Source: an uncultured Nitrososphaerota archaeon | Lineage (GTDB): Archaea > Korarchaeota > Korarchaeia > Korarchaeales > Korarchaeaceae | DNA: 64,000 nt | Assembly (NCBI GenBank): GCA_964618805.1 | Contig: CAZUBM010000007.1 | Span: forward strand, 5,888 to 69,887 | Direction of reading: 5' to 3' | Shown here: one piece after another, positions 1-64,000 of the stretch | Layout: every line of letters starts with the position of its first letter | Position numbering within the stretch: the stretch's first letter is position 1 | The notes under the pieces: generated by a model | Databases searched by the model: none | Told to the model about the DNA's origin: nothing | The model's input: only the letters and a program-made list of their open reading frames with translations | Translations under genes and position numbers: made by a program

Positions 1-97
1 GAGCATAGTAGAATACTTAAAGGACACACTAGGATACTTGAGGAGCATAGTAGAATACTTAAAGGACACACTAGGATACTTGAGGAGCATAGTAGAA
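1..97 (+). repeat. Coding tandem repeat, 42-bp unit (two 21-bp heptads), at least 2.3 copies
   Basis: gagcatagtagaatacttaaaggacacactaggatacttgag at 1-42 and 43-84, partial third copy at 85-97. Confidence 0.95.
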
Positions 98-549
98 GGC
101 TAGAGGAGCACGATAGGAAATTTAATGAGATACTTGAGGAGCTTAGAGTTCACAGAGAAATCTTAAGAGAGCACAGTATTCTCCTGCACCGCTACATAAC
201 TACGATGGAAGAGGAGGCTCACGAAGTCATAGCTTACAGGCTTAGGGAAAAGGGAATCCCTGTTGAGCTATCGATGCTAACACTTCCAGGCTTGGAGATA
301 AATGTTTACGGAACATCTGATGATGTTTGTGTAGTTGGCGAGACTGCAGTAAGACTGGGGAGGAAGAAAGTGGAGGAGCTGGAGGAGAAACTCAAAATAC
401 TCAAGAGCAGATATCCTAACCTCCTTAGACCCAAAGTAATACCTGTTTTGTACGTGATGAGGGCTACGGATGAAGCTATAAAGAGGGCTAGAGATAGAGG
501 AATTTGGGTTTTAACAGCAAGTAGGGAGCTTGTTTCCTTCCCTTCTTGA
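1..549 (+). CDS. 5'-partial coiled-coil heptad-repeat protein with C-terminal PD-(D/E)XK-like domain (archaeal paREP/DUF3782-like)
   Basis: Frame 1 is open from base 1 (EHSRILKGHTRILEEHSRILKGHTRILEEHSRRLEEHDRKFNEIL...) and in frame with track ORF 205..549; C-terminal EINVYG...VVGE pattern resembles a restriction-endonuclease-like fold. Confidence 0.7.
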   Translation, partial: EHSRILKGHTRILEEHSRILKGHTRILEEHSRRLEEHDRKFNEILEELRVHREILREHSILLHRYITTMEEEAHEVIAYRLREKGIPVELSMLTLPGLEINVYGTSDDVCVVGETAVRLGRKKVEELEEKLKILKSRYPNLLRPKVIPVLYVMRATDEAIKRARDRGIWVLTASRELVSFPS

Positions 550-619
550 TCTTATGGATTAACATTCAAGAAATTTGTTGATAAGGAGGACTTAATGATT
601 TGAAAAATCTTAGAAAGCG

Positions 620-1180
620 CTAGTCTATGATAAAGCCTAGTAGCTTATCTATTGTCTGATTTGAGAGCTTTTCATATCTCTCCACAGAACCCACATCATA
701 CCAGAAGTCCCTGGTTATGTATCCATAGACTGGATGTCCCAATTCTATGAGCTTAGGCAGCACATCTCCCATCAGGTCAATTTCTCCCTTCCTTTTTGAC
801 TCTCTGAGTCCCTCAATTACCTCTAACACGACTTCGTTCAAGGCAAGCACTCCTATCGAAACAGGTTTCTCTAACTCTGGTTTTTCGATAAAGTTTAAGA
901 TCTTACCATTCTCATTTAATCTAGCCGTTCCTACTCTTATCTTATAGCCCAGGGCCATAGCCACAGTTGCAATAGCTTCTTTCTCTTTATGATAGTTGAT
1001 TAAATTCCTAAGGTTAATGTTAGAGAGTATGTCCCCGTAATACACGAGGAATTCCTTTTCGTCGATTAAACCTTGATTATATACGTTCAGCAAACACCCG
1101 GCCGTTCCCTCATAGCCTGGCTTATCAACTGCGTATTCTATGTTGACACCAAAGCGGGAACCATTCCCAAAGTAGTTCAT
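620..1180 (-). pseudogene. N-terminally truncated sugar-1-phosphate nucleotidyltransferase (NTP_transferase)
   Basis: GTAG, YYGDIL, FIEKP and WYDVG motifs present; N-terminal GGxGTR segment absent and an in-frame stop lies just upstream of the ATG. Confidence 0.8.
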
Positions 1181-1194
1181 TATATTTGGTTATA

Positions 1195-1320
1195 ATGAAG
1201 AGTACAATTGCTTTATCCAAAGAAACAAAGAAGAAACTTGATAAGCTAAAGGTTCACCCAAGAGAGCCTTATGAGGATGTGATAAAAAGGCTGATTGAGA
1301 AATGGGAAGAGTCCAAGTAA
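1195..1320 (+). CDS. Small ribbon-helix-helix/antitoxin-like protein, 41 aa (not in ORF track)
   Basis: MKSTIALSKETKKKLDKLKVHPREPYEDVIKRLIEKWEESK; overlaps the tnpB start. Confidence 0.75.
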   Translation: MKSTIALSKETKKKLDKLKVHPREPYEDVIKRLIEKWEESK

Positions 1321-1487
1321 CATACAAGTTTAGGCTCTATCCTAAAGGGGAGCAAGAGGAGAAGTTGCTTGAGACTCTAGAGCTGTGCAGGCAAACCTAC
1401 AATTACTTCTTGGCCCTATGGAACAGAAGAGGTAGAATTCCAAGCAGACTTGAACTTATGAGAGATGACCTTGATTATTACTTTTAG
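1302..1487 (+). pseudogene. tnpB: Truncated TnpB (IS200/IS605/IS1341 family), N-terminal domain only
   Basis: TYKFRLYP..EQEEKL..TLELCRQTYNYFL is the typical TnpB N-terminus; similarity stops after about 52 aa, with no RuvC or Zn finger. Confidence 0.85.
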
Positions 1488-1567
1488 CCGCAGCTAACAC
1501 AAACCACGAAAACATCTTCCTCCTGATTAGGATTGTGAACTAGCGACAATTTACGAGAAGAGATCTC

Positions 1568-1590
1568 AAAAGAAGAAAAGAAAGAGGAAT
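1568..1590 (-). terminator. Pyrimidine/T-rich archaeal terminator candidate for ORF 1600..2550
   Basis: Purine run aaaagaagaaaagaaagaggaat on + (U-rich on -) just after the stop codon. Confidence 0.5.
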
Positions 1591-1599
1591 AAGGCAGTT

Positions 1600-2550
1600 T
1601 CATCCCTTTGGACCATAATCTAAGAGTTCCCGTCTAAAAAAGGTTCTATTGCCAACATTTTCTATAACGAGGACTTCTCCAGTTATCGGGACGTCCAAGC
1701 TGACCCATTTTACCCCATTAACCGTAAAGAACATTAAAGAAGTGAAGTTCCCTGCAGACACAGATTTAACCTCCGTTATCATGCGTGTTATTACCCCCAA
1801 CTGTATTGGGAAGCTTTTCGGGGGAGGTGCGCACGTCAGGTTTGTGCTAAAACTTTCAGAAGGTGATTCAAATTCGATCTTTAGGCAGTAGCTTCCATTC
1901 TCAAGTTGCCACCAATATCTCCTCATCACCTCATTATCCGGTGAATAAATGACATCTATCCTTCCTATAGCTTGTTGACCTTCTATCTCCTCTTCTACCA
2001 CTGTGAGGGTTATATTCCCTGTTCTTGTGGTGTTCCCCTCGATTAGGTATGTGACGTATGTTGCATACTGCCCCGGTTCATAACCCATTACTCTCAAGGT
2101 ACTATATATCCCTAGAGATGTTCCATAAAATCCAGATCTCACGAATAGTCTAGCTGCTAAGTTCGTTTCGACTCTAGTGTGACCAGCAATTATCACGGCT
2201 TCGATTTCCTCCAACGAACCTAGGAATATCTCAGAGGAATTAGGAGTCATCCTTAGCCAATCCTCCTCAACGTCATCAAGCACTTTCGATGATATCTCTC
2301 CAACCCCTTCATATGCGTCTGGACCTCCAAGAATCACTACAGCCTCAGCTCCTTCTAGCTTGAATTCTTCTGGAGATACCACAGTAACACTGGCTCCTCC
2401 AGCCCTTAATCCCTCTGCTATGACCTCTGCTGCCGGTTTATCGACGCTATTTGTTAAGATTATAATACTTGGTTTGTTCTCAACCCTTAGACAAATCAAG
2501 GGAACTAAAGCTATCAGTAAGAGAATGAAGGTTCTAAGTTTCAATGCCAT
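1600..2550 (-). CDS. Secreted/surface protein with N-terminal S-layer-associated (CWB2/S_layer_C-like) module and beta-rich C-terminal domain
   Basis: Signal peptide; ILTNSVD...VVILGGPDAYEGVG...IAGHTRVET pattern; several N-x-S/T sequons. Confidence 0.65.
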   Translation of the reverse strand: MALKLRTFILLLIALVPLICLRVENKPSIIILTNSVDKPAAEVIAEGLRAGGASVTVVSPEEFKLEGAEAVVILGGPDAYEGVGEISSKVLDDVEEDWLRMTPNSSEIFLGSLEEIEAVIIAGHTRVETNLAARLFVRSGFYGTSLGIYSTLRVMGYEPGQYATYVTYLIEGNTTRTGNITLTVVEEEIEGQQAIGRIDVIYSPDNEVMRRYWWQLENGSYCLKIEFESPSESFSTNLTCAPPPKSFPIQLGVITRMITEVKSVSAGNFTSLMFFTVNGVKWVSLDVPITGEVLVIENVGNRTFFRRELLDYGPKG

Positions 2551-2670
2551 TCCTTAGGGATCTGTCCTTATTATATTAAATTCACGTTACGTTGAAAAGC
2601 CGCTAAGCGGAAGATATTGTGAAAATAACAAGCAAAGTGCTTTATATCATTTAGCGAGATTCAAAGTTGG

Positions 2671-2710
2671 CCTTATCCTGACCCGTCAGGCGCTTTCTTC
2701 TTTCTTTTTG
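2671..2710 (+). pseudogene. Very short remnant of an S-layer gene 3' end plus terminator
   Basis: ccttatcctgacccgtcaggcgctttcttctttctttttg aligns with cctcaccctgacccgtgaggcgcctcccctttcctttttt at 17380-17419. Confidence 0.6.
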
Positions 2711-2812
2711 TCTGACCTCTCATTGCTCTGATTATTCAGAGAGACAGCCTACGTTGATGTCACAAAATTACGTTCATTTATATAAGGAATTAAGCAAAAA
2801 CTTTAAAAATTC

Positions 2813-3301
2813 ATGAAAGCCACTATGAAAAGCAAGCTACTTGCCATAGGAGGACCCGGAGCCAATCTACTAACATTCTACGTGAATGACTTCTTACCTG
2901 CTGTTTACAATGGAACTCATTTGACAGCTCTGAGCTACTGGAGCAAGATGCTCATCCAATGGTTTTACCTAGCACCATTAGCTACGCCTTGATAGGCACA
3001 TACAAGGACCTCAATGGAACGGTTATTCTCTCACTATGGGAATGACGGGAGAGGACACTTACTGGGCAGCTTCGTGGTTCCACGACTCTATACTTGGGAA
3101 ATTACATATGATATTCAGGAAATAAAGCCTAGTGCCGTAGCAATAATCTTAATGCTTGATTACAGCGCATATGACATTAAGCACTATCCAATTGTGAGCA
3201 TAATAGAGGTTCTAGGAACCAAGAGCGAGACAAGGTGGCCTTCTGACTCATCTTGGTTCTTCCTACCTGACAACCAAGAGCCACCGCATCCAGATCCATA
3301 A
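2813..3301 (+). pseudogene. Frameshifted C-terminal remnant of a paralogue of the S-layer-like gene 14857..17397
   Basis: Across frames it reads LAIGGPGANLLTFYVNDFLPAVYNG..LSYWSK / YALIGTYKDLNGTVILSLW / GMTGEDTYWAASWF / IQEIKPSAVAIIL...EVLGTKSETRWP...PPHPDP, collinear with the last ~155 aa of the intact gene. Confidence 0.92.
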
Positions 3302-3326
3302 ATCCCCCTCCTCTTTTTCCTTTTTA
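3302..3326 (+). terminator. C/T-rich archaeal terminator
   Basis: atccccctcctctttttccttttt directly after the stop; same style as 17402-17425. Confidence 0.6.
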
Positions 3327-3489
3327 TAATGAGTTTATTCTCCTCAGGCCTCTACTAAAAATCGGGGTCGGGAAGAGAATCCTCTACCAAGTGTTTTGAA
3401 TGAAGAGGGAGAACGCGTGTCAGCAACGAGCATCAGATCTCAAAGTGAAAGTAAAAATAACACTGTAAACAGAATACATAGGGCTTTGA

Positions 3490-6400
3490 TTGGGTAAGTT
3501 CTACTCGATCATTTTCCTCACGATTTTTTTGCTCCCCTTAACTTGTATGTTGGGTTTTCAGGATCAGACAGCCGTTTTAGTCTGTACTTTAAGCGTCTCT
3601 CCCGCGAATCCAAAGGTAGGGGATAACATAACAGTTGAGATGATCGTTACCCTTCTAGATCCAGAGATCTGGGCGATCAACGTAACTCCATCAACTATCT
3701 CAATGAATGGAACCGGAAAGGCAGTCCTCATATCAGGTCCTGTGCCAGAAGTTGCTAACTTCACGCTTGGAGAGGTCTATGCCCCAAACATATCCTTCAC
3801 CTGGACTTTCAGAACGATTGCCTCTGGATCAATCACCTTCAGCGGTTTTGCAGTGGGATACAGTCCTGTCCTTGAGGGAGAGGTTCAGTCTAAGGTCTGT
3901 AACATTTCAATAAATGTTGAAGAGGGTGAAGCTCCCCCCATAGAGGAGGTTGTTGACCTGAAGTGCGTTGAAATGTCCGCAAACATCACAGAAGCACAGG
4001 TCAACGAGACAATAAGGGTGGAAGCGGTAATAGTTGCTGAAGGGAACTTCACCCAGCTCACGTCTAAGGTGGGCTTCTACCTAGGTCATCCTGAAGAGGG
4101 CAAGCTGTTAGCCATGACCTTTGCGAATTTCACCCAAGAGGTCGCGTTAATGAAGGTCTGGTGCGAACTTAGAATAACTCAGGAGGGAGAATTTGAGATC
4201 TATGTGTACGCAGACTATTCCAATGAAATTGCAGAGAACAATGAGGAGAACAATATTTGTAGTGTAAAGGTAGTTGCCTCGCTTCCTGAGGCCTATCCAA
4301 CTAGTCCTACCCCTCCGCCAACTGAGACTCCTGCTCCGCCAACTGAAACAGGGGTCCCTTCAACCCCGACCAGCCCAACTGCTCCACCTGAAATAGAAAC
4401 ACCAACTGTGGAGGAAAGAGGCATTCCTACCTCGGTTTTAGTGGTTGGAGCCGTTGTCGCAGGTGCAGTAGCTTCCTACTTGGCGTGGAGGATCTTTTAC
4501 TCAGCAGGGGTCAAAGAAGTGCTGATGAGATGCTGCTGCCTTGATTGGAATGTGAGGTCAGAGGGAACAATCCTTAGGACTGTTAAGCCTGTGAGCAGGG
4601 ACATTAGGGTCAGAGACGGTGAGCACAAAGGGAAGATAGTGCACGTCATAGCATTATTCGCTCCGGTAGGTGGGTATCTACCGCTTGTGACCAAAGGCGT
4701 AAACGTAGATTGGATAAACGCTAGAGGAATCCTTAGGAGTTGCGATAGCGGATCCGGATCAAAAGAGGTTAGTGGTTACTCTCATTCGGGAAGGGTAGCT
4801 GGTTCAGTATCAATCCCAATCCCAGAAAACCTCTCATTCAAATGGGAGATCATCAGCGGCCCTGGTTACCTTTTATCTACCCCTCCCCTATCACATACTC
4901 ACTCCTCGGTGGCTGAGGGTCCAGCAGCTATTTACGTAGCCCCACCTTTCGTGGAAGAAGATCCCAACCAACATCCAGCAGATAGGGTTAAGGGCAGAGA
5001 AGTTCTGATCAAGCTGACGGTAGACGATCCAGAAGGGCAACTGGAGGGCCTTGACTCTCCTGTTGAGGAACGTTACTTCAGAATAATCTTGGTAGGTCAA
5101 GGACTTGAACTGCTGGATAAGGGGGTTCCTCTACGTGAGAATGACCTTGAGAAGTGGGTAGATTACTCTGAGGTCAAGGACGCCATCTCTTTAGAAGAGT
5201 TCGACTGGATTCGTCCATCTAGAACTCCAGAACCAAGTTCTGAAGAAATTAAGGATATCAAAGCCCAACTGGAGAAGGTTCAAAGGAGAAGAAAGGCTGA
5301 GGAAGAGACCTTAAGGTACAATTCGGAGATCCTAAGTGAGAAGAGGAGGAAGCTGGACAAAGCTTTAAGCGAACTCAACAAGATGAAATCAGAACTTGAG
5401 GATGTGGAGAGGCAAATAGAGAATCCAGCAGAGGCAGCTCGTAGGGCTAGAAAAGAGGCTAGGGAGAAGATAGAGGAGAAGTACATGTCGCAGATTGAGC
5501 AGCGTAGACAAAAGAAGAGAGATCTCTGGGAGTCTCACGTAGAGGAAGTTTCAAAGGCAAGAGAAAAAGGTAAGAGCGACGAGTACATATTAGATCTCAA
5601 TAAGAGGTATGCTGAAAGCGCAAGTAAGCTGGACAAGGAAATAGCCAAGCTGCTTCAGGAGATGTGGCGCGAAATCGAAAGGGCTAGAAAGGAAATTGGG
5701 TATCCAACAATCCATCCTCCTGGCCCTGGACCTGGTTTTGAGAGGTACCGAAGATCATTAGAACGGAGGAGGGAGGAGTTGAGGAAGAAAATTCCTGATA
5801 AGGAAAGGGAGGTTAAGGACCTGAGGGATGAAGTGGAAGAACTCGAAAGAGCCCTTAAAGGCCTTAGGAAGAAGATAGATGATCTGAAATCCGAGGAAAC
5901 GAGATTACGTGAGGGATTAAGGTCAGCTGAGGCCAGAGCAGAGGCTGAGAAGGAGTGCAGGCCCATGTACGAGTGGGAGGAGTTCAGGCCAATTGATGGA
6001 AAGATCTTGGCTCCTCTAAAGCTGTATGACTGGGAGCCTATCTTAGGTTCCGAATCTCCAGCTGTGGAACAGTCTTCAGTTGAGGTAAGACCAAGAGAAA
6101 TTCTAATCCTAAAGGCGAGGGCTGAGGATGTGGACAGGTTGAGGATCTGGATAAAGGATGGTCAGAAGATTGAGGTGGAGGTGAAGGATTGGCTCAGATA
6201 TGAGTGGTCTTCGAGGTGGACTGACGATAGGCGGCACAGCGCAGATCCAGGGATGTTCTTGGTAACTAGAGAGGGCGAGACTGTCATATTTCTAGCTCCA
6301 GAGGAGGAAGGAGAGATCGAGATAACTTGTAAAGTGAGGGACAGCGGGATTCAGGGCAGGGATCCCGAGCTGTCGATCAGAAGGGTTCTTAAGGTCGTAG

Positions 6401-7479
6401 GTAAGGATCCATTTGCCAAGGTTGAAGAGGGAATAGGGGTCATTGAGAAAGCCATAACTAGGCCTAAGGAAAGAGGGGAAGAGATAAAACTACCAGCTAA
6501 GAAACTTGGGGATCTAGAGGAGTGGGAAGAGATAAAAAAGAGGAGAGAGGAGGAACTAGAGGAGAAGGTAAAACTACCAGCTAAGAAACTTGGGGATCTA
6601 GAGGAGTGGATTCTTACATCCTATATTCAATTAAATCTTGCACAGATGACAGGAAGACTACTTAAGGAATGCATACACAACCTTAAGGTTCGCTGGTGGG
6701 CAGATCTGCTTTGGTACATGGGAAATGTCTTGCTAGCCGTAGCTGGAGCGCCAGTAGGAGGGGCAGCTGGCTTGATTGAATGGATTGGCTGGGCAATCGG
6801 ATATGGAATCACTGGAGGGCTAATAGGATACGAGGGCACCGCACAGTTGCTCTCAAGGCTTGATCTAGCCAAATCGTCCATGTACGAAGAGTGGGTGGAA
6901 GACTTAAAACCGACCATGCCTTCTTATGTGGCCAAAATTCGCGGAACTATGAGCGCTTCTGGCTTAGAATTCCTCCTATACAGGACAGGAGCTTCCATAG
7001 CATTACAGGAGGGATGTTCAAAACTCCTATTTGAGACTTTTGCCAATCAGGCATTAGCTTTCTGGAGGGCGTACTCAAAGAAATATGATTCCATTCCAGA
7101 TGAAGCTAAGGCCTGCTACTTGCTAAATTGCCTGAAATCTGAAATAATGCTTGCCCTAGGATTCGTTAGACCTTCCAAGGAGGATCTAGAAGATTTCAAA
7201 AAGAGACTCTCTTCCACCTTAGAAGGGGTAGAGGACGAAAGACAGTTCTTTGGCCTATTATCAGCACTCTTCACACCAATAAGGTATCTCACGGGTAGCG
7301 AAGAGGGATTCGAAAGAGTATCATTGACCTTAGAAAACATTGTGGATGCCCTCACGAGCAACAAGGAAGCAGCTGTCTCAGAGACCATACGGATGTTCAG
7401 AAACGTGATTTCTACGCTTAGAAAAGAGCTAGAGCTTCAGAAGATCATATTTGAAGGTCTAGAATCGCTCAGAGTGTAA
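3490..7479 (+). CDS. Large single-pass membrane protein: Ig-like + CARDB + Pro/Thr linker + TM + cytoplasmic Ig-like/coiled-coil/Ig-like/helical region
   Basis: Signal peptide; CARDB signature DYSNEIAENNEENN; PT-rich linker; TM GIPTSVLVVGAVVAGAVASYLAW; long E/K/R heptad region; Gly-rich hydrophobic segment near the C-terminus. Confidence 0.85.
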   Translation: MGKFYSIIFLTIFLLPLTCMLGFQDQTAVLVCTLSVSPANPKVGDNITVEMIVTLLDPEIWAINVTPSTISMNGTGKAVLISGPVPEVANFTLGEVYAPNISFTWTFRTIASGSITFSGFAVGYSPVLEGEVQSKVCNISINVEEGEAPPIEEVVDLKCVEMSANITEAQVNETIRVEAVIVAEGNFTQLTSKVGFYLGHPEEGKLLAMTFANFTQEVALMKVWCELRITQEGEFEIYVYADYSNEIAENNEENNICSVKVVASLPEAYPTSPTPPPTETPAPPTETGVPSTPTSPTAPPEIETPTVEERGIPTSVLVVGAVVAGAVASYLAWRIFYSAGVKEVLMRCCCLDWNVRSEGTILRTVKPVSRDIRVRDGEHKGKIVHVIALFAPVGGYLPLVTKGVNVDWINARGILRSCDSGSGSKEVSGYSHSGRVAGSVSIPIPENLSFKWEIISGPGYLLSTPPLSHTHSSVAEGPAAIYVAPPFVEEDPNQHPADRVKGREVLIKLTVDDPEGQLEGLDSPVEERYFRIILVGQGLELLDKGVPLRENDLEKWVDYSEVKDAISLEEFDWIRPSRTPEPSSEEIKDIKAQLEKVQRRRKAEEETLRYNSEILSEKRRKLDKALSELNKMKSELEDVERQIENPAEAARRARKEAREKIEEKYMSQIEQRRQKKRDLWESHVEEVSKAREKGKSDEYILDLNKRYAESASKLDKEIAKLLQEMWREIERARKEIGYPTIHPPGPGPGFERYRRSLERRREELRKKIPDKEREVKDLRDEVEELERALKGLRKKIDDLKSEETRLREGLRSAEARAEAEKECRPMYEWEEFRPIDGKILAPLKLYDWEPILGSESPAVEQSSVEVRPREILILKARAEDVDRLRIWIKDGQKIEVEVKDWLRYEWSSRWTDDRRHSADPGMFLVTREGETVIFLAPEEEGEIEITCKVRDSGIQGRDPELSIRRVLKVVGKDPFAKVEEGIGVIEKAITRPKERGEEIKLPAKKLGDLEEWEEIKKRREEELEEKVKLPAKKLGDLEEWILTSYIQLNLAQMTGRLLKECIHNLKVRWWADLLWYMGNVLLAVAGAPVGGAAGLIEWIGWAIGYGITGGLIGYEGTAQLLSRLDLAKSSMYEEWVEDLKPTMPSYVAKIRGTMSASGLEFLLYRTGASIALQEGCSKLLFETFANQALAFWRAYSKKYDSIPDEAKACYLLNCLKSEIMLALGFVRPSKEDLEDFKKRLSSTLEGVEDERQFFGLLSALFTPIRYLTGSEEGFERVSLTLENIVDALTSNKEAAVSETIRMFRNVISTLRKELELQKIIFEGLESLRV
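6485..6609 (+). repeat. Perfect 41-bp in-frame direct repeat (KLPAKKLGDLEEW x2)
   Basis: taaaactaccagctaagaaacttggggatctagaggagtgg at 6485-6525 and 6569-6609. Confidence 0.95.
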
Positions 7480-7719
7480 CGAAAAGTCAGAGAAGTTTCC
7501 TAGCGCGCGGAGCTACATAGAGATAAGAAACTGGTTTAATCTATTCAAAGATGTAGTAACCGCCCATCTCACTGATACTAATGGAGAGGCTTTTTGTCAG
7601 GCATTAGTCGATTACTCTGAAAAGAGAAGGATGGGACATGAACATTATTTTAGAATATGGAAATCTAAGAAATAAGGGTTGCAAGAGATAGTCTGAGACT
7701 ATCTAATCCGATTATTGGT

Positions 7720-8394
7720 TTGATGAGCGGCTTATACTATCAATTGAGTTCCTTTCTGATCTCATCTAAGATCTTGTATGGAAAAGAGGTTGATATAGTA
7801 CACAGGATATTTCCAGCAATTTACGGACTGACCTTTGATCCAATTTCATTAGTTGCTAGAAGGGGGATTCCGTTTGTTATAGGCCAATATGCCGTCCAAT
7901 CATTAGTTCGCTTGCCTTGAAAGGAACATACATGCTCCATCTCTCAACAGTCAAGAGTGAAAACGCGGTTATAGTTCAGACACAGGTGTTAAAAGAGGAA
8001 TATTCCAGGATCCTGGATCCTGAGAGGATTTGAGTGATCCCTTTAGGGATTACACGGACTTCTTCTCTCCAGGACAGAAGAATTTAGATAAGGGATGGGT
8101 TGATGTGCTCACCGTAGCCAACTTGACCGAAAAGGAAGGGGATCGACTACCTGATAAGGGCAGTGCACTCCCTGAGAAAGCTCAGAAGGTTAAGTTAGGG
8201 ATAGTTGGAGATGGTTCTGAAAAGAGAAGGCTTCGTGAGATGACTTCAAGGCTTGGGCTCAACGAGGATGTGGTTTTTGAGGGACATGTCCCAAGGTCAA
8301 AGCTCAGGGATCTTTACAGAGGTGCGGACATCTTTTGCCTTCCTTCCCTAGTAGAACCATTTGGAAAAGCTGTCATTGAGGCCATGGCGCGCGC
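7720..8394 (+). pseudogene. Fragmented GT4 glycosyltransferase
   Basis: Pieces DIVHRIFP..IPFVIG, VLTVANL, IVGDG..., ADIFCLPSLVEPFGKAVIEAMA in several frames; similarity ends at 8387. Confidence 0.8.
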
Positions 8395-8423
8395 TAAAAT
8401 CTTCATCGGCTTGGTATTGAGGC

Positions 8424-8592
8424 GCGCTCTTCTTTTTTGAGAAGAGATCCGCTATTATAGGAATTTACAAGGTAAAGGAGCTTAATATGGCTAGAAACTA
8501 TGCAATGATCGAACTGAATGATGAATCGGTGATCACAAGTATGGTTGAAAAGCCTAGAGGCCGAGCTCCAAACTGGTTGCGACCTGCTATCC
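8424..8592 (+). pseudogene. Internal fragment of a second sugar-phosphate nucleotidyltransferase
   Basis: FEKRSAIIGIYKVKELNMARNYAMIELNDESVITSMVEKPR, then after a frameshift SKLVATCY; matches the EKP region of NTP_transferases. Confidence 0.65.
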
Positions 8593-8853
8593 TAACTCGA
8601 CCAATGCCGGTTTGAAGCCCATCAAGTGATGATAAAAATGGCTCCTTAGGAGTGTAGGTTCAGGATCTATCTTTTTGTCTGATTGAGCGCGTTCATCGTC
8701 AAAAGTAAGCATCAAGGTTTCTGGTTGCTTAAATCCTCCATTCCTACGCTTCTTTCCTCAAGTGATCGAATCATCTTAGTCTCTATTTTCAGTTGTTAAG
8801 CTTTCCTGATCAGTTGTCAGGGATTTCGTTAAAGCAAAACGAAGCATAGACCG

Positions 8854-8893
8854 TTAGGAAACGATAAAGTATTTTAGGAACTCGCATTCCTAA
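8854..8893 (+). promoter_or_regulatory. Candidate operator upstream of the GT2 gene
   Basis: TTAGGAA-ctcgca-TTCCTAA (8874-8893) plus a third TTAGGAA half-site at 8854-8860. Confidence 0.4.
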
Positions 8894-8922
8894 GATCTAG
8901 TAACTGTTAGATTAATTATTGG

Positions 8923-9852
8923 GTGTCGGAACTGGATAAGAAACCAACAAATAGGAAGAAAGGGGCTAATACCCTAGTAGTTGCTTGCATCCCAGCCTAC
9001 AATGAGGAAGAGAACATTGCTAAGGTAATAGTGGAGACCATGGAGTATGTGGACAAAATCGTAGTTTGCGACAATGGTTCTAGCGATCTCACAGCAAAGA
9101 TAGCCGAGAAGCTTGGTGCATTGGTGGTTAAACACAAAAAGAACATGGGATATGGCGCTGCTTTAGCGACACTCTTTGAGAAAGCCAGGGACATAGGGGC
9201 TGACGTTGTGGTAACGATAGATGCTGATTATCAGCACGACCCTCGCGACATACCAAAGCTAATTGAGCCCATAATTAACAAGGAGGCGGATCTGGTTATA
9301 GGATCAAGGTTCCTTGAAGAGAGTAATTCCATCCCTTTGTACCGGAGATTTGGAATTAAAATAATAACGGCATTGACAAAAAGAGCCAGCTATCGAGGGA
9401 TCACAGATGCCCAATCAGGGTTTAGAGCTTACAGCAAAAGGGCCATCCAAATGCTAACACCTGGAGAGTACGGGATGGGAGTTAGCACGGAAATTCTCAT
9501 TCAAGCAAAGGAGCGCGGGTTTAGAATCAAAGAAGTGCCGATAAAGGTCAGTTACAGTAAGGCTTCGAAGCGGAATCCACTGTACCATGGTTTGATTGTG
9601 GTTACAAGCACAATAAAGCAGATATCAATTAGACATCCCCTTCTATCTTATGGAGTGCCTGGTTTCGTTGCTCTAGTTGTTGCTGCGGTCTTTTGGATCT
9701 GGACATTGAGGCTTTTTGCGGTTAGAGGTCGGGTGGTGACTAACGTGGCGTTGATAGCCATTGGCGCCACCATGGTCGGGTTAATTTTACTGACCACAGC
9801 AATGATCCTGTGGGTTCTCATAAGCCTTTTGAGAAGGTCCAAGAATGTGTAA
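8923..9852 (+). CDS. GT2 polyprenol/dolichol-phosphate glycosyltransferase with two C-terminal TM helices
   Basis: IPAYNEE, VCDNGSSD, DADYQHDP, IGSR and DAQSGFRA motifs. Confidence 0.9.
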   Translation: MSELDKKPTNRKKGANTLVVACIPAYNEEENIAKVIVETMEYVDKIVVCDNGSSDLTAKIAEKLGALVVKHKKNMGYGAALATLFEKARDIGADVVVTIDADYQHDPRDIPKLIEPIINKEADLVIGSRFLEESNSIPLYRRFGIKIITALTKRASYRGITDAQSGFRAYSKRAIQMLTPGEYGMGVSTEILIQAKERGFRIKEVPIKVSYSKASKRNPLYHGLIVVTSTIKQISIRHPLLSYGVPGFVALVVAAVFWIWTLRLFAVRGRVVTNVALIAIGATMVGLILLTTAMILWVLISLLRRSKNV

Positions 9853-9899
9853 GCAGCATTAATTTTCATTTTATATTTTTTGGCTAAGAACAAAACCGG

Positions 9900-12152
9900 A
9901 TGGCTGTTATGGATAAGGAAGCACGTTGGCAAAGAAGTAACAAAGAACAGCCCAGCTCCATCAGACATCAAATAATTGGCCTTATAAGCCAAAAGAAATT
10001 AGAGCTAGTCTTGTTAGAAGTTTTTGGTCTTTTGCTATTCCTGATTACTAAAAGCTCTCCCTACCTTACCATTTTGCGGGTTGTTACCGGCCTTTTTTCG
10101 CTTCTGATCCTGCCAGGATATTTCTTGGTAAAGATTTCAAACCTTTTCTCTGACTTGATTGAAATTTGGTCACTTTCACCGCTCTTTGGAGCGATTTACC
10201 AGTTGTTTGTAGTCTATTTGATGTTCGTAGTCTCGACGGTGTTTAACGAAATAAATTTCTCAGTAGCCATATCTGCAGTTCCCCTGGTTCCAACCCTTCT
10301 TTATCTGGGAAAGTCTGGGATTGAGGTTCTTAATATCAAGAAAGGGTCAGAAGAAAGGGGATTGTCAAGCATCGCTTGGCTGGGAATGATGGTCGTCCTA
10401 GGTCTTATCCTCCGAATAAATTACCAAAGGGTTTCGGTAAATCCGCACACAGACACCTCTCTTTTTTGCGAAATGGCGAGAAATCTATTTGAAAAAGGGA
10501 AGTTCACGTCTAAGGTGATAATGATACAAAGGCCCGCTTATTTTAAGGGAGGGTTTAACCCCCATCCATTCGCCTACTTCTCTTATGCTATCTTCTTCGC
10601 AATTGGAGGCCCCTCTTATTTCTCCACAAAGCTAGCAACGATTTTTTATGGTATGATAGCAATTCTTTTGGCTTATCTCTTTGTTAGAAGGTTTTACGAT
10701 GAGAGAGTTGCCTTAATCTCGCTCTTTTTGATGATCTTCCATCCGATAATCGTCTTCTTCACATCGATTCCCATAAACGGTTCTGAGATCATTGGCGTAG
10801 CTTTTCTTTTCTCAACAGTCTATCTCTTCTCCCTAGGGTTGGTTAAAGGTTGTAGTTCAAAATACATGCTTCTTGCTGGTCTCTCTGCTTTTGCTACCCT
10901 TGCATCTAGAGCAGAATACTTCTACGTCTTTGTCCTGTGTAGTCCTTTTTTGGTGTTCTCTCTGATAAGGATTAACGGAGAGCTGGATCTTCACAGATAT
11001 GTTAAGGCTTCCCTCATATTATATTTGTCTCTCCTGCTTAGGTTCAGCGATTTTTTGGCGATACCAAGCAGCTTCATCCATTTACTCATTCCGATATCCG
11101 TCCTAGTCTTAAACATCTTGTTTTACCTTTTTTGGAAGGTAGAAGAGGTAATGGGTTTTACTGCATTTAATGCAATAATAGCTTTTCTAATGGTTCTATC
11201 GGTACCCAATGCCTACCTCCTGCTGAGATCTCCCCCAACGCCCCTCCATGGCATTATTGTCAAGAAAAAAGGGGCAGTCATGTTAGCTGCCTTTCTGGAT
11301 ATGCTTAGAAAGGCTTTGCTGCTATCTTTAGATTTCAAGGAATTCCCATCAAGGTTTGGAGCGCTCTGGCAGATTACTTTGAAAAAGTTGTCCATTCCAA
11401 TTTTCATAGCCTCCATTCTTACCATGGCACTAGTTCGCAAGCTTAGCAACCTGTTTCTTTCGCTCTTTGTTTTTGCGTACTTAACCATTTTATCCCTATC
11501 CCGGCTCCCAATAGGAGGCGTGGACCATCACAGGTTCCTCTTAGCAATATTCTTCATCCTCATAACGTTCTCTGCCCAGACAATCCACATAATCTTAGAT
11601 AGAATTCTGAAGTCTGTAAAAAAAGGTTTCTCCATTTATATCCGCATTTCGCTTAAATTAAGCTCGAGAAGTGTTGGTTTTTACTTTAGAAAGCTAAATT
11701 TACTCGCGCTAGGCGCCGTGCTAGCCATAGCCCTAATGTTTTCAATGTTTCTGTATCCACTTTACCTCTCTGAGGTCTATGTTGTGAGATCTACCGACAT
11801 TAGGGCGATATATAGATATGATGATGCTATCGAGTGGGTGGTCAAAAACACGGCGCCCGACTCGGTATTGATGGCATACAAGCCCTATGAATGGGCATGG
11901 TACACCAACAGAACCAGTTTGATGCCCTTCCCCTTACACCTAAATCTATCCCAACTGTGTTACCTAATAAGGCTCTTCAAGGTAAACTATCTGATAATCG
12001 ACGAGACTTTCTACTGTTCCTATTCGAACAAAGAGGTGAGGTCGCTGTACTTGCTTAGCCCTCAGGAGGGTTTTGTGAAAGTTTTTAGCTCCTCAACCAA
12101 GCCAAGTGTCGTAATATACAATGTGACTTCGATTTGGAGCGATAACCCTTGA
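9900..12152 (+). CDS. GT-C fold (PMT/ArnT-like) multi-pass glycosyltransferase
   Basis: Many TM helices; first external loop PHTDTSLF; PHP motif; C-terminal AIEWVVKNT.PDS...VNYLIID soluble domain. Confidence 0.75.
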   Translation: MAVMDKEARWQRSNKEQPSSIRHQIIGLISQKKLELVLLEVFGLLLFLITKSSPYLTILRVVTGLFSLLILPGYFLVKISNLFSDLIEIWSLSPLFGAIYQLFVVYLMFVVSTVFNEINFSVAISAVPLVPTLLYLGKSGIEVLNIKKGSEERGLSSIAWLGMMVVLGLILRINYQRVSVNPHTDTSLFCEMARNLFEKGKFTSKVIMIQRPAYFKGGFNPHPFAYFSYAIFFAIGGPSYFSTKLATIFYGMIAILLAYLFVRRFYDERVALISLFLMIFHPIIVFFTSIPINGSEIIGVAFLFSTVYLFSLGLVKGCSSKYMLLAGLSAFATLASRAEYFYVFVLCSPFLVFSLIRINGELDLHRYVKASLILYLSLLLRFSDFLAIPSSFIHLLIPISVLVLNILFYLFWKVEEVMGFTAFNAIIAFLMVLSVPNAYLLLRSPPTPLHGIIVKKKGAVMLAAFLDMLRKALLLSLDFKEFPSRFGALWQITLKKLSIPIFIASILTMALVRKLSNLFLSLFVFAYLTILSLSRLPIGGVDHHRFLLAIFFILITFSAQTIHIILDRILKSVKKGFSIYIRISLKLSSRSVGFYFRKLNLLALGAVLAIALMFSMFLYPLYLSEVYVVRSTDIRAIYRYDDAIEWVVKNTAPDSVLMAYKPYEWAWYTNRTSLMPFPLHLNLSQLCYLIRLFKVNYLIIDETFYCSYSNKEVRSLYLLSPQEGFVKVFSSSTKPSVVIYNVTSIWSDNP

Positions 12153-12188
12153 TCCTCGCCAGTCTATGGTGATAGGGTTTGAGGGATT

Positions 12189-12521
12189 TCCACCTATCCT
12201 CACCACATTATATCCAAGTTCCTTAATCTGGCTCTCAATTTCTCCCGGAAATAGGAACTCTCCACCTAAAATGAGAACTCTGGAAATCTGGGGATTTCCA
12301 AGCAGGTCTTTAAACCCATCCTGTGATAGTCTTGTGTTTGAGCTTAAATTAACAACCTTTATCCCATACACCCGAACGAACTCTGAGCTTGGAGTGTTCG
12401 TGATCCAAGGAACTCTTACTGCGAGTCTTTGAGAGATAGATATGACCTTATACAGCGTGTCTTGAGAAGTTGTAGGTAGAACAACGATCGTGTTCCTTGG
12501 AGAATTCCTTATGATGTAGAA
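12189..12521 (-). pseudogene. Remnant paralogue of the C-terminal (CWB2-like) part of gene 39399..41393
   Basis: IRNSPRNTIVVLPTTSQDTL..SQRLAVRVPWITNTPS...GIKVVNL...VLILGGE...IKELGYNVVRIGG aligns with RKDSPKDSLVIILSTSEELL..LQRYVVNLSWTTSNPS...GMRVVKL...VILLEGE...LKKAGYEVLRLGG. Confidence 0.8.
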
Positions 12522-12556
12522 AGGAGCTTATGGTCGAAAAAGAGGAGGTCTAGACC

Positions 12557-14434
12557 ATGTTAAGATTAGAAGCATTTGATCTTAAAAAGAAGAGACTTGC
12601 TCTATTTACTTTGGCAATATTAACGCTCTCATTCTCTTCAGTAGAAGGTTTGAAAGCAGTATACAAGATCTCAATGCCACCTTCACTCAATAAGAGTTAT
12701 GTACCAGTTATTCTACATTATGATTCCTACTTCTACAGCAGCCCTGTGAAAATGCTCGAGAAGACACTTCAGTTCCTCATTTCGATGAACTTTCCAGTTG
12801 AAAAACTCTCAATAACGGTTTGGAGGGATGTCCTTGAGAAAGACAACTTGTTCTACGATTTGAAGAGCAGGCTTGAGAAGTATGGGTTTAGCTGGGACAG
12901 TTATCATGTAGGCCTTTTCCTGCCTCCTGAAGATGCAAACGATAGATACATCTTAGAGCTTGCGATGGAGGACTACAAAGGTAGATTCGGTAATTATCCT
13001 TTCTTTGTTGCTGGCTTCGCAGCCAGTAACGATACATACCTCTGGTTAGAGAAATATGGCGTTAGAATATCCTTTTTCAACCTATGGGAGGATGGACAGG
13101 ACTATAGCTTTAGGGGACATCCTTGTCCTGATAGGATTAAAGGAGCGAATTGGGAAGGAATTGGGAAGGTTCTCCCTTTCAACCATACAAACCGAGCCTA
13201 AGATCATCTAACATCCCTGGGCTACATTTAAGAGAAGAAGCGCGCGCATGTGGATATTCAGGAATCCTTCAAACGCCTACCTAAAGGCGAATTTCGCTGG
13301 ATGGGGGAGCATCCATCCCGGCGATCTTCTCATATCCCTTTCCCCTAATGGCTCCATTAAAACATCATCCGTGGAAGAGGCAATATCCAGACTTAATTCA
13401 ATCTTGGATCTTGTAGAACTAAACGCCTATTACAATAGGTTCCTTGTTTTGAGTTATGTAACGGAGCTTTACTCCTTGCAGAAATTTTCGGATAGGTTTG
13501 AGGTTTGGAAGAGAAGTGTGTTAGAGTTAAAAAAAGGCTACGTTTTCGTCAATCTCCGCAATCTCAGGACGATTTTGGACTCTCAAGCAGGTGTCCCTAG
13601 CACTCCAGCTTACTTTTGGGTTGATAACTCCACCAATTCCGACTTCATAAGGAGAGGAGAGGAACTTCCCTTTACAATGGTAGTTAGCCCTTACGGTAGG
13701 TTCATATTCTGTAGGAGGGATCCTGAAGCCGATCCTTATACTCCCCACCTGTCAGTTGTCAGCTAAAGCCTTTAACAGGACTTTTCAGAGCGTAAGAGAA
13801 GCTGTAGGAGGAGGACTAATGAAGTTAAATGTAATGGTTAATGGAACTCCCATATTCATGAGATGGAAGGGAGATATAAGCGAAGTTAGGGTAATTCCGA
13901 AGAAGGAGATAATCATTGAGTTCAACTACACAAAAGGAGAGGTTTCCTTTTTGAGGTTTATCAGAAGGATACACCTCACTCCTCTGGGAGTTTACGTGCA
14001 GGACTCGTCGAATTTACATCAAAGGTTTACGTAGATCTAAACTTTCTACAATACCTGACCCTAGGTTCCAACTTCCCTGGACCTCCTTCAGACGACGGGA
14101 TCCTAGTCCTTGACGACAAGGGTACCAAATATATTTTTCAGGCGAAAATGAGGGAGTTGTTCGAATCCCCTTGGATGGAGAGATCATTCTATTCAGAGCA
14201 TGTGATGGCTACTCCTTAGCATTGAGAACGTTGAGCAAACCTGAAAGAACCTTCGTTTATGATGAGAAAATGGAAAGTAAGTGGGAGACCATCTCCTTTT
14301 ACTTTGAACCTGGGACACTCCGATCTGGAGATAGGATTAACTTTTCTTACATGATAGTTCCAGCCAGCTCAATAGGGGAAGCTTTATTGATCTCTAAGCG
14401 AATTTTGAGCATTATTCCAACTTCAAACCCCTGA
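12557..14434 (+). pseudogene. Fragmented paralogue of gene 45711..47585
   Basis: Four track ORFs (12557, 13248, 13756, 14171) are collinear with the 624-aa protein (ILHYDSYF, WEDGQDYS, GWGSIHPGDLLI, MKLNVMVNGTPIFMRW, KWET); the first frameshift is an 11-bp tandem duplication aattgggaagg at 13148-13169. Confidence 0.93.
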
Positions 14435-14732
14435 AACTTTGAAGGCGAACAAGGCAAGACAAGGGCTAAGATGAGGAAATATATCGACTTTCCCTTACTC
14501 AATTTTCATGTATGGAGAACCAGAAAGATGATTAAGTCCACGATCGGGGAGTTAAAAAGGGATTTGGGTTTCATCATCTATGACATTTTGAATGTTTTAA
14601 TCACAATGGAGGAATGTTTTAATCGGTCATATACATTCCTATGTTCCTCGTTTTAGCTGTATTCATCCCAAAGGCAAGATAACCCAAAAAGGGTTCGTAT
14701 AAAGGGTTGTGCAACGTTTCGCAATCGTTTCA

Positions 14733-14749
14733 AAGAAAACCTTTAATTA
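14733..14749 (+). promoter_or_regulatory. BRE/TATA promoter candidate of the S-layer-like gene
   Basis: aagaaaac-c-tttaatta about 110 bp upstream of the ATG; SD-like gaggtg at ~14841. Confidence 0.55.
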
Positions 14750-14774
14750 TCTGCCCAATATCCTCCTTTGTGCC

Positions 14775-14819
14775 TTGACCCCCAATCAAGGGGGTCAAAC
14801 CCCAATCAAGGGGGTCAAA
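14775..14819 (+). repeat. 9-bp perfect inverted repeat overlapping a 20-bp tandem duplication in the putative 5' UTR
   Basis: TTGACCCCC-aatcaa-GGGGGTCAA (14775-14798); CCCCAATCAAGGGGGTCAAA at 14780-14799 and 14800-14819. Confidence 0.9.
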
Positions 14820-14856
14820 GGCCCATAAAACCCATAAAAAGAGGTGTAAAGAAGAA

Positions 14857-17397
14857 ATGAATAAGAAAGTCGTTTTAACGGCTTTATTCCTGATAGCACT
14901 AGTAGGAATGCCTGCAATGGTACCAACATCCGCCCAACCATGGACCGATCCTGCCGAGTGGTACATGACCATCGAAGGGCTTCTTGACGCGGACTATTAT
15001 ACCCTTTATCCATTCGAAATTGATGAAAGTTTGACGATAGGCTTCTCCAAATTTGGTGAGATGATCAACTCTATAGACAACGTAGGCCTAGAGTACCGGT
15101 CTGTCGATCCATTTGCTCCTCCAGCAGGTTCACTCGTAAGAAGCGTTCCAAAGACGATATGGCTGCAAGGCTGGCTAATTAACGTAACCTATACTCACGT
15201 AACGAAAGGACAAAGGAATGTTTGGGCCTGTGCATTGCACGCTGACACCGTTGCTTACGGAGGTCCGTGGTTAAGAGTCGACTTTCCGGGCGACTGGAGC
15301 CCTATCTACGGTTACGAGACCCCAGACGACCCAGGATACATACAGGATGAAGTTCCATACAGGGCAACAGACCTACACAACGGAGGAAGGAAGACTAACG
15401 GAACTGCTTACACTTACCCAATAAAGATAATATATGAAGGGCCGAGGAAGATTGTAATAGAGCTCAGGACAGACATATACGACCACTTCGTGTATGAGAA
15501 CGGGGACACGAGCGGGGACATACCTCTCGTTGCGGTTGTCTTCACCATAATATTCAACAAGGTGAAGAAGCAGGTCAACATAATAAAGGACGTGAAGAGC
15601 CTGATGCCAGACAAGGTAATGGTAGGAAAGATGAACGTCCAGTTCAGCAACAGGGGAGAGATCGACTTAGGAAACGAGGGAGTAGGGTACAAGAGCTACG
15701 TGCACTTCTACACACAGGGTAACTCTTCTGAGACAGTGGAAGTGGGTGTGGCAGCTCCATTTGACACCAAGATAGAAGGGCTTCGTACCGTGTACGGTGA
15801 ATCATGGGCGCTAGTTCTCACTAATCCTGGACTTGAGTTCCCACCTCCGGAGGGACCTGGTCCAGAGAAGACAGGGGCTCCAACTTCTACAGATGAAAGC
15901 TCAACTGGTCACTTCCCGCAGCCAGACGGCGAGGCAACATTCGACCTGATCCAGGCAATAAACCCGGACGTGCCTCCGCGGGGAGTAGTATGGTTTGGCG
16001 CCTTCTGGCCCTCGCTGTCCGACTGGACAGTTGACGGGTGGCCGATGTGGTGGCGCTCAATGGACGCAAAGGACCCGCACAAGATAGACCTTGTTGACAC
16101 AGACACGGGAGAGAGCCTAGAACCTGAGATACCGTTCTACATTGCCGAGTGGGACTTCGAGCTTGATGACGTTACTGGCACTGACGTGCAGTTCAGGGGC
16201 GTTGCGATGTACGGCGTGATTGACCGGCACGACGCAGATGATTTGAACTTGGGCAGAGGTGACGTCATAGATTCGGAAGTCCTCTACTTCTGCAACGAGG
16301 AGTTCAACCCGTGGGACTTAGAAAAGGCTACGGATCCTCATGACAAAGATACAGCTAGGTATGTAGAATTCTTCGATATAACAGAGGTTGACGCAGATGG
16401 TAATGTGACGCTCTACTATACACCAGTGCATGACCCAGTTGACTGGGATGCTTACAGCGTTTTCGCGGAGAGGCTTCTGCTGCTATGCCCATATGGATAC
16501 TATCTTCTCAAACCAGTTATAGACTACAACATCACATATGCTACAGGAGAGATTCACCTAGCAGACTGGGTCACTTATGAAATGTTATATTACGACTGCG
16601 TACTCAAGGTCCTGTATTCTGTTGATTACAAGTCAAGATACGAATGGATAGTGGTAGGAAGGGACGCAAAGACCACCGACGTGCTTGGAGCTGCTTATGT
16701 TGCTGCTGCCCTCAAGAACAAGGGATTCGAGACATGGATGATGGGCCTAGACATGATGGACGACCCGCGCTACTGGCGCGACAAGGTGCCTTGGGTGATG
16801 GCCCCGTTATCAGGAGTTCCAGTAGGCTACGACGACAGGGATGTGTACTACGACTGGGAGGGAGAGCAGGGACCGAGGCCTGCCCTCAAGGACCACTGGT
16901 GCAACCCAGAATTTACCATACTTCCGATTGCCAGCTCAAACCTCATAGCAGTTGGAGGACCAAGGGCCAACCTGCTCACTGAGTACGTGAACGAGTTCTT
17001 GCCAGTAGTGTATGATGGAGAGAAGCTAATATCCTTGAGCTGCTGGAGCAAGAACGCCTATGCTCATCCAGCATATGGCGGAGATCACTACGCAGTGATA
17101 GGAGTGTACAAGGACTTGAACGGAAGCGTAATACTTACGATCTGGGGAATGACAGGAGAGGACACCTACTGGGCAGCTGCATGGTTTGATCTGGATCGGA
17201 TCATCCACGCCTTACAGGACATCAAACCAGGAGTTGTAGCCATAGTCCTTTACATAGATTACACCCACTACGACATACTCCACGAGCCGGACATCTGCGT
17301 GCTCGAGTTCCTCGGAACCAAGAGTGAGACCTGGTATCCAGAGCTGGGCTGCCCGGACGGCCCGGACAAGCAGGTCCCGCCTCACCCTGACCCGTGA
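14857..17397 (+). CDS. Probable major S-layer / cell-surface glycoprotein
   Basis: Signal peptide; acidic and aromatic-rich; N-x-S/T sequons; C-terminal WIVVGR...DVLGAA...NLIAVGGPRAN S-layer-type module; own promoter, SD and terminator candidates; C/G-ending codon bias. Confidence 0.75.
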   Translation: MNKKVVLTALFLIALVGMPAMVPTSAQPWTDPAEWYMTIEGLLDADYYTLYPFEIDESLTIGFSKFGEMINSIDNVGLEYRSVDPFAPPAGSLVRSVPKTIWLQGWLINVTYTHVTKGQRNVWACALHADTVAYGGPWLRVDFPGDWSPIYGYETPDDPGYIQDEVPYRATDLHNGGRKTNGTAYTYPIKIIYEGPRKIVIELRTDIYDHFVYENGDTSGDIPLVAVVFTIIFNKVKKQVNIIKDVKSLMPDKVMVGKMNVQFSNRGEIDLGNEGVGYKSYVHFYTQGNSSETVEVGVAAPFDTKIEGLRTVYGESWALVLTNPGLEFPPPEGPGPEKTGAPTSTDESSTGHFPQPDGEATFDLIQAINPDVPPRGVVWFGAFWPSLSDWTVDGWPMWWRSMDAKDPHKIDLVDTDTGESLEPEIPFYIAEWDFELDDVTGTDVQFRGVAMYGVIDRHDADDLNLGRGDVIDSEVLYFCNEEFNPWDLEKATDPHDKDTARYVEFFDITEVDADGNVTLYYTPVHDPVDWDAYSVFAERLLLLCPYGYYLLKPVIDYNITYATGEIHLADWVTYEMLYYDCVLKVLYSVDYKSRYEWIVVGRDAKTTDVLGAAYVAAALKNKGFETWMMGLDMMDDPRYWRDKVPWVMAPLSGVPVGYDDRDVYYDWEGEQGPRPALKDHWCNPEFTILPIASSNLIAVGGPRANLLTEYVNEFLPVVYDGEKLISLSCWSKNAYAHPAYGGDHYAVIGVYKDLNGSVILTIWGMTGEDTYWAAAWFDLDRIIHALQDIKPGVVAIVLYIDYTHYDILHEPDICVLEFLGTKSETWYPELGCPDGPDKQVPPHPDP

Positions 17398-17401
17398 GGC
17401 G

Positions 17402-17425
17402 CCTCCCCTTTCCTTTTTTCTTTTT
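17402..17425 (+). terminator. T-rich terminator of the S-layer-like gene
   Basis: cctcccctttccttttttcttttt immediately after TGA. Confidence 0.7.
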
Positions 17426-17476
17426 AAACCTAGGTCTCTTTTGGAAGGAAGACAACCCTCGCTTCCCGACTTCCAT

Positions 17477-20400
17477 CTAAGTTATTCTTTCCCTTCTCCT
17501 CGCTCTCACTAGAAGGAGGGTCGCTGCACCTAATTCTGCGACGAGAGCTTCCAGTAGAAGAACGGGCTTCCACTTCAGGACCGGTGGTTCCCTCCTGAAT
17601 CTCCCTTCAAACTCGAGGCACTCGGAGATGCTGTAAACATCGGAAATCAATATCTTCACGTTAACCTTTCCTTCAAGCTCTAAGTTCTGCCCCTGGGCCC
17701 TAAACTTGGGGTACAGGGGATAATAAGTCCAACAGCCCTCGATGAAGGCCCTTCCTGCAACCTCGAGCCTTGGTCGAAAGGATAGGAATTGCACCTTGCC
17801 GAAGATCCTCGCTTCCACATGATCTCCGCTCAATTTCAGCTCATCTTCTCTCCCATCAACTCTCGAGGAAATCTTGACAGAAGCTGACCTCGCCTCTATC
17901 ATCGGGTTCTCAACCTCGACAAGAGCGTAAAAGCCAGCTCCTCCAAGAACCCTTACCCTCTTCCCCCGAACTATGACCGCGCTTCCCCTCACGACCATGG
18001 ATTCTAGCCCCTTAACCCGAACCTCCCTACCATCCACCAAGACCTCCAAGCCAGCGCTCTGGTTGAGCAGGGATATGAAGCGCGAGTAGAGGCTTGCATT
18101 GCCCTCGGCCGACAGGCTCTTGAACAGCAGGAGATCTCCATCGAGGCTCCGCACATCTCGAGCTTTTCGAAGGGGAACAGCTCCCTTGAGGCTTTCGATC
18201 GCCGCCAAGGAAAGGTTGAGGGCCTTTTTCATGGGGAGCTGAGAGAAAAGCGGAACTAGGTTCAGGTAGATGATGGTTCCTTCACCCACCCTGGCCTTGG
18301 AGATGAGGGGAGCAGAACCCTCCCCAACGTAGCTCGCCAAAACCTCAACTCCCTTCTTGGCAACTATGCATTGAGGCTCGATTGTCCCGTCCAGTCCAAG
18401 CTCCTGGCTCATTATCATGAGCTTCGACGCCCTGATGGGCAGGTTTGCCCTTAGCAGGAGCCTGCATTGAGACAGCCCGAAGTCCTCCGAATCCAAGCCA
18501 TCTTCTGGGGGCACCTTAACCATGACCTCGATCAAAAGCCCCTCCCCTTCCACCCAAGTTGCAATGCTCCCCGCTCCTTCGGGAAAGAAGAGGTCGGAGG
18601 AAGATCCGTCCATGAGGGGGATTCGTTCAATGATCTGATGGGTAGGCGCGGCTTTCAGAACCTTTCCTAAGTCCAAGGACAGGATGCTTTGAAAGGATGA
18701 CCTCGTGCTGTTGAAGGCCAGCATCTCGATGGCGCCCTTGGAGAGGTTAAGTAGCTTCACAGGCAACCTTACCCTCAACTTCAAGTAAGATCCTCTCTCC
18801 AATGAGATCCTGTCGAGGAACCAAGTTCCGGATACGTTCACGTTTTGGGGGGACAGTTTGAGCAGCATCTTCCTCACCTCCTTGAGGGAAGGCTCTCCGA
18901 CGGATCCCTTCCATATCCTGACTCCAGAGACCTCGTAAAGTCCCTCTGGCAGGTTGAGGGGCAATAAAACCTTCCTCCATCCGTTCCAGCTGTCCTCAAA
19001 CTGGTAATATATGAAGTTCTTCCTCCCTGGGGAGAGTAGGATGAACAAGTACCTCTTTCCGTCCCCCTTGCCGTACCAGTAAAACGTCAGGAACTCGTAA
19101 CCTGACCAGTCCTGTGGGGCGTCAAACACGTGGCTTATCTGCCACTGGGCGAAGTCCCCCTCCCTTCCTTTAACCTCTATCCTAAGGGAATTGGCGCCTG
19201 AGACCCTTCTCGGATCATCTGAGAGCACCGGAATGCTCAAATTGCCAGTTCCGATCCCAGAGGCAACCCAAAACCTCGTTTGGTTATCATCAACCAAAAT
19301 CAACCCTTCGCTCTCGTCGTTATCCAATATCAGCTCTATCGAGTTCCCCCTAAATTGAGGCGTTAGCTCACGGGCTTCCTTAGGGTAGTTTTCAGCTAGG
19401 TGAATGAAACCCCCTTCGCTCTTGAGGGAGATGTTTGCCCACTCAAAAAATAAATCTGAGAGGTTGCTGTAACCCTGAACTCCAAAGACCAGTGCAAACT
19501 TGCCCTTTCTAACCAAATCCAGGGTTTTCTCGACTAACTCTGGGTCTCTCTCGTCTCCAAGCAGTATAACATCAATCTCGTTGACATCTAGGTCCGAAGG
19601 CACTCTCGTCGTGTAGTTACACGAGAGCATGGACAAGATTGTGCAGATGGTACTCACGTACATGTCGCCAGATCCGGAGCTCTTTAACAGGACAGCCGCC
19701 CTGCTGTGGGCCGAGGGAGGGGTTCCATCGAAGAGGGGAAGGACCGCCAAGCTCTCGGTCCTAATGATGGTTGGCAGCGACTCCAGCAGGTAGGAAGACA
19801 TGTAGCCCCCGCTGTAATTCCTTTCCAGCAAGAAGAAGTCTGCTTGCCCCAGGTAAATGTGAGGATCGTCCGCCATCAGCAGGAGGCGTAGAGGTAAGTG
19901 AGGCAACTTTGCCTCCCAGAGATAAGGCCAAGGAACGGGTCCCTCGTGCCTGGTGATGTAGGCAAAAGGTTTGGCCTCGGATCGAGGTTCAAATGGGAAG
20001 CTGAGATCTCCGAGAGGCCTCTGAGCGTGGTCAAGCGAGTACAAGCTTTTGTAGGTTACGGGGTAGAGGGTGAGGTTCGGGTTCTCCTCGTACATAGACC
20101 TGATTTTGGCGAGCGCATGAATTTCCTCGGGGCCTAGCTTGTCCGATGCCTCGTTGTAATATCTTACCATGCAGATGTTGGATCCTATTCCGAAGGAGAA
20201 AAGCAGGAATAGGAACAGGAGCAAAAACCCTCTACCAGCGCTAGACCTCAGCCTTTCATGGAGCCTTACCAAGGGTTCCGAGGCCAGAATGCACGCGAAA
20301 GCAAAGGCCAGAGGGATCACCCTCCTCTCAGCGTATCCGACCCAAGCGTACTCGGCTCTCAGAATCGAAAGAGCCTTGCCGAAAAGCAGAGCAAGGGCTA

Positions 20401-22075
20401 AGGTGACATAGGGCAAAGATTTGCAGGTGAAGCCACCCTTAACCAGAAGAAAGCCTGGAATCCCGAAAAATATGGGATAGTAGAAAAGGGGGACATATTG
20501 GGATTCGAGCAGTCCCTCCCCCCAATGCTCGTTGGCCAGCAGGATCCAAGTCATGAAACCCCACAGATACGCGAATAAGGCCCATCTACTCAGGCTTCTG
20601 ATCCTTCCCGAGCTTATCTCCTTTTTCCTGTTTCTACGGAGGAAGTTGGCTGTCAGCATGACGAGAACCATTAGAAGAGTTGCCAGCAATGTGTCCCTCC
20701 TTGTTTCGAGCTTAAACTGGAGATTAAGCGCTGCATACAGCAGGAAACCCGCCGTAACTCCCGTCACGGTGCCCTTCAAAGCCATCCTCCTGGAGATGCC
20801 TTGCTCTTCCCCAGCGTCCATCAGCTGAGATAGGGCCAAAGAGAGAGCGAAGATCATGAGCTCTGGCAGGTGAATGAAGTAAAGGGATCCTGCCATCAAG
20901 GGCAGGACGTACTTAGCTTCAAATTCGTTGCTGCCCTGCGCCATGTGAACCAAGAGGAAGAAGAAGGTGTAGGCCACCGTTATCGGCCTGAACCACAGGA
21001 AGATCCAGGAGGAGTTGCCGAAGGACGTATCGTAGTAGGTAGCAAGGTTACACTCCCTCATGACCTCCGGAGTTACTCTCACGATCGCCCTCTTAACCAG
21101 GTATGCCCATCCGAGGCCGGAGAAGGTGGACCACATCAGGGTTGAAACGTTGGCGAGCTCGGCTTTCTTGGTCAGGGTTCTTGCCATTAGAAAGAAGGAG
21201 AGGACTACCATCAGCAGCCCTGAAGCCGTCAAAGCGGTTTGGATCGCTGCATACGAGGCCTTGGACAACCGCATAGTAGCCATCTCATAGAGGTGGAAGA
21301 ACAGCTGATCCAGCTGTGGATAAAGGTTCTTTGCCCTTTCAAGGGTTATGCTGAGCATATAGTGCCTTGAGATGTCCACGTTTCGCAGGTAGACGATGCC
21401 CGGGTAAGTTAGCGAGATTATCGAGAGGGGGAAGGATATCGAAAACAGGAGCGATAGCAAATCAGAAGCCCTCACCCTGATCCGCCCGATCGTTTTGAGA
21501 CGTCTTAGCTTGAAACCCAAAAAGAAAAGGGATATTAGGAGGTATAACGAGGCCAGAACCTTGAAACGAGGGGGTTCTTTGAATGGGAGGAGGGAGAAGG
21601 AAAGCAGGGCAGTCAGGACGAAGCTCAGGGCGTAGGAGAGAACTATCCTCTCCATCGTTCCCGTTCGAACCATTAATGAGTCCAGCAAGAAATGACCGGG
21701 CAGGAAGGAAGCACAGATGATAGCTGGAACTACGAGCAGATCAGAACGGAGCGCATCGAAGCTTGCCAGAAGGATCAATGAGGAGCTGAGCAGGTAGATT
21801 AAGCCAGGAGTTAACGACAGTTCAGCTGAGATCTCAAACTTCGCCTCAAACCCTCTCCTCTCGAGCAAAAAGTGGAGAACTAGCGCCCCAAAAGCCCCGA
21901 ATCCGATCAACAGGGCCCCGTAACTTCCACAAACCAATATCTCCAGCAGCAATAAGGAGAGCCCTGCCGTGAGGAAAATCAGCTTTGGGATTTTCGCGGA
22001 GGTTGCAACGTTCTTTGTCACCATGCCTGATCTCAGACGTTTGCCTCCTAAAAAGTTTGAGGAATTAGCCATCAA
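17477..22075 (-). CDS. 1532-aa GT-C-like membrane protein with large extracellular region containing a CBM11-like domain and C-terminal TM anchor
   Basis: Multi-TM N-half with NVDISRHY, WSTFSGLGW, WFRP, IHLPE, ERR motifs shared with 25585..29085; NSLRI...DWSGYEFLTFYWYG...WNGWRKVLLPL...WFLDRI insert. Confidence 0.75.
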   Translation of the reverse strand: MMANSSNFLGGKRLRSGMVTKNVATSAKIPKLIFLTAGLSLLLLEILVCGSYGALLIGFGAFGALVLHFLLERRGFEAKFEISAELSLTPGLIYLLSSSLILLASFDALRSDLLVVPAIICASFLPGHFLLDSLMVRTGTMERIVLSYALSFVLTALLSFSLLPFKEPPRFKVLASLYLLISLFFLGFKLRRLKTIGRIRVRASDLLSLLFSISFPLSIISLTYPGIVYLRNVDISRHYMLSITLERAKNLYPQLDQLFFHLYEMATMRLSKASYAAIQTALTASGLLMVVLSFFLMARTLTKKAELANVSTLMWSTFSGLGWAYLVKRAIVRVTPEVMRECNLATYYDTSFGNSSWIFLWFRPITVAYTFFFLLVHMAQGSNEFEAKYVLPLMAGSLYFIHLPELMIFALSLALSQLMDAGEEQGISRRMALKGTVTGVTAGFLLYAALNLQFKLETRRDTLLATLLMVLVMLTANFLRRNRKKEISSGRIRSLSRWALFAYLWGFMTWILLANEHWGEGLLESQYVPLFYYPIFFGIPGFLLVKGGFTCKSLPYVTLALALLFGKALSILRAEYAWVGYAERRVIPLAFAFACILASEPLVRLHERLRSSAGRGFLLLFLFLLFSFGIGSNICMVRYYNEASDKLGPEEIHALAKIRSMYEENPNLTLYPVTYKSLYSLDHAQRPLGDLSFPFEPRSEAKPFAYITRHEGPVPWPYLWEAKLPHLPLRLLLMADDPHIYLGQADFFLLERNYSGGYMSSYLLESLPTIIRTESLAVLPLFDGTPPSAHSRAAVLLKSSGSGDMYVSTICTILSMLSCNYTTRVPSDLDVNEIDVILLGDERDPELVEKTLDLVRKGKFALVFGVQGYSNLSDLFFEWANISLKSEGGFIHLAENYPKEARELTPQFRGNSIELILDNDESEGLILVDDNQTRFWVASGIGTGNLSIPVLSDDPRRVSGANSLRIEVKGREGDFAQWQISHVFDAPQDWSGYEFLTFYWYGKGDGKRYLFILLSPGRKNFIYYQFEDSWNGWRKVLLPLNLPEGLYEVSGVRIWKGSVGEPSLKEVRKMLLKLSPQNVNVSGTWFLDRISLERGSYLKLRVRLPVKLLNLSKGAIEMLAFNSTRSSFQSILSLDLGKVLKAAPTHQIIERIPLMDGSSSDLFFPEGAGSIATWVEGEGLLIEVMVKVPPEDGLDSEDFGLSQCRLLLRANLPIRASKLMIMSQELGLDGTIEPQCIVAKKGVEVLASYVGEGSAPLISKARVGEGTIIYLNLVPLFSQLPMKKALNLSLAAIESLKGAVPLRKARDVRSLDGDLLLFKSLSAEGNASLYSRFISLLNQSAGLEVLVDGREVRVKGLESMVVRGSAVIVRGKRVRVLGGAGFYALVEVENPMIEARSASVKISSRVDGREDELKLSGDHVEARIFGKVQFLSFRPRLEVAGRAFIEGCWTYYPLYPKFRAQGQNLELEGKVNVKILISDVYSISECLEFEGRFRREPPVLKWKPVLLLEALVAELGAATLLLVRARRRERIT

Positions 22076-22177
22076 AAGAGGAGTTTAAAGAGAGCCTTGA
22101 AAGCCCTACGATGCTGGGATTTTGACTCTATCTGGAAGCTGAACCCTTCAGTCGATTGAGAGCTTAGTTTCATCGCG

Positions 22178-23281
22178 CTAACTGAGTTTCTCCAGGATAT
22201 CTCGCCAAGATTTGAGGGCTCTTTCCGCGCTAAGGTTTTCCCTGACCCAATTGTAAGCCCTTTCGCTCACTTCCTCCAACAGATCAGGCCTGCTCAAAAG
22301 CTCAACCACCCTTTCAGCTATGTGCTCTGGATCGTTCGATCTCAATATGAAGCCAGTTTCCCCGTCCCTGATCACATCTGGAATCCCTCCGACCGCAGTT
22401 GCAAGGGCGGGGGTGCCGCAAGACATGGCCTCCAACATCGCCAGAGGAAGGCCCTCGCTATATGAGGGCAGAACTAGGAGTTTAAGCGAGTTGTAGTGGT
22501 GGGGCATTCTCTCGTGGGGAACCTTGCCAAGGATCTTGACCGTGCCTGAAATTCCCATCGCCTCTATCTTTTCCTCAATTGTCGCTCTGAGGGGCCCGTC
22601 TCCGATGATTAAGATCCTCAGATCTGGGAAGCTCTTTAAAATGAGGGGCATTGCCTCCACGAAGTTCAACACCCCCTTTATCCTCTCCAGCCTGCCCACG
22701 AACCCTATCATCAATTCCCTCTCCCTATGCCTCTTGGTTATGTCGAAGTTGGGGCCCTGCGAGATGTATGGGAACACTGATGCAAGGCTCACCTTCCCCC
22801 TATGCCTAGCCAGTTCAGCCGAATCAACCAAAGAAGGGGTTACCACGACTATTCGGTGCGCAAGTTCGTTGCAAATCATGGTTATGAGCAGGTTAGAGCC
22901 ATATATTAAGCTGCTAAGCAAAGAGCGGCTCTCCTTCTCTCTATGGAAGCTTGCTTGGAAGGGAGACCCCCCTACGAGAAGGACAAGCTTTCTACCGCTT
23001 AAACGAGTCATTAAGCTTGCAATAACGTGGTACTCTTGCAGAATGAAGATTGCACTCACTCTATGAAGGATCTTAAGCAGCTTCAAGGAGAGCAGGGCCT
23101 CATCAATTAGATAAGCCATGAGCTTGAGGGGCTTGGGCACCATCCCGGCCAAGAATCCTGAACTCAAAACCTCCACGTTCTCCTCCCTTAGCAGGGCCTT
23201 GAGAATCTTTATCACGTTCTGAGAGGCTGGATGACGCTTTGCGAGCGATGAGATGACGCACACCCTAACTTCAGCCATCAA
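22178..23281 (-). CDS. GT4 glycosyltransferase
   Basis: FVGRLERIKG, IIGDGP, LPSYSEGLP.AMLEAMSCG. Confidence 0.92.
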   Translation of the reverse strand: MMAEVRVCVISSLAKRHPASQNVIKILKALLREENVEVLSSGFLAGMVPKPLKLMAYLIDEALLSLKLLKILHRVSAIFILQEYHVIASLMTRLSGRKLVLLVGGSPFQASFHREKESRSLLSSLIYGSNLLITMICNELAHRIVVVTPSLVDSAELARHRGKVSLASVFPYISQGPNFDITKRHRERELMIGFVGRLERIKGVLNFVEAMPLILKSFPDLRILIIGDGPLRATIEEKIEAMGISGTVKILGKVPHERMPHHYNSLKLLVLPSYSEGLPLAMLEAMSCGTPALATAVGGIPDVIRDGETGFILRSNDPEHIAERVVELLSRPDLLEEVSERAYNWVRENLSAERALKSWRDILEKLS

Positions 23282-23357
23282 AATTCACCCGCTTCGCTTT
23301 AACGCTGAGCCATTAGACTTCGTGGAGTTCCTAAGCATCTAACCAGTTGCTATAACA

Positions 23358-24368
23358 TCAGCTGCCGCTAACTTCATTTAGCTCTCTCTTTATTTTTAAA
23401 GAGGTTTCTTCCATCAGTTTTTTCATCCTCCGATGGTTCAAGATGGCAAGCCGCTTCTCCCTGTCGTAATTTGAAAGCACCCTTTCGATGGTCTGGGCTA
23501 GGGCTTCCGCCTCGCCCTTAGACACGTTTATGTTGAACCCATATCTCCTCAGGTCCGCGGAGTAAGCGCTTTCAACTAAAACGACTGGAAGCTTGCAGTA
23601 GATCGCCTCCAAAACTGAAACCGGCAGGCCCTCCCTCCTAGACACGTGAACATAAATCTTTGACTTCTGCAACTCCAAGTAAACCTGATTGTGGGGGATC
23701 TTGCCCAAAAACCTTACATCGAGACCTTTCGCCCTGCTTGCAGACTCGAGGAACTTCCGCATGGGGCCATCTCCTATTATGAGGAGCTTGACGGGATTCT
23801 TCAGGAGCGAACAGGCCTCTATTAGTAAGCATTGGTTCTTATCCTTACTCAGGGAGCCTATTGTGATTAGATCATACTCCTTTGGCCCTTCATACGGCGA
23901 AAAGTCCTCAACGTAAAGCAAGGATGGGACGACCGTAGTAGGGGTTCTGCTAACCCTTGTCACGGACCTCTGGATTAGGGTGCTCGCGCACAATATTAAA
24001 TCGCTGCGCGCTAGGATCCAGCGAATTATGGGATGGGAAACTGTCCGATCCTTCGCTCCGAGCACATCGCTTCCTATCGCGAATAGCACTACCTTGACCC
24101 CAAAAAGGCGTTTGATGATCAAGGCAGGAATCCCGTCCAAGCTGACGTACTGAACAACGATGGCAGAGTAGCGCCTTCGCTTGAAGAGCCGAACGAGTTC
24201 TATGAATTCCCTCAGGAGGACGTACAAGAAGTTGAGAAGGTTGAGCTTGAAGGTTAGCTCCCTTCCCACCCAGGAGACGTTAAAGTGTTTAGAAAGAAGT
24301 TTATAAAGGAATTGGCCGTGAAGAGCCAGCCTGCTCATTAGTACGATGTTCTTCGAGCGCATCATCAA
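23358..24368 (-). CDS. GT4 glycosyltransferase
   Basis: IGSD, IIGDGP, SRREGLPVSVLEA. Confidence 0.9.
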   Translation of the reverse strand: MMMRSKNIVLMSRLALHGQFLYKLLSKHFNVSWVGRELTFKLNLLNFLYVLLREFIELVRLFKRRRYSAIVVQYVSLDGIPALIIKRLFGVKVVLFAIGSDVLGAKDRTVSHPIIRWILARSDLILCASTLIQRSVTRVSRTPTTVVPSLLYVEDFSPYEGPKEYDLITIGSLSKDKNQCLLIEACSLLKNPVKLLIIGDGPMRKFLESASRAKGLDVRFLGKIPHNQVYLELQKSKIYVHVSRREGLPVSVLEAIYCKLPVVLVESAYSADLRRYGFNINVSKGEAEALAQTIERVLSNYDREKRLAILNHRRMKKLMEETSLKIKRELNEVSGS

Positions 24369-25477
24369 ACCTTACCCTCACTAAAAGCCCTTCTGCCTAG
24401 GATGAGCCCCTTTAGGAAGCCGATGCCGATCAAGTTGTGCATGAGCCAGAACATGGCGGGCAGGATGAGCGCCAGCTTGCCTACTTTTTTGTAAAGCCAT
24501 AAAGACATCAGAAAGTTAACAGCCCAATATACCAGCAACGGGATCAGGAGCGCGATGTCAAGGCCCCTCACTAGGATCGCTGGTATCAACGCCTGGTAGG
24601 ATACGAACAGGGATGGGACGAACCATGCGGGATGAAAGTAGCCCTTTCTGACGCATAATCCCCTTGCGGCTCCGTTGTCGAGGGTCTGAGACACGAACTT
24701 GGAGAAGGAGTTCCTTGTGTAGTAATAAGACAAGATTTCCGGGTTGTAATACAGCTTGAACCCCTTCTTCACAAGCCTCAGGCTCAGCTCCAGGTCGTTG
24801 CCTTTTATCATGTCCTCATCGAAGTGCCCAACTTCCTCAACTATGGCCTTATCGTATAGTGCATATGGAACCGTTTTCGCGAAGTGCGGATTTGTCGAGC
24901 GCCAAAAACTGCTCCCGCCTGAGAATGGGGAGAGCATCATGGAGGCTACGATCTTGGAGATTAGTCCTCCGTGGATCGCCTCGACCCTCCCGCCAACAGC
25001 TACAACCCTTGGGTTCTTCTCTCTCGCTTTGAGAAGGGTCTCAACCTCCTTTTCTATGAAATCTTTCTCCACGAAGGAATGTCCGCTGAGTATGATGAAG
25101 TAGTCGCCTCTGGACTCGCGTATGCCCAAGTTGAAGGCATGCACGTGCTTTATCTTCTCGTTCTTGAGTACCCTAAGGTTCATCCTCCCTTTAAAACTTC
25201 TGACGACCTCTAATGTTCGATCCTTTGACATGCCGTCTATTACGAGGACTTCAAATCTTTCATTAGGATAAGTCTGTCTGGTTAACGACTCTAGGCACCT
25301 TCTAATGTATCTTTCTTCGTTTCGAGTGGGGATTATAATTGATATGAATGGTAGCGAAGGGGCGGAGGCATTTTGCTTTGCCGAAACCTTACCTTTGTTT
25401 TCAGGGGACAATAAGCATCCCTTTCTCAATGGATGTGATGTCTCCTCTTTAAAAGCTTTGATAAAGCTAGTAAGCAC
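24365..25477 (-). CDS. GT2 glycosyltransferase (ExoA-like) with C-terminal TM helices; true start may lie downstream
   Basis: SIIIPTRNEE, VIDGMSKD, VGHFDE...GNDLELSLR. Confidence 0.88.
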   Translation of the reverse strand: MLTSFIKAFKEETSHPLRKGCLLSPENKGKVSAKQNASAPSLPFISIIIPTRNEERYIRRCLESLTRQTYPNERFEVLVIDGMSKDRTLEVVRSFKGRMNLRVLKNEKIKHVHAFNLGIRESRGDYFIILSGHSFVEKDFIEKEVETLLKAREKNPRVVAVGGRVEAIHGGLISKIVASMMLSPFSGGSSFWRSTNPHFAKTVPYALYDKAIVEEVGHFDEDMIKGNDLELSLRLVKKGFKLYYNPEILSYYYTRNSFSKFVSQTLDNGAARGLCVRKGYFHPAWFVPSLFVSYQALIPAILVRGLDIALLIPLLVYWAVNFLMSLWLYKKVGKLALILPAMFWLMHNLIGIGFLKGLILGRRAFSEGKV

Positions 25478-25584
25478 GTTTTTGATGAGCTAGTAGCAAA
25501 TGAGACGTTTAGCATCCATTAAAGATGTAAAAGAAAGGGAGTGGCAGCTCAAGTTACAAGCATGATGAAGCCATCAAACCGGAT

Positions 25585-28500
25585 TTGTTAGAAATAGAAG
25601 GGCGGAGTGTTGGATTGCGAACAGTTATTAAGTACGTGATTGCTGGAATAGTGAGTCGGAAAGTGCTCCAAATGAAAGCGCGTAACCTCTTGACCCACCT
25701 AGCTCCCATAGTAGTCTCGATACCAATTTTAATTGCACTAAACTATCAGCTATTCGAATCCCCTTTTCTATACGCGGTTATACTATTTGAAGCAGGTTTA
25801 ACATACTCTTTTTACCTGTTGTTCTATCACAAATATCTGGTGTCGTTAAGGCTCCAGATAGGGCTAGTGAACGTCTTCAAGCTTAGGACTTTGGACATTG
25901 CTGTCATCTTGTTGTGTGCCTTCCTTTTTTTCGTAAACTTGTTTGGCCTTCACTTCCTCAACAACGTGATAATCTCCACTTTTATCGTCTGTTTTGCCCT
26001 TGGGTATGCAGTACTGCGTTATCTTAACTTTCGACCCCTCGTTAGCAATGTTGAATGGATCTTACTTTCCTTTTTCGTTAGCATACCAGTGAATTGTCTC
26101 CTCTTCACTATTTCCCTTTTCTTCCCTGCAGAAAGAAGGACTAGCATCCTCTCTTTTATCTACCTTATTTACGTCCTAGCAGTCATCACTTACGCCAAGA
26201 AGGATCTCTCTGGGGAAAAAGCTGGCAACATCGTCCTTAGATTTGATTTAGGGGAGGCAACATGTCTCATCTTGGGAGCAGGGTTCGTTCTCCTGTCTCT
26301 TGCTTATACCTACCCAGAGATGGCTCTCTTGCCTGGGTTAGACATTGTAAGACACTATTCTTCAGCCCTCCTCATCAACACAAACCCTGAGGAGTACTCT
26401 TCCCCTTATCCCTGGTTTCACTTTCAATTGGCAACAGTACAGCTCCTTTCGAGCCAAGATATAGCGGTATTCCAAACAGTAATGGCTCTTTTTGGGATGC
26501 TATTAGTTCTTGCCATATATCTATTAGCTAAAACTTACCTTTACGGGTTGGATAGGAGGATACCTGCTCTCTCAACGGTTCTTTGGACAACTTTCTCCGG
26601 ATTCGGCTGGCTATCGATGTTCTTACTGAAAGATGACATGTGGTCACATGATCGGCTCATCTACTTGAGCAGAGTCTTTCGAGAGTCGTTCTGGGATGTG
26701 GGATATGGGCAAGGACCTTGGTTGTGGTTGTGGTTTAGACCGTTTGCTGTTGGTATGATAGGGGTAACACTTCTTCTTTATCTCCTGAAGCGGAAAGACC
26801 TTAGTTCGAATGTCTTTCTGACTGTTGCCTTCTTAGTATCGCTCGGAAGTTGTTTAGTCCATTTTCCTGAGTTTGCCTTCTTTGTCGTACTATTTTCGGT
26901 AATCAGCTTATTTCGCATCGAGGAATTGCGTCTTAAAGACATGAACATCTCCTTGATTGGTTCTATTGCTGCTGCCCTCGGTTTATTGGGTATTTATGAC
27001 TTGCTGGGCATTAAAATTGGTATTCCGCTAACTTTCTTACTCTTGCTCTTTGCATTTCCTGCAATTGCTTTGATAGGCAGGTCTAAACTGCTTCAGATAA
27101 AAAGAAGGGTTGGACTAAACTTAAAATGGATCTCTCCAGTTATAGCATGTGTTTTGATAGCTTGGACAGCTTTCATTGCTTATTGGGCGTTGAATGTTGA
27201 AAAGTTCTCTGCAGTTGCATCTAACTATGCTCTGCAAGTCCCCTGGATGTTCTATCCCGTCTTACTGGGAATTAATGGGTTTCTAGCCCTTATTCAGGTG
27301 CTCATCTCGTTTAGGGATCGCCATTACATGAGTTTTGTTGCTTTGTTCGTCATTATGTTTGTTGTTAGCGTGTTTTTTGGAAAAGCGATATCTCTTTTTC
27401 ATATTTACCAAATATCCCTAGAATATTGGGAAAGGCGTGTGATAGGGCTTGTCTTCCTAGCTTCTTCTATAATATCGGCACCAGCCCTTATCCACATATT
27501 TAACTCTTGTCCTAAGGCGTTATCGTCCTTATTCTTATCATTAATGGTTTTTAGCGGCGTAACCTCAACTGTCCTAAGCGTAGAGCTTCAACACCTTTCT
27601 ACGTCTAGAAGCGCTCTCACACAAAGCGAATTGCTTGATCTAAGTTTCCTAGAAAAGGCGGGCTACGGTCATTATCTGCTCCCGACCTCTCTAAGATCCT
27701 TTTACGTATCTGAATACGTTCCCTTTAAATGGAGGATTAAGTGGTTTAGATACCAAATCTTAGAGGCTCAGTCAGGGGAATTTGTGTTAAATGCACTGTT
27801 TTCAACGGGATATCCAGCTATTGTTTACACCGGGGAGAGGGGAGAATCTGTGCTAAGAGAGAATTATTCTAAGAGCTACATCTTACTTCACTTTCTCAAC
27901 TCAGTTCCCGCCTTAGACAGGAATGGATCTCACCTGTTCAGGTTGCCTCCTCAAGCACCTCCAGCTGAAAGAAGCGGGGTGGTTCTTGTCCTCCCAGATG
28001 ACATCTCGGTTGATTCGGTCCTTTGGTATGGCCTCGACTTTCTATCGACTGCTGGCTACAATTATACTACTGCTCTTCTTTCTGACCTCAAGATGCTTGG
28101 AAATGCGGAGGTCTTGATCGTCCCAAGCTTTAGCATTTACTCTAGACTTTTGGAGTTTGGAAGGACGATTCAGCTTCCTAAGAGAGTTATCCTCTTAAAC
28201 CTAGTTAATGCGTCATGCTCACAGGCTGCGAATTCTGAGGAAAATATAAGCGCCAAATTAACAGTTTTGGACCTATATCCACACATCAGAGATTTGAAAA
28301 GGGGACAAAAGGAGTTGTACTATAGATTTGGGGAGATAATCAGGGAAAAACTAGATCTTTCAGGCAATTACATGTTTGAAGAGAAACCCATTAATTCTGG
28401 AGAAACTGCGGCTTTTAAACGGGCTAAAGTCAGAGGAAAAGTGATCATGACTTTTGAAACTATCCTGATAAAGCCCCTTGTAAATGAGCTGTTGGCCAAT

Positions 28501-29085
28501 GAAGAGAAGCTAATCCTTCCCAAAAATACTTCGCTCATCACGGCCTTAGATTATGATAAAGCACTCTTGAGGGCTGATTACGCAGAGATTATTCCAGGGA
28601 AGGGATTCTACCTCAAAATATTGCTTAAGAATGCCACTATTTCGTTCAGCGGAGGTTCTGCTGATCTCTTAACCTTCTCAAACTGCACCCCTATGCTTCT
28701 TCTAGAAAACGTCGAGACGGTAAATATGGAGAAAATGGAAGCTCTAGTGAGAGGATTAGTAGTTGAGGGGAACGGAGAAATAGAATTTGAGGATTTCTAC
28801 GCATATGGTTCGCTGTATAGAGAGATTAGGGTCTTAGGTGAAGAATGGGGATTAAGAGGAAATTTTACGTTTGTTGGCTTTTTGGGAGATCAATACAGCA
28901 TTATAAGGGATTTCAGGTACAATGGCGTTGAACTGCTCTCTAGCCCTCAAGAGCAAGCGGAACTCGTAGACAGGCGTGCACTGCGCATTTTATTGATTGT
29001 GATCATTGTCATGTTTTTGATCCTAATATTTGTTAGAGCAAAGGAAGGGACCTCCGATGAGGAAAACAGTATTAATAGGGCTTGA
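25585..29085 (+). CDS. 1166-aa GT-C-like membrane protein, paralogue of 17477..22075
   Basis: GLDIVRHY, WTTFSGFGW, WFRP, VHFPE, WERR, YNYTT motifs; C-terminal TM. Confidence 0.75.
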   Translation: MLEIEGRSVGLRTVIKYVIAGIVSRKVLQMKARNLLTHLAPIVVSIPILIALNYQLFESPFLYAVILFEAGLTYSFYLLFYHKYLVSLRLQIGLVNVFKLRTLDIAVILLCAFLFFVNLFGLHFLNNVIISTFIVCFALGYAVLRYLNFRPLVSNVEWILLSFFVSIPVNCLLFTISLFFPAERRTSILSFIYLIYVLAVITYAKKDLSGEKAGNIVLRFDLGEATCLILGAGFVLLSLAYTYPEMALLPGLDIVRHYSSALLINTNPEEYSSPYPWFHFQLATVQLLSSQDIAVFQTVMALFGMLLVLAIYLLAKTYLYGLDRRIPALSTVLWTTFSGFGWLSMFLLKDDMWSHDRLIYLSRVFRESFWDVGYGQGPWLWLWFRPFAVGMIGVTLLLYLLKRKDLSSNVFLTVAFLVSLGSCLVHFPEFAFFVVLFSVISLFRIEELRLKDMNISLIGSIAAALGLLGIYDLLGIKIGIPLTFLLLLFAFPAIALIGRSKLLQIKRRVGLNLKWISPVIACVLIAWTAFIAYWALNVEKFSAVASNYALQVPWMFYPVLLGINGFLALIQVLISFRDRHYMSFVALFVIMFVVSVFFGKAISLFHIYQISLEYWERRVIGLVFLASSIISAPALIHIFNSCPKALSSLFLSLMVFSGVTSTVLSVELQHLSTSRSALTQSELLDLSFLEKAGYGHYLLPTSLRSFYVSEYVPFKWRIKWFRYQILEAQSGEFVLNALFSTGYPAIVYTGERGESVLRENYSKSYILLHFLNSVPALDRNGSHLFRLPPQAPPAERSGVVLVLPDDISVDSVLWYGLDFLSTAGYNYTTALLSDLKMLGNAEVLIVPSFSIYSRLLEFGRTIQLPKRVILLNLVNASCSQAANSEENISAKLTVLDLYPHIRDLKRGQKELYYRFGEIIREKLDLSGNYMFEEKPINSGETAAFKRAKVRGKVIMTFETILIKPLVNELLANEEKLILPKNTSLITALDYDKALLRADYAEIIPGKGFYLKILLKNATISFSGGSADLLTFSNCTPMLLLENVETVNMEKMEALVRGLVVEGNGEIEFEDFYAYGSLYREIRVLGEEWGLRGNFTFVGFLGDQYSIIRDFRYNGVELLSSPQEQAELVDRRALRILLIVIIVMFLILIFVRAKEGTSDEENSINRA

Positions 29086-30589
29086 TGGCTGCTGTTTTGA
29101 CATTTTAAACCGCCTTATGGCTGAAGGAAAGCTGCCAACATTATCAGAGATAATCTTAGAAGGTTCTCGAGGAGTCCTTAGATCTACAATCCCTCCAAAC
29201 TCCCTACCAGCTTGGACAAGCATCTTCACCGGCGTTAATCCTGGAAAGCACGGGATAATTGATTCAATACTCCGTATTAACGGAGAGATCAGGGTTGCTA
29301 CTTCTAGAGACAGGGTTGTGCCGCTGTTATGGAAAATCTTGGACGTATACGGTGTGAAACAGGTTGTCGTCAACGAACCAGTCACGTATCCACCAGAACC
29401 GATAAATGGAGTTTTGCTTACGGGTTTTTCAACTCCCCCATCGGCTCAAAACTACATTTACCCATCCGAGCTAAGGGAAGAGGTTGATAGAGCTTGTGGA
29501 GGCTACATGCCTGACTTAGAGCCCGACTTTGAGAGAGCAATATCCAGGGATAGAAGCAAAGGTCTTGAGATAATAGAGGATTTTGCAAGGAGAACATTCG
29601 AAGCTGCTTATTATTTAGCTAAAAACTACGAGTGGAACCTTTTTGCCTGTATCTTTACGTCTACGGATCGTCTTTTGCACTTCTATTTTAACGACTTCAA
29701 AGCCATTGCGTCGCACCTTAACCTAATAGATGGTATGATTTCAAGGGTGTTAGAATTGACAGAAGCCAATGTTTTGATAGTATCGGATCACGGCTTCGGT
29801 CCGTTAAATAAATCTTTTCATATAAATTCATGGCTTAAGAAATTAAATTTCCTTAAGGAAAGGAGATCTTTGCTCAATAGGCTGCTGTTAGGGCTTGGAT
29901 TGGATTACAAAAGGCTTGCTTCCCTCCTCACCAAGGTTAAATTGTACAGGGCCGCTGCAAGGCTAACGCCCAAGTCGATTAAAGAGGCGATACCAACAGA
30001 TGCTGGGGAATCAGCAGTAGATCATAAAGAAAGTTTATTTTACTCTTTGAGCGTCAACGGGGGGATATACTTCAATGATAGGGGAATCGAAACACCTGAT
30101 CTCATAGACTACTTGATTGATAGGTTGAAATCCCTTGTTATTGATGATGAGAGGCCAATTGAGCGAATTTTTCTAAAACATGAGGTTCTTTGGGGGAATT
30201 GCATCGATAGAGCCCCTGAAATTTTGTTCTTCCCATCCTATGGATACGAAGTATCGCCAAGGTTACGTTCATCGATTCTAGACTCTCCAAGAGCGTTTGG
30301 GGATATTAGGACAGGAACCCATAGACCTGAGGGAATATTTCTGGCATTTGGTCCAGACATCAAGAAAGGAGGGCTTTTGCGCACCATCAATGCTTGGGAC
30401 ATTGTTCCAACGATTTTACATGGGTTTGGATTACCAATACCGAGTTACATGGATGGTCGAGTTTTAAAGGAAATATTCAAGGAGAATAGTGAAATCTCTA
30501 CTAGATCCATTAAGCTCGTTAATTGGAACTTAGGTTGGGGGCTGCCTGAAAAGATAAAAAGGATTAAGCTGAGAAAACCGAAGAAATGA
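29057..30589 (+). CDS. Alkaline-phosphatase superfamily protein (type I phosphodiesterase/NPP-like)
   Basis: IGLDG, STIPPNSLPAWTSIFTGVNPGKHG, TDRLLH, VSDHGF, TGTHR; ATG 29057 preferred over track start 29030. Confidence 0.9.
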   Translation: MRKTVLIGLDGCCFDILNRLMAEGKLPTLSEIILEGSRGVLRSTIPPNSLPAWTSIFTGVNPGKHGIIDSILRINGEIRVATSRDRVVPLLWKILDVYGVKQVVVNEPVTYPPEPINGVLLTGFSTPPSAQNYIYPSELREEVDRACGGYMPDLEPDFERAISRDRSKGLEIIEDFARRTFEAAYYLAKNYEWNLFACIFTSTDRLLHFYFNDFKAIASHLNLIDGMISRVLELTEANVLIVSDHGFGPLNKSFHINSWLKKLNFLKERRSLLNRLLLGLGLDYKRLASLLTKVKLYRAAARLTPKSIKEAIPTDAGESAVDHKESLFYSLSVNGGIYFNDRGIETPDLIDYLIDRLKSLVIDDERPIERIFLKHEVLWGNCIDRAPEILFFPSYGYEVSPRLRSSILDSPRAFGDIRTGTHRPEGIFLAFGPDIKKGGLLRTINAWDIVPTILHGFGLPIPSYMDGRVLKEIFKENSEISTRSIKLVNWNLGWGLPEKIKRIKLRKPKK

Positions 30590-30835
30590 AGGAATCCAGA
30601 ATAGCTTTCTGCATCGAAAGAAATTCGCTATATACCTGCTAGAGGCCAGCGCACTAGTTAAAACATGTCCTGAACTTTTACAGAACCATAGGCTATTTTA
30701 GAGAATTAGTAACTTTCTGAAGGTTAACCCTATTCCGAAGTGAGGTAGACAACAGTAGTAGCCGAAGATTGCTATTTTGAATTTTTCTATTACAAACAAC
30801 TTAAAAATTAACGCGCTATATCTAGGCTGTTATAG

Positions 30836-31531
30836 ATGGCGTACAACGTATCAATAGTGGTTCCAACCTACCAGGAAAGAGAAAACATCGCATACTTCAT
30901 ATACAGGATTGAATCCGCTCTAAAGGGCCTTAACTTTGAAATAATCGTAGTTGATGACAACAGCCCTGATGGAACTGCTGATCTAGCCGAGAAACTAAAC
31001 GATCAGTACGGAAATATCAAAGTGATAAGGAGGCCAGCAAAGCTTGGGCTTGGATCGGCTATAACCGACGGAATTAAAGCCTCAAATTCCGATGTGATAG
31101 TTGTAATGGACGCTGATCTTCAGCATCCGCCTGAGCTGCTACCAAAGATGTTGCAGAAGATTAAACGAGACAATGACCTAGTTATAGCTTCAAGATACGT
31201 TAAGGGAGGAGGAATAGAGGGGTGGACCTTAGGTAGGAGGATTATCTCTAAGGGAGCTAAGCTCTTGGCTCACTTCTTACTGCCTAAGACGAGGAGTGTC
31301 AGAGATCCTGTATCCGGCTTCTTCATGTTCAGAAGAAAAGTGGTCGAGAACCTTGAGTTAAAGACCTCCGGGTACAAGATACTTTTAGAAATCCTCGTCA
31401 AGGGCTCATACAACTCGTTAGCTGAGATCCCTTATACCTTTGTTCAAAGAAAAAGGGGTAAGAGCAAGCTGACTTTGAAAGAAATGTTAGGATACGTTAA
31501 TCTATTAATTAATTTGATGATTGGCAAATGA
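30836..31531 (+). CDS. Dolichol/polyprenol-phosphate mannose synthase-like GT2 (DPM1-like)
   Basis: VPTYQERENI, VDDNSPDGT, GLGSA, MDADLQHPP, ASRY..GG, DPVSGFF. Confidence 0.93.
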   Translation: MAYNVSIVVPTYQERENIAYFIYRIESALKGLNFEIIVVDDNSPDGTADLAEKLNDQYGNIKVIRRPAKLGLGSAITDGIKASNSDVIVVMDADLQHPPELLPKMLQKIKRDNDLVIASRYVKGGGIEGWTLGRRIISKGAKLLAHFLLPKTRSVRDPVSGFFMFRRKVVENLELKTSGYKILLEILVKGSYNSLAEIPYTFVQRKRGKSKLTLKEMLGYVNLLINLMIGK

Positions 31532-31566
31532 GGGTAACACAATAGCTGTCAACTGGAGGGAATTAC

Positions 31567-33678
31567 ATGTCAAAGATCCTCTATAGCCTTCTAAAATTCT
31601 GGTTACGTCTCAAAGGATATTTAATTTCGAAGAAAATAATCCCTGACATAATAGTCCTCGTAGGCATCATGATTTACACGGTTTACTTCTCGAAATTAGC
31701 TATTCTCAGATACAGGACATTTGATGCATACGCGTGGGATTTGGGATTGTTTAACCAGGCTTTCATAACCACGATTAAGTATGGCAAGCTCTTCTACAAC
31801 ACAGTCGAACTTTACATTAGCTCTACTGGCTCATTGTTCGCAATGCATCTATCCCTTGCTTTGTTCCTTCTCTTGCCATTTTACGCCCTGAAACCAGGTC
31901 CAGAAACCCTTTTAATAATTCAAACGGTCTTGCTTGCGTTAGGTGCAGTCCCGCTCTATGCTCTAGCCATAGAGAAGTTAAAAAACAGGTGGGCCGCATC
32001 TTCCGTCGCTATTTCCTATCTTCTGTATCCTCCCTTGCACGGAGTAAACTGGTTTGACTTTCATTTCCAAGCCATGATTCCAGTCTTCTTGTTCTCTTTT
32101 CTATACTTCTTCGAGAAAAAGAAAGTATTTTACTCCATGCTCTTTGCCATACTCACTTTGAGCGTTGAAGAGATGGGAACTAGCCTCCTCATGGCTTTAC
32201 TTTCCTTCTACACTTTATGGAGGTATAAGAAGATAGAAATATCTGTCTCTAAAGAGAGTTCAGAAAAAGAGAAACAAGAGAAGGAAGATGATGAGAAAAA
32301 AGATGAGGAAGAGGAAGTAGTCTCCATTACCCTTGATCTCAGTGATGAAAGGGCTCAGATTTCACTTTTCGTCCTTATCATATCAATCTCCTGGTTCTTT
32401 GTGGCAAGATGGTTGAAAGGAGCGTTTTTCCCAATAAACCCGGATTTCATTCGTAGCTACAAGGCAAGCAAGAACTGGGATGTCCTAGGAGTGGCTGATC
32501 CAATAAAAATCCCAAAACAAATCCTGCTCCATCCATCCAAAGCTCTAGAGGCACTACATTACGACATTTTCTGGAAGTTCCTTTACATAATCCTCCTCTT
32601 CGGACCACTCCTTTTCATTCCTGCTAGAAGCGGCTTTTCCCTAGTCATCATGGCGTTCCTAACCCCATTCCTACTATCTAACTACATGCCTTACTACCTG
32701 ATAGGCCATCAATACCCTGCTTACATCATACCTCTTGTGTTCGCGGCCTTCTTGGACGGCTTGCCTCCCTCCCCCAAGGGCATAGACCGCAGAACTCTGG
32801 CTTGCGTTATGTTGCTGACCTTCTCCTCCTTCACAGTTGCAAGTCCTCTGGGACCAGCGAGCGCTTATTACCAGATATCCCCTGACTTCAGGCCTTTAGA
32901 GATAACGGAGCACGTAGAGCTATTAACTAAAGTTGTTAATAACATGCCCAACGGCAGCATTTTAACCCAAAATAACATATTCCCCCATCTGTCCAACAGG
33001 ATGGATGTGTATGTTATCCCCTCTTTCTCCATGAGCGATCCTGAAGCCAAGAAGTACCTAAAGTACACCCGAAGTCTCTTGGAAAGGGTAGATTACATAC
33101 TTGTTGACACCAACCTCGATCTATTCGCTCCGAGTCTAGTTACTGATCTCATGAAAGATGAATTTGGGCTATATGCCTATGGAGACGGCATATTTCTCTA
33201 TAAAAGAGGGTACAAGGGTCCTATAACCTATCTACTACCTGTGCACGAAGTCTTCGATTACAAGAAGTTGATTCTAGATAACGGGGAGATCATCAAGGAT
33301 CCAACAGCCAATAGCGATCGTGTCCTCTATCACAGTAAGTATGATCCCAAGGGAACTTTCTGGTTTGGACCCTACGTAACGTTGCCACGAGGAAATTATA
33401 CCGTTATCTTCAGGTTGAAGGTCGATGAACTTGGCAAGGGTCACCTGATAACCCTTGATGTGGCTACTGATATTGGATCGAAAATTTTGGCGAGCTATGA
33501 TGTTGATTTATCGGAGTTTAGTGTAGCTGGAACTTGGAAGAACTTTAAACTCAATTTGTTCTTACCAAAACCAGCCGAAAAGATCGAATTTAGAGGTATC
33601 AATGTATCTAACCTCACAGGCATTTATCTGGACTATGTAGAGGTGGTTAAATCTGAGGAAGGTATTGAAGGAGGTTAG
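31567..33678 (+). CDS. DUF2079-like GT-C membrane protein with C-terminal beta-sandwich domain
   Basis: YAWDLGLFNQ, H.S..L, NWFDFH, HQYPA, FPHLSNR, FGPYVTLP.G.Y. Confidence 0.8.
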   Translation: MSKILYSLLKFWLRLKGYLISKKIIPDIIVLVGIMIYTVYFSKLAILRYRTFDAYAWDLGLFNQAFITTIKYGKLFYNTVELYISSTGSLFAMHLSLALFLLLPFYALKPGPETLLIIQTVLLALGAVPLYALAIEKLKNRWAASSVAISYLLYPPLHGVNWFDFHFQAMIPVFLFSFLYFFEKKKVFYSMLFAILTLSVEEMGTSLLMALLSFYTLWRYKKIEISVSKESSEKEKQEKEDDEKKDEEEEVVSITLDLSDERAQISLFVLIISISWFFVARWLKGAFFPINPDFIRSYKASKNWDVLGVADPIKIPKQILLHPSKALEALHYDIFWKFLYIILLFGPLLFIPARSGFSLVIMAFLTPFLLSNYMPYYLIGHQYPAYIIPLVFAAFLDGLPPSPKGIDRRTLACVMLLTFSSFTVASPLGPASAYYQISPDFRPLEITEHVELLTKVVNNMPNGSILTQNNIFPHLSNRMDVYVIPSFSMSDPEAKKYLKYTRSLLERVDYILVDTNLDLFAPSLVTDLMKDEFGLYAYGDGIFLYKRGYKGPITYLLPVHEVFDYKKLILDNGEIIKDPTANSDRVLYHSKYDPKGTFWFGPYVTLPRGNYTVIFRLKVDELGKGHLITLDVATDIGSKILASYDVDLSEFSVAGTWKNFKLNLFLPKPAEKIEFRGINVSNLTGIYLDYVEVVKSEEGIEGG

Positions 33679-35677
33679 ATCTCTATCTACCTCCTTCATG
33701 GTCAAAATAAAGACAAAAAAGGCGATCGAGGCGGCAGTTTACTTACTGATTTTCCTATATACCTTGTTTTTCTCCAGGTACACTATAGAGAAGCACAGGG
33801 CCTTTCTTACTTATGCTTGGGATTTGGGGATATTCAATCAAGCCATGTACACAACAATCAGGCACGGAAAGTTCCTTTACTACACATTGGAGACCCATGT
33901 TAACCCAAGCAATTGTTTCTTTGGAATCCATTTTAGTCCAATATTGCTTTTGATCCTGCCTTTCTATGCCATAAAACCGGGACCAGAGACCCTTTTAGTG
34001 ATTCAGTCAGCTCTAATAGCTTTGGGAGCCCTTCCTGTCTACTGGCTAAGTAAGGACCTACTAGACGATAAAATCGATGGTCTAGCATTGGCAACCTCTT
34101 ATCTCCTTTATCCTGCATTGCATGGAGTAAACTGCTTTGATTTTCACATAGAGGCCTTTATCCCCGCCTTTCTTTTATTCTCCATATACTTCTTCTTCAA
34201 AGAGAGGTGGAAAGCCTATTTCTTCTTTCTTTTGTTGTCCTTGATGTGTTTAGAGCAAGCCTCCTTCCTCGTCCTTCTGCTTGGCTTCTACGCCTCTTGG
34301 CATAACAGAGGATCTATAATCAGCTTTGTTAAACGGAGGAATGAGGTTAAGACAAGGGCTTTAGTTCCAATTATAACGGTCTTCCTTGCTCTGTCTTGGC
34401 TCCTTCTTTCAAATGCAGTTCAAGGCTTTTTCAACCCAAATCCTCCAGTAGAGTTAAAGGCTGTTCACAATTGGGAGATCTTGGGAGTGGAAGGACCAAC
34501 ACAGATACCTATTGCCGTGCTGAAGAGTCCAAGCAGAGCGTTAAAAGCTCTTTCCTATGATCTCCAAGCCAAACTTGCTTATGTAGTTTATCTACTTGCT
34601 CCATTGCTCTTCTTACCAATACTGAGTCCTTCGATGCTCGTTCTCACCGTTCCTTTCTTTGCCTTCTCCCTCCTATCAAATTATGAGCCATATTACTATC
34701 TAGGTCTGCAGTATCCAGCTGTTGCCGTTCCTTTTCTTTTTGGAGCTGCTGTTTTAGGAATTAAGAGGTGTATTGGAGCCAGAAGGGCCATTGTTTTTCT
34801 TGTTTTGGTATCTTCGGTTCTTCACTCAGCTATGTTGAGCCCTGTTAGCCCCATAGCCCTAGCTCAACCGCGGCCTGCGTACGACAAACCGTTTATGGAA
34901 AATGATCACCTCGAGGACCTGTACAAGATGATCGATCTTATTCCAAAGCAAGCATCCGTACTAACAGTAAACAGCATATTTCCTCATGTCTCTAGCAGGA
35001 TGAACGCTTACTGCATTCCACCATGGCATCTATTGATCAAAAGGTACAATGAGACCATCAGAAAAGCCCTTAGTGCTAGCGGAGGTGATCAAGCCGAGTT
35101 CATCCTTCTGGACTTGAAGTACAGCGAGATCTATAGCGATAACGAATTTCTGATGTCTTGGGCTCTTAAAAACCGAAACTATTCGCTGTACGCCTACTCC
35201 GATAGCATATTCCTTTTTAGGAGAGGATACAAGGGAGAACCCATGTTTCTGAGGCCAATACGCTTTGCTCTCAATTATAAGAACCTTTACGTCCGTTTCG
35301 GGAGTAATACAACCGATCCAACCTCTGAAAGTAACCTTGTTCTTGTGCATAGAAAGCAGGATGACCAAGGGACTTTCTTTTTTGGACCATATGTCACGTT
35401 ACCCCCTGGAAACTATACTGCTACCTTTAGGTTGAAGGTTGATGAGTTAGGGGCTGGGCATCTGATAACCATTGAGGCAGCTGCAGAGTTGGGAATAAAG
35501 GTGTTTGCAAGCCATGAGATCGACCTTTCTGAGTTCAAGGAAGCTGGTGTGTGGCAAGATTTCGTGCTAGAGTTTTCCTTAGACGTCCCGGTGAGAGATG
35601 TTGAGTTTAGGGGAATCTACGCCTCAAATCTGACGACCCTGTACCTCGATTACATAGAGGTGGTAAGGGCTGGATGA
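33665..35677 (+). CDS. Second DUF2079-like GT-C membrane protein (tandem paralogue)
   Basis: YAWDLGIFNQ, HFSPIL, NCFDFH, LQYPA, FPHVSSR, FGPYVTLPPGNY. Confidence 0.8.
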   Translation: MKEVRSLSTSFMVKIKTKKAIEAAVYLLIFLYTLFFSRYTIEKHRAFLTYAWDLGIFNQAMYTTIRHGKFLYYTLETHVNPSNCFFGIHFSPILLLILPFYAIKPGPETLLVIQSALIALGALPVYWLSKDLLDDKIDGLALATSYLLYPALHGVNCFDFHIEAFIPAFLLFSIYFFFKERWKAYFFFLLLSLMCLEQASFLVLLLGFYASWHNRGSIISFVKRRNEVKTRALVPIITVFLALSWLLLSNAVQGFFNPNPPVELKAVHNWEILGVEGPTQIPIAVLKSPSRALKALSYDLQAKLAYVVYLLAPLLFLPILSPSMLVLTVPFFAFSLLSNYEPYYYLGLQYPAVAVPFLFGAAVLGIKRCIGARRAIVFLVLVSSVLHSAMLSPVSPIALAQPRPAYDKPFMENDHLEDLYKMIDLIPKQASVLTVNSIFPHVSSRMNAYCIPPWHLLIKRYNETIRKALSASGGDQAEFILLDLKYSEIYSDNEFLMSWALKNRNYSLYAYSDSIFLFRRGYKGEPMFLRPIRFALNYKNLYVRFGSNTTDPTSESNLVLVHRKQDDQGTFFFGPYVTLPPGNYTATFRLKVDELGAGHLITIEAAAELGIKVFASHEIDLSEFKEAGVWQDFVLEFSLDVPVRDVEFRGIYASNLTTLYLDYIEVVRAG

Positions 35678-35678
35678 G

Positions 35679-36839
35679 TTGAATGTGGCAGTTGCTAACA
35701 TCTCTTTGAACTTCTGTGGGGGCGCACAGGCAGTAGCCCTCGAGGTCATTAGTGCTTTGGCTAACAGAGGGCACCATGTCACACTAATTACAGCTGACAA
35801 GGTGAATTGGGAAAAGATCAAGAACCTTATGGGTTTTGATAGGATTGCAGAGCGGGAAGTGTTTGCTGTTAACTATGATCTGGTTGAAAATGTGAATAGG
35901 GATCCTATGAAGGCCTTCCTCTTGGTAATTTCATTTCTTGGAAAGCTTTTTGGTGCTAAGAAAAGGTATGATGTCGTTTTGAATTCATATGGCGACTTGG
36001 ATTTGAGTGTTAACTTAGCACACATAACTCTCATCGGGAGTTTTCCATTCAGCCTCTCAGGACGCTACCCTGATATGGCTCCAATCTACCTCAAAAATCC
36101 GTTCACCATAGCAGCTTACAAGACTTTCAGGGAGCTCTTGGTCAGAGAACCATCTGGAATATTGCTTACAAATTCCCTCTTCATGAAGAGGATTTTAAAA
36201 AAGTATTTGGGATGGAATACAGTTGTTTTACATCCACCAATAAAGATCAATGACTTTTACACCTCTGAAAGGAAGGAAAACGTTGTAGTTACTGTTTCAA
36301 GGTATGTTCCAGGCAAAGAGCTTTACAAGGTCCTGCTTGTGGCTAGGAAAGTTCCTGATGCAAAGTTCATTGTTGTCGGTAGAACTTACGATAAGAGTTA
36401 TCTTTCAACCCTCTTGAGGATTAGAGATTCCCTGCACTTGCAGGGAAGGGTTAAATTACTTTCTGATCTATCAAGGGACCAGCTTCTGGATCTACTTTCA
36501 AGGGCTAAAGTGTACCTCCATACGAAGAGACGCGAGCCATTTGGTATGTCCGTAGTTGAGGTTATGGCATCTGGCTGTGTTCCTGTCGTCCCTAAAGAAG
36601 GAGGCCCTTGGACGGATATCTTGGATGAAAAGGACGGGGTTTATGGATATTCATATCGCAGCATTGAAGAGGCCGCAATGCATATAAAAAGGCTTATCTC
36701 AGAGGATTCTTTGCGAGAAAGAATCTCTAAGAGGTGTATTGAGAAGGCTAGGTCCTTTAGCAGGGAAGTTTTTCATAAAAGAATAGTTAGGATAGTTGAG
36801 AGCTGCGCTTTGGGTCTGTCTAGAACGGGGGAAAGTTAA
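35679..36839 (+). CDS. GT4 glycosyltransferase, ALG11-like mannosyltransferase type
   Basis: GGAQAV, TNS.F, HPP, VSRY.P.K, KVYLHT..REPFGMSVVE.MASG. Confidence 0.85.
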   Translation: MNVAVANISLNFCGGAQAVALEVISALANRGHHVTLITADKVNWEKIKNLMGFDRIAEREVFAVNYDLVENVNRDPMKAFLLVISFLGKLFGAKKRYDVVLNSYGDLDLSVNLAHITLIGSFPFSLSGRYPDMAPIYLKNPFTIAAYKTFRELLVREPSGILLTNSLFMKRILKKYLGWNTVVLHPPIKINDFYTSERKENVVVTVSRYVPGKELYKVLLVARKVPDAKFIVVGRTYDKSYLSTLLRIRDSLHLQGRVKLLSDLSRDQLLDLLSRAKVYLHTKRREPFGMSVVEVMASGCVPVVPKEGGPWTDILDEKDGVYGYSYRSIEEAAMHIKRLISEDSLRERISKRCIEKARSFSREVFHKRIVRIVESCALGLSRTGES

Positions 36840-36872
36840 TCCTCTGTCCTCTATAATGTACCTTGGTGAAGG

Positions 36873-37949
36873 TTGTTGAAGATATTCTTTCTTGTTGACC
36901 CTTTGGAAGGTTTTCATGGTCCCTTGAGGCCCCCTCTTCTTATAGCTAAGGAGCTTAAGGGAAGATTTGATTTCGTCTTGGTCTCTCCTTTTGTGAAGAA
37001 GGAGGCTGGGGAGGTGCTTGAAGCACAAGGTCTCCCTTTTATTAACCTTAGCAAGAAGTTCTTCTTTTCAGGATCCTTGCTAACATTTGAGGCATGGTTA
37101 AGAGGCAGCAAGTTTACAGCAAGCCTTGAAGACATAGTCGTCAACTTTTCTCAGCACTTTCTGTCAGATTCTCATATTTACTATGCCCAGGGTCCAATAA
37201 CGAGGGCTTTAGATGACATGGTATCAGAGCTTGGGGTCTCGTATAGGCTCATATATCGCATATCAAGACCTTTTCTTGTCAACAAAGATAAAGGGTTTAA
37301 CCACAAAATAAGAAGTAGCTCCGCTACCTTCGTTGCAAACAGCAGGTTTTGTGCCTCTATGTATGAGGATTGGGGAATACGTGTGGATAAGGTGATATAC
37401 CCCCCGCTAGACTGTGAAAAGTTCAAGCCCACGACTAAAAGCCCCTCTAGCGACTACGTCCTCACATATGCGGGCAAGGAGACTAGATATGGCGTGATAA
37501 AAGGCCTGGCTGATGCTGGCATTCAAATAAAGATGTTTGGATCTAAAGCTCCTATTCCTAGTCATCTCCTCCATCATAAAATGATCCAATTTCTAGGGAG
37601 GGTTTCGGACGAAGAACTCATAGATTTCTACTCTAACGCACTCTATACCTTATTCACCTTTACTCATGAGCCTTTTGGCTATATACCAATTGAAAGTATG
37701 GCCTGTGGAACTCCCGTCCTCACATATGACAAGCAAGGACCGAGAGAGTCCGTCTCTCATGGGATCTCTGGTTGGGTTGCCAAGACAGATGAGGAGTTAG
37801 TAAAACTGGCCATTAAGCTGTGGAAGGAGGGATACTCGCAAGAGATTAGAAGCAAAGCGAGGGAGAGGGCGCTATTCTATGATAGCCGCAAGATAGCTGG
37901 GGAATGGTACTATTTATTGAAATCTTTTTGCGAAGAAAGGACGGAATAG
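36873..37949 (+). CDS. GT4 glycosyltransferase
   Basis: ANSRF, IYPP, FLGRVSDEEL, HEPFGYIPIESMACGTP. Confidence 0.9.
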   Translation: MLKIFFLVDPLEGFHGPLRPPLLIAKELKGRFDFVLVSPFVKKEAGEVLEAQGLPFINLSKKFFFSGSLLTFEAWLRGSKFTASLEDIVVNFSQHFLSDSHIYYAQGPITRALDDMVSELGVSYRLIYRISRPFLVNKDKGFNHKIRSSSATFVANSRFCASMYEDWGIRVDKVIYPPLDCEKFKPTTKSPSSDYVLTYAGKETRYGVIKGLADAGIQIKMFGSKAPIPSHLLHHKMIQFLGRVSDEELIDFYSNALYTLFTFTHEPFGYIPIESMACGTPVLTYDKQGPRESVSHGISGWVAKTDEELVKLAIKLWKEGYSQEIRSKARERALFYDSRKIAGEWYYLLKSFCEERTE

Positions 37950-37988
37950 AATTAGTTCTAATAATCTATTCTATTTTAGAGAGATAAA

Positions 37989-39302
37989 TTAACTGGAGGA
38001 GATTTTGGAGATTATTTGAGGTCCATTCATGCCGTTTGCAAGCAAACAATAGGTTTCGGTAAATCTCTTTGCAATGATATCCCAGCTCTCTTTTTGCGCG
38101 AAGTTCAGGTTTATTCTTCCTATTTTTTCTGCGAGGTGTTGATTATCTAGCAGCATTAGTATAGCTTTCTTTAGTTCCTCTGCATCTCCAGGCGGAACTA
38201 TGATTGCTGATGCGCCCTCCTTGATTAGTTCTCTTATTTCTGGAAGATCTGAAACTATAATGGGTTTTCCAAAGCCGCAAGCTAAGTGGAAAACCCCACT
38301 CGTTCCAGTAGCAGTAAGATACGGAAGGACTACCATGAATGCCTCCTTAAAAACGGCAGGAACGTCCTCCTCTGGAACATATCCCAGATACTTGATCCCT
38401 GGCACATCCCTTTTCTGGCTCTCTAAATACCCTGGGAAGTTTGGATGGTCATCTCCAGCTATGACAAGCTCAACGTCTTCTCTTTCCTTTGATATCTCCT
38501 GAAAAACATCCATTAGGATGGTCAATCCTTTGTAGGGAGCCATGTGACCGAACATCAGTATAACTTTCTTCCTATTCTTATGAGGTGGATCTGAATTTAA
38601 CCCAGCATTGAACGCATCAACATAGGTTCCATGGGGTATATACACAACCCTGTCGCATCCATAATTCCTCCTAAGATAGTTGATGTAGGAAGAAACTGTC
38701 ACAGTTACCAAGTTTGCCATAGATATTAGTTTTGTAGCTATTCTTATGCCAATTCTGTTTATAATAGAGGGCTTAAGCCCACACTTCTCTAAGTCAACCT
38801 TCTCCCCGAAGTTATGAATTGTAACAAGCGTCTTCCTTCCCAACAACCTTGTGAAGAATGGAAGGCAGAGCCCTACGAAATTAGCTATCCTAGACCTTCC
38901 AAAGCTCTGAAAGTGCACATTATAATGGACCAAGTCAGGCTTTACCTTTAGGATCTCAAATAGCATCTTAAAGATGGAAATTGGATTGTCGTGAGACCAC
39001 ACCGACCTTATCTCGACCTTACTTGATCGATTTCTTCCACGTTTTGATGCCTTATCTGCCAGCACATATATTTTTTCTATAGTTGGAAGTTTAGCAAGTT
39101 TGTTCAGCAAGTTGTAGGCATATTCGCTGAGTCTTGCTTTATTTGGAGGGTATGAAGTGATAAAACATAAAACAAGGCCCTTTTGACCCGCTCTTGATTC
39201 ATTGCTTCCCAGTTTTTCCTTCTTTGCCCTCGTTGAAGGATCTTTTATGTCCATGTTCCTTCCCTTCCACACACTAACCTTTGGTCGGATTAATAAAAAC
39301 AA
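37989..39302 (-). CDS. GT4 glycosyltransferase; start probably downstream of the track start
   Basis: SYPP...LSEY, IPHG, FGHMAPYKG, LPY..ATGTSGV..LA..GKP. Confidence 0.88.
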   Translation of the reverse strand: MFLLIRPKVSVWKGRNMDIKDPSTRAKKEKLGSNESRAGQKGLVLCFITSYPPNKARLSEYAYNLLNKLAKLPTIEKIYVLADKASKRGRNRSSKVEIRSVWSHDNPISIFKMLFEILKVKPDLVHYNVHFQSFGRSRIANFVGLCLPFFTRLLGRKTLVTIHNFGEKVDLEKCGLKPSIINRIGIRIATKLISMANLVTVTVSSYINYLRRNYGCDRVVYIPHGTYVDAFNAGLNSDPPHKNRKKVILMFGHMAPYKGLTILMDVFQEISKEREDVELVIAGDDHPNFPGYLESQKRDVPGIKYLGYVPEEDVPAVFKEAFMVVLPYLTATGTSGVFHLACGFGKPIIVSDLPEIRELIKEGASAIIVPPGDAEELKKAILMLLDNQHLAEKIGRINLNFAQKESWDIIAKRFTETYCLLANGMNGPQIISKISSS

Positions 39303-39398
39303 ATCCTTTGTTCAGTTGTTTACTTTTAAAATTAAAAATCTGGGTGTCCGCAGCTTTGACTCATATTCGGTAGAAAAGAGTGTAGATATAGTGAAATC

Positions 39399-41393
39399 CT
39401 AGTTATTGGATGGAAGTTTCCCTTGTAAAACGACATCTGAGATATCTATGATCATGGAGCGATCAGATGGGCTTGACCAAATGATGTTCCCTCCTGCTTG
39501 GACTAGCATGACTCCTGCTTTTGGGTTAATTTTTCCATAAACCGGATCTATGTAGATGTACACAGATGACGGATTCAGGCTTTCCGATACAATGACTTCC
39601 TTAACTCTATCAAGAAAGTCAGTGACATCTTCTTGGCAAGAGACGAAAACCACATTTAATGGACGATTGAAATCGCTCCTAAAGCCGCTAACCCCATCGA
39701 CTATGACGTATCCCTTGGTCTTGAAGTAGAATATGCTCTTCTCTCCCAGGCTAACAGGATATATAAAACGGGTCTTTAGATCCTTTAAAGCTCCTATAAC
39801 ACTATTCCTTGCCCTCATCTTGTCCTCATTATCGGAGCCTGTTACCAGAGAATCTGAAAATAGGAGAATTGGGACCCTAACCTTGGCGGCTGCATCTATA
39901 GTATTTGATAATATGATTCCGTCATCAGCAGAGCATACTACCGCAATCTCTGAACTCTTCCATAAGTAGTCCACTAGAAAGGCCATGCTCTCGTATCTGT
40001 TCTTACCTCCTAGCCTTAAAACCTCATAACCGGCTTTCTTCAGCCCTTCCTCGACCTCTTTAGGACATACGGCTTCCCCTTCTAGGAGAATAACCATTTT
40101 TGTGCCTCCTATCCTTTCATTCCAGTTAATCCCTTCCTTAGTGAAATCTTCCAGATCCAATTTAACAACCCTCATTCCCAAGGAGTTCACCAGCTCCAAG
40201 GACGGATTACTTGTTGTCCAGCTCAAGTTCACAACGTATCTCTGTAAAAGCGTGATGGAATTCAAGAGAAGCTCCTCTGAGGTGGACAAGATTATCACAA
40301 GAGAATCCTTAGGTGAATCTTTCCTAAGCAATGTCATAGGCTCTTTCACTACATAAGTACTGGGCGGAGGATTTGTATATCTTGCACTAATCGGAATTGA
40401 GTATAAACCTACCAAAGCTAGGATTAGCAGAAAAACAAGCTTAGAAGGAAAGCAAACGACATAGCGACAAATTTCCTTTAGAAAGATTATCCCGGAAAGC
40501 GTGAGCGATGGTATCAAATAGAGAAGCACTCTGGTTCTAAGTGAGGGAACGGGGATTGAGACGAAACCAAGGGCTAATACTACAAGCAAGTTAGATAATA
40601 TCCAGCTCATTAGAACCTTTTGCTTGTTTCTTACAACTTGAAGCAGGCCTATTATGCCAGCAGGGAAGACTAAAGGCCCCAATAGTAAAAGGTCTTCCTT
40701 CCTAAGAAAATCTGAGGCAAGATTTGTTTGGAAGGAAATGATGTCAAAATAACGCCTTGATGCTAGAAGGACTATTGTTGCTGTAATTCCGTGAAGCGAA
40801 AGACTTACGAGTTTTTTCTTGTCAAATGAACAGAGTTCTAAAAACAAGAGAGAAACCATGCAAAATAGGTAGCACAGTGGGTGGATTAGAGTTACGATTA
40901 GGGAGACAAGGTAGGCGAAGAGGCTCCTTCCCTTAAATTCCAGGAAGATAGCAAGCAACATGAACGAGAAAGCTAGATTTTCTGGTATTGGTAAAGTGCT
41001 CCTTATCAAATATAAAGGAGAGATGAGGAGAGATGCACTGGAAATCAAGCCTATTTTTGGGTCTATTTCCTTTCCAATCATATAGATTAGGAGGACTTGA
41101 GATGCTGAAGAGAGTAAAGCCATGAAGATAAGCGCTATTATAAGGTCCGCACCCAATTTTGCCAGAAAAATCAAGATCAGGTGAAACATGAAGCTAAAAT
41201 AGTACCAAAACGGTCTGAAGCTGAGAAAGCTTTTCGATTCCTTTGAGATTATTGCTAAGCTTATGTGAAGGTATGGATCTTGACTTGGGAGAAGGGGATA
41301 TTCTCTAAGTAGCAGCGCAGCTCTTATCGCTACATTTGCAACAAGTATCAGCGCCAGGATCCTTTTGTATTCTTTAGTATTGAGCCCATTCAT
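39399..41393 (-). CDS. GT-C-like membrane protein fused to a cell-wall-binding-2 (CWB2)-like region
   Basis: PSQDPYLH in first loop, PENL, IHPL, about 11 hydrophobic segments; C-terminal YEVLRLGGKNRYES...AVVCS..D...A....PILL. Confidence 0.7.
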   Translation of the reverse strand: MNGLNTKEYKRILALILVANVAIRAALLLREYPLLPSQDPYLHISLAIISKESKSFLSFRPFWYYFSFMFHLILIFLAKLGADLIIALIFMALLSSASQVLLIYMIGKEIDPKIGLISSASLLISPLYLIRSTLPIPENLAFSFMLLAIFLEFKGRSLFAYLVSLIVTLIHPLCYLFCMVSLLFLELCSFDKKKLVSLSLHGITATIVLLASRRYFDIISFQTNLASDFLRKEDLLLLGPLVFPAGIIGLLQVVRNKQKVLMSWILSNLLVVLALGFVSIPVPSLRTRVLLYLIPSLTLSGIIFLKEICRYVVCFPSKLVFLLILALVGLYSIPISARYTNPPPSTYVVKEPMTLLRKDSPKDSLVIILSTSEELLLNSITLLQRYVVNLSWTTSNPSLELVNSLGMRVVKLDLEDFTKEGINWNERIGGTKMVILLEGEAVCPKEVEEGLKKAGYEVLRLGGKNRYESMAFLVDYLWKSSEIAVVCSADDGIILSNTIDAAAKVRVPILLFSDSLVTGSDNEDKMRARNSVIGALKDLKTRFIYPVSLGEKSIFYFKTKGYVIVDGVSGFRSDFNRPLNVVFVSCQEDVTDFLDRVKEVIVSESLNPSSVYIYIDPVYGKINPKAGVMLVQAGGNIIWSSPSDRSMIIDISDVVLQGKLPSNN

Positions 41394-41471
41394 GTGCCTA
41401 TCTATCTCCCGCTTTGAACAGGATTAACCCGTCATATGTTTCAATTTATTTTTTAATTTAGGTCTTGTCCC

Positions 41472-44400
41472 TTGGAAGGAGAAAAATCGAGGGAAAATGA
41501 GAGCATGAGGTTAAAGGAATCTAACATAGTAGAACTGCTTGCTTATCTATCGATCTCACTCTTCTGCCTGAGAAAACTCTTCGACGATGGGGTTTTTGCT
41601 GTGCAGGACCTCTCACCCATTTATAAGTTTGAGCAGCTTTACAGGCCAATGGAATTTCCTTGGGATCATTACTCAAATACGGGCGTCCCAAATGTTCTCA
41701 TAGGAAATCTGCTGTATAACCTTCCTCTTATGGCCCTCTCCAAGGCCCTTGGATCTGTAATAACAGCTCATAAGATTTATTTCGTCATTCTGCTAACTTT
41801 AGGGGCCTATGGGCAGAGGCTTGTTTTCCAAAGACTTTATAGGAGAGGTGGATTTATCTCAGGCCTCGTTTACCTGCTCAACCCTTGGACCGTTTACAGG
41901 ATTTCCAGGGGTCATAACCTCATAATCATGGGATCTGCCCTTCTTCCTTTTGCTTTTATCTCGTTTTTATCCTTTGAGAAGAAGTACCGCGTTTCACGAG
42001 CTTTATTGTCAGGATTTCTTTCATCACTTTTGCTCTTAATCTCGCCGCACATGGGATACATCTTCTTCATCATCCTTTTTGTTTATGGGCTAGCTAAATT
42101 TCTCAACTCAGGTCTAGCTTTAAGAAATCTTCTTAAACAACTTGTTCTGCTTTGCCAGACGGGCTTCCTTGCCCTATCCTTCGGAATGCCAGTTCTCATA
42201 TTGGCCATTAAGGGAATCGGATCGAATGTAACTGTTGTTAGATTGGAGGAGACTCTGTTCTACAGCCTTAGCATCGATTTGTTGAAGGAAAGATGGCCCT
42301 ATCTTGTCATTGGTTTAGGAATCATGCTAAGCCTTTTCATATTTGTTGGCTTAGTGAGAGAACTCCTCTTCTCCATACTCCTGGTTTTTGTAGGAATGAT
42401 GCTGAGCTTTGGTGGCGTGTGGCCCATCAGTCTTCTCATAGAACTATTTTACAAGCATCTCCCTGGATTTTTTATATTCAGAGAGCTAAACAAGTTCCTC
42501 TACATGGCGCTTTTCGGAGGTAGCCTTCTTTTCGAGGTTTTAATCTTGGGATTAAAGGACTTCACCGAGTCCATAATCGGGAAGAGAGGGTTGCTCGGCC
42601 TCAAATTCAAAAAACTCACTGGATTCGTTTTTATAGCTTTAGCTCTCTTTATCCTCATAATTCCAGACAAAGATATGATTTCAGGCGACTTTGGAGGAAG
42701 CGTAAAGACCGTAAAGCTCCCTTCTCATCTCAAGGAGTTGGATCGCTGGTTAAGATCTGAGAAGGGGGAGTATAGGGTGGCTTTCTTTCCACCTGCCTGC
42801 TGGGCAGCACGTTATGACTGGTCAGAGAGATGGTTCCTTGATCCGATGGTTAGTCTCCAGGCAAAACCCACAATTGAGATTAGGAGTGAGATGGATATCA
42901 CGCCCTCCAACAACTTCGTTAAGTGGGTTTACATGGCCCTTTACTTCAACAGGACGAACAGGATTGGAAGGCTTTTAGGGCTTTTGGGAGCTAGGTACAT
43001 TATCTACCGCCCAGATGTGGACATGCCTGATGAGAGGGTAGATTTACGCCATCTAGGCAAAGAGCAGACGATTCCTATCTTTAGGAGGAAAAATGACCTT
43101 CTATTAATTAAGAGGATTGGGGAGTATGAGATATACCTAAATAAGCATGCTCTTCCCCTGATTGTTGAGGGATTCAGGCCAGTTTTGGTTGTTGAGGATA
43201 GGAAGGCGCTGATTTCTCTCTCACATCTAGATTTAAATTTCTCTGAAAACGTATGTTTGTTCTTGGACAATTTGTATGACTATGCTGACTTAGAGGAATT
43301 GGTTAAAGGCTGCAGATACGTGATAATTAATCCAAAGAAGTGGATAGACCTCCAGTTAGCATTATCTGAAGATAAACTGGTGATAAAACCCTGGGAATTT
43401 GTAGAGATGTCGACTGACGCATCGAACAAGTGGATTAGAGGAGACTTCTCTTGGTATCTGTATGGAGGAACGCTAAACGTTGCTCCAGATGATTATGTCA
43501 TGACAAACAAATCAGACAATTCCCTATCTCTCCCATTCACCATTCCTAGGGGCGGTAATTTTACCCTATTCGTCCAGACATTTACAACATCAAGCGAAAG
43601 TTTTGGAAAAATATATGTGAAAATAGATGATTACCCCCAAGAATCGATTCAGATCAGGGTTTCTGGGGAGATCGGAGGTTACTATAGATGGGTTAAGGTA
43701 GGGAGCTTCCATTTAACGAAGGGAAAACACTATGTTAAATTTAGAAGTTCTGAAGGGGCTGCTTCCATATCTAAAATAGTTCTTTTGCCGGAGAGCGAGT
43801 TTAACAAATCTATTACTATAGATTTGAGCTCATTACCAAGCATTGCTCTTCTCATGGACGATGACTTTTGGGATGTTGAGGTTCCCGATGGCTTTGCCGA
43901 ATCCCCTGAATTCAGCAACGGAAGGGCCGTTTATTTGTTAAATAAGACCGTTTATGGCTCCTTCTATATCCCAAGGGGAGGAGAATACACCCTGGTCTTA
44001 AGAGCGTATGCAAGGGAAGAGAGCTTGATTAAAGTATATCTAGATGATCTCGAGTATGACGTGGTGATGGAGAAAGAAAAACAAGTAAAAATCAGATCTT
44101 TGAGCATAGAGAAGGGAACACATAGAATAGGGATCAAAAGCAATCATTTTTGCCTACTTGACTTAGCTCTCCTCGTGGAAGGGGCAGAGGCTCCCCTCTT
44201 AGGGAGGTCAGAAGAAAAACCTATTGCATTGAACCCTATTCATTCGAATAGGCATTGTTCATGCAATTTGTCTGTTAATTCCTCCCATCTCCTATTTTTG
44301 GAGACATATGAGCCGGGTTGGAGGTTGATCTGCGAGAAGGAGATGGAACCTATACAAGCTTTTAGTTATGCTAACCTTTACTCAATAAAGGAAATGCCCA

Positions 44401-44537
44401 AGGGGGATTGTACGCTATATTTTGTGGGCTGTAAGCTTATTTGGAACGGTTTTCTGATAGGCTTAGCGTTGATGATGGCCAGCGTGTCGAGCATTATGAT
44501 CTTTAAGAAAACTGAGTTGATGTGGAGGGAGACTTAG
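41472..44537 (+). CDS. YfhO/AftD-like GT-C membrane protein with two beta-sandwich (CBM-like) domains and C-terminal TM
   Basis: VQDL.P, YLLNPW, GH, HLPGFFIFRE.NKF, EYRV.FFP, LGARYII, W..VG...L.KGKH.V, LETYEPGW, YAN. Confidence 0.72.
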   Translation: MEGEKSRENESMRLKESNIVELLAYLSISLFCLRKLFDDGVFAVQDLSPIYKFEQLYRPMEFPWDHYSNTGVPNVLIGNLLYNLPLMALSKALGSVITAHKIYFVILLTLGAYGQRLVFQRLYRRGGFISGLVYLLNPWTVYRISRGHNLIIMGSALLPFAFISFLSFEKKYRVSRALLSGFLSSLLLLISPHMGYIFFIILFVYGLAKFLNSGLALRNLLKQLVLLCQTGFLALSFGMPVLILAIKGIGSNVTVVRLEETLFYSLSIDLLKERWPYLVIGLGIMLSLFIFVGLVRELLFSILLVFVGMMLSFGGVWPISLLIELFYKHLPGFFIFRELNKFLYMALFGGSLLFEVLILGLKDFTESIIGKRGLLGLKFKKLTGFVFIALALFILIIPDKDMISGDFGGSVKTVKLPSHLKELDRWLRSEKGEYRVAFFPPACWAARYDWSERWFLDPMVSLQAKPTIEIRSEMDITPSNNFVKWVYMALYFNRTNRIGRLLGLLGARYIIYRPDVDMPDERVDLRHLGKEQTIPIFRRKNDLLLIKRIGEYEIYLNKHALPLIVEGFRPVLVVEDRKALISLSHLDLNFSENVCLFLDNLYDYADLEELVKGCRYVIINPKKWIDLQLALSEDKLVIKPWEFVEMSTDASNKWIRGDFSWYLYGGTLNVAPDDYVMTNKSDNSLSLPFTIPRGGNFTLFVQTFTTSSESFGKIYVKIDDYPQESIQIRVSGEIGGYYRWVKVGSFHLTKGKHYVKFRSSEGAASISKIVLLPESEFNKSITIDLSSLPSIALLMDDDFWDVEVPDGFAESPEFSNGRAVYLLNKTVYGSFYIPRGGEYTLVLRAYAREESLIKVYLDDLEYDVVMEKEKQVKIRSLSIEKGTHRIGIKSNHFCLLDLALLVEGAEAPLLGRSEEKPIALNPIHSNRHCSCNLSVNSSHLLFLETYEPGWRLICEKEMEPIQAFSYANLYSIKEMPKGDCTLYFVGCKLIWNGFLIGLALMMASVSSIMIFKKTELMWRET

Positions 44538-45721
44538 GAGTGAGGATTCTCATAGTTCAACCACACATTTTTCCTGGTGGTGCTGAAAAGGCTGTTGTCT
44601 ACCTATCGCACCATCTCAGGAGGATGGGAGATCGCGTTTCAGTGGCTACACTATCGGTGGAAGTTCAAGGCCTTCCCCCAATAGCCAAGGAAGTCAATTA
44701 CATAACTCCAAAGGAGCAAATCTATCCAAAAAGTGGATTTTTCAAGAACTCTCTCGATGTCATAAAGACGTTTCTGCTTGAAACAAGGAAATTACGTGAA
44801 GTTATATCAGATAACGCTGACAACTATGATGTGATAAATCCTCACATATTTCCCTCCTATTGGGCTACGGCTGGAATAAATCCAGTTGTTTGGACATGTA
44901 ATGAGGTTTTAGGGCCTTATGATAAAACCAGGAAGCTTTATGGTTCTTCTTTAACCTTCAAATTCTTTTTCGAGCTCGTTAAGGAAGTCGATTCCTTCAT
45001 AGTTTCACACTTCATCCATCAAATCCTTACGAATTCCCCCTTCAATAACAAGCTAATTGAGAGAAGGTATGGAATGAGGCCCATATTGGCTCTTCCGGGC
45101 GTTGATCTAGAATTCTTCCAGGAAGATGTGCCTGATGCCAAGGAAAGGATCGGTTTAGGCGATAAATTAGTATTGTTACAAGTAGGAGCTTTGTTGGAGA
45201 GGAAGAGACATGATTTAGGGATTAAAGTTCTAAGGAAGCTGAAGTCTGAGATCCCTCACGCTTGTCTGCTCATAGTTGGGAGTGGTCCGCTAAAGAAGGA
45301 GCTAAGGGAAGAAGCCATAAGGCTTGGAGTTAGTTCTGATGTGAGGATCTTCAGCAATATAGCAGAAAATGAGCTTAGACTTGCTTATAAGGCAAGTGAT
45401 GTGCTCCTCTTTCCGGTAGTAGATCAAACATTTGGCCTTGTTCCCTTTGAAGCCTTAGCTTCTGGTACACCAGTTGTGGTCTCTAAGAACGCTGGTTGTG
45501 CCAAAATAATAGGGAGAGAGTCGTTGGGAATAGTCGTTAAACCCAATGTAGAGGAGTTCTATGAAGCAGTTCTCTCGATCATAAGGGGTAAAAATAACGT
45601 TGAAGACATGTTGTTAATGGCTAAGAGCTACATTAAGAAAAATTTGACTTGGGAGAAATTTGCTGAGGTTCACAGAATGGCTTTTGCTAAGGTTTGTGAA
45701 TTGAAGCAGAATGGTGTTTAG
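44522..45721 (+). CDS. GT4 glycosyltransferase
   Basis: GGAEKAV, TNS, PGVD, VG.L..RKR, QTFGLVPFEALASGTPV. Confidence 0.9.
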   Translation: MEGDLGVRILIVQPHIFPGGAEKAVVYLSHHLRRMGDRVSVATLSVEVQGLPPIAKEVNYITPKEQIYPKSGFFKNSLDVIKTFLLETRKLREVISDNADNYDVINPHIFPSYWATAGINPVVWTCNEVLGPYDKTRKLYGSSLTFKFFFELVKEVDSFIVSHFIHQILTNSPFNNKLIERRYGMRPILALPGVDLEFFQEDVPDAKERIGLGDKLVLLQVGALLERKRHDLGIKVLRKLKSEIPHACLLIVGSGPLKKELREEAIRLGVSSDVRIFSNIAENELRLAYKASDVLLFPVVDQTFGLVPFEALASGTPVVVSKNAGCAKIIGRESLGIVVKPNVEEFYEAVLSIIRGKNNVEDMLLMAKSYIKKNLTWEKFAEVHRMAFAKVCELKQNGV

Positions 45722-47585
45722 CATGAAGATCGCATTTAGGAGGATCCTCTCTGTAATCTTGCTTATAATATCGAGCTCAGGCTTTTTAATTCCTGGTAAA
45801 ATAGCATTTTTCCTCGAAAAAGGAACGGAGAACGTTTATGTTATAGCAATCCTGCACTACGATTCTTATTTCGATAAGGAACCATTAGATACATTAGAAG
45901 ATGCCCTCAAATTCCTGAAATCTATAGATTTCCCCCTAGAGAAGCTTGCAATAACTGTTTGGAGGGATATCCTGGAGGGAGATAGTAAGTTCTATAAGTT
46001 CAAAGATTTGCTTGACTCCTACAACTTTCCCTTTGACAGAGAGCACATTGGCGTCTTTCTTCCTTCTGAAGACGCAAACGATAGGTTCATAGTAACTTTA
46101 GCGATGGAAGATTATAAAAGCAGGTTTGGCGAATATCCTTCTTTCGTTTCAGGTTTTGCTGCAAGTAACGACACTTATTTTTGGCTTCAGATGTTTGGGG
46201 TCAAAGTTACGTTCTTTAATGCTTGGGAGGATGGACAGGATTACAGTTATAGGGGGTTAAGTTGTCCAGATAAGATGAAAGGAGCCAATTGGGAAGGATC
46301 CCCCTTTCAACCATATAAACCAAGCATTAGATCCGCTAATGCCCCAGGAATTCACCTGGGAGATGAAGTAGACATTTGGGAATGTCTCTGGGTCTTTAGA
46401 AATCCTTCATACGCATACTTGAGGTCAAACTATGCTGGCTGGGGTAGCATTCACCCAGGGGATCTTTTGATAAAGTCAGGAGACGTCTTCGAACCGGTTT
46501 CCGTCGAAGAAGCTATGAATAGGCTCGATAACATACTAAATCTCGTGGATCAAAACGCAAAGTACAATAAATTCCTTGTTCTCAGCTATATTACTGAAGT
46601 CTATGCGATGAAGAGTTTTCCAAGACGCTTTGAAGTATGGAAGAGGTCAATACTTGAGTTCCTTGAGAGAGGATACAGCTTCTTAAGCCCTCTTGAGCTT
46701 CGCAAAAAGCTAGACTCAAGCCCAGAGCCGTTATCATATGTGTGGGTGGATAATTCAACGCTTTCAGATTGTGTTCGACCGAATATCGAGCTTCCTTTCG
46801 CTATGGTGGTAAGCCCATACGGTAGGTTCATATTTTGTAGAAAGGATCTCGAAAAGGATCCATACACTCCTCACTTGTCTTTGGTAAGTTATGTATCAGC
46901 TAGAGCTCACAATAGGACGTTTCAGAGCATAAGAGAGGCAATAGGTGGAGAGCTTATGAAGCTTAACGTGATGGTTAACGGAACACCCATATTCATGAGA
47001 TGGGAAAGAGATATAACTAGGATAGAAGTGTCACATGGCTGCGTTATGATAGAGTTCAATTACACCAAAAAAGAGGTCCCATTCTTGGACTTTTTGAGCA
47101 GAATCTATCTAACCCCGTATGGTATTTATGTGGCTGATCAGATTAAATTCAAATCAAAAGCCTACGTGGACGTTAACTTTGTACAATACGTTACTATGGG
47201 AAATAATAGCCCTACGTCTTCGTGTGATGATGGCCTTCTAGTATTGGATGACCATCTCAAGCGATATATCTTCTCTGGAAACAACGAGGAAGTCATAGGC
47301 ACAGTCTTTGAGGGAAATCTTCTTCTCTTCAAAGCAAAGGATGGATACTCCTTCGGTTTAAGAGCTTTAAGTCGCCCGGAGAGGATCGTGGTTTACGATG
47401 AAATTGGGGCGTGTAAATGGGAAACTGTTTCGTACTACTATGAGCACAAAACTTACTTCCAAGGAGAAGAGCTTAACTTCTCTTACCTAATAGTCCCAGC
47501 AGACTCCGTAGGTCAAGTTCTCCTGATGTCTGACGAGCTTCTTAAATTCCTAGAGATAACTGTAGACATCAGACATGAGGGTTAG
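45711..47585 (+). CDS. Secreted/membrane-anchored protein, possible deacetylase/glycoside-hydrolase-like barrel plus beta domain
   Basis: N-terminal hydrophobic segment; YKSRFGEYPSFVSGF and WEGSPFQPYKPS recall NodB/GH57/DUF3863-type barrels (by-eye inference). Confidence 0.55.
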   Translation: MVFSMKIAFRRILSVILLIISSSGFLIPGKIAFFLEKGTENVYVIAILHYDSYFDKEPLDTLEDALKFLKSIDFPLEKLAITVWRDILEGDSKFYKFKDLLDSYNFPFDREHIGVFLPSEDANDRFIVTLAMEDYKSRFGEYPSFVSGFAASNDTYFWLQMFGVKVTFFNAWEDGQDYSYRGLSCPDKMKGANWEGSPFQPYKPSIRSANAPGIHLGDEVDIWECLWVFRNPSYAYLRSNYAGWGSIHPGDLLIKSGDVFEPVSVEEAMNRLDNILNLVDQNAKYNKFLVLSYITEVYAMKSFPRRFEVWKRSILEFLERGYSFLSPLELRKKLDSSPEPLSYVWVDNSTLSDCVRPNIELPFAMVVSPYGRFIFCRKDLEKDPYTPHLSLVSYVSARAHNRTFQSIREAIGGELMKLNVMVNGTPIFMRWERDITRIEVSHGCVMIEFNYTKKEVPFLDFLSRIYLTPYGIYVADQIKFKSKAYVDVNFVQYVTMGNNSPTSSCDDGLLVLDDHLKRYIFSGNNEEVIGTVFEGNLLLFKAKDGYSFGLRALSRPERIVVYDEIGACKWETVSYYYEHKTYFQGEELNFSYLIVPADSVGQVLLMSDELLKFLEITVDIRHEG

Positions 47586-47719
47586 GCAAACTTCAGTAGC
47601 ATACCAGTTGTAACAGTAATCGAGATATCTGGTGACGGTAGAAGCGAGAGCGAGAGTGTATTACCTGAAATTACTGCAGGAAAAACAGGATTCCTCTTAA
47701 GATTGACTTAACGGAAGAA

Positions 47720-48121
47720 ATGGCGAGAACCCTTCTTCTGGAAGACCGAGATCTGAGAATTACTGTAGAGACACCTGTGATTAACGTATCAAGGGATATA
47801 AGGTGGAGAGCTCTCATCAGAAACTTAAGAGTTGAGAGAGCAGGATTTGTTACCTATGGAGCATATTCTCGTGTAGACTTCAGAATTTCTTTCGAAAATA
47901 TTGGATTGTGCAACTTGGATACGAAGTTTGTGGTTTCTCTTCTGGACAAGAGTAAAAAAGAGCTTGCAAAAAGGGAATTGGATGTTTTTGTCTCAAGAGG
48001 AAGCTCTTACTCTGAAACAGTGAGTTTTACAATTCCTAGCTATAAAGCAGCTCAAATAGCTTACTTTTGCATAGATATCTCGGATCCTGCAATAGTTCGC
48101 TTTGGGATCCCTTTGGGGTGA
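47720..48121 (+). CDS. Hypothetical beta-rich protein, possibly the C-terminal remnant of a larger surface protein
   Basis: 133-aa ORF with Ig-like alternating pattern (ISFENIG); upstream sequence looks decayed. Confidence 0.45.
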   Translation: MARTLLLEDRDLRITVETPVINVSRDIRWRALIRNLRVERAGFVTYGAYSRVDFRISFENIGLCNLDTKFVVSLLDKSKKELAKRELDVFVSRGSSYSETVSFTIPSYKAAQIAYFCIDISDPAIVRFGIPLG

Positions 48122-48125
48122 TTTA

Positions 48126-48568
48126 ATGAATAGAGAACTTGCTGTCAGGGGTCTAATTAGAGGCACAGCGACTTTCTTGACTATGTCCCTAGCATCTTGC
48201 TCTTAACGAGGATAATAAGAGACCTGCACCCTGATTTAGAGGTTTTTACGAACATAAGAATGGTAGCAGCAATTGGGTTCCTTATAGCTTTATTCCTCTC
48301 TATTAGGGAGATTAAGAGGGAAGAAGATCTAGGTTTTGTGTTCGGAATTCTTGGAACGATGCTTTCTATGCCCTACGTAATAATTTTGTTTTCTGGACCG
48401 ACTGGTTTGGGATTTGTTCGCATTTCCTACAATAAGATAACTCTCGTACTAAATCTTAGGAAGTATGTTTTCCTCTTACTTATCTCTCTAAGCATTGGAG
48501 CGCTCATTGAGCTGATAAAAAGCTTGAGCGCGCGCTTAAAGAAAACCAGCGATATTGCAAGTAAGTGA
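48126..48568 (+). pseudogene. Small multi-TM membrane protein with a frameshift near the N-terminus
   Basis: ATG 48126 after ggggtga SD gives MNRELAVRGLIRGTATFLTMSLAS; the hydrophobic continuation (track ORF 48197) is in another frame, consistent with a 1-bp loss at ~48196 or a sequence error. Confidence 0.6.
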
Positions 48569-48681
48569 AGAAAGGATTTAAGAACTTATTCTAACCCTCT
48601 CGCTTTACTTAACTTCTCCATAATCTAGATGAATGTTCTCAAGAAATGTTGCCATGAAAGATGGCGGTTGTTTTCTGGCAA

Positions 48682-48891
48682 TTATAGATATCCTAGCGAA
48701 CGCAACCTCCTCTTTATCTCCTCTTCTTCCTCTGGTGTATATACGCTCTCTTGTTCCTCTTCAGAGAGCACTTCCTTTAGTACGAATTTGATGAATTCTC
48801 CAACGCTCTTGAACTCTCCGCTTTCAACGTATTCCTTCTTAATCTTATCATAAAGTTCCCTGGGTATTTCAACAGAGATCTTTTCAACCAT
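48682..48891 (-). CDS. CopG/ribbon-helix-helix protein with EEEEEIKRRLRSLGYL tail
   Basis: ISVEIPRELYDKIK...FKSVGEFIKFVLKE RHH pattern. Confidence 0.85.
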   Translation of the reverse strand: MVEKISVEIPRELYDKIKKEYVESGEFKSVGEFIKFVLKEVLSEEEQESVYTPEEEEEIKRRLRSLGYL

Positions 48892-49558
48892 AGGAATCTG
48901 CCCTCTCTCGGCAACGAAGACTTAAAAATTTGATTAGGTTATACTATGTCATTTTTGTGATCTTGATTTTCTATGCTTCTCGTTCGAGAGACTAGAGATT
49001 TTGACTTGTTTATAGAACTCTTCTTTGCAGGAAGGCTTTATAAGAAGCTCATTTCAATTATTCTGATCCAGGAAAGTCATCCTTATTAAATCTCTTTTCT
49101 CAAGGCTTACATAGCAAAGAGAAAGAGATTCATAATAATCGTTTGAAACTAAAAATAGGGCATGTTGAGAGTTCTTTTAAGTTAATTAATACCGCAAAAC
49201 AAAATAATAGGAGAAAGAAGGGAAATCAGCCTTCTTTCATGATTGCAACCTTGTACTTCATATAAGTTGCTTTGAAGCCTATGAATAGTGTGAAGATAGA
49301 TGGGCTTACAGTTATTGGTGCAAGCCTTATCCCCTAGGGGTGGAGTGTAATTGAGCAAAAGGTCCTATTAATGGGACTATTGCCAGGCTCAGCCCAAATT
49401 CAAAGCAAGCCTCTCCATCCCTCTCAGCCCCTTCTTTTAAAAAAAAGCTTCTACACTCACAGAACCCGGTAGGTAAAGGACGAATAAGGAGCCAAGCATC
49501 CATCTGATCACCATCCAAGGAAGGAGATAGGTAGGAGCCGTGAGAGGAAAGAACCAAG

Positions 49559-49674
49559 TTGATCTTCAAACTATGGACGTACAGCCAAGAGCACGATTAT
49601 TTCGTGTTTAGGTGGTTATTCAGGAGATGAGAAGAGGCCGTTGGCTACAGATCTGGTTTAACGCCACTGTGCCG
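49559..49674 (+). pseudogene. Possible remnant of a DUF1616-like protein C-terminus
   Basis: LIFKLWTY then, in another frame, GRWLQIWFNATV. Confidence 0.4.
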
Positions 49675-49707
49675 AATGATTTCCGAAAGATTTCGTGAAG
49701 AGATTCC

Positions 49708-50163
49708 ATGCTAACCTTTTTGAATCCTATCAGGATGTGTCTTCTAATGCTTGATGAAACCGAGTACGCCAGATGGATCAAAGCATCTAAGGGGACATTG
49801 AGATCAGCAAGAGGGGACTTGGATAGAGGAGACTACAACTGGACCTGTTTTAAAGCTCAACAGGCCGCTGAATTCGCAGTCAAAGCTCTTTTACACGGAC
49901 TAGGACTGCCAGCTTATGGACATAGCATCTCAGGTCTTTTAACTAGAGTCCCAGAGGATCTAGCAGTTCAGGATGAAGTGATTCAGGACGCCAAGACCCT
50001 AGATAAATATTACGTCCCTACCAGATACCCTAATGCTTGGGCAGAGGGAATTCCAGAAGAATATTACACAAAAAGGGATGCTGAAAGCGCGATTAGATGC
50101 GCAGAGGAAGTTATTGGGTGGGTTGAAGCATCATGGAGGTCATTGAAAGGAGGAAGAGGTTGA
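49708..50163 (+). CDS. HEPN domain protein; likely start MLDETEY at ~49747
   Basis: YNWTCFKAQQAAEFAVKA, GHSI, LDKYYVPTRYPNAW. Confidence 0.93.
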   Translation: MLTFLNPIRMCLLMLDETEYARWIKASKGTLRSARGDLDRGDYNWTCFKAQQAAEFAVKALLHGLGLPAYGHSISGLLTRVPEDLAVQDEVIQDAKTLDKYYVPTRYPNAWAEGIPEEYYTKRDAESAIRCAEEVIGWVEASWRSLKGGRG

Positions 50164-50474
50164 GGGAAAAGATCATTGAGGATGCCTCTGTTTGGGCTAG
50201 GAAACTTTCCCTTAGGACTACCGCGGTTCTAATTGGATCCTATGCTAGGGGGGATTTCAACCTCTGGAGCGATGTTGATGTGCTGTTAATCTCTGATGAT
50301 TTCAGAGGAGGACCTGTTGAGAGACTCAATTCGCTGGAGATACCTCCTGGATTTCAGGTAATACCCCTGACTTCTAAGGAATTTAGGAGGCTCTTGAAAA
50401 GGAAGGACATTTTGGCCGTGGAAGCGGTTAAGTATGGGATAGTCCTGAGAGATGATCTAGGGATGATGTCCTAA
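50133..50474 (+). CDS. Minimal nucleotidyltransferase (MNT), partner of HEPN
   Basis: LIGSYARGDFNLWSDVDVLLI; overlaps the HEPN gene. Confidence 0.93.
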   Translation: MEVIERRKRLREKIIEDASVWARKLSLRTTAVLIGSYARGDFNLWSDVDVLLISDDFRGGPVERLNSLEIPPGFQVIPLTSKEFRRLLKRKDILAVEAVKYGIVLRDDLGMMS

Positions 50475-50525
50475 TTAGTTCGTTTTGCTCCACTTATTGC
50501 TCTGAAAAGGCTCCTTTCTCCAAGC

Positions 50526-52223
50526 ATGAGAAGAAGGGCTTCATCTCCATCTATTTTCGTAAAAACTTTAAGTAGGGAACCTAGATTAAGCTTGTTGAGT
50601 CCTCCTAGTTACACATATGCTGCTGTAGTTGTCATAGTAGATGGATGTACGGTTGAGTGTCTGGCTAAGGCTAAAACCCCTTTCCTAGACAGCCTGATTG
50701 AAAAGGGATCTCACAGCTTTTCCTGCAAGTCCATATATCCTACAGTCACTTACGCAGCTCACAGCTCCATACTCACTGGAGTTAGGCCTGACGCTCATGG
50801 AATTGTAGGAAACGCCTTCTACGACAGAGAATTGGGCAGGATCTTTGACCTAGATGAGTACGACGTTAACTCCCTGCTCCTATCAAAGACCATGTTTGAG
50901 ATAATTGAAGGAGTAAAGGCTGCAGTTGGCGAACCGGTAACAAAAGGAGCCGACATAGTGATCTCAAAGAGCGAAGTGCAGGCTTCAGGCTTGTGGGAGC
51001 AGGATGAATACGCAGTTAACAAGGCAATCGAAGTGATGACGAGGCACAGACCAATCCTCATAGTAATTAACTTGCCTGGAATGGATGCGATATGCGAGAG
51101 GTTTGGTCCTAGAAGTAGAGAGGCAATTATGGCCTTAGAAAATGTCGATAAGTTGATCAAGAGGCTTGAAGATGCCCTTCGTAACACATATTCCGACCAC
51201 TTGCTTGTTATCCTGTCGGATCACGGGTTAACTGAAGTGAGCAAGAACCTCGATCTAAGAGCTTTGATGAAGAATTTGGGCTTAGAAGATGGGGTCATCA
51301 TATGTCCCTCTCACAGGTTTGCCCACATTTACATGAAGGATCCTAGGAGGAGGGATGAAGTTAAAGAGCTCCTTAGGTCAGATGAAAGGTTTGAGCTTGT
51401 TTTGGATGCAAAAGAAATGGAGGAAATAGGTCTATCAGGTGTAAGAACTGGAGATCTTGTGGTTTTCGCTGCTAGAGGCTATGAGCTAGGACCTCAGAGG
51501 CTTAAAGGGAGCCATGGAGGGATATCTCCTGAGGAGATGTTAGTTCCCCTAATAGTCAACAAACATGAGTATGTGGACATGATGAAGGATCCTTGCATAA
51601 CCGATGTTCCCAAGATAGTTCTAAGGTATCTAAGGGAAAAGGAGGTTGAAGGGATTATAAGGGAGAAGCTCAGGGACGTGGATCCTTCTCACGGTTGGGA
51701 GCACGTTGAGAGGGTTCTGAGCTTGGCCACTAAGCTGGCAATTAAGTATGGGGCTGATGTAGAGGCAGTCAGGCTTTCAGCCCTTCTTCATAACTCTGAG
51801 AGAGGAGAGACGCCAGACATTCACGTTAAGAGGTCTGAGAAGTTTGCAAGAGACCTTCTAAATCGAACGGGCATTTCAACCTCAAAGATGGAAGTAGTTC
51901 TAAGGGCTATAAGGAATCACCACACAGACAAGCCAGAAAGGCTAGAAACATTAGAAGAGAAGATACTGTGGGACGCAGACAAGCTTGATGCACTTGGCCT
52001 TATAGGGCTAGCTAGGTGCCTTCAGGGAGCAGGTTATAAGAGAAAAGGTCTAGAGCATGCCTTAAATCACCTAAGAAGGGACATAGAAATGCTAACTGAG
52101 ACGATGCACTTCCAAGATACGAAGGCAATGGCTCAGGAGAAGCTAAGGAACGTAAAGGAATTCATCGAACTACTTAACAGGGAGATCGAACTTACTAAGA
52201 AATCGTATTCTTATTCTAGGTAA
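50526..52223 (+). CDS. NPP/phosphodiesterase (alkaline-phosphatase superfamily) fused to an HD-domain hydrolase
   Basis: VDG, YPTVT..AHSSILTG.P..HGIVGN, SDHG, GSHGG; then SHGWEHVERV, ALLHN, AIRNH, WDADKLDALG. Confidence 0.88.
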   Translation: MRRRASSPSIFVKTLSREPRLSLLSPPSYTYAAVVVIVDGCTVECLAKAKTPFLDSLIEKGSHSFSCKSIYPTVTYAAHSSILTGVRPDAHGIVGNAFYDRELGRIFDLDEYDVNSLLLSKTMFEIIEGVKAAVGEPVTKGADIVISKSEVQASGLWEQDEYAVNKAIEVMTRHRPILIVINLPGMDAICERFGPRSREAIMALENVDKLIKRLEDALRNTYSDHLLVILSDHGLTEVSKNLDLRALMKNLGLEDGVIICPSHRFAHIYMKDPRRRDEVKELLRSDERFELVLDAKEMEEIGLSGVRTGDLVVFAARGYELGPQRLKGSHGGISPEEMLVPLIVNKHEYVDMMKDPCITDVPKIVLRYLREKEVEGIIREKLRDVDPSHGWEHVERVLSLATKLAIKYGADVEAVRLSALLHNSERGETPDIHVKRSEKFARDLLNRTGISTSKMEVVLRAIRNHHTDKPERLETLEEKILWDADKLDALGLIGLARCLQGAGYKRKGLEHALNHLRRDIEMLTETMHFQDTKAMAQEKLRNVKEFIELLNREIELTKKSYSYSR

Positions 52224-52345
52224 GAATTCGCTAGAGAGAATACAGAAACAAGAGCAGTTCGATAAACGTCTTACTGGACCTTTTTCATGAAGCTAATGGG
52301 TGAGTTAAAATATGTATCCATTTTATGTGTTCTTGGTGATACATT

Positions 52346-52603
52346 ATGTACAGAATAAGGTTGTTAACGGGCTTTAGGATAACCATTCCAAAGGAAGTGA
52401 GGGAGAGATGGGGCTTAAACGTAGGAGATGAAATGGAAATGAAAGTTGAAGGAGATAAACTCATTATCCGTCCATTAAAGTTGCCAAAGGACCCCGTTCT
52501 CATGATAGCAGGGATAGCAAAAGGAGAAGCTGTCAAGCTAGGAGAGGTCGAGGAAGCCGTTGTAAGGGAAATCGAGGATAAACTCGAGAAAGGAGTGAAA
52601 TAG
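52346..52603 (+). CDS. AbrB/MazE/SpoVT-family antitoxin
   Basis: RITIPKEVRERWGLNVGDEM...DKLIIRP. Confidence 0.92.
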   Translation: MYRIRLLTGFRITIPKEVRERWGLNVGDEMEMKVEGDKLIIRPLKLPKDPVLMIAGIAKGEAVKLGEVEEAVVREIEDKLEKGVK

Positions 52604-52627
52604 ATGTTTATCGACTCAACAATTTTC
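52604..52627 (+). pseudogene. N-terminal stub of a PIN/VapC toxin
   Basis: ATG immediately after the antitoxin stop encodes MFIDSTIF (PIN first-strand motif), then runs into a convergent gene. Confidence 0.65.
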
Positions 52628-52808
52628 AACCATCGCGTTCTACCTCTTTTCTGAAGCATGAAGGACAAAGCAACTTATCCTTCAAAATCTGAAGGCACTT
52701 CCCGCAGTACAGCCTTCCGCACTTTGAGCATATACCTACGCCTACGTTTGGATTAACGGAGTGGCCGCAGCTAAGCGTTACAACCTCTATCTCAACCCTT
52801 TCCTTCAT
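52626..52808 (-). CDS. Small B-box-like zinc-finger protein
   Basis: MKERVEIEVVTLSCGH...CSKCGRLYCGKC...CPSC; ATG at 52808 preferred over the track start. Confidence 0.75.
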   Translation of the reverse strand: MKERVEIEVVTLSCGHSVNPNVGVGICSKCGRLYCGKCLQILKDKLLCPSCFRKEVERDG

Positions 52809-52944
52809 GCTTAACATCTTCAAACAGGTCTAGTACATGACCGCATCTCTCGCAGAATGCTGTTTTGTTAATCCAGACGATTCCCCAAGCGTCCTTTCCG
52901 TCGTCGCTTCTGTATTCCTTGCATCTCGGACAATAACCTCTCAC
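52792..52944 (-). CDS. Small zinc-ribbon protein, 50 aa (not in ORF track)
   Basis: GTG start: MRGYCPRCKEYRSDDGKDAWGIVWINKTAFCERCGHVLDLFEDVKHEGKG; overlaps the next gene. Confidence 0.75.
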   Translation of the reverse strand: MRGYCPRCKEYRSDDGKDAWGIVWINKTAFCERCGHVLDLFEDVKHEGKG

Positions 52945-53057
52945 TTCAACCAAGAAAAAGAAAAACTAGCGAAAACGTGAAATTTACCCAAATATACGGT
53001 CCCTTTTCCTAAAAATAGATTTTGTCTATTGGAGCGAGGGTTAACAACTCTTAATTC

Positions 53058-53429
53058 TTATATTCTGTAGTAAACAAGAGCAATCAATATATCTGACTCC
53101 TCTCCACCCCATTTACCAAGAGAGTTGCATGTGTAATGGAATATCCTCCTCAAAGGTCTTAATATCTTCTCATCGAAATGTGCTGGTGGCTCGGGTGGGA
53201 TTACACCTTCTTTTTCGATTTTTTCTCTTAATAGGTTGAGAAGATCTCTGACTAACTGAAAACTAACACTCCACAGACGGCTCTGTAAGTTATGATCATC
53301 AAGGAACCTAAGTGCTATGTCGGTCCCAATAGAAGCCCACCTTATTTCCTGGTCTGGATCCGGATAGTTCTGAGGATTTTGCCACACTGCGGCTCGATAA
53401 TCCTTTAATTCTATTCGATAGACCCCCAA
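53058..53429 (-). pseudogene. Hypothetical protein fragment
   Basis: The frame stays open upstream to ~53620 without an ATG, suggesting a 5'-truncated gene. Confidence 0.45.
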
Positions 53430-53802
53430 GCTTAAACAGGTGTTAATTGCTTGTCTATGTATTTTAGGAGGAATTTGCTCTAAGTACTCTTGGGTTAGGA
53501 GAATTGGCCTTATTCTAGGATCTAGATCAGGTTCGGCGATATTCGGTATATTTAAGCATAAGTAAAAAGAACTTTGATGATACGTTATAATGACGCCTAT
53601 TATGTCTCTAGAATTTCTCTAAGACGTAACTTTTGGTCTAAGAGCTTCATAAAGTTGTACTTGCAACATCGGCCAACAGTAGATCTCATATAAAATCCAC
53701 AAGCAAGCTCCCTATTTGTTAGTTAGTAGCAAATCACTACCTTTAAAACATTCTTTACATGAATTATGTGAAGAGACATTATACGCTGAGATCGAAGAGA
53801 TA

Positions 53803-54169
53803 CTATGGCCCATACTTATCCAAGAACTCCTCAGGTGTTAGTACATCGATTTCATCCTTAACGCCTTCATAGTCCCTCTTATTCCTTGTGATGAAGACCT
53901 TTACTCTGCCCTTTGCGGAGTGAAATTGTATTGCGTCTTCAAAATCCTCTATCCTATCTTCATTGAAGGCTGCTTTCATTATCTCACTCGTTAAGCCTAT
54001 TATTTTGAAGCCTTTCGTTAGATCTAGTGTCTCTTCCTTGGCCCTTTCCTCAGAAGTTATCCTCCTTCTCAAGAAGTATATTATAGCTGGAGTTAAAGCA
54101 GAAATGTAGCCCTCGTTTCTCCCATCTCTGAATGTCTATGAACACGTTTACGTCCACGAATATCTTCAT
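53803..54169 (-). pseudogene. PIN/VapC toxin with internal deletion and frameshift
   Basis: MKIFVDVNVFIDIQR from ATG 54169, frameshift to RDGRNEGYISALTPAIIYFLRR...DFEDAIQ...FITRNKRDY. Confidence 0.85.
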
Positions 54170-54173
54170 AGGA

Positions 54174-54464
54174 TCACTCGTACCTTTCGGCTATCGCCTC
54201 AGCTATTTCCTTCTTCTCCTCAGAAATGGGTATGGGTGGGAGAGTCCCAACTAGCTTCAATATCTTGATGGAATCCTCGCTGAACTCCATTTCAGGATAC
54301 TCCTTCTTCAGCTCTTCCTTCAACTCCTTCACCCTTTCCTCCTCGCTTTCCTTCAAGTACTTCCTTTCGAGGGCTGCAAGCCTATTCTCAGCTCTGGAGA
54401 GGATCTCTCTAGCTTTCTGCAACTCCCTTCTGAGGTAGGCTATTTCTTCTGCCATCTCTACCAA
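54174..54464 (-). CDS. Coiled-coil protein, putative antitoxin of the adjacent PIN gene
   Basis: Acidic/helical 96 aa ending 4 bp before the PIN start. Confidence 0.65.
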   Translation of the reverse strand: MVEMAEEIAYLRRELQKAREILSRAENRLAALERKYLKESEEERVKELKEELKKEYPEMEFSEDSIKILKLVGTLPPIPISEEKKEIAEAIAERYE

Positions 54465-54599
54465 TACTATTTTTGAGTTCTTAAATAATTATTGCCAAAT
54501 TTGTAGTTTTTAGATCATAGAGAGCTTACTAAGTTATTGGAAGAAATGGAAGCTTCTATGCCCGAAACACTGATTTTATCCCTATTTTAATTCCATTTC

Positions 54600-54930
54600 A
54601 TGGCCAAATACACGGTCAAAGATGCATTAGAGGAGTTAAACGAGCTAAGGAATAGACTTCAATCAAAGGTGGATCAGCTACTCTCAAAAAGGGAAGTTGA
54701 GAAAGTTGCCTATCTCCTATTCAGCCTTGAGAAAGAGGTAGCTGAGATCGAGAAGGAGGCTGAGGTTAAAGGGAGAGCTTGATCTAGGAGTTTACAGGAC
54801 ATTAGTTAAGGGATACCATGAGTTCATGAGGTTTATACTTGAGGAGTCTACAAAGCACGGAGTTGAGAGGGACGTCAAGAATTACTACGCCTGCCTGAGG
54901 GCTGAGTATGCTTTGAGCATGAGATCGTGA
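54600..54930 (+). pseudogene. Helical hypothetical protein with probable frameshift at ~54773
   Basis: The 60-aa track ORF continues in another frame as ELDLGVYRTLVKGYHEFMRFILEESTKHGVERDVKNYYACLRAEY. Confidence 0.45.
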
Positions 54931-54986
54931 GGAGAGTAGTGCGATGTTCACAACGATTTTAAGATGATTTTGGTAAGCTCTCTCAT

Positions 54987-55952
54987 ATGGAAAATGATCA
55001 AAATAAAGGGATTCTGAATAAGGAGAACATCACTTTAGCTATAGCCGTTATAGGCCTTCTGCTTTCTGTAATAAATACTGCTCGTCCTTACTTTACGAAG
55101 GCACCGATAGAGATAGAAATAGTAGAATCGAGAACTATTGGCCCAGCACCCGGTGCTTCTTTCATAATTAAGCTTGATTGCATCGTTAAGAACTCTGGAG
55201 AAGTAGACGGGTTCATAAACAGTATTGAACTACAAGCTAGGACTAAGACGCTGCGATACGTTGCGATTCCAAAGGTATTCATACTAAAAGATCATGAGGT
55301 TGTTAAAGAGGTTAGAGTACCGTCTCATTCCAGCACTTGCTTTTCGATCCTTGCTACATTGGATTACGGACATTATCGACGAGAAGTATGCGATGATTAC
55401 AATCTGACCATTTATTACGAGTATTTCAATGGTAGAAGTACCAAGTTAGGATCCGTTGGTCCGCCCACAGGGATAAAATTTCGTCTCGAGTGGCATTATC
55501 CGTCGTCTGGTAGCATAGTTCATCAACAAGGGCAAAGAAAGGTTTTCTTTGATGTGTCCAAACCTTACAGAATACTCTCAATATCGCAGGTTCTTAACCA
55601 AGATACGGCCTCGCCCTTCTCGCTAGAGACTGATTACTTCAATATCGAAGATCTAGAGAATCTTTCACTAAGAAACATAGGAACCAACACGATCTATATA
55701 GAGGCGGTTAATTGGGACCTTTACGACGGGACATCTGGTGAACTAATAGAGTATGGTCAGATAGAAATGGACAGATTTCGTCCCCTTGATGTTCTAGGTA
55801 CATTAAGGCTGAATCTGACACTACCACTTGATATAATGAAGACGGAATTCGAATACCGGAATAGCGTATGGCTCTTGATCTGGATAAGGTATCTTGAGAT
55901 GGGTAGATACAAAACAGTTGAAATCGTCATTCGACAATCTGTACGTATTTAG
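54987..55952 (+). CDS. Membrane-anchored hypothetical protein with two predicted beta-sandwich domains
   Basis: N-terminal TM ITLAIAVIGLLLSVI; IVKNSG and LRNIGT Ig-like motifs. Confidence 0.7.
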   Translation: MENDQNKGILNKENITLAIAVIGLLLSVINTARPYFTKAPIEIEIVESRTIGPAPGASFIIKLDCIVKNSGEVDGFINSIELQARTKTLRYVAIPKVFILKDHEVVKEVRVPSHSSTCFSILATLDYGHYRREVCDDYNLTIYYEYFNGRSTKLGSVGPPTGIKFRLEWHYPSSGSIVHQQGQRKVFFDVSKPYRILSISQVLNQDTASPFSLETDYFNIEDLENLSLRNIGTNTIYIEAVNWDLYDGTSGELIEYGQIEMDRFRPLDVLGTLRLNLTLPLDIMKTEFEYRNSVWLLIWIRYLEMGRYKTVEIVIRQSVRI

Positions 55953-56130
55953 TTTGAGAAATCAGACTAATTCTGCACAAATCCTTAAATTAGCACCAAT
56001 TCATCTCGCAATTAATCTTAATGGAAGCGCGCGCTAAACCCCTCTCTCGCAGTGTGTTTTCCCCAATAGTTTCTGAAGTTAATAGGCAGATATGACCTTA
56101 GGAGTGACTGAATTCTACTTTGAATTCTCC

Positions 56131-56173
56131 CTTCTCCTATTTACATAGGAGAAGTTTCTCTTCAAGAAACTTC
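56131..56173. repeat. Two overlapping perfect inverted repeats
   Basis: CTTCTCCTAT-ttac-ATAGGAGAAG (56131-56154) and GAAGTTTCT-cttca-AGAAACTTC (56151-56173). Confidence 0.85.
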
Positions 56174-56179
56174 AGTTAA

Positions 56180-56299
56180 TATCCATTGGGGATAAGCGAT
56201 CTGATAAACGTTAGCGTGATGAGGAGGCTTGATATCTCTGAAATTGCATCAACCGATACGGGCTTTGACGAAGTTTCTGGCATAAAGAGGGTTTTCTAG
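56180..56299 (+). pseudogene. C-terminal remnant of a PIN/VapC toxin
   Basis: YPLGISDLINVSVMRRLDISEIASTDTGFDEVSGIKRVF-stop, a typical PIN C-terminus. Confidence 0.8.
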
Positions 56300-56509
56300 G
56301 AATTTAGTCTTGAAGATGGATTTAGGTCTTTTTCTGAAAGGCTTATATCGTTAGGCTACAAGCTTGATTACAAATTGTGAATAGGACTTCTAGAACGTAA
56401 GAATAGAGAATAATACGAGTACGAAAATGACCATAATGTATAGTGTTTTTAAAGAAAGCAGGAAAAGTTTGTTCTTAATAGTATTGAATTTTCGTTTTTG
56501 GTGATCTAA

Positions 56510-56902
56510 ATGAAATATAGGCTCTTAGACCTCCTTGCATGCCCTATCGATAAGCATTTTCCCCTGGAGTTAATAGTTCTTGAGGAAACAAAGCCACGTG
56601 AGGAGAAAGAGCAAAATAAGCCGCTTTGTGAGAAGTACTGCGGATTTCATGGGAAGATGGTGGAAGAACTCGATCCAGAAAGTCTAGCAAAGGACTGCGC
56701 TCAATGTCTATCCAAGGAGATAGTTAAGGGTGTACTGAGATGTCCTGAGTGCGGAAGGTGGTTCCCAATAATAGAGGAGATCCCACACATGCTTCCAGAT
56801 GAGCTAAGGGATTCAAAGGAGGACATTGCTTTCCTTCAGGAGAATCAGGATAAACTGCCTGATGAGATCAAGCTTCATGGAAAGCCATTTAACTTAGCTT
56901 AG
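56510..56902 (+). CDS. trm112: Trm112-family methyltransferase activator (long archaeal form)
   Basis: LLDLLACP.DKHFPLEL...EI..GVL.CP.CGRWFPI.EEIP.MLP. Confidence 0.9.
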   Translation: MKYRLLDLLACPIDKHFPLELIVLEETKPREEKEQNKPLCEKYCGFHGKMVEELDPESLAKDCAQCLSKEIVKGVLRCPECGRWFPIIEEIPHMLPDELRDSKEDIAFLQENQDKLPDEIKLHGKPFNLA

Positions 56903-56983
56903 TCGCCCTAAAAAGAACGTTTTTATAAAATATAATGGTTACGCAGGAATCCAATACCCTAAGGACGATATTTTGGTGTCTTC

Positions 56984-58561
56984 ATGGGAGAACTGATTGA
57001 GTACGCCAAGCTATCCGCTAAAGGAGGGATAGAACTATCCATAGGAATGGTCATATCCACGGCTCTAACTGCGATTGGAACAATCGTTGTTGCAAGACTC
57101 CTATCTCCTGAGCAATACGGCCTTTACACCATAGCTATGGTTCCTGCTGCCATGATAGGCCTCTTTAGGGATTGGGGAGTAAATTCGGCCATAACGAGGT
57201 ATATCTCCTTCTACAGAGCTAAGTCTCAGGAGCACAGGATAAGGTCGGTTCTTAAGGCAGGGATGGGGTTTGCAATCTTATCAGGTCTTCTTTCTGCTCT
57301 TTTCACTGTTGTGACCTCTGACTTGATCGCTAACTTAGTATTCAGGAAGCCGGAAGTAGCCCCTCTCATCAAGGTGTCTGCTATATGGGTTTTTTCTATG
57401 GCCCTCTTCAACGTGGGGTGGTCAACTCTCATAGGCTTCGAGAAGATGGGGCTTAACAGCATCGTCATAATATTTAGGTCTTCAATGAGGAGCCTTATAT
57501 CCCCTCTTCTCGTTCTGTTGGGCTATGGAGCTCTTGGAGCTGTTATGGGCTACAGTTTTTCTGGCTTCTTAGCTGCTATCCTTTGCGTCCTATTTTTCAT
57601 GAAAGCATATAAAGGAATTGAAGGAGATTCTGATTCCTCGATTAAAGGCACGTTGTTCATGCTCTTGGATTATGGCTTCCCATTAGCAATTGGAGCGATA
57701 GTTAGCGGCTTTGGCAACCAATTTTACAGGTTTCTAATGTCAAGAAGCTGCTCCTCTGAGGCAATTGGGAACTATGGTGCTGCATCCAACTTCCTCGTAG
57801 CGATGGGCCTCCTAACTTCTCCAATAACTACGGTTCTCTTTCCAGCGTTCTCGAAAATAGATGGGCAGAAGGAACCGAACAAGCTTAAGAAGGCCTTTAG
57901 GGCTTCTGTTAAGTACTCATCTGTCTTCGTAGTTCCAGCCGCTGTAGGAGTTATGGTAACATCTAAGCCCCTGGTTTTCACCCTTTTTGGTGAGAAGTAC
58001 TCTCAAGCACCTGCTTTCCTATCCCTAGTGAGCTTGGGACAAGTCCTTTGTGCTCTAGGAGCCTTAAGTGCAGCCACACTTTTAACAAGCCAGGGAAAGA
58101 CGAAGGAAATAATGAAGGCAAACCTCTTCTCCCTTGCAATAGGAGTTCCAGCAAGCCTCTTTCTAATCCCTAGATTTGGGATATATGGGTTAATAGCGAC
58201 TATTCTTCTAGTTTCCTTTATCACGATCATTCTGCTGGACTACAGGATTTTTAAGATATATGGGTTCTGTATCGATTTACACTCATCTGGAAGGATTTTC
58301 TTGGCATCCTTGTTCATGGCTGCCATAATCTATGGGGTAGAAAATCTGTTGGCCTCACTGATGCCTTTGATCAGGCTAGTAATAGATGGTCTAACTGGTC
58401 TGCTTGCCTATTCAGCGTTTGTCATAATATTCAATGGAATAAGTTCTGACGATATTGAAAATCTAAAGACAATTTTCAGCAAAGCGGGGATAGTTGGGAG
58501 GGTAATTGTAGGATTTTTGAGCGGAATAGAGCTTCTTAATGAATGGATGAGGGGAAAATAG
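56984..58561 (+). CDS. Oligosaccharide flippase (Wzx/MOP superfamily)
   Basis: ARLLSPEQYGLY, DWGVNSAITRY, LFPAFS, LFGEKY; about 14 TM. Confidence 0.9.
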   Translation: MGELIEYAKLSAKGGIELSIGMVISTALTAIGTIVVARLLSPEQYGLYTIAMVPAAMIGLFRDWGVNSAITRYISFYRAKSQEHRIRSVLKAGMGFAILSGLLSALFTVVTSDLIANLVFRKPEVAPLIKVSAIWVFSMALFNVGWSTLIGFEKMGLNSIVIIFRSSMRSLISPLLVLLGYGALGAVMGYSFSGFLAAILCVLFFMKAYKGIEGDSDSSIKGTLFMLLDYGFPLAIGAIVSGFGNQFYRFLMSRSCSSEAIGNYGAASNFLVAMGLLTSPITTVLFPAFSKIDGQKEPNKLKKAFRASVKYSSVFVVPAAVGVMVTSKPLVFTLFGEKYSQAPAFLSLVSLGQVLCALGALSAATLLTSQGKTKEIMKANLFSLAIGVPASLFLIPRFGIYGLIATILLVSFITIILLDYRIFKIYGFCIDLHSSGRIFLASLFMAAIIYGVENLLASLMPLIRLVIDGLTGLLAYSAFVIIFNGISSDDIENLKTIFSKAGIVGRVIVGFLSGIELLNEWMRGK

Positions 58562-59259
58562 TTTTCAGAAGGAGTTCATCTAAGTTTTTTCCTTGTAGTG
58601 GGTGATAAGCCTCGTAAGGGTATATGGAGACTTGTCCTCGTCTTGAACCTAAGCGTGCCTCAGATTTTGTATAGATCTCTACCTATAATCCTAGCCCTTT
58701 ACGAGCCAGAACATATTTTGCTTTAATCGGCTCTAGTTTATTACTTTAAACTGGAAGCTAAGGAGGGGAAGATATTGCCAGACAAAGATCTGATAAGAGG
58801 CGAAGCTAAAGACATCAAAAAAAATCAGCCATGTATGCGGTATAAGATCATGGTTAAGGGTATTAAGGTAGTCGTTAAGGATAGGAGACTCTTCTACGAT
58901 CTTATGAGTGCGGCTTTCTCGAGGTGCAATGATGTTAGGATCTTGCTAGGCAAATCTAGATAAAGTTTTAGGAAGCTTTCCTTCCAAACGTTTATCTCCT
59001 AATTACCTTCTGTAACAGTTACTCTCTTTTTATCTTCTACATTATCCAGCTTCCTTCCTATTCCCTCTATTGGTATAGGAGGGTTATGACGAGTGTTTTT
59101 CCTGGTCCAAGAGTTCTGAAATAATGGATAAATTGCCACAACTCTTCAAGATTTACAAAGTTTAATGATACCTCCAACAAGCAGAAGCAGTAAGTAGGTA
59201 ACTATGTGATTCTTGAGCGAAAATAGAAGTGCTAAATGATTGGATGATCGCGTTGGGCC

Positions 59260-60213
59260 CTATCTTTCGAGGAGGAGATCATCTACTTTCTCCCTATAAT
59301 AGGAGACCAGTCTCCTTATGCCCTCATCTAAGCTTGTCTTTGCCTTAAATCCAAGTTGAGCCTCGGCCCTCGTAGTGTCTGCCCTGGTCCTATAGACATA
59401 GTTCTTTATGGGACAAGGAACATATTTTGGCTTCAGTTCAGAGCCTAAGATCTCTCCTATCATATTAAACACTTGGTTAAAGCTCGTCTCAATTCCAGTT
59501 CCTACGTTGAAGATCCCATCCTTCCCTAATTGCATCGAAATTAAGAAGGCATCGACGACGTCCCCAACGTAAATGAAATCCCTAGTCTGGCTTCCATCCC
59601 CATATATTACAGGCGCTTCTCCCTTCAACATGCACCAGATGAATTGGGAGATTATGTTTGCGTACTTGCCCTTGGGAATCTCGTTCTCACCATACACGCT
59701 GAATAACCTAAGACCCTTGCTTCTAACCCCGTGCATGTTCCTGTAAAGCTCTGAAAGCCTTTCAAGATAATAACGGGCCTCTGTATAATAATCGTTGACA
59801 AATACTGGCATATCTTCCCTAAATGGGAGGGGATTCCCGTTATAGAGCGAAGAAGTGGAGGCGTAGACCAAAGGACAACTAGCTTCCTTACAATATTCAA
59901 GGACAGCTATTCCGTCCTCAACTACTTCTGAGACCAGGCTTGGTTTCTCCCTATACATCGGGGAAGAGGAATAAATTCCTAAGTGGAACACTCCGTCTGC
60001 CTTAACCTTTAGCTCAGAGATCTTCTTGCTCCTGCCCTTTATCACCTCTATTTTATCCATGACATCCTCTAGGTTTGAAATGGATCCTGTGTGAAAGTTA
60101 TCTATAACTACAACCTCGCAGTTATGAGAAAGCAATCGCTTGACTAGTCTGCTTCCTATGAAGCCAGCCCCACCCGTTACGATGAATGTCCCTTTTTCCA
60201 GATTAAGTCCCAT
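59260..60213 (-). CDS. NAD-dependent NDP-sugar epimerase/dehydratase (extended SDR)
   Basis: VTGGAGFIGS, YASTSSLY, LRLFSVYG, YGDGSQTRDFIYVGDV. Confidence 0.93.
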   Translation of the reverse strand: MGLNLEKGTFIVTGGAGFIGSRLVKRLLSHNCEVVVIDNFHTGSISNLEDVMDKIEVIKGRSKKISELKVKADGVFHLGIYSSSPMYREKPSLVSEVVEDGIAVLEYCKEASCPLVYASTSSLYNGNPLPFREDMPVFVNDYYTEARYYLERLSELYRNMHGVRSKGLRLFSVYGENEIPKGKYANIISQFIWCMLKGEAPVIYGDGSQTRDFIYVGDVVDAFLISMQLGKDGIFNVGTGIETSFNQVFNMIGEILGSELKPKYVPCPIKNYVYRTRADTTRAEAQLGFKAKTSLDEGIRRLVSYYREKVDDLLLER

Positions 60214-60259
60214 TTCTCTGTCATTTACTAAATGCTCCAGCAGATTAAAAGTCTTGAAG

Positions 60260-60940
60260 TTAAATCTTGCCTAGCATTGCCTTAAGTTTCATGGAAAGGA
60301 CCGTCTTGAGAAATCTGTAAGTATCCCTTGTCATCTTCATCTTTGATCTCTCCTTTCCATAAATCGTCTTTATCTGCACCTCCCCTATCTTTAAGCTCAG
60401 CCTCTTTGCCAAGATCAGGGATGCTGTTTCACCCTCAAACCCCCTTGCCTCAACGTTCATAAGCTTGGTGAGGGCATCCTTCCTGTAGGCCCTGTACCCA
60501 CACTGGGAATCAGAAATTCTAAAGCAAAATAGTATTCTGAGCATGCTGGTCGTTATGAAGTTGGAGATTTTCCTTATTAGGGGCATTCCTTTCTTAGATC
60601 GGTATCCTACGACCAGGTCAAAGTCCTTTAAAGCTTCTATGAACTTTGGAATTTCATCTGGATCGTGCTGTCCGTCTCCGTCCATCTGAATTATCAGGTC
60701 AGATGACTCAAGGGCCTTCTTGAAACCGTCACGAAGGGCAACCCACTTTCCCATGTTCTTCTCATGTACTATAACAATGGCCCCATTTTCTGCAGCTATT
60801 TTTGCCGTTTCATCCGTGCTTCCATCATCTACAACTATTACTTTATCAACATGCTTTTTAGCCCTTGAAATCACATCTGCTATGAATTCCTCCTCATTGT
60901 ACGCTGGAATCACTACCGTAATCCTTTGCAACTCGATCAA
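60260..60940 (-). CDS. GT2 dolichol-phosphate glycosyltransferase-like
   Basis: IPAYNEE, VDDGSTD, MDGDGQHDP, DSQCGYRA. Confidence 0.9.
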   Translation of the reverse strand: MIELQRITVVIPAYNEEEFIADVISRAKKHVDKVIVVDDGSTDETAKIAAENGAIVIVHEKNMGKWVALRDGFKKALESSDLIIQMDGDGQHDPDEIPKFIEALKDFDLVVGYRSKKGMPLIRKISNFITTSMLRILFCFRISDSQCGYRAYRKDALTKLMNVEARGFEGETASLILAKRLSLKIGEVQIKTIYGKERSKMKMTRDTYRFLKTVLSMKLKAMLGKI

Positions 60941-60979
60941 GCATTACACCTAAGGCGTATATATCTATCCTATCACATC

Positions 60980-61402
60980 TTATACAATGGGCGGGGCTCT
61001 TATCCTCTTCATGTAAGAGGCTGCCCTAGGTCTAGTTAGCAGGTAAAGTATGATGAGAGAGTAAGCCGTTGGAAGGGTTAGGGAAAGGCAAGTAAAGAGT
61101 CCCCTAATCTCTCCTGCCATCCACATCAAGGGAATGCTGTAAATGAGGGGAAGGGGGGAGAATATCAAGATCAAGGCGTGGATTATTATAGCGCTAATCC
61201 TTGCTTTATCGTAGCCCATCCATAGGAATAAAGATAAAACAATCAAGACAAAACCGAAGATAATAGATACTGAGGATATGGCCAGTACGTGAGTCTGACC
61301 TGACGTTCCCTTGAAAAAGAGGGTTCCAATGCAGATGAAGAAGAGACCACATATGATCATGAGGACCGTTGATATCAATATTTCGAGAGGCGCCTTTCTC
61401 AT
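60980..61402 (-). CDS. Four-TM membrane protein
   Basis: Four hydrophobic segments ending in YLLTRP. Confidence 0.75.
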   Translation of the reverse strand: MRKAPLEILISTVLMIICGLFFICIGTLFFKGTSGQTHVLAISSVSIIFGFVLIVLSLFLWMGYDKARISAIIIHALILIFSPLPLIYSIPLMWMAGEIRGLFTCLSLTLPTAYSLIILYLLTRPRAASYMKRIRAPPIV

Positions 61403-61538
61403 CCTTGTTTAATTGTGATTTTCAGCATAAAAATTTCTATCAAATTCACCCTACCTTAAACGAATTTTCAACGAAGAGTTCCATGCCAGTTGAGAGGGAT
61501 CAGGAAAGGGTAAATAATCTTGCCGTGTCCAATAGCTG

Positions 61539-62345
61539 ATGAATTCCGAAGTCTCTGAGGAAAGAGAGGCGTGGATCATATCCATTGGAAACGAGTTGCT
61601 CATAGGTAAGGTAGTAAATACCAACTTCTCATGGCTTGCAGAGCAGCTCGAATCAATCGGTTACAAGGTTAGGAGGGGAATAACAGTTATGGATGATATA
61701 GAGGAGATCTCATGGGCTTTTAGGCAGGCTTTGTCCTCAAAGGCGAGCCTAATAATATCTACAGGAGGTTTAGGACCAACTTATGACGATAAAACCAGTG
61801 AAGCACTGGCCTTCGCCCTTAACAGGAGGTGGGAAATTAATGAGGAGGCTCTAGGGATGGTGAAACGGAAGTATGAATCGGTTGGAATGGAACTCACTGA
61901 ACACAGGATAAAGATGGCTAAGTTGCCTGAAGGTGCCGTTCCACTTGAAAACCCTGCTGGTACAGCTCCAGGAATAATGGTTAGGGAAGGGGATAGCTTG
62001 ATAATCGCACTGCCAGGCGTTCCGAAGGAAATGAAAGCAATTTTTAACGATCTAATAGATGAACTAAGAGCCAGAACTGGAATTATGGTTGCAGAAACAG
62101 AGTTTTCGGTCTCCGGCATTCCTGAATCGTCCATCGCTCCTCTCATCGATGAGGTGGTAAGGAGGTACCCGGCTGTTTACGTGAAAAGCCATCCAAGGGG
62201 GAAGGAGTTGGAGGCTCCATTGCTCTTAATACACCTTTCAGCGAGAGCTCATACCAAAGAGGAAGCTTTATCTATGGTGAAGGAGGCAGAGAGCATGCTC
62301 TTATCCATGATAAAGGAGATCAGAGGCAAGATCACCAAAGGATGA
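61539..62345 (+). CDS. cinA: CinA N-terminal-like (molybdopterin-binding domain) protein
   Basis: IGNELLIG..VNTN, TGGLGPTYDD.T, NPAGTAPG, LPGVPKEM, YVKSHP. Confidence 0.88.
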   Translation: MNSEVSEEREAWIISIGNELLIGKVVNTNFSWLAEQLESIGYKVRRGITVMDDIEEISWAFRQALSSKASLIISTGGLGPTYDDKTSEALAFALNRRWEINEEALGMVKRKYESVGMELTEHRIKMAKLPEGAVPLENPAGTAPGIMVREGDSLIIALPGVPKEMKAIFNDLIDELRARTGIMVAETEFSVSGIPESSIAPLIDEVVRRYPAVYVKSHPRGKELEAPLLLIHLSARAHTKEEALSMVKEAESMLLSMIKEIRGKITKG

Positions 62346-62349
62346 GCTG

Positions 62350-63078
62350 TTATCTAATCATCCTTATCAGCAGGAGTATTGGGTCTCCTATCCACATCGT
62401 TATCACGTATCCGGCCAAGATGAAGGGAAGCATAGGAATCGAAGGACATATCCAAACAAGAGGCTCTTCTGTCTTTGGAAGTTCTTCTTTAGTCTCAGGG
62501 ATCGAGAGAGCTGAGATTAGCTTGAACCTTTTCTTGGGCGAACTCCCTTGTTGAGCGACTGAGAAAAATTTAAACTTATGAGCTTCTTCAGCCCGAATCG
62601 CGATTGCAAGAAGGCTTGCAAGAAGTTTCCTCGGTATAGATTCCTCAAATCCATAAAAGATCTTCTCTCCTCTAAATAATAATGCCATATTCCATGCTAG
62701 GAAAGAAATTGGAACTAGGAGGATTAACATGTTTGAGTACAACATCGTGCAGAAAGCTGGGGGGAACATGCATTTTCCTAAAGGATGATATGGCTGGAGC
62801 ACGGTCAGCGTGATGAGAGCAAGAATATCTGCACCTCCCATAAGTTTAAGCCCCCAAGAAGCTAAAAGCACAATTATAAATGGGATTGAAAACCTGAGGT
62901 AACGTACAAGTAGCGTTAGGGGAGGCCTCTCCACAACTAACGCGTATGCGTCCAACGCGCCACCTAGCGAGATGCCAACCATCCACAGGTAATCGTCAAC
63001 TTGCCTGTCCCTCATGTCTTGTATTGCGACTATAGACAATATGAGCAGTGAGAGTAACACTCTGATTTCCTCAAACAA
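62350..63078 (-). CDS. Archaeal prepilin/prearchaellin peptidase (A24, PibD/FlaK-like)
   Basis: QD..DR.V.D..W, MGGADI, VWI.P.IPMLPFI..GY. Confidence 0.88.
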   Translation of the reverse strand: MFEEIRVLLSLLILSIVAIQDMRDRQVDDYLWMVGISLGGALDAYALVVERPPLTLLVRYLRFSIPFIIVLLASWGLKLMGGADILALITLTVLQPYHPLGKCMFPPAFCTMLYSNMLILLVPISFLAWNMALLFRGEKIFYGFEESIPRKLLASLLAIAIRAEEAHKFKFFSVAQQGSSPKKRFKLISALSIPETKEELPKTEEPLVWICPSIPMLPFILAGYVITMWIGDPILLLIRMIR

Positions 63079-63268
63079 CCTTTATCCCGCATTAATCACC
63101 AAATCCTTTTATTTTAGATGTTTGCACTACTTAGGGGGAATGCACTTTAATTAAGAAAGCGCATTTCCGATGTTAAAAACTGAAGATTACCAATTTTAGG
63201 GAAGATGACCAAAAGATTTTTTCCTTTACTATGAACTTTTTATTTTTGTGGTTACTCTTAGAATAAGG

Positions 63269-63718
63269 ATGACCCTCAGGAAAGGAGTCTCGCAGGTCAC
63301 TACAGCTGTGGTGCTAATGGTGCTTGGCATAGCCCTAGCTGTCTTAGTCTATCAAGTGGTGCTAGGAACTAGCAGGGGTAGCTACTCAAGAATTGAGGCT
63401 GGTACTCCAAAATCTAACATAAAAATAATGGATCTCGATCCCGGAAACCCATCAAACGGAGTTCCTGCAAAGATCTATGTTAGAAACCTTGGACCATTGG
63501 ACATCGAGTTCTCTGGGCCTCAGGAATGGCAGGTTTTCATCGACAACCAGCCGATGAGCATACTTACAATGGATCCGGCTCAGGGAACTCTGGGAGTTAA
63601 CGAGGTACTCAACATAACCCTTACAGAGGCAGTTAACGCTTCATTTTCCCACACAATCAAGGTTTATGGACCATATGCTACCGTTGCGTTTGCTGGGTGG
63701 TCTCCAGGAGGGGGATGA
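63269..63718 (+). CDS. Archaeal type IV pilin-like protein
   Basis: Class III signal MTLRKG/VSQVTTAVVLMVLGIALAVLVY; Ig-like YVRNLG domain; ATG 63269 preferred over track start 63248. Confidence 0.85.
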   Translation: MTLRKGVSQVTTAVVLMVLGIALAVLVYQVVLGTSRGSYSRIEAGTPKSNIKIMDLDPGNPSNGVPAKIYVRNLGPLDIEFSGPQEWQVFIDNQPMSILTMDPAQGTLGVNEVLNITLTEAVNASFSHTIKVYGPYATVAFAGWSPGGG

Positions 63719-63721
63719 GTT

Positions 63722-64000
63722 ATGATGAGAAAAGGTGCTGGTACAATTCTGCTTATAGGATTTGCGATAACAGTGCTTATAATGACCCTAGCTGCCTATC
63801 TCTCCCCGCCAGAGATAAAGATGCAAGCGGGGGTACATGAGGAGTTTGTAGACTCGCTGTCCTACCTCACATCCGTGGTAGACACAGCCGCTAGGCTACC
63901 GGGCACTACGGAGGAGAAGGCGGACTTCATAAACAAGTCCTTCTCCTACCTGAGCAGGAAGCTTATAGAGAAGGGAATAAACCTCACATACATTAACATA
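63722..64000 (+). CDS. Second pilin-like protein, 3'-partial (not in ORF track)
   Basis: MMRKG/AGTILLIGFAITVLIMTLAAY..., open to the window end. Confidence 0.7.
   Translation, partial: MMRKGAGTILLIGFAITVLIMTLAAYLSPPEIKMQAGVHEEFVDSLSYLTSVVDTAARLPGTTEEKADFINKSFSYLSRKLIEKGINLTYINI

Follow-up and report, generated by a model that had tools for sequence, protein, structure and literature searches.

A rare archaeal membrane glycoprotein with a duplicated beta module, a coiled-coil insertion and a hydrophobic hairpin, tentatively a tether or receptor scaffold

Hydrophobic hairpins are known in alpha-pore-forming toxins of the colicin type and in membrane-shaping proteins, with reticulon, atlastin and mitofusin providing models of the hairpin as a wedge. 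Archaeal surface glycoproteins carry Ser/Thr-rich clusters which, according to PMC6098224, are thought to be O-glycosylated. The protein described here resembles S-layer-type glycoproteins in its signal-like N-terminus, CARDB domain, dense sequons and Pro/Thr stalk followed by a transmembrane segment (TM), the stalk and sequons being of the kind that this paper describes, but differs in that ~1000 residues follow the TM and are more conserved than the ectodomain. This architecture is undescribed. An earlier note on this DNA had not recognised it, and the searches agree: for the whole protein CARDB alone reached a Pfam cut-off, nothing reached a curated NCBIfam cut-off, PADLOC and PHROGs matches stayed below significance and were limited to the coiled coil, and the 18 matches to PDB sequences at E ≤ 1 were all marginal, the best at 2.4e-4, and fell in that stretch too. 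No enzymatic or defence family was found at a significant score.

The gene lies at 3490..7479 on the + strand of the window (the whole stretch of 64,000 nucleotides that was analysed) and encodes 1329 aa, with a TTG start and a TAA stop. Because a TGA stands directly upstream, the TTG at 3490 is the sole start that keeps the hydrophobic N-terminus. That residues 1-19 are translated is supported by their alignment with the relative P0007, 76% identical across residues 1-265; database copies of the protein begin at M20. The orthologue P0003 is 88% identical and further relatives show 47-52% identity. The gene is intact, rare and archaeal, and encodes a membrane-spanning surface protein. Every feature listed in the earlier note was found in this open reading frame (3490-7479, +), namely a signal-like N-terminus, CARDB, sequons, TM, beta pair, coiled coil and hairpin. 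What had been called a ~1000-aa coiled-coil machine has to be redrawn, however, as the coiled coil accounts for ~240 aa and the predicted cytoplasmic part consists of a duplicated beta module with that coiled coil as an insert, and a helical region of ~350 aa.

The proposed signal peptide was borne out as a signal-like hydrophobic segment (residues 1-26, 3490..3567, +; Kyte-Doolittle 2.09 for residues 1-25), which is kept in P0007, with similar N-termini in P0008, P0010, P0011, P0012 and P0015. The first domain of the ectodomain (residues 27-150, 3568..3939, +) is probably beta-rich, carries 6 of the 11 N-x-S/T sequons and aligns with a region of P0010 and P0012 in which weak BatD/DUF11-like matches are found. 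It is followed by a CARDB domain (PF07705; residues 156-258, 3955..4263, +) that covers profile positions 3-100 of 101 at 29.4 bits (E 9.3e-7; gathering cut-off 22.7). Of the Ig-like and CARDB domains claimed for this region the latter stands, while the former is plausible only, residues 27-150 having no Pfam match at E ≤ 10. A Pro/Thr-rich stalk (residues 263-310, 4276..4419, +), read from the translation, leads to TM1 (residues 311-333, 4420..4488, +), a single strong TM with a Kyte-Doolittle value of 1.97.

Ten of the sequons fall at residues 46-213 and one at residue 447; composition would predict 2.6 outside, where 10 are observed, and 1.8 after the TM, where there is 1. The near absence of sequons behind the TM had been offered as support for the topology, and 10 of 11 do precede it, but the count behind it is at chance level and the true signal is the enrichment outside. 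Across the 11 full-length family members 71 sequons are observed outside against 26.7 expected and 16 inside against 20.2, and in 11/11 TM1 has more positive charge on its C-terminal than on its N-terminal side. Flank charges and outside sequon enrichment thus support the layout first proposed, in which the N-terminal part would lie outside and the C-terminal part inside. The type of ectodomain varies between family members, and P0007 joins the same ectodomain to a different coiled-coil tail. With 4-9% of ectodomain positions invariant among five close members, the ectodomain evolves fast and the interior is conserved.

The archaeal TM-bearing family has 11 full-length members, characterised by a signal-like N-terminus, an ectodomain, a TM, a CC(L/S)x(W/Y) motif, an HxHS repeat, a coiled-coil insert, a repeat with C.P...W and DSGxQ, and a hydrophobic hairpin. 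All of these elements are present in P0001 and, with variations, in P0003-6, P0008, P0010-12, P0014 and P0015; in P0004 the C.P...W pattern as searched was unmatched. The distribution is rare and patchy (21 matches in 1.84 billion representatives).

Repeat 1 of the beta module (residues 347-545, 4528..5124, +) comprises a juxtamembrane Cys run followed by an HxHS / AEGPAAxYxAP / LTVDD signature, and repeat 2 (residues 823-975, 5956..6414, +) starts with C.P...W and continues with DVD, FLAP and DSGIQ. AlphaFold2 (AF2) places strands at residues 347-543 (pLDDT mostly 70-91) and 864-969 (pLDDT 50-70). BLASTP found no homology between the two domains, whereas profile-profile comparison gave 87% probability (E 4.5e-6) here and 98.4% (E 4e-15, 128 columns) for the two repeats of compact relatives, in line with the homology noticed earlier. 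Together the two domains make up a single duplicated Cys/His-motif module that has no annotation, each being one half of it. At 43-60% invariant positions in repeat 1 and 58% in residues 866-975 of repeat 2 (58-60% for the beta repeats taken together; five close members), this module is the conserved core of the protein. Its fold may be akin to PKD-like and Ig-like E-set sandwiches, with Foldseek matches to Rib, FN3 and the GH158 C-terminal domain (E ~1e-2, probability 0.97-1.0), and with Atlas PKD, K319L-like PKD, REJ and Sde0182_C at 0.80-0.85, scores that amount to no more than leads. It differs from them in its additional Cys-run and HxHS elements, and no Pfam PKD or Ig model matched it even at E ≤ 10.

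In 14 compact proteins (P0016-18, P0020, P0022-26, P0028-32) this duplicated module recurs with its signatures in unchanged order, preceded by a Pro-rich linker and by DUF11-like or other Ig-like domains. The repeat 1 signature is common to these relatives, and repeat 2 matches its compact counterpart by hhalign (97.9% probability, E 4e-13). Unlike the protein here, the compact proteins have no TM before the module and lack the coiled-coil inserts, the hairpin and the helical C-terminus, while they contain many more Cys; no Pfam model covers their module, and the source names are "hypothetical protein" only. One branch of the tree (98/96 support) divides 10 TM-bearing from 9 compact rows. The motifs stand 84-101 and 100-103 aa apart in compact proteins, and in TM-bearing members the corresponding distances are 206-365 and 127-272 aa; from HxHS to C.P...W the distance is 354 aa here and 84-101 aa in 9 compact relatives. 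The coiled coils of the TM-bearing family are thus insertions into the beta module, and they vary in site and length between members. Since the compact proteins have signal-like N-termini (7/14 at Kyte-Doolittle ≥ 1.5, one with a lipobox-like LIAGC) and no TM ahead of the module, an extracytoplasmic location is probable for it there. A duplicated Cys/His-motif beta module without annotation is thereby defined, which would lie on opposite membrane sides in two lineages. In one of them it took up long coiled coils at several places, so that the module offers a clean example of a domain being both relocated and decorated.

We tentatively favour, as a reading of function from architecture that may well prove wrong, a lineage-specific archaeal membrane glycoprotein that serves as a static tether or receptor scaffold with two membrane anchors. 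On the outer side, a fast-evolving and presumably N-glycosylated ectodomain (the unassigned beta domain plus CARDB) would stand on the Pro/Thr stalk. Inside, the single TM would lead into the conserved duplicated beta module with its Cys-run, HxHS and DSGxQ signatures, from which a heptad-patterned coiled-coil spike would project as an insertion, and the helical region would bring the chain back to the membrane through the Gly-rich helical hairpin. Such a protein could couple or scaffold the cell surface to a membrane-apposed cytoplasmic platform on which partners dock. If this layout is right, it is a surface glycoprotein with its conserved business end inside, and a rare direct protein link between cell surface and cytoplasm in archaea, although the family is very rare and from uncultured archaea, so that its wider importance is uncertain. 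The probable extracytoplasmic setting of the module in compact relatives sits awkwardly with a cytoplasmic location here. The gene sits in an island of glycosyltransferase and S_layer_C genes; four loci gave four different neighbourhoods, among which there were no conserved partner genes.

The coiled coil (residues 584-823, 5239..5958, +) lies between the two beta repeats and is interrupted at a Pro/Gly break or tip (residues 737-747, 5698..5730, +) where the model also breaks the helix. AF2 helices at residues 584-736 and 748-823 (pLDDT ~80-92) and a heptad contrast of 0.477 against 0.229 +/- 0.026 in shuffles (reached by 0/200) confirm the ~240-aa coiled coil broken at Pro/Gly that had been described. 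Among five close members 28-30% of positions in the arms and 4/11 in the tip are invariant. The best Foldseek matches are antiparallel SMC coiled coils (5xei, E 5.4e-5; also 5xg2), and the long heptad-patterned helices folding back at a Pro/Gly break are like the arms of SMC proteins or chemoreceptors; the protein here nevertheless lacks an ATPase head, a hinge, a HAMP and any signalling domain, and TM-scores are ≤ 0.1. SMC identity was rejected, with SMC_prok_B at 8.4 bits (cut-off 567) and the archaea-specific SMC-related protein ASRP at 16.4 (cut-off 300) matching only within residues 584-821, as was membership of PspA/IM30/ESCRT-III (PF04012; 15.9 bits, cut-off 33.9, residues 759-821 only). 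These features could be read as a signalling receptor of the chemoreceptor type, with the ectodomain as sensor and the coiled-coil hairpin as an antiparallel spike whose Pro/Gly tip docks a cytoplasmic partner. The antiparallel fold matches and the tip conservation in the close family would suit it, and because the coiled coil is inserted in a compact module its ends must lie close together. We consider such a receptor unlikely, as searches for a HAMP, kinase, methyl-accepting or further signalling domain came up empty, the neighbourhood contains no che-like or regulator genes, and inserts that differ in site and length mean that the tip is not conserved family-wide.

The Gly-rich hydrophobic helical hairpin (residues 1069-1115, 6694..6834, +) has a Trp-rich start, a Gly/Ala/Pro turn and a glycine-zipper-like second arm, and precedes an all-helical C-terminal region (residues 1116-1329, 6835..7476, +) that is helical in both AF2 models at low confidence (the long model has pLDDT 26-65, the short one averages 52.9), neither of which gives a reliable tertiary packing. 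A hairpin in all-helical surroundings, as the earlier note had it, is therefore upheld. Its position is conserved in 12/12 sequences, each of which has a hydrophobic, charge-free segment there that turns at Pro/Gly (longest uncharged runs 15-50 aa), and 34% of hairpin positions are invariant among five close members, compared with 11% in the C-terminal helices. Like colicin-type and membrane-shaping hairpins it consists of ~45 residues, most of them uncharged, that turn at Gly/Ala/Pro within a helical domain, but it differs in having no sequence or fold match to them, the model being of low confidence. The C-terminus had no Pfam match at E ≤ 10, nothing below E 0.77 in a profile search of PDB sequences and 0 Foldseek matches at E ≤ 1e-3, the last a weak fold test on such a model, so that the link once drawn to alpha-pore-forming toxins and membrane remodellers is backed by no search. 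Here the two arms have approximate insertion energies of +5.3 and +4.9, on a par with a beta-strand stretch at residue 383, and the homologous segment of P0012, P0015, P0014, P0008 and P0006 is TM-like on this scale. The hairpin would thus be hydrophobic enough for an ordinary membrane hairpin in distant members and only marginally so in this clade, where, at about +5 for each arm, a soluble and buried hairpin is an alternative. We infer a constitutive membrane anchor rather than a toxin-like inducible one.

Rather than a static tether, the protein might shape or bridge membranes, the hairpin serving as a wedge while coiled coils and an adhesive ectodomain form vesicles, nanotubes or cell-cell bridges. 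Two membrane anchors flanking the coiled coil, a short hairpin turn and an adhesin-like ectodomain would agree with this. It strikes us as improbable, given that no GTPase or other energy-supplying domain was found, that the sub-threshold PspA/IM30 match falls within the coiled coil and that the P0005/P0006/P0009 clade carries a charged ~20-aa insert in the hairpin turn, unsuited to a shallow wedge.

An outside-in sensor with a built-in membrane effector is similarly doubtful. Here a virus or neighbouring cell would engage the ectodomain, and the signal would pass through the module to free the hairpin, which would oligomerise and permeabilise the membrane. In its favour are the fast-evolving ectodomain over a conserved interior, the marginally hydrophobic, Gly/Ala-rich hairpin arms of this clade, the rare and patchy distribution, and the variable regions in which the loci lie, with toxin-antitoxin-type pairs near (HEPN/nucleotidyltransferase adjoining the L003 copy and at window 49708-50474, PIN/MazE in L002). 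Against it, PADLOC matches are sub-significant and inside the coiled-coil stretch, neither sequence nor fold searches (the latter on a poor model) link it to a pore-forming domain, the hairpin of distant members is hydrophobic enough for constitutive insertion, and no partner genes are conserved. That one polypeptide combines all of this, with the ectodomain as bait, the module and coiled-coil spike as switch and the released hairpin as permeabilising effector, we hold to be very improbable; if true, archaea would have an abortive-infection or contact-response device without a described counterpart. Identity with a known anti-phage defence protein was rejected, the best PADLOC match being LmuB (17.6 bits, E 3e-4) in the coiled coil at residues 755-821.

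A reversed or wholly external protein, with module and coiled coil outside as an S-layer-type stalk likened to tetrabrachion, would fit the extracytoplasmic setting of the compact relatives, with their signal-like N-termini and no preceding TM, and the cell-envelope and glycosylation island of the window, but is hardly credible given a strongly hydrophobic TM1 that comes after a signal-like N-terminus and so places the C-terminal part inside, C-in flank charges throughout the family, sequons enriched on the N-side only, and module Cys counts of 3-7 and 2-7 in the TM-bearing family versus 7-14 and 4-5 in compact relatives.

The L001 copy stops right after repeat 2, before the hairpin and C-terminus, and is either a misassembly or a tolerated truncation. 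Within the gene, a tandem repeat (42 nt x 3.2; 6472..6606, +) makes a motif of ~13 aa occur in duplicate in the helical linker, a duplication that P0003 does not have.

P0001, the protein under study, is classed with the membrane-anchored archaeal surface glycoproteins, and the duplicated Cys/His beta module that it carries is the main new result of this analysis. Its anatomy is well supported. The open reading frame that the earlier note had placed at 3490-7479 (+) is real and encodes 1329 aa from a TTG start with a TGA directly 5' of it, and the hydrophobic hairpin which that note had claimed is present as described, at residues 1069-1115. Database copies of P0001 start at Met20. Since residues 1-19 can be aligned to the relative P0007, with 76% identity across residues 1-265, the N-terminus, which is hydrophobic and signal-like over residues 1-25 (KD 2.09), is most likely translated. 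It is followed by a first ecto domain with no match in Pfam, a CARDB domain at residues 156-258 (29.4 bits, cut-off 22.7), which is the sole Pfam family recognised in the protein, a Pro/Thr stalk at residues 263-310 and, C-terminal to the stalk, the strongly hydrophobic TM1 at residues 311-333. Ten of the eleven N-x-S/T sequons lie at residues 46-213, the other at residue 447. No paralogue of the gene, tRNA or Rfam family was found within the window.

The family is small. A word-indexed search gave seven relatives, and an exhaustive phmmer search with residues 341-1329 against 1.84 billion representatives returned only 21 proteins at E <= 1e-3, namely two close and six distant full-length members, four fragments and nine compact proteins. 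Counting in P0004 and P0005, which came from the word-indexed search, eleven full-length members share one plan, in which a signal-like N-terminus, an ectodomain, a Pro/Thr-rich stalk and a TM are followed by a Cys run, repeat 1, a coiled coil, repeat 2, helices, a hydrophobic hairpin and further helices. Using two of the compact proteins as queries added five more, giving 14. A search with a 5-sequence alignment found three related genomic loci, two of them in Thermoproteota archaeon MAGs. The neighbourhoods differ at all four loci (glycosyltransferases, S_layer_C-like and DUF2079 genes in the window; an ABC permease at L001; PIN/MazE and HpaB at L002; DUF72, a HEPN/nucleotidyltransferase pair and a beta-helix/LTD protein at L003), and therefore the gene stands alone. 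Plasmids and phages searched by tblastn with P0001, and plasmids searched with the compact protein P0032, gave no match. The L001 copy (915-3725) follows P0005 at 97% identity as far as residue 925, where it stops, without hairpin or C-terminus, and an ABC-permease fragment lies downstream of it; either the contig is chimeric or the gene is naturally truncated.

The compact proteins and the P0001 family have the elements of the module in a common order, i.e., a CxC(C/K/Q)C run, LPL..A.D.D.L, W-E...G.G...H.HS....G(P).A.Y.AP and LTVDD, followed by C.C.P...W, a second A.D.D.L stretch and DSG(V/L/I)(H/Q). The view that P0001 contains two homologous beta domains, also taken from the sequence on first reading, is right. 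Profile alignment matched the first and second halves of five compact proteins over 128 columns (98.4% probability, E 4e-15), four proteins with long inserts having been excluded from the repeat-1 profile used there, and it matched archaeal repeat 2 to compact repeat 2 with 97.9% probability (E 4e-13); repeats 1 and 2 of the archaeal family alone matched at 87% probability. BLASTP did not match the two repeats to each other, the relationship being visible to profiles only. No Pfam model covers the module, and fold and language-model leads weakly suggest an Ig-like or PKD-like sandwich. A tree built on 137 columns of the HxHS repeat divides its 19 rows at one branch (support 98/96), with ten TM-bearing rows on one side and nine compact rows on the other. 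The juxtamembrane Cys run was considered as an acylation site and this idea was rejected, as CxCCC is present in compact relatives without a TM and the motif is thus older than the TM.

The distance from HxHS to C.P...W is 84-101 aa in compact proteins (n=9) and 206-365 aa in TM-bearing members (n=10), and from C.P...W to DSG it is 100-103 aa (n=8) and 127-272 aa (n=10), respectively; P0004 is outside the ten TM-bearing members measured, its C.P...W pattern not matching. The longer spacings in the TM-bearing members show that the coiled coils are inserts specific to that lineage, which entered an otherwise compact module at more than one site. Residues 584-823 have a heptad pattern of 0.477, compared with 0.229 +/- 0.026 in shuffles, none of 200 being as high. 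The two ends of a segment inserted in a compact domain have to lie close together, which fits a fold-back antiparallel spike, and this also agrees with the best Foldseek matches of the residues 341-1329 model, the SMC coiled coils 5xei and 5xg2. In that AlphaFold2 model (989 aa, 15-row alignment; mean pLDDT 61.1, pTM 0.30), residues 347-543 form beta strands (pLDDT mostly 70-91), long helices span 584-736 and 748-823 (about 80-92) with a Pro/Gly stretch between them, beta strands return at 864-969 (50-70) and the remainder is all-helical (26-65). Uncontrolled complex predictions of repeat 1 (341-545) with repeat 2 (818-980) scored 0.29 and 0.05, the mark being 0.32.

Conservation, measured as the share of invariant positions among five close members, is lowest outside and highest in the module. 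The ecto domains are 4% and 9% invariant, the juxtamembrane part with repeat 1a 43%, the HxHS repeat 60%, repeat 2b 58%, the coiled-coil arms 28-30%, the hairpin 34% and the C-terminal helices 11%. Ectodomains vary by member, being BatD-like with one or two CARDB domains, CARDB alone or of no recognised type, and P0007 has the ectodomain of P0001 with another coiled-coil tail and no hairpin. This comparison makes the exterior a fast-evolving, swappable cassette and places the conserved function in the beta module.

The architecture, the conservation gradient and the lack of enzymatic, signalling and defence domains lead us to propose, tentatively, that P0001 is a tether or receptor scaffold which spans the membrane and is anchored in it twice. 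Its chief rival is a chemoreceptor-like signalling spike, which would draw on the same fold-back coiled coil and meets the same absence of a signalling domain. Searches of NCBIfam, PADLOC, PHROGs and PDB sequences with the whole protein found sub-threshold matches only, all in the coiled-coil stretch; Pfam at E <= 10 on five domains separately gave nothing usable; PDB profile searches with repeat 1 (four sequences) and the C-terminus (three sequences) gave none below E 0.77; and Foldseek of the residues 341-1329 model against PDB and viral models returned generic coiled-coil/Ig-like matches only (TM-scores <= 0.14). Each part of P0001 belongs to a familiar type (CARDB, Ig-like sandwich, coiled coil, membrane hairpin). 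Neither the combination of these parts nor the duplicated Cys/His module carries an annotation in the libraries searched, and no description of the architecture appeared among the titles and abstract openings that literature searches returned.

Two further rivals, a sensor with a membrane effector built in and a membrane shaper, would place the activity in the hairpin. At the equivalent position, all 12 sequences examined have a hydrophobic stretch that is largely uncharged and turns at Pro/Gly residues (longest uncharged runs 15-50 aa). On an approximate per-residue insertion scale, TM1 scores -2.0 to +2.6 across members and the hairpin arms score -2.4/+1.7 in P0012, +2.2/+2.2 in P0015, +3.2/+1.8 in P0014, +1.8/+3.7 in P0008 and +1.4/+3.9 in P0006; those of P0001, at +5.3/+4.9, equal the most hydrophobic other stretch past TM1, a predicted beta strand. 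By these scores the segment resembles a normal membrane hairpin in the distant members and is marginal in the P0001 clade. A separate model of residues 976-1329 was all-helical with a mean pLDDT of 52.9, falling below 50 around the turn, and gave no reliable tertiary packing from which to judge burial of the hairpin. Foldseek of the same low-confidence model gave no matches at E <= 1e-3, and ESM Atlas scores for the C-terminus were at noise level (<= 0.81). Inside the gene, 42 nt repeated 3.2 times in tandem (window 6472-6606, +) duplicate a ~13-aa motif of the helical linker; the 88%-identical orthologue P0003 has one copy of it.

The tether or scaffold reading takes the protein as N-out/C-in, and the weakest rival reverses this topology. 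The hydrophobicity layout, with a signal-like N-terminus and then a single strong TM, was counted for N-out/C-in. In all 11 members TM1 has the more positive net charge on its C-flank, by subtraction of residue counts (C-flank minus N-flank), and the positive-inside rule is established. Sequons on the N-side number 71 against 26.7 expected from shuffles, ten of the 11 members being above expectation, and on the C-side they are at expectation (16 observed, 20.2 expected); archaeal surface glycoproteins are described as rich in sequons, with Ser/Thr clusters (PMC6098224). The compact relatives are in tension with N-out/C-in. Because no TM precedes the module (no hydrophobic 19-mer of KD >= 1.5 within 60 residues N-terminal to it in any of the 14) and seven of the 14 have an N-terminal hydrophobic 19-mer at that threshold, with LIAGC in one, their module is probably extracytoplasmic. 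Cysteines in the module number 3-7 and 2-7 in TM-bearing members (4 and 2-3 in the close clade), compared with 7-14 and 4-5 in compact proteins, and this lower count, suggestively, is as predicted for relocation to the cytoplasm.

Several other ORFs of the window are of note. Just upstream of the gene, a 95-aa ORF (3014-3301, +) aligns at 51% identity with the final ~66 residues of the 846-aa, S_layer_C-like ORF 14857-17397 and is probably a gene remnant; directly downstream, a 136-aa ORF (8030-8440, +) matches positions 10-120 of 172 in a glycosyltransferase group 1 profile and is probably a truncated gene. Four consecutive ORFs at 12557-14434 (+), of 214, 172, 92 and 87 aa, correspond in order to adjoining segments of ORF 45711-47585 (+, 624 aa), with 51-66% identity, and look like a broken paralogue of it; none of these has a Pfam or NCBIfam match. 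ORFs 17477-22075 (-, 1532 aa) and 25585-29085 (+, 1166 aa) are paralogues with 24% identity over 755 aa and no family match, and GC in the 16-24 kb stretch is 0.50-0.53, compared with about 0.42 elsewhere in the window. HEPN and nucleotidyltransferase ORFs lie side by side at 49708-50474 (+) as a toxin-antitoxin-type pair, and a similar pair adjoins the homologue at L003 (13261-13978). Two tandem DUF2079 membrane-protein paralogues, 42% identical, are found at 31567-35677 (+) amid a long run of glycosyltransferase genes.
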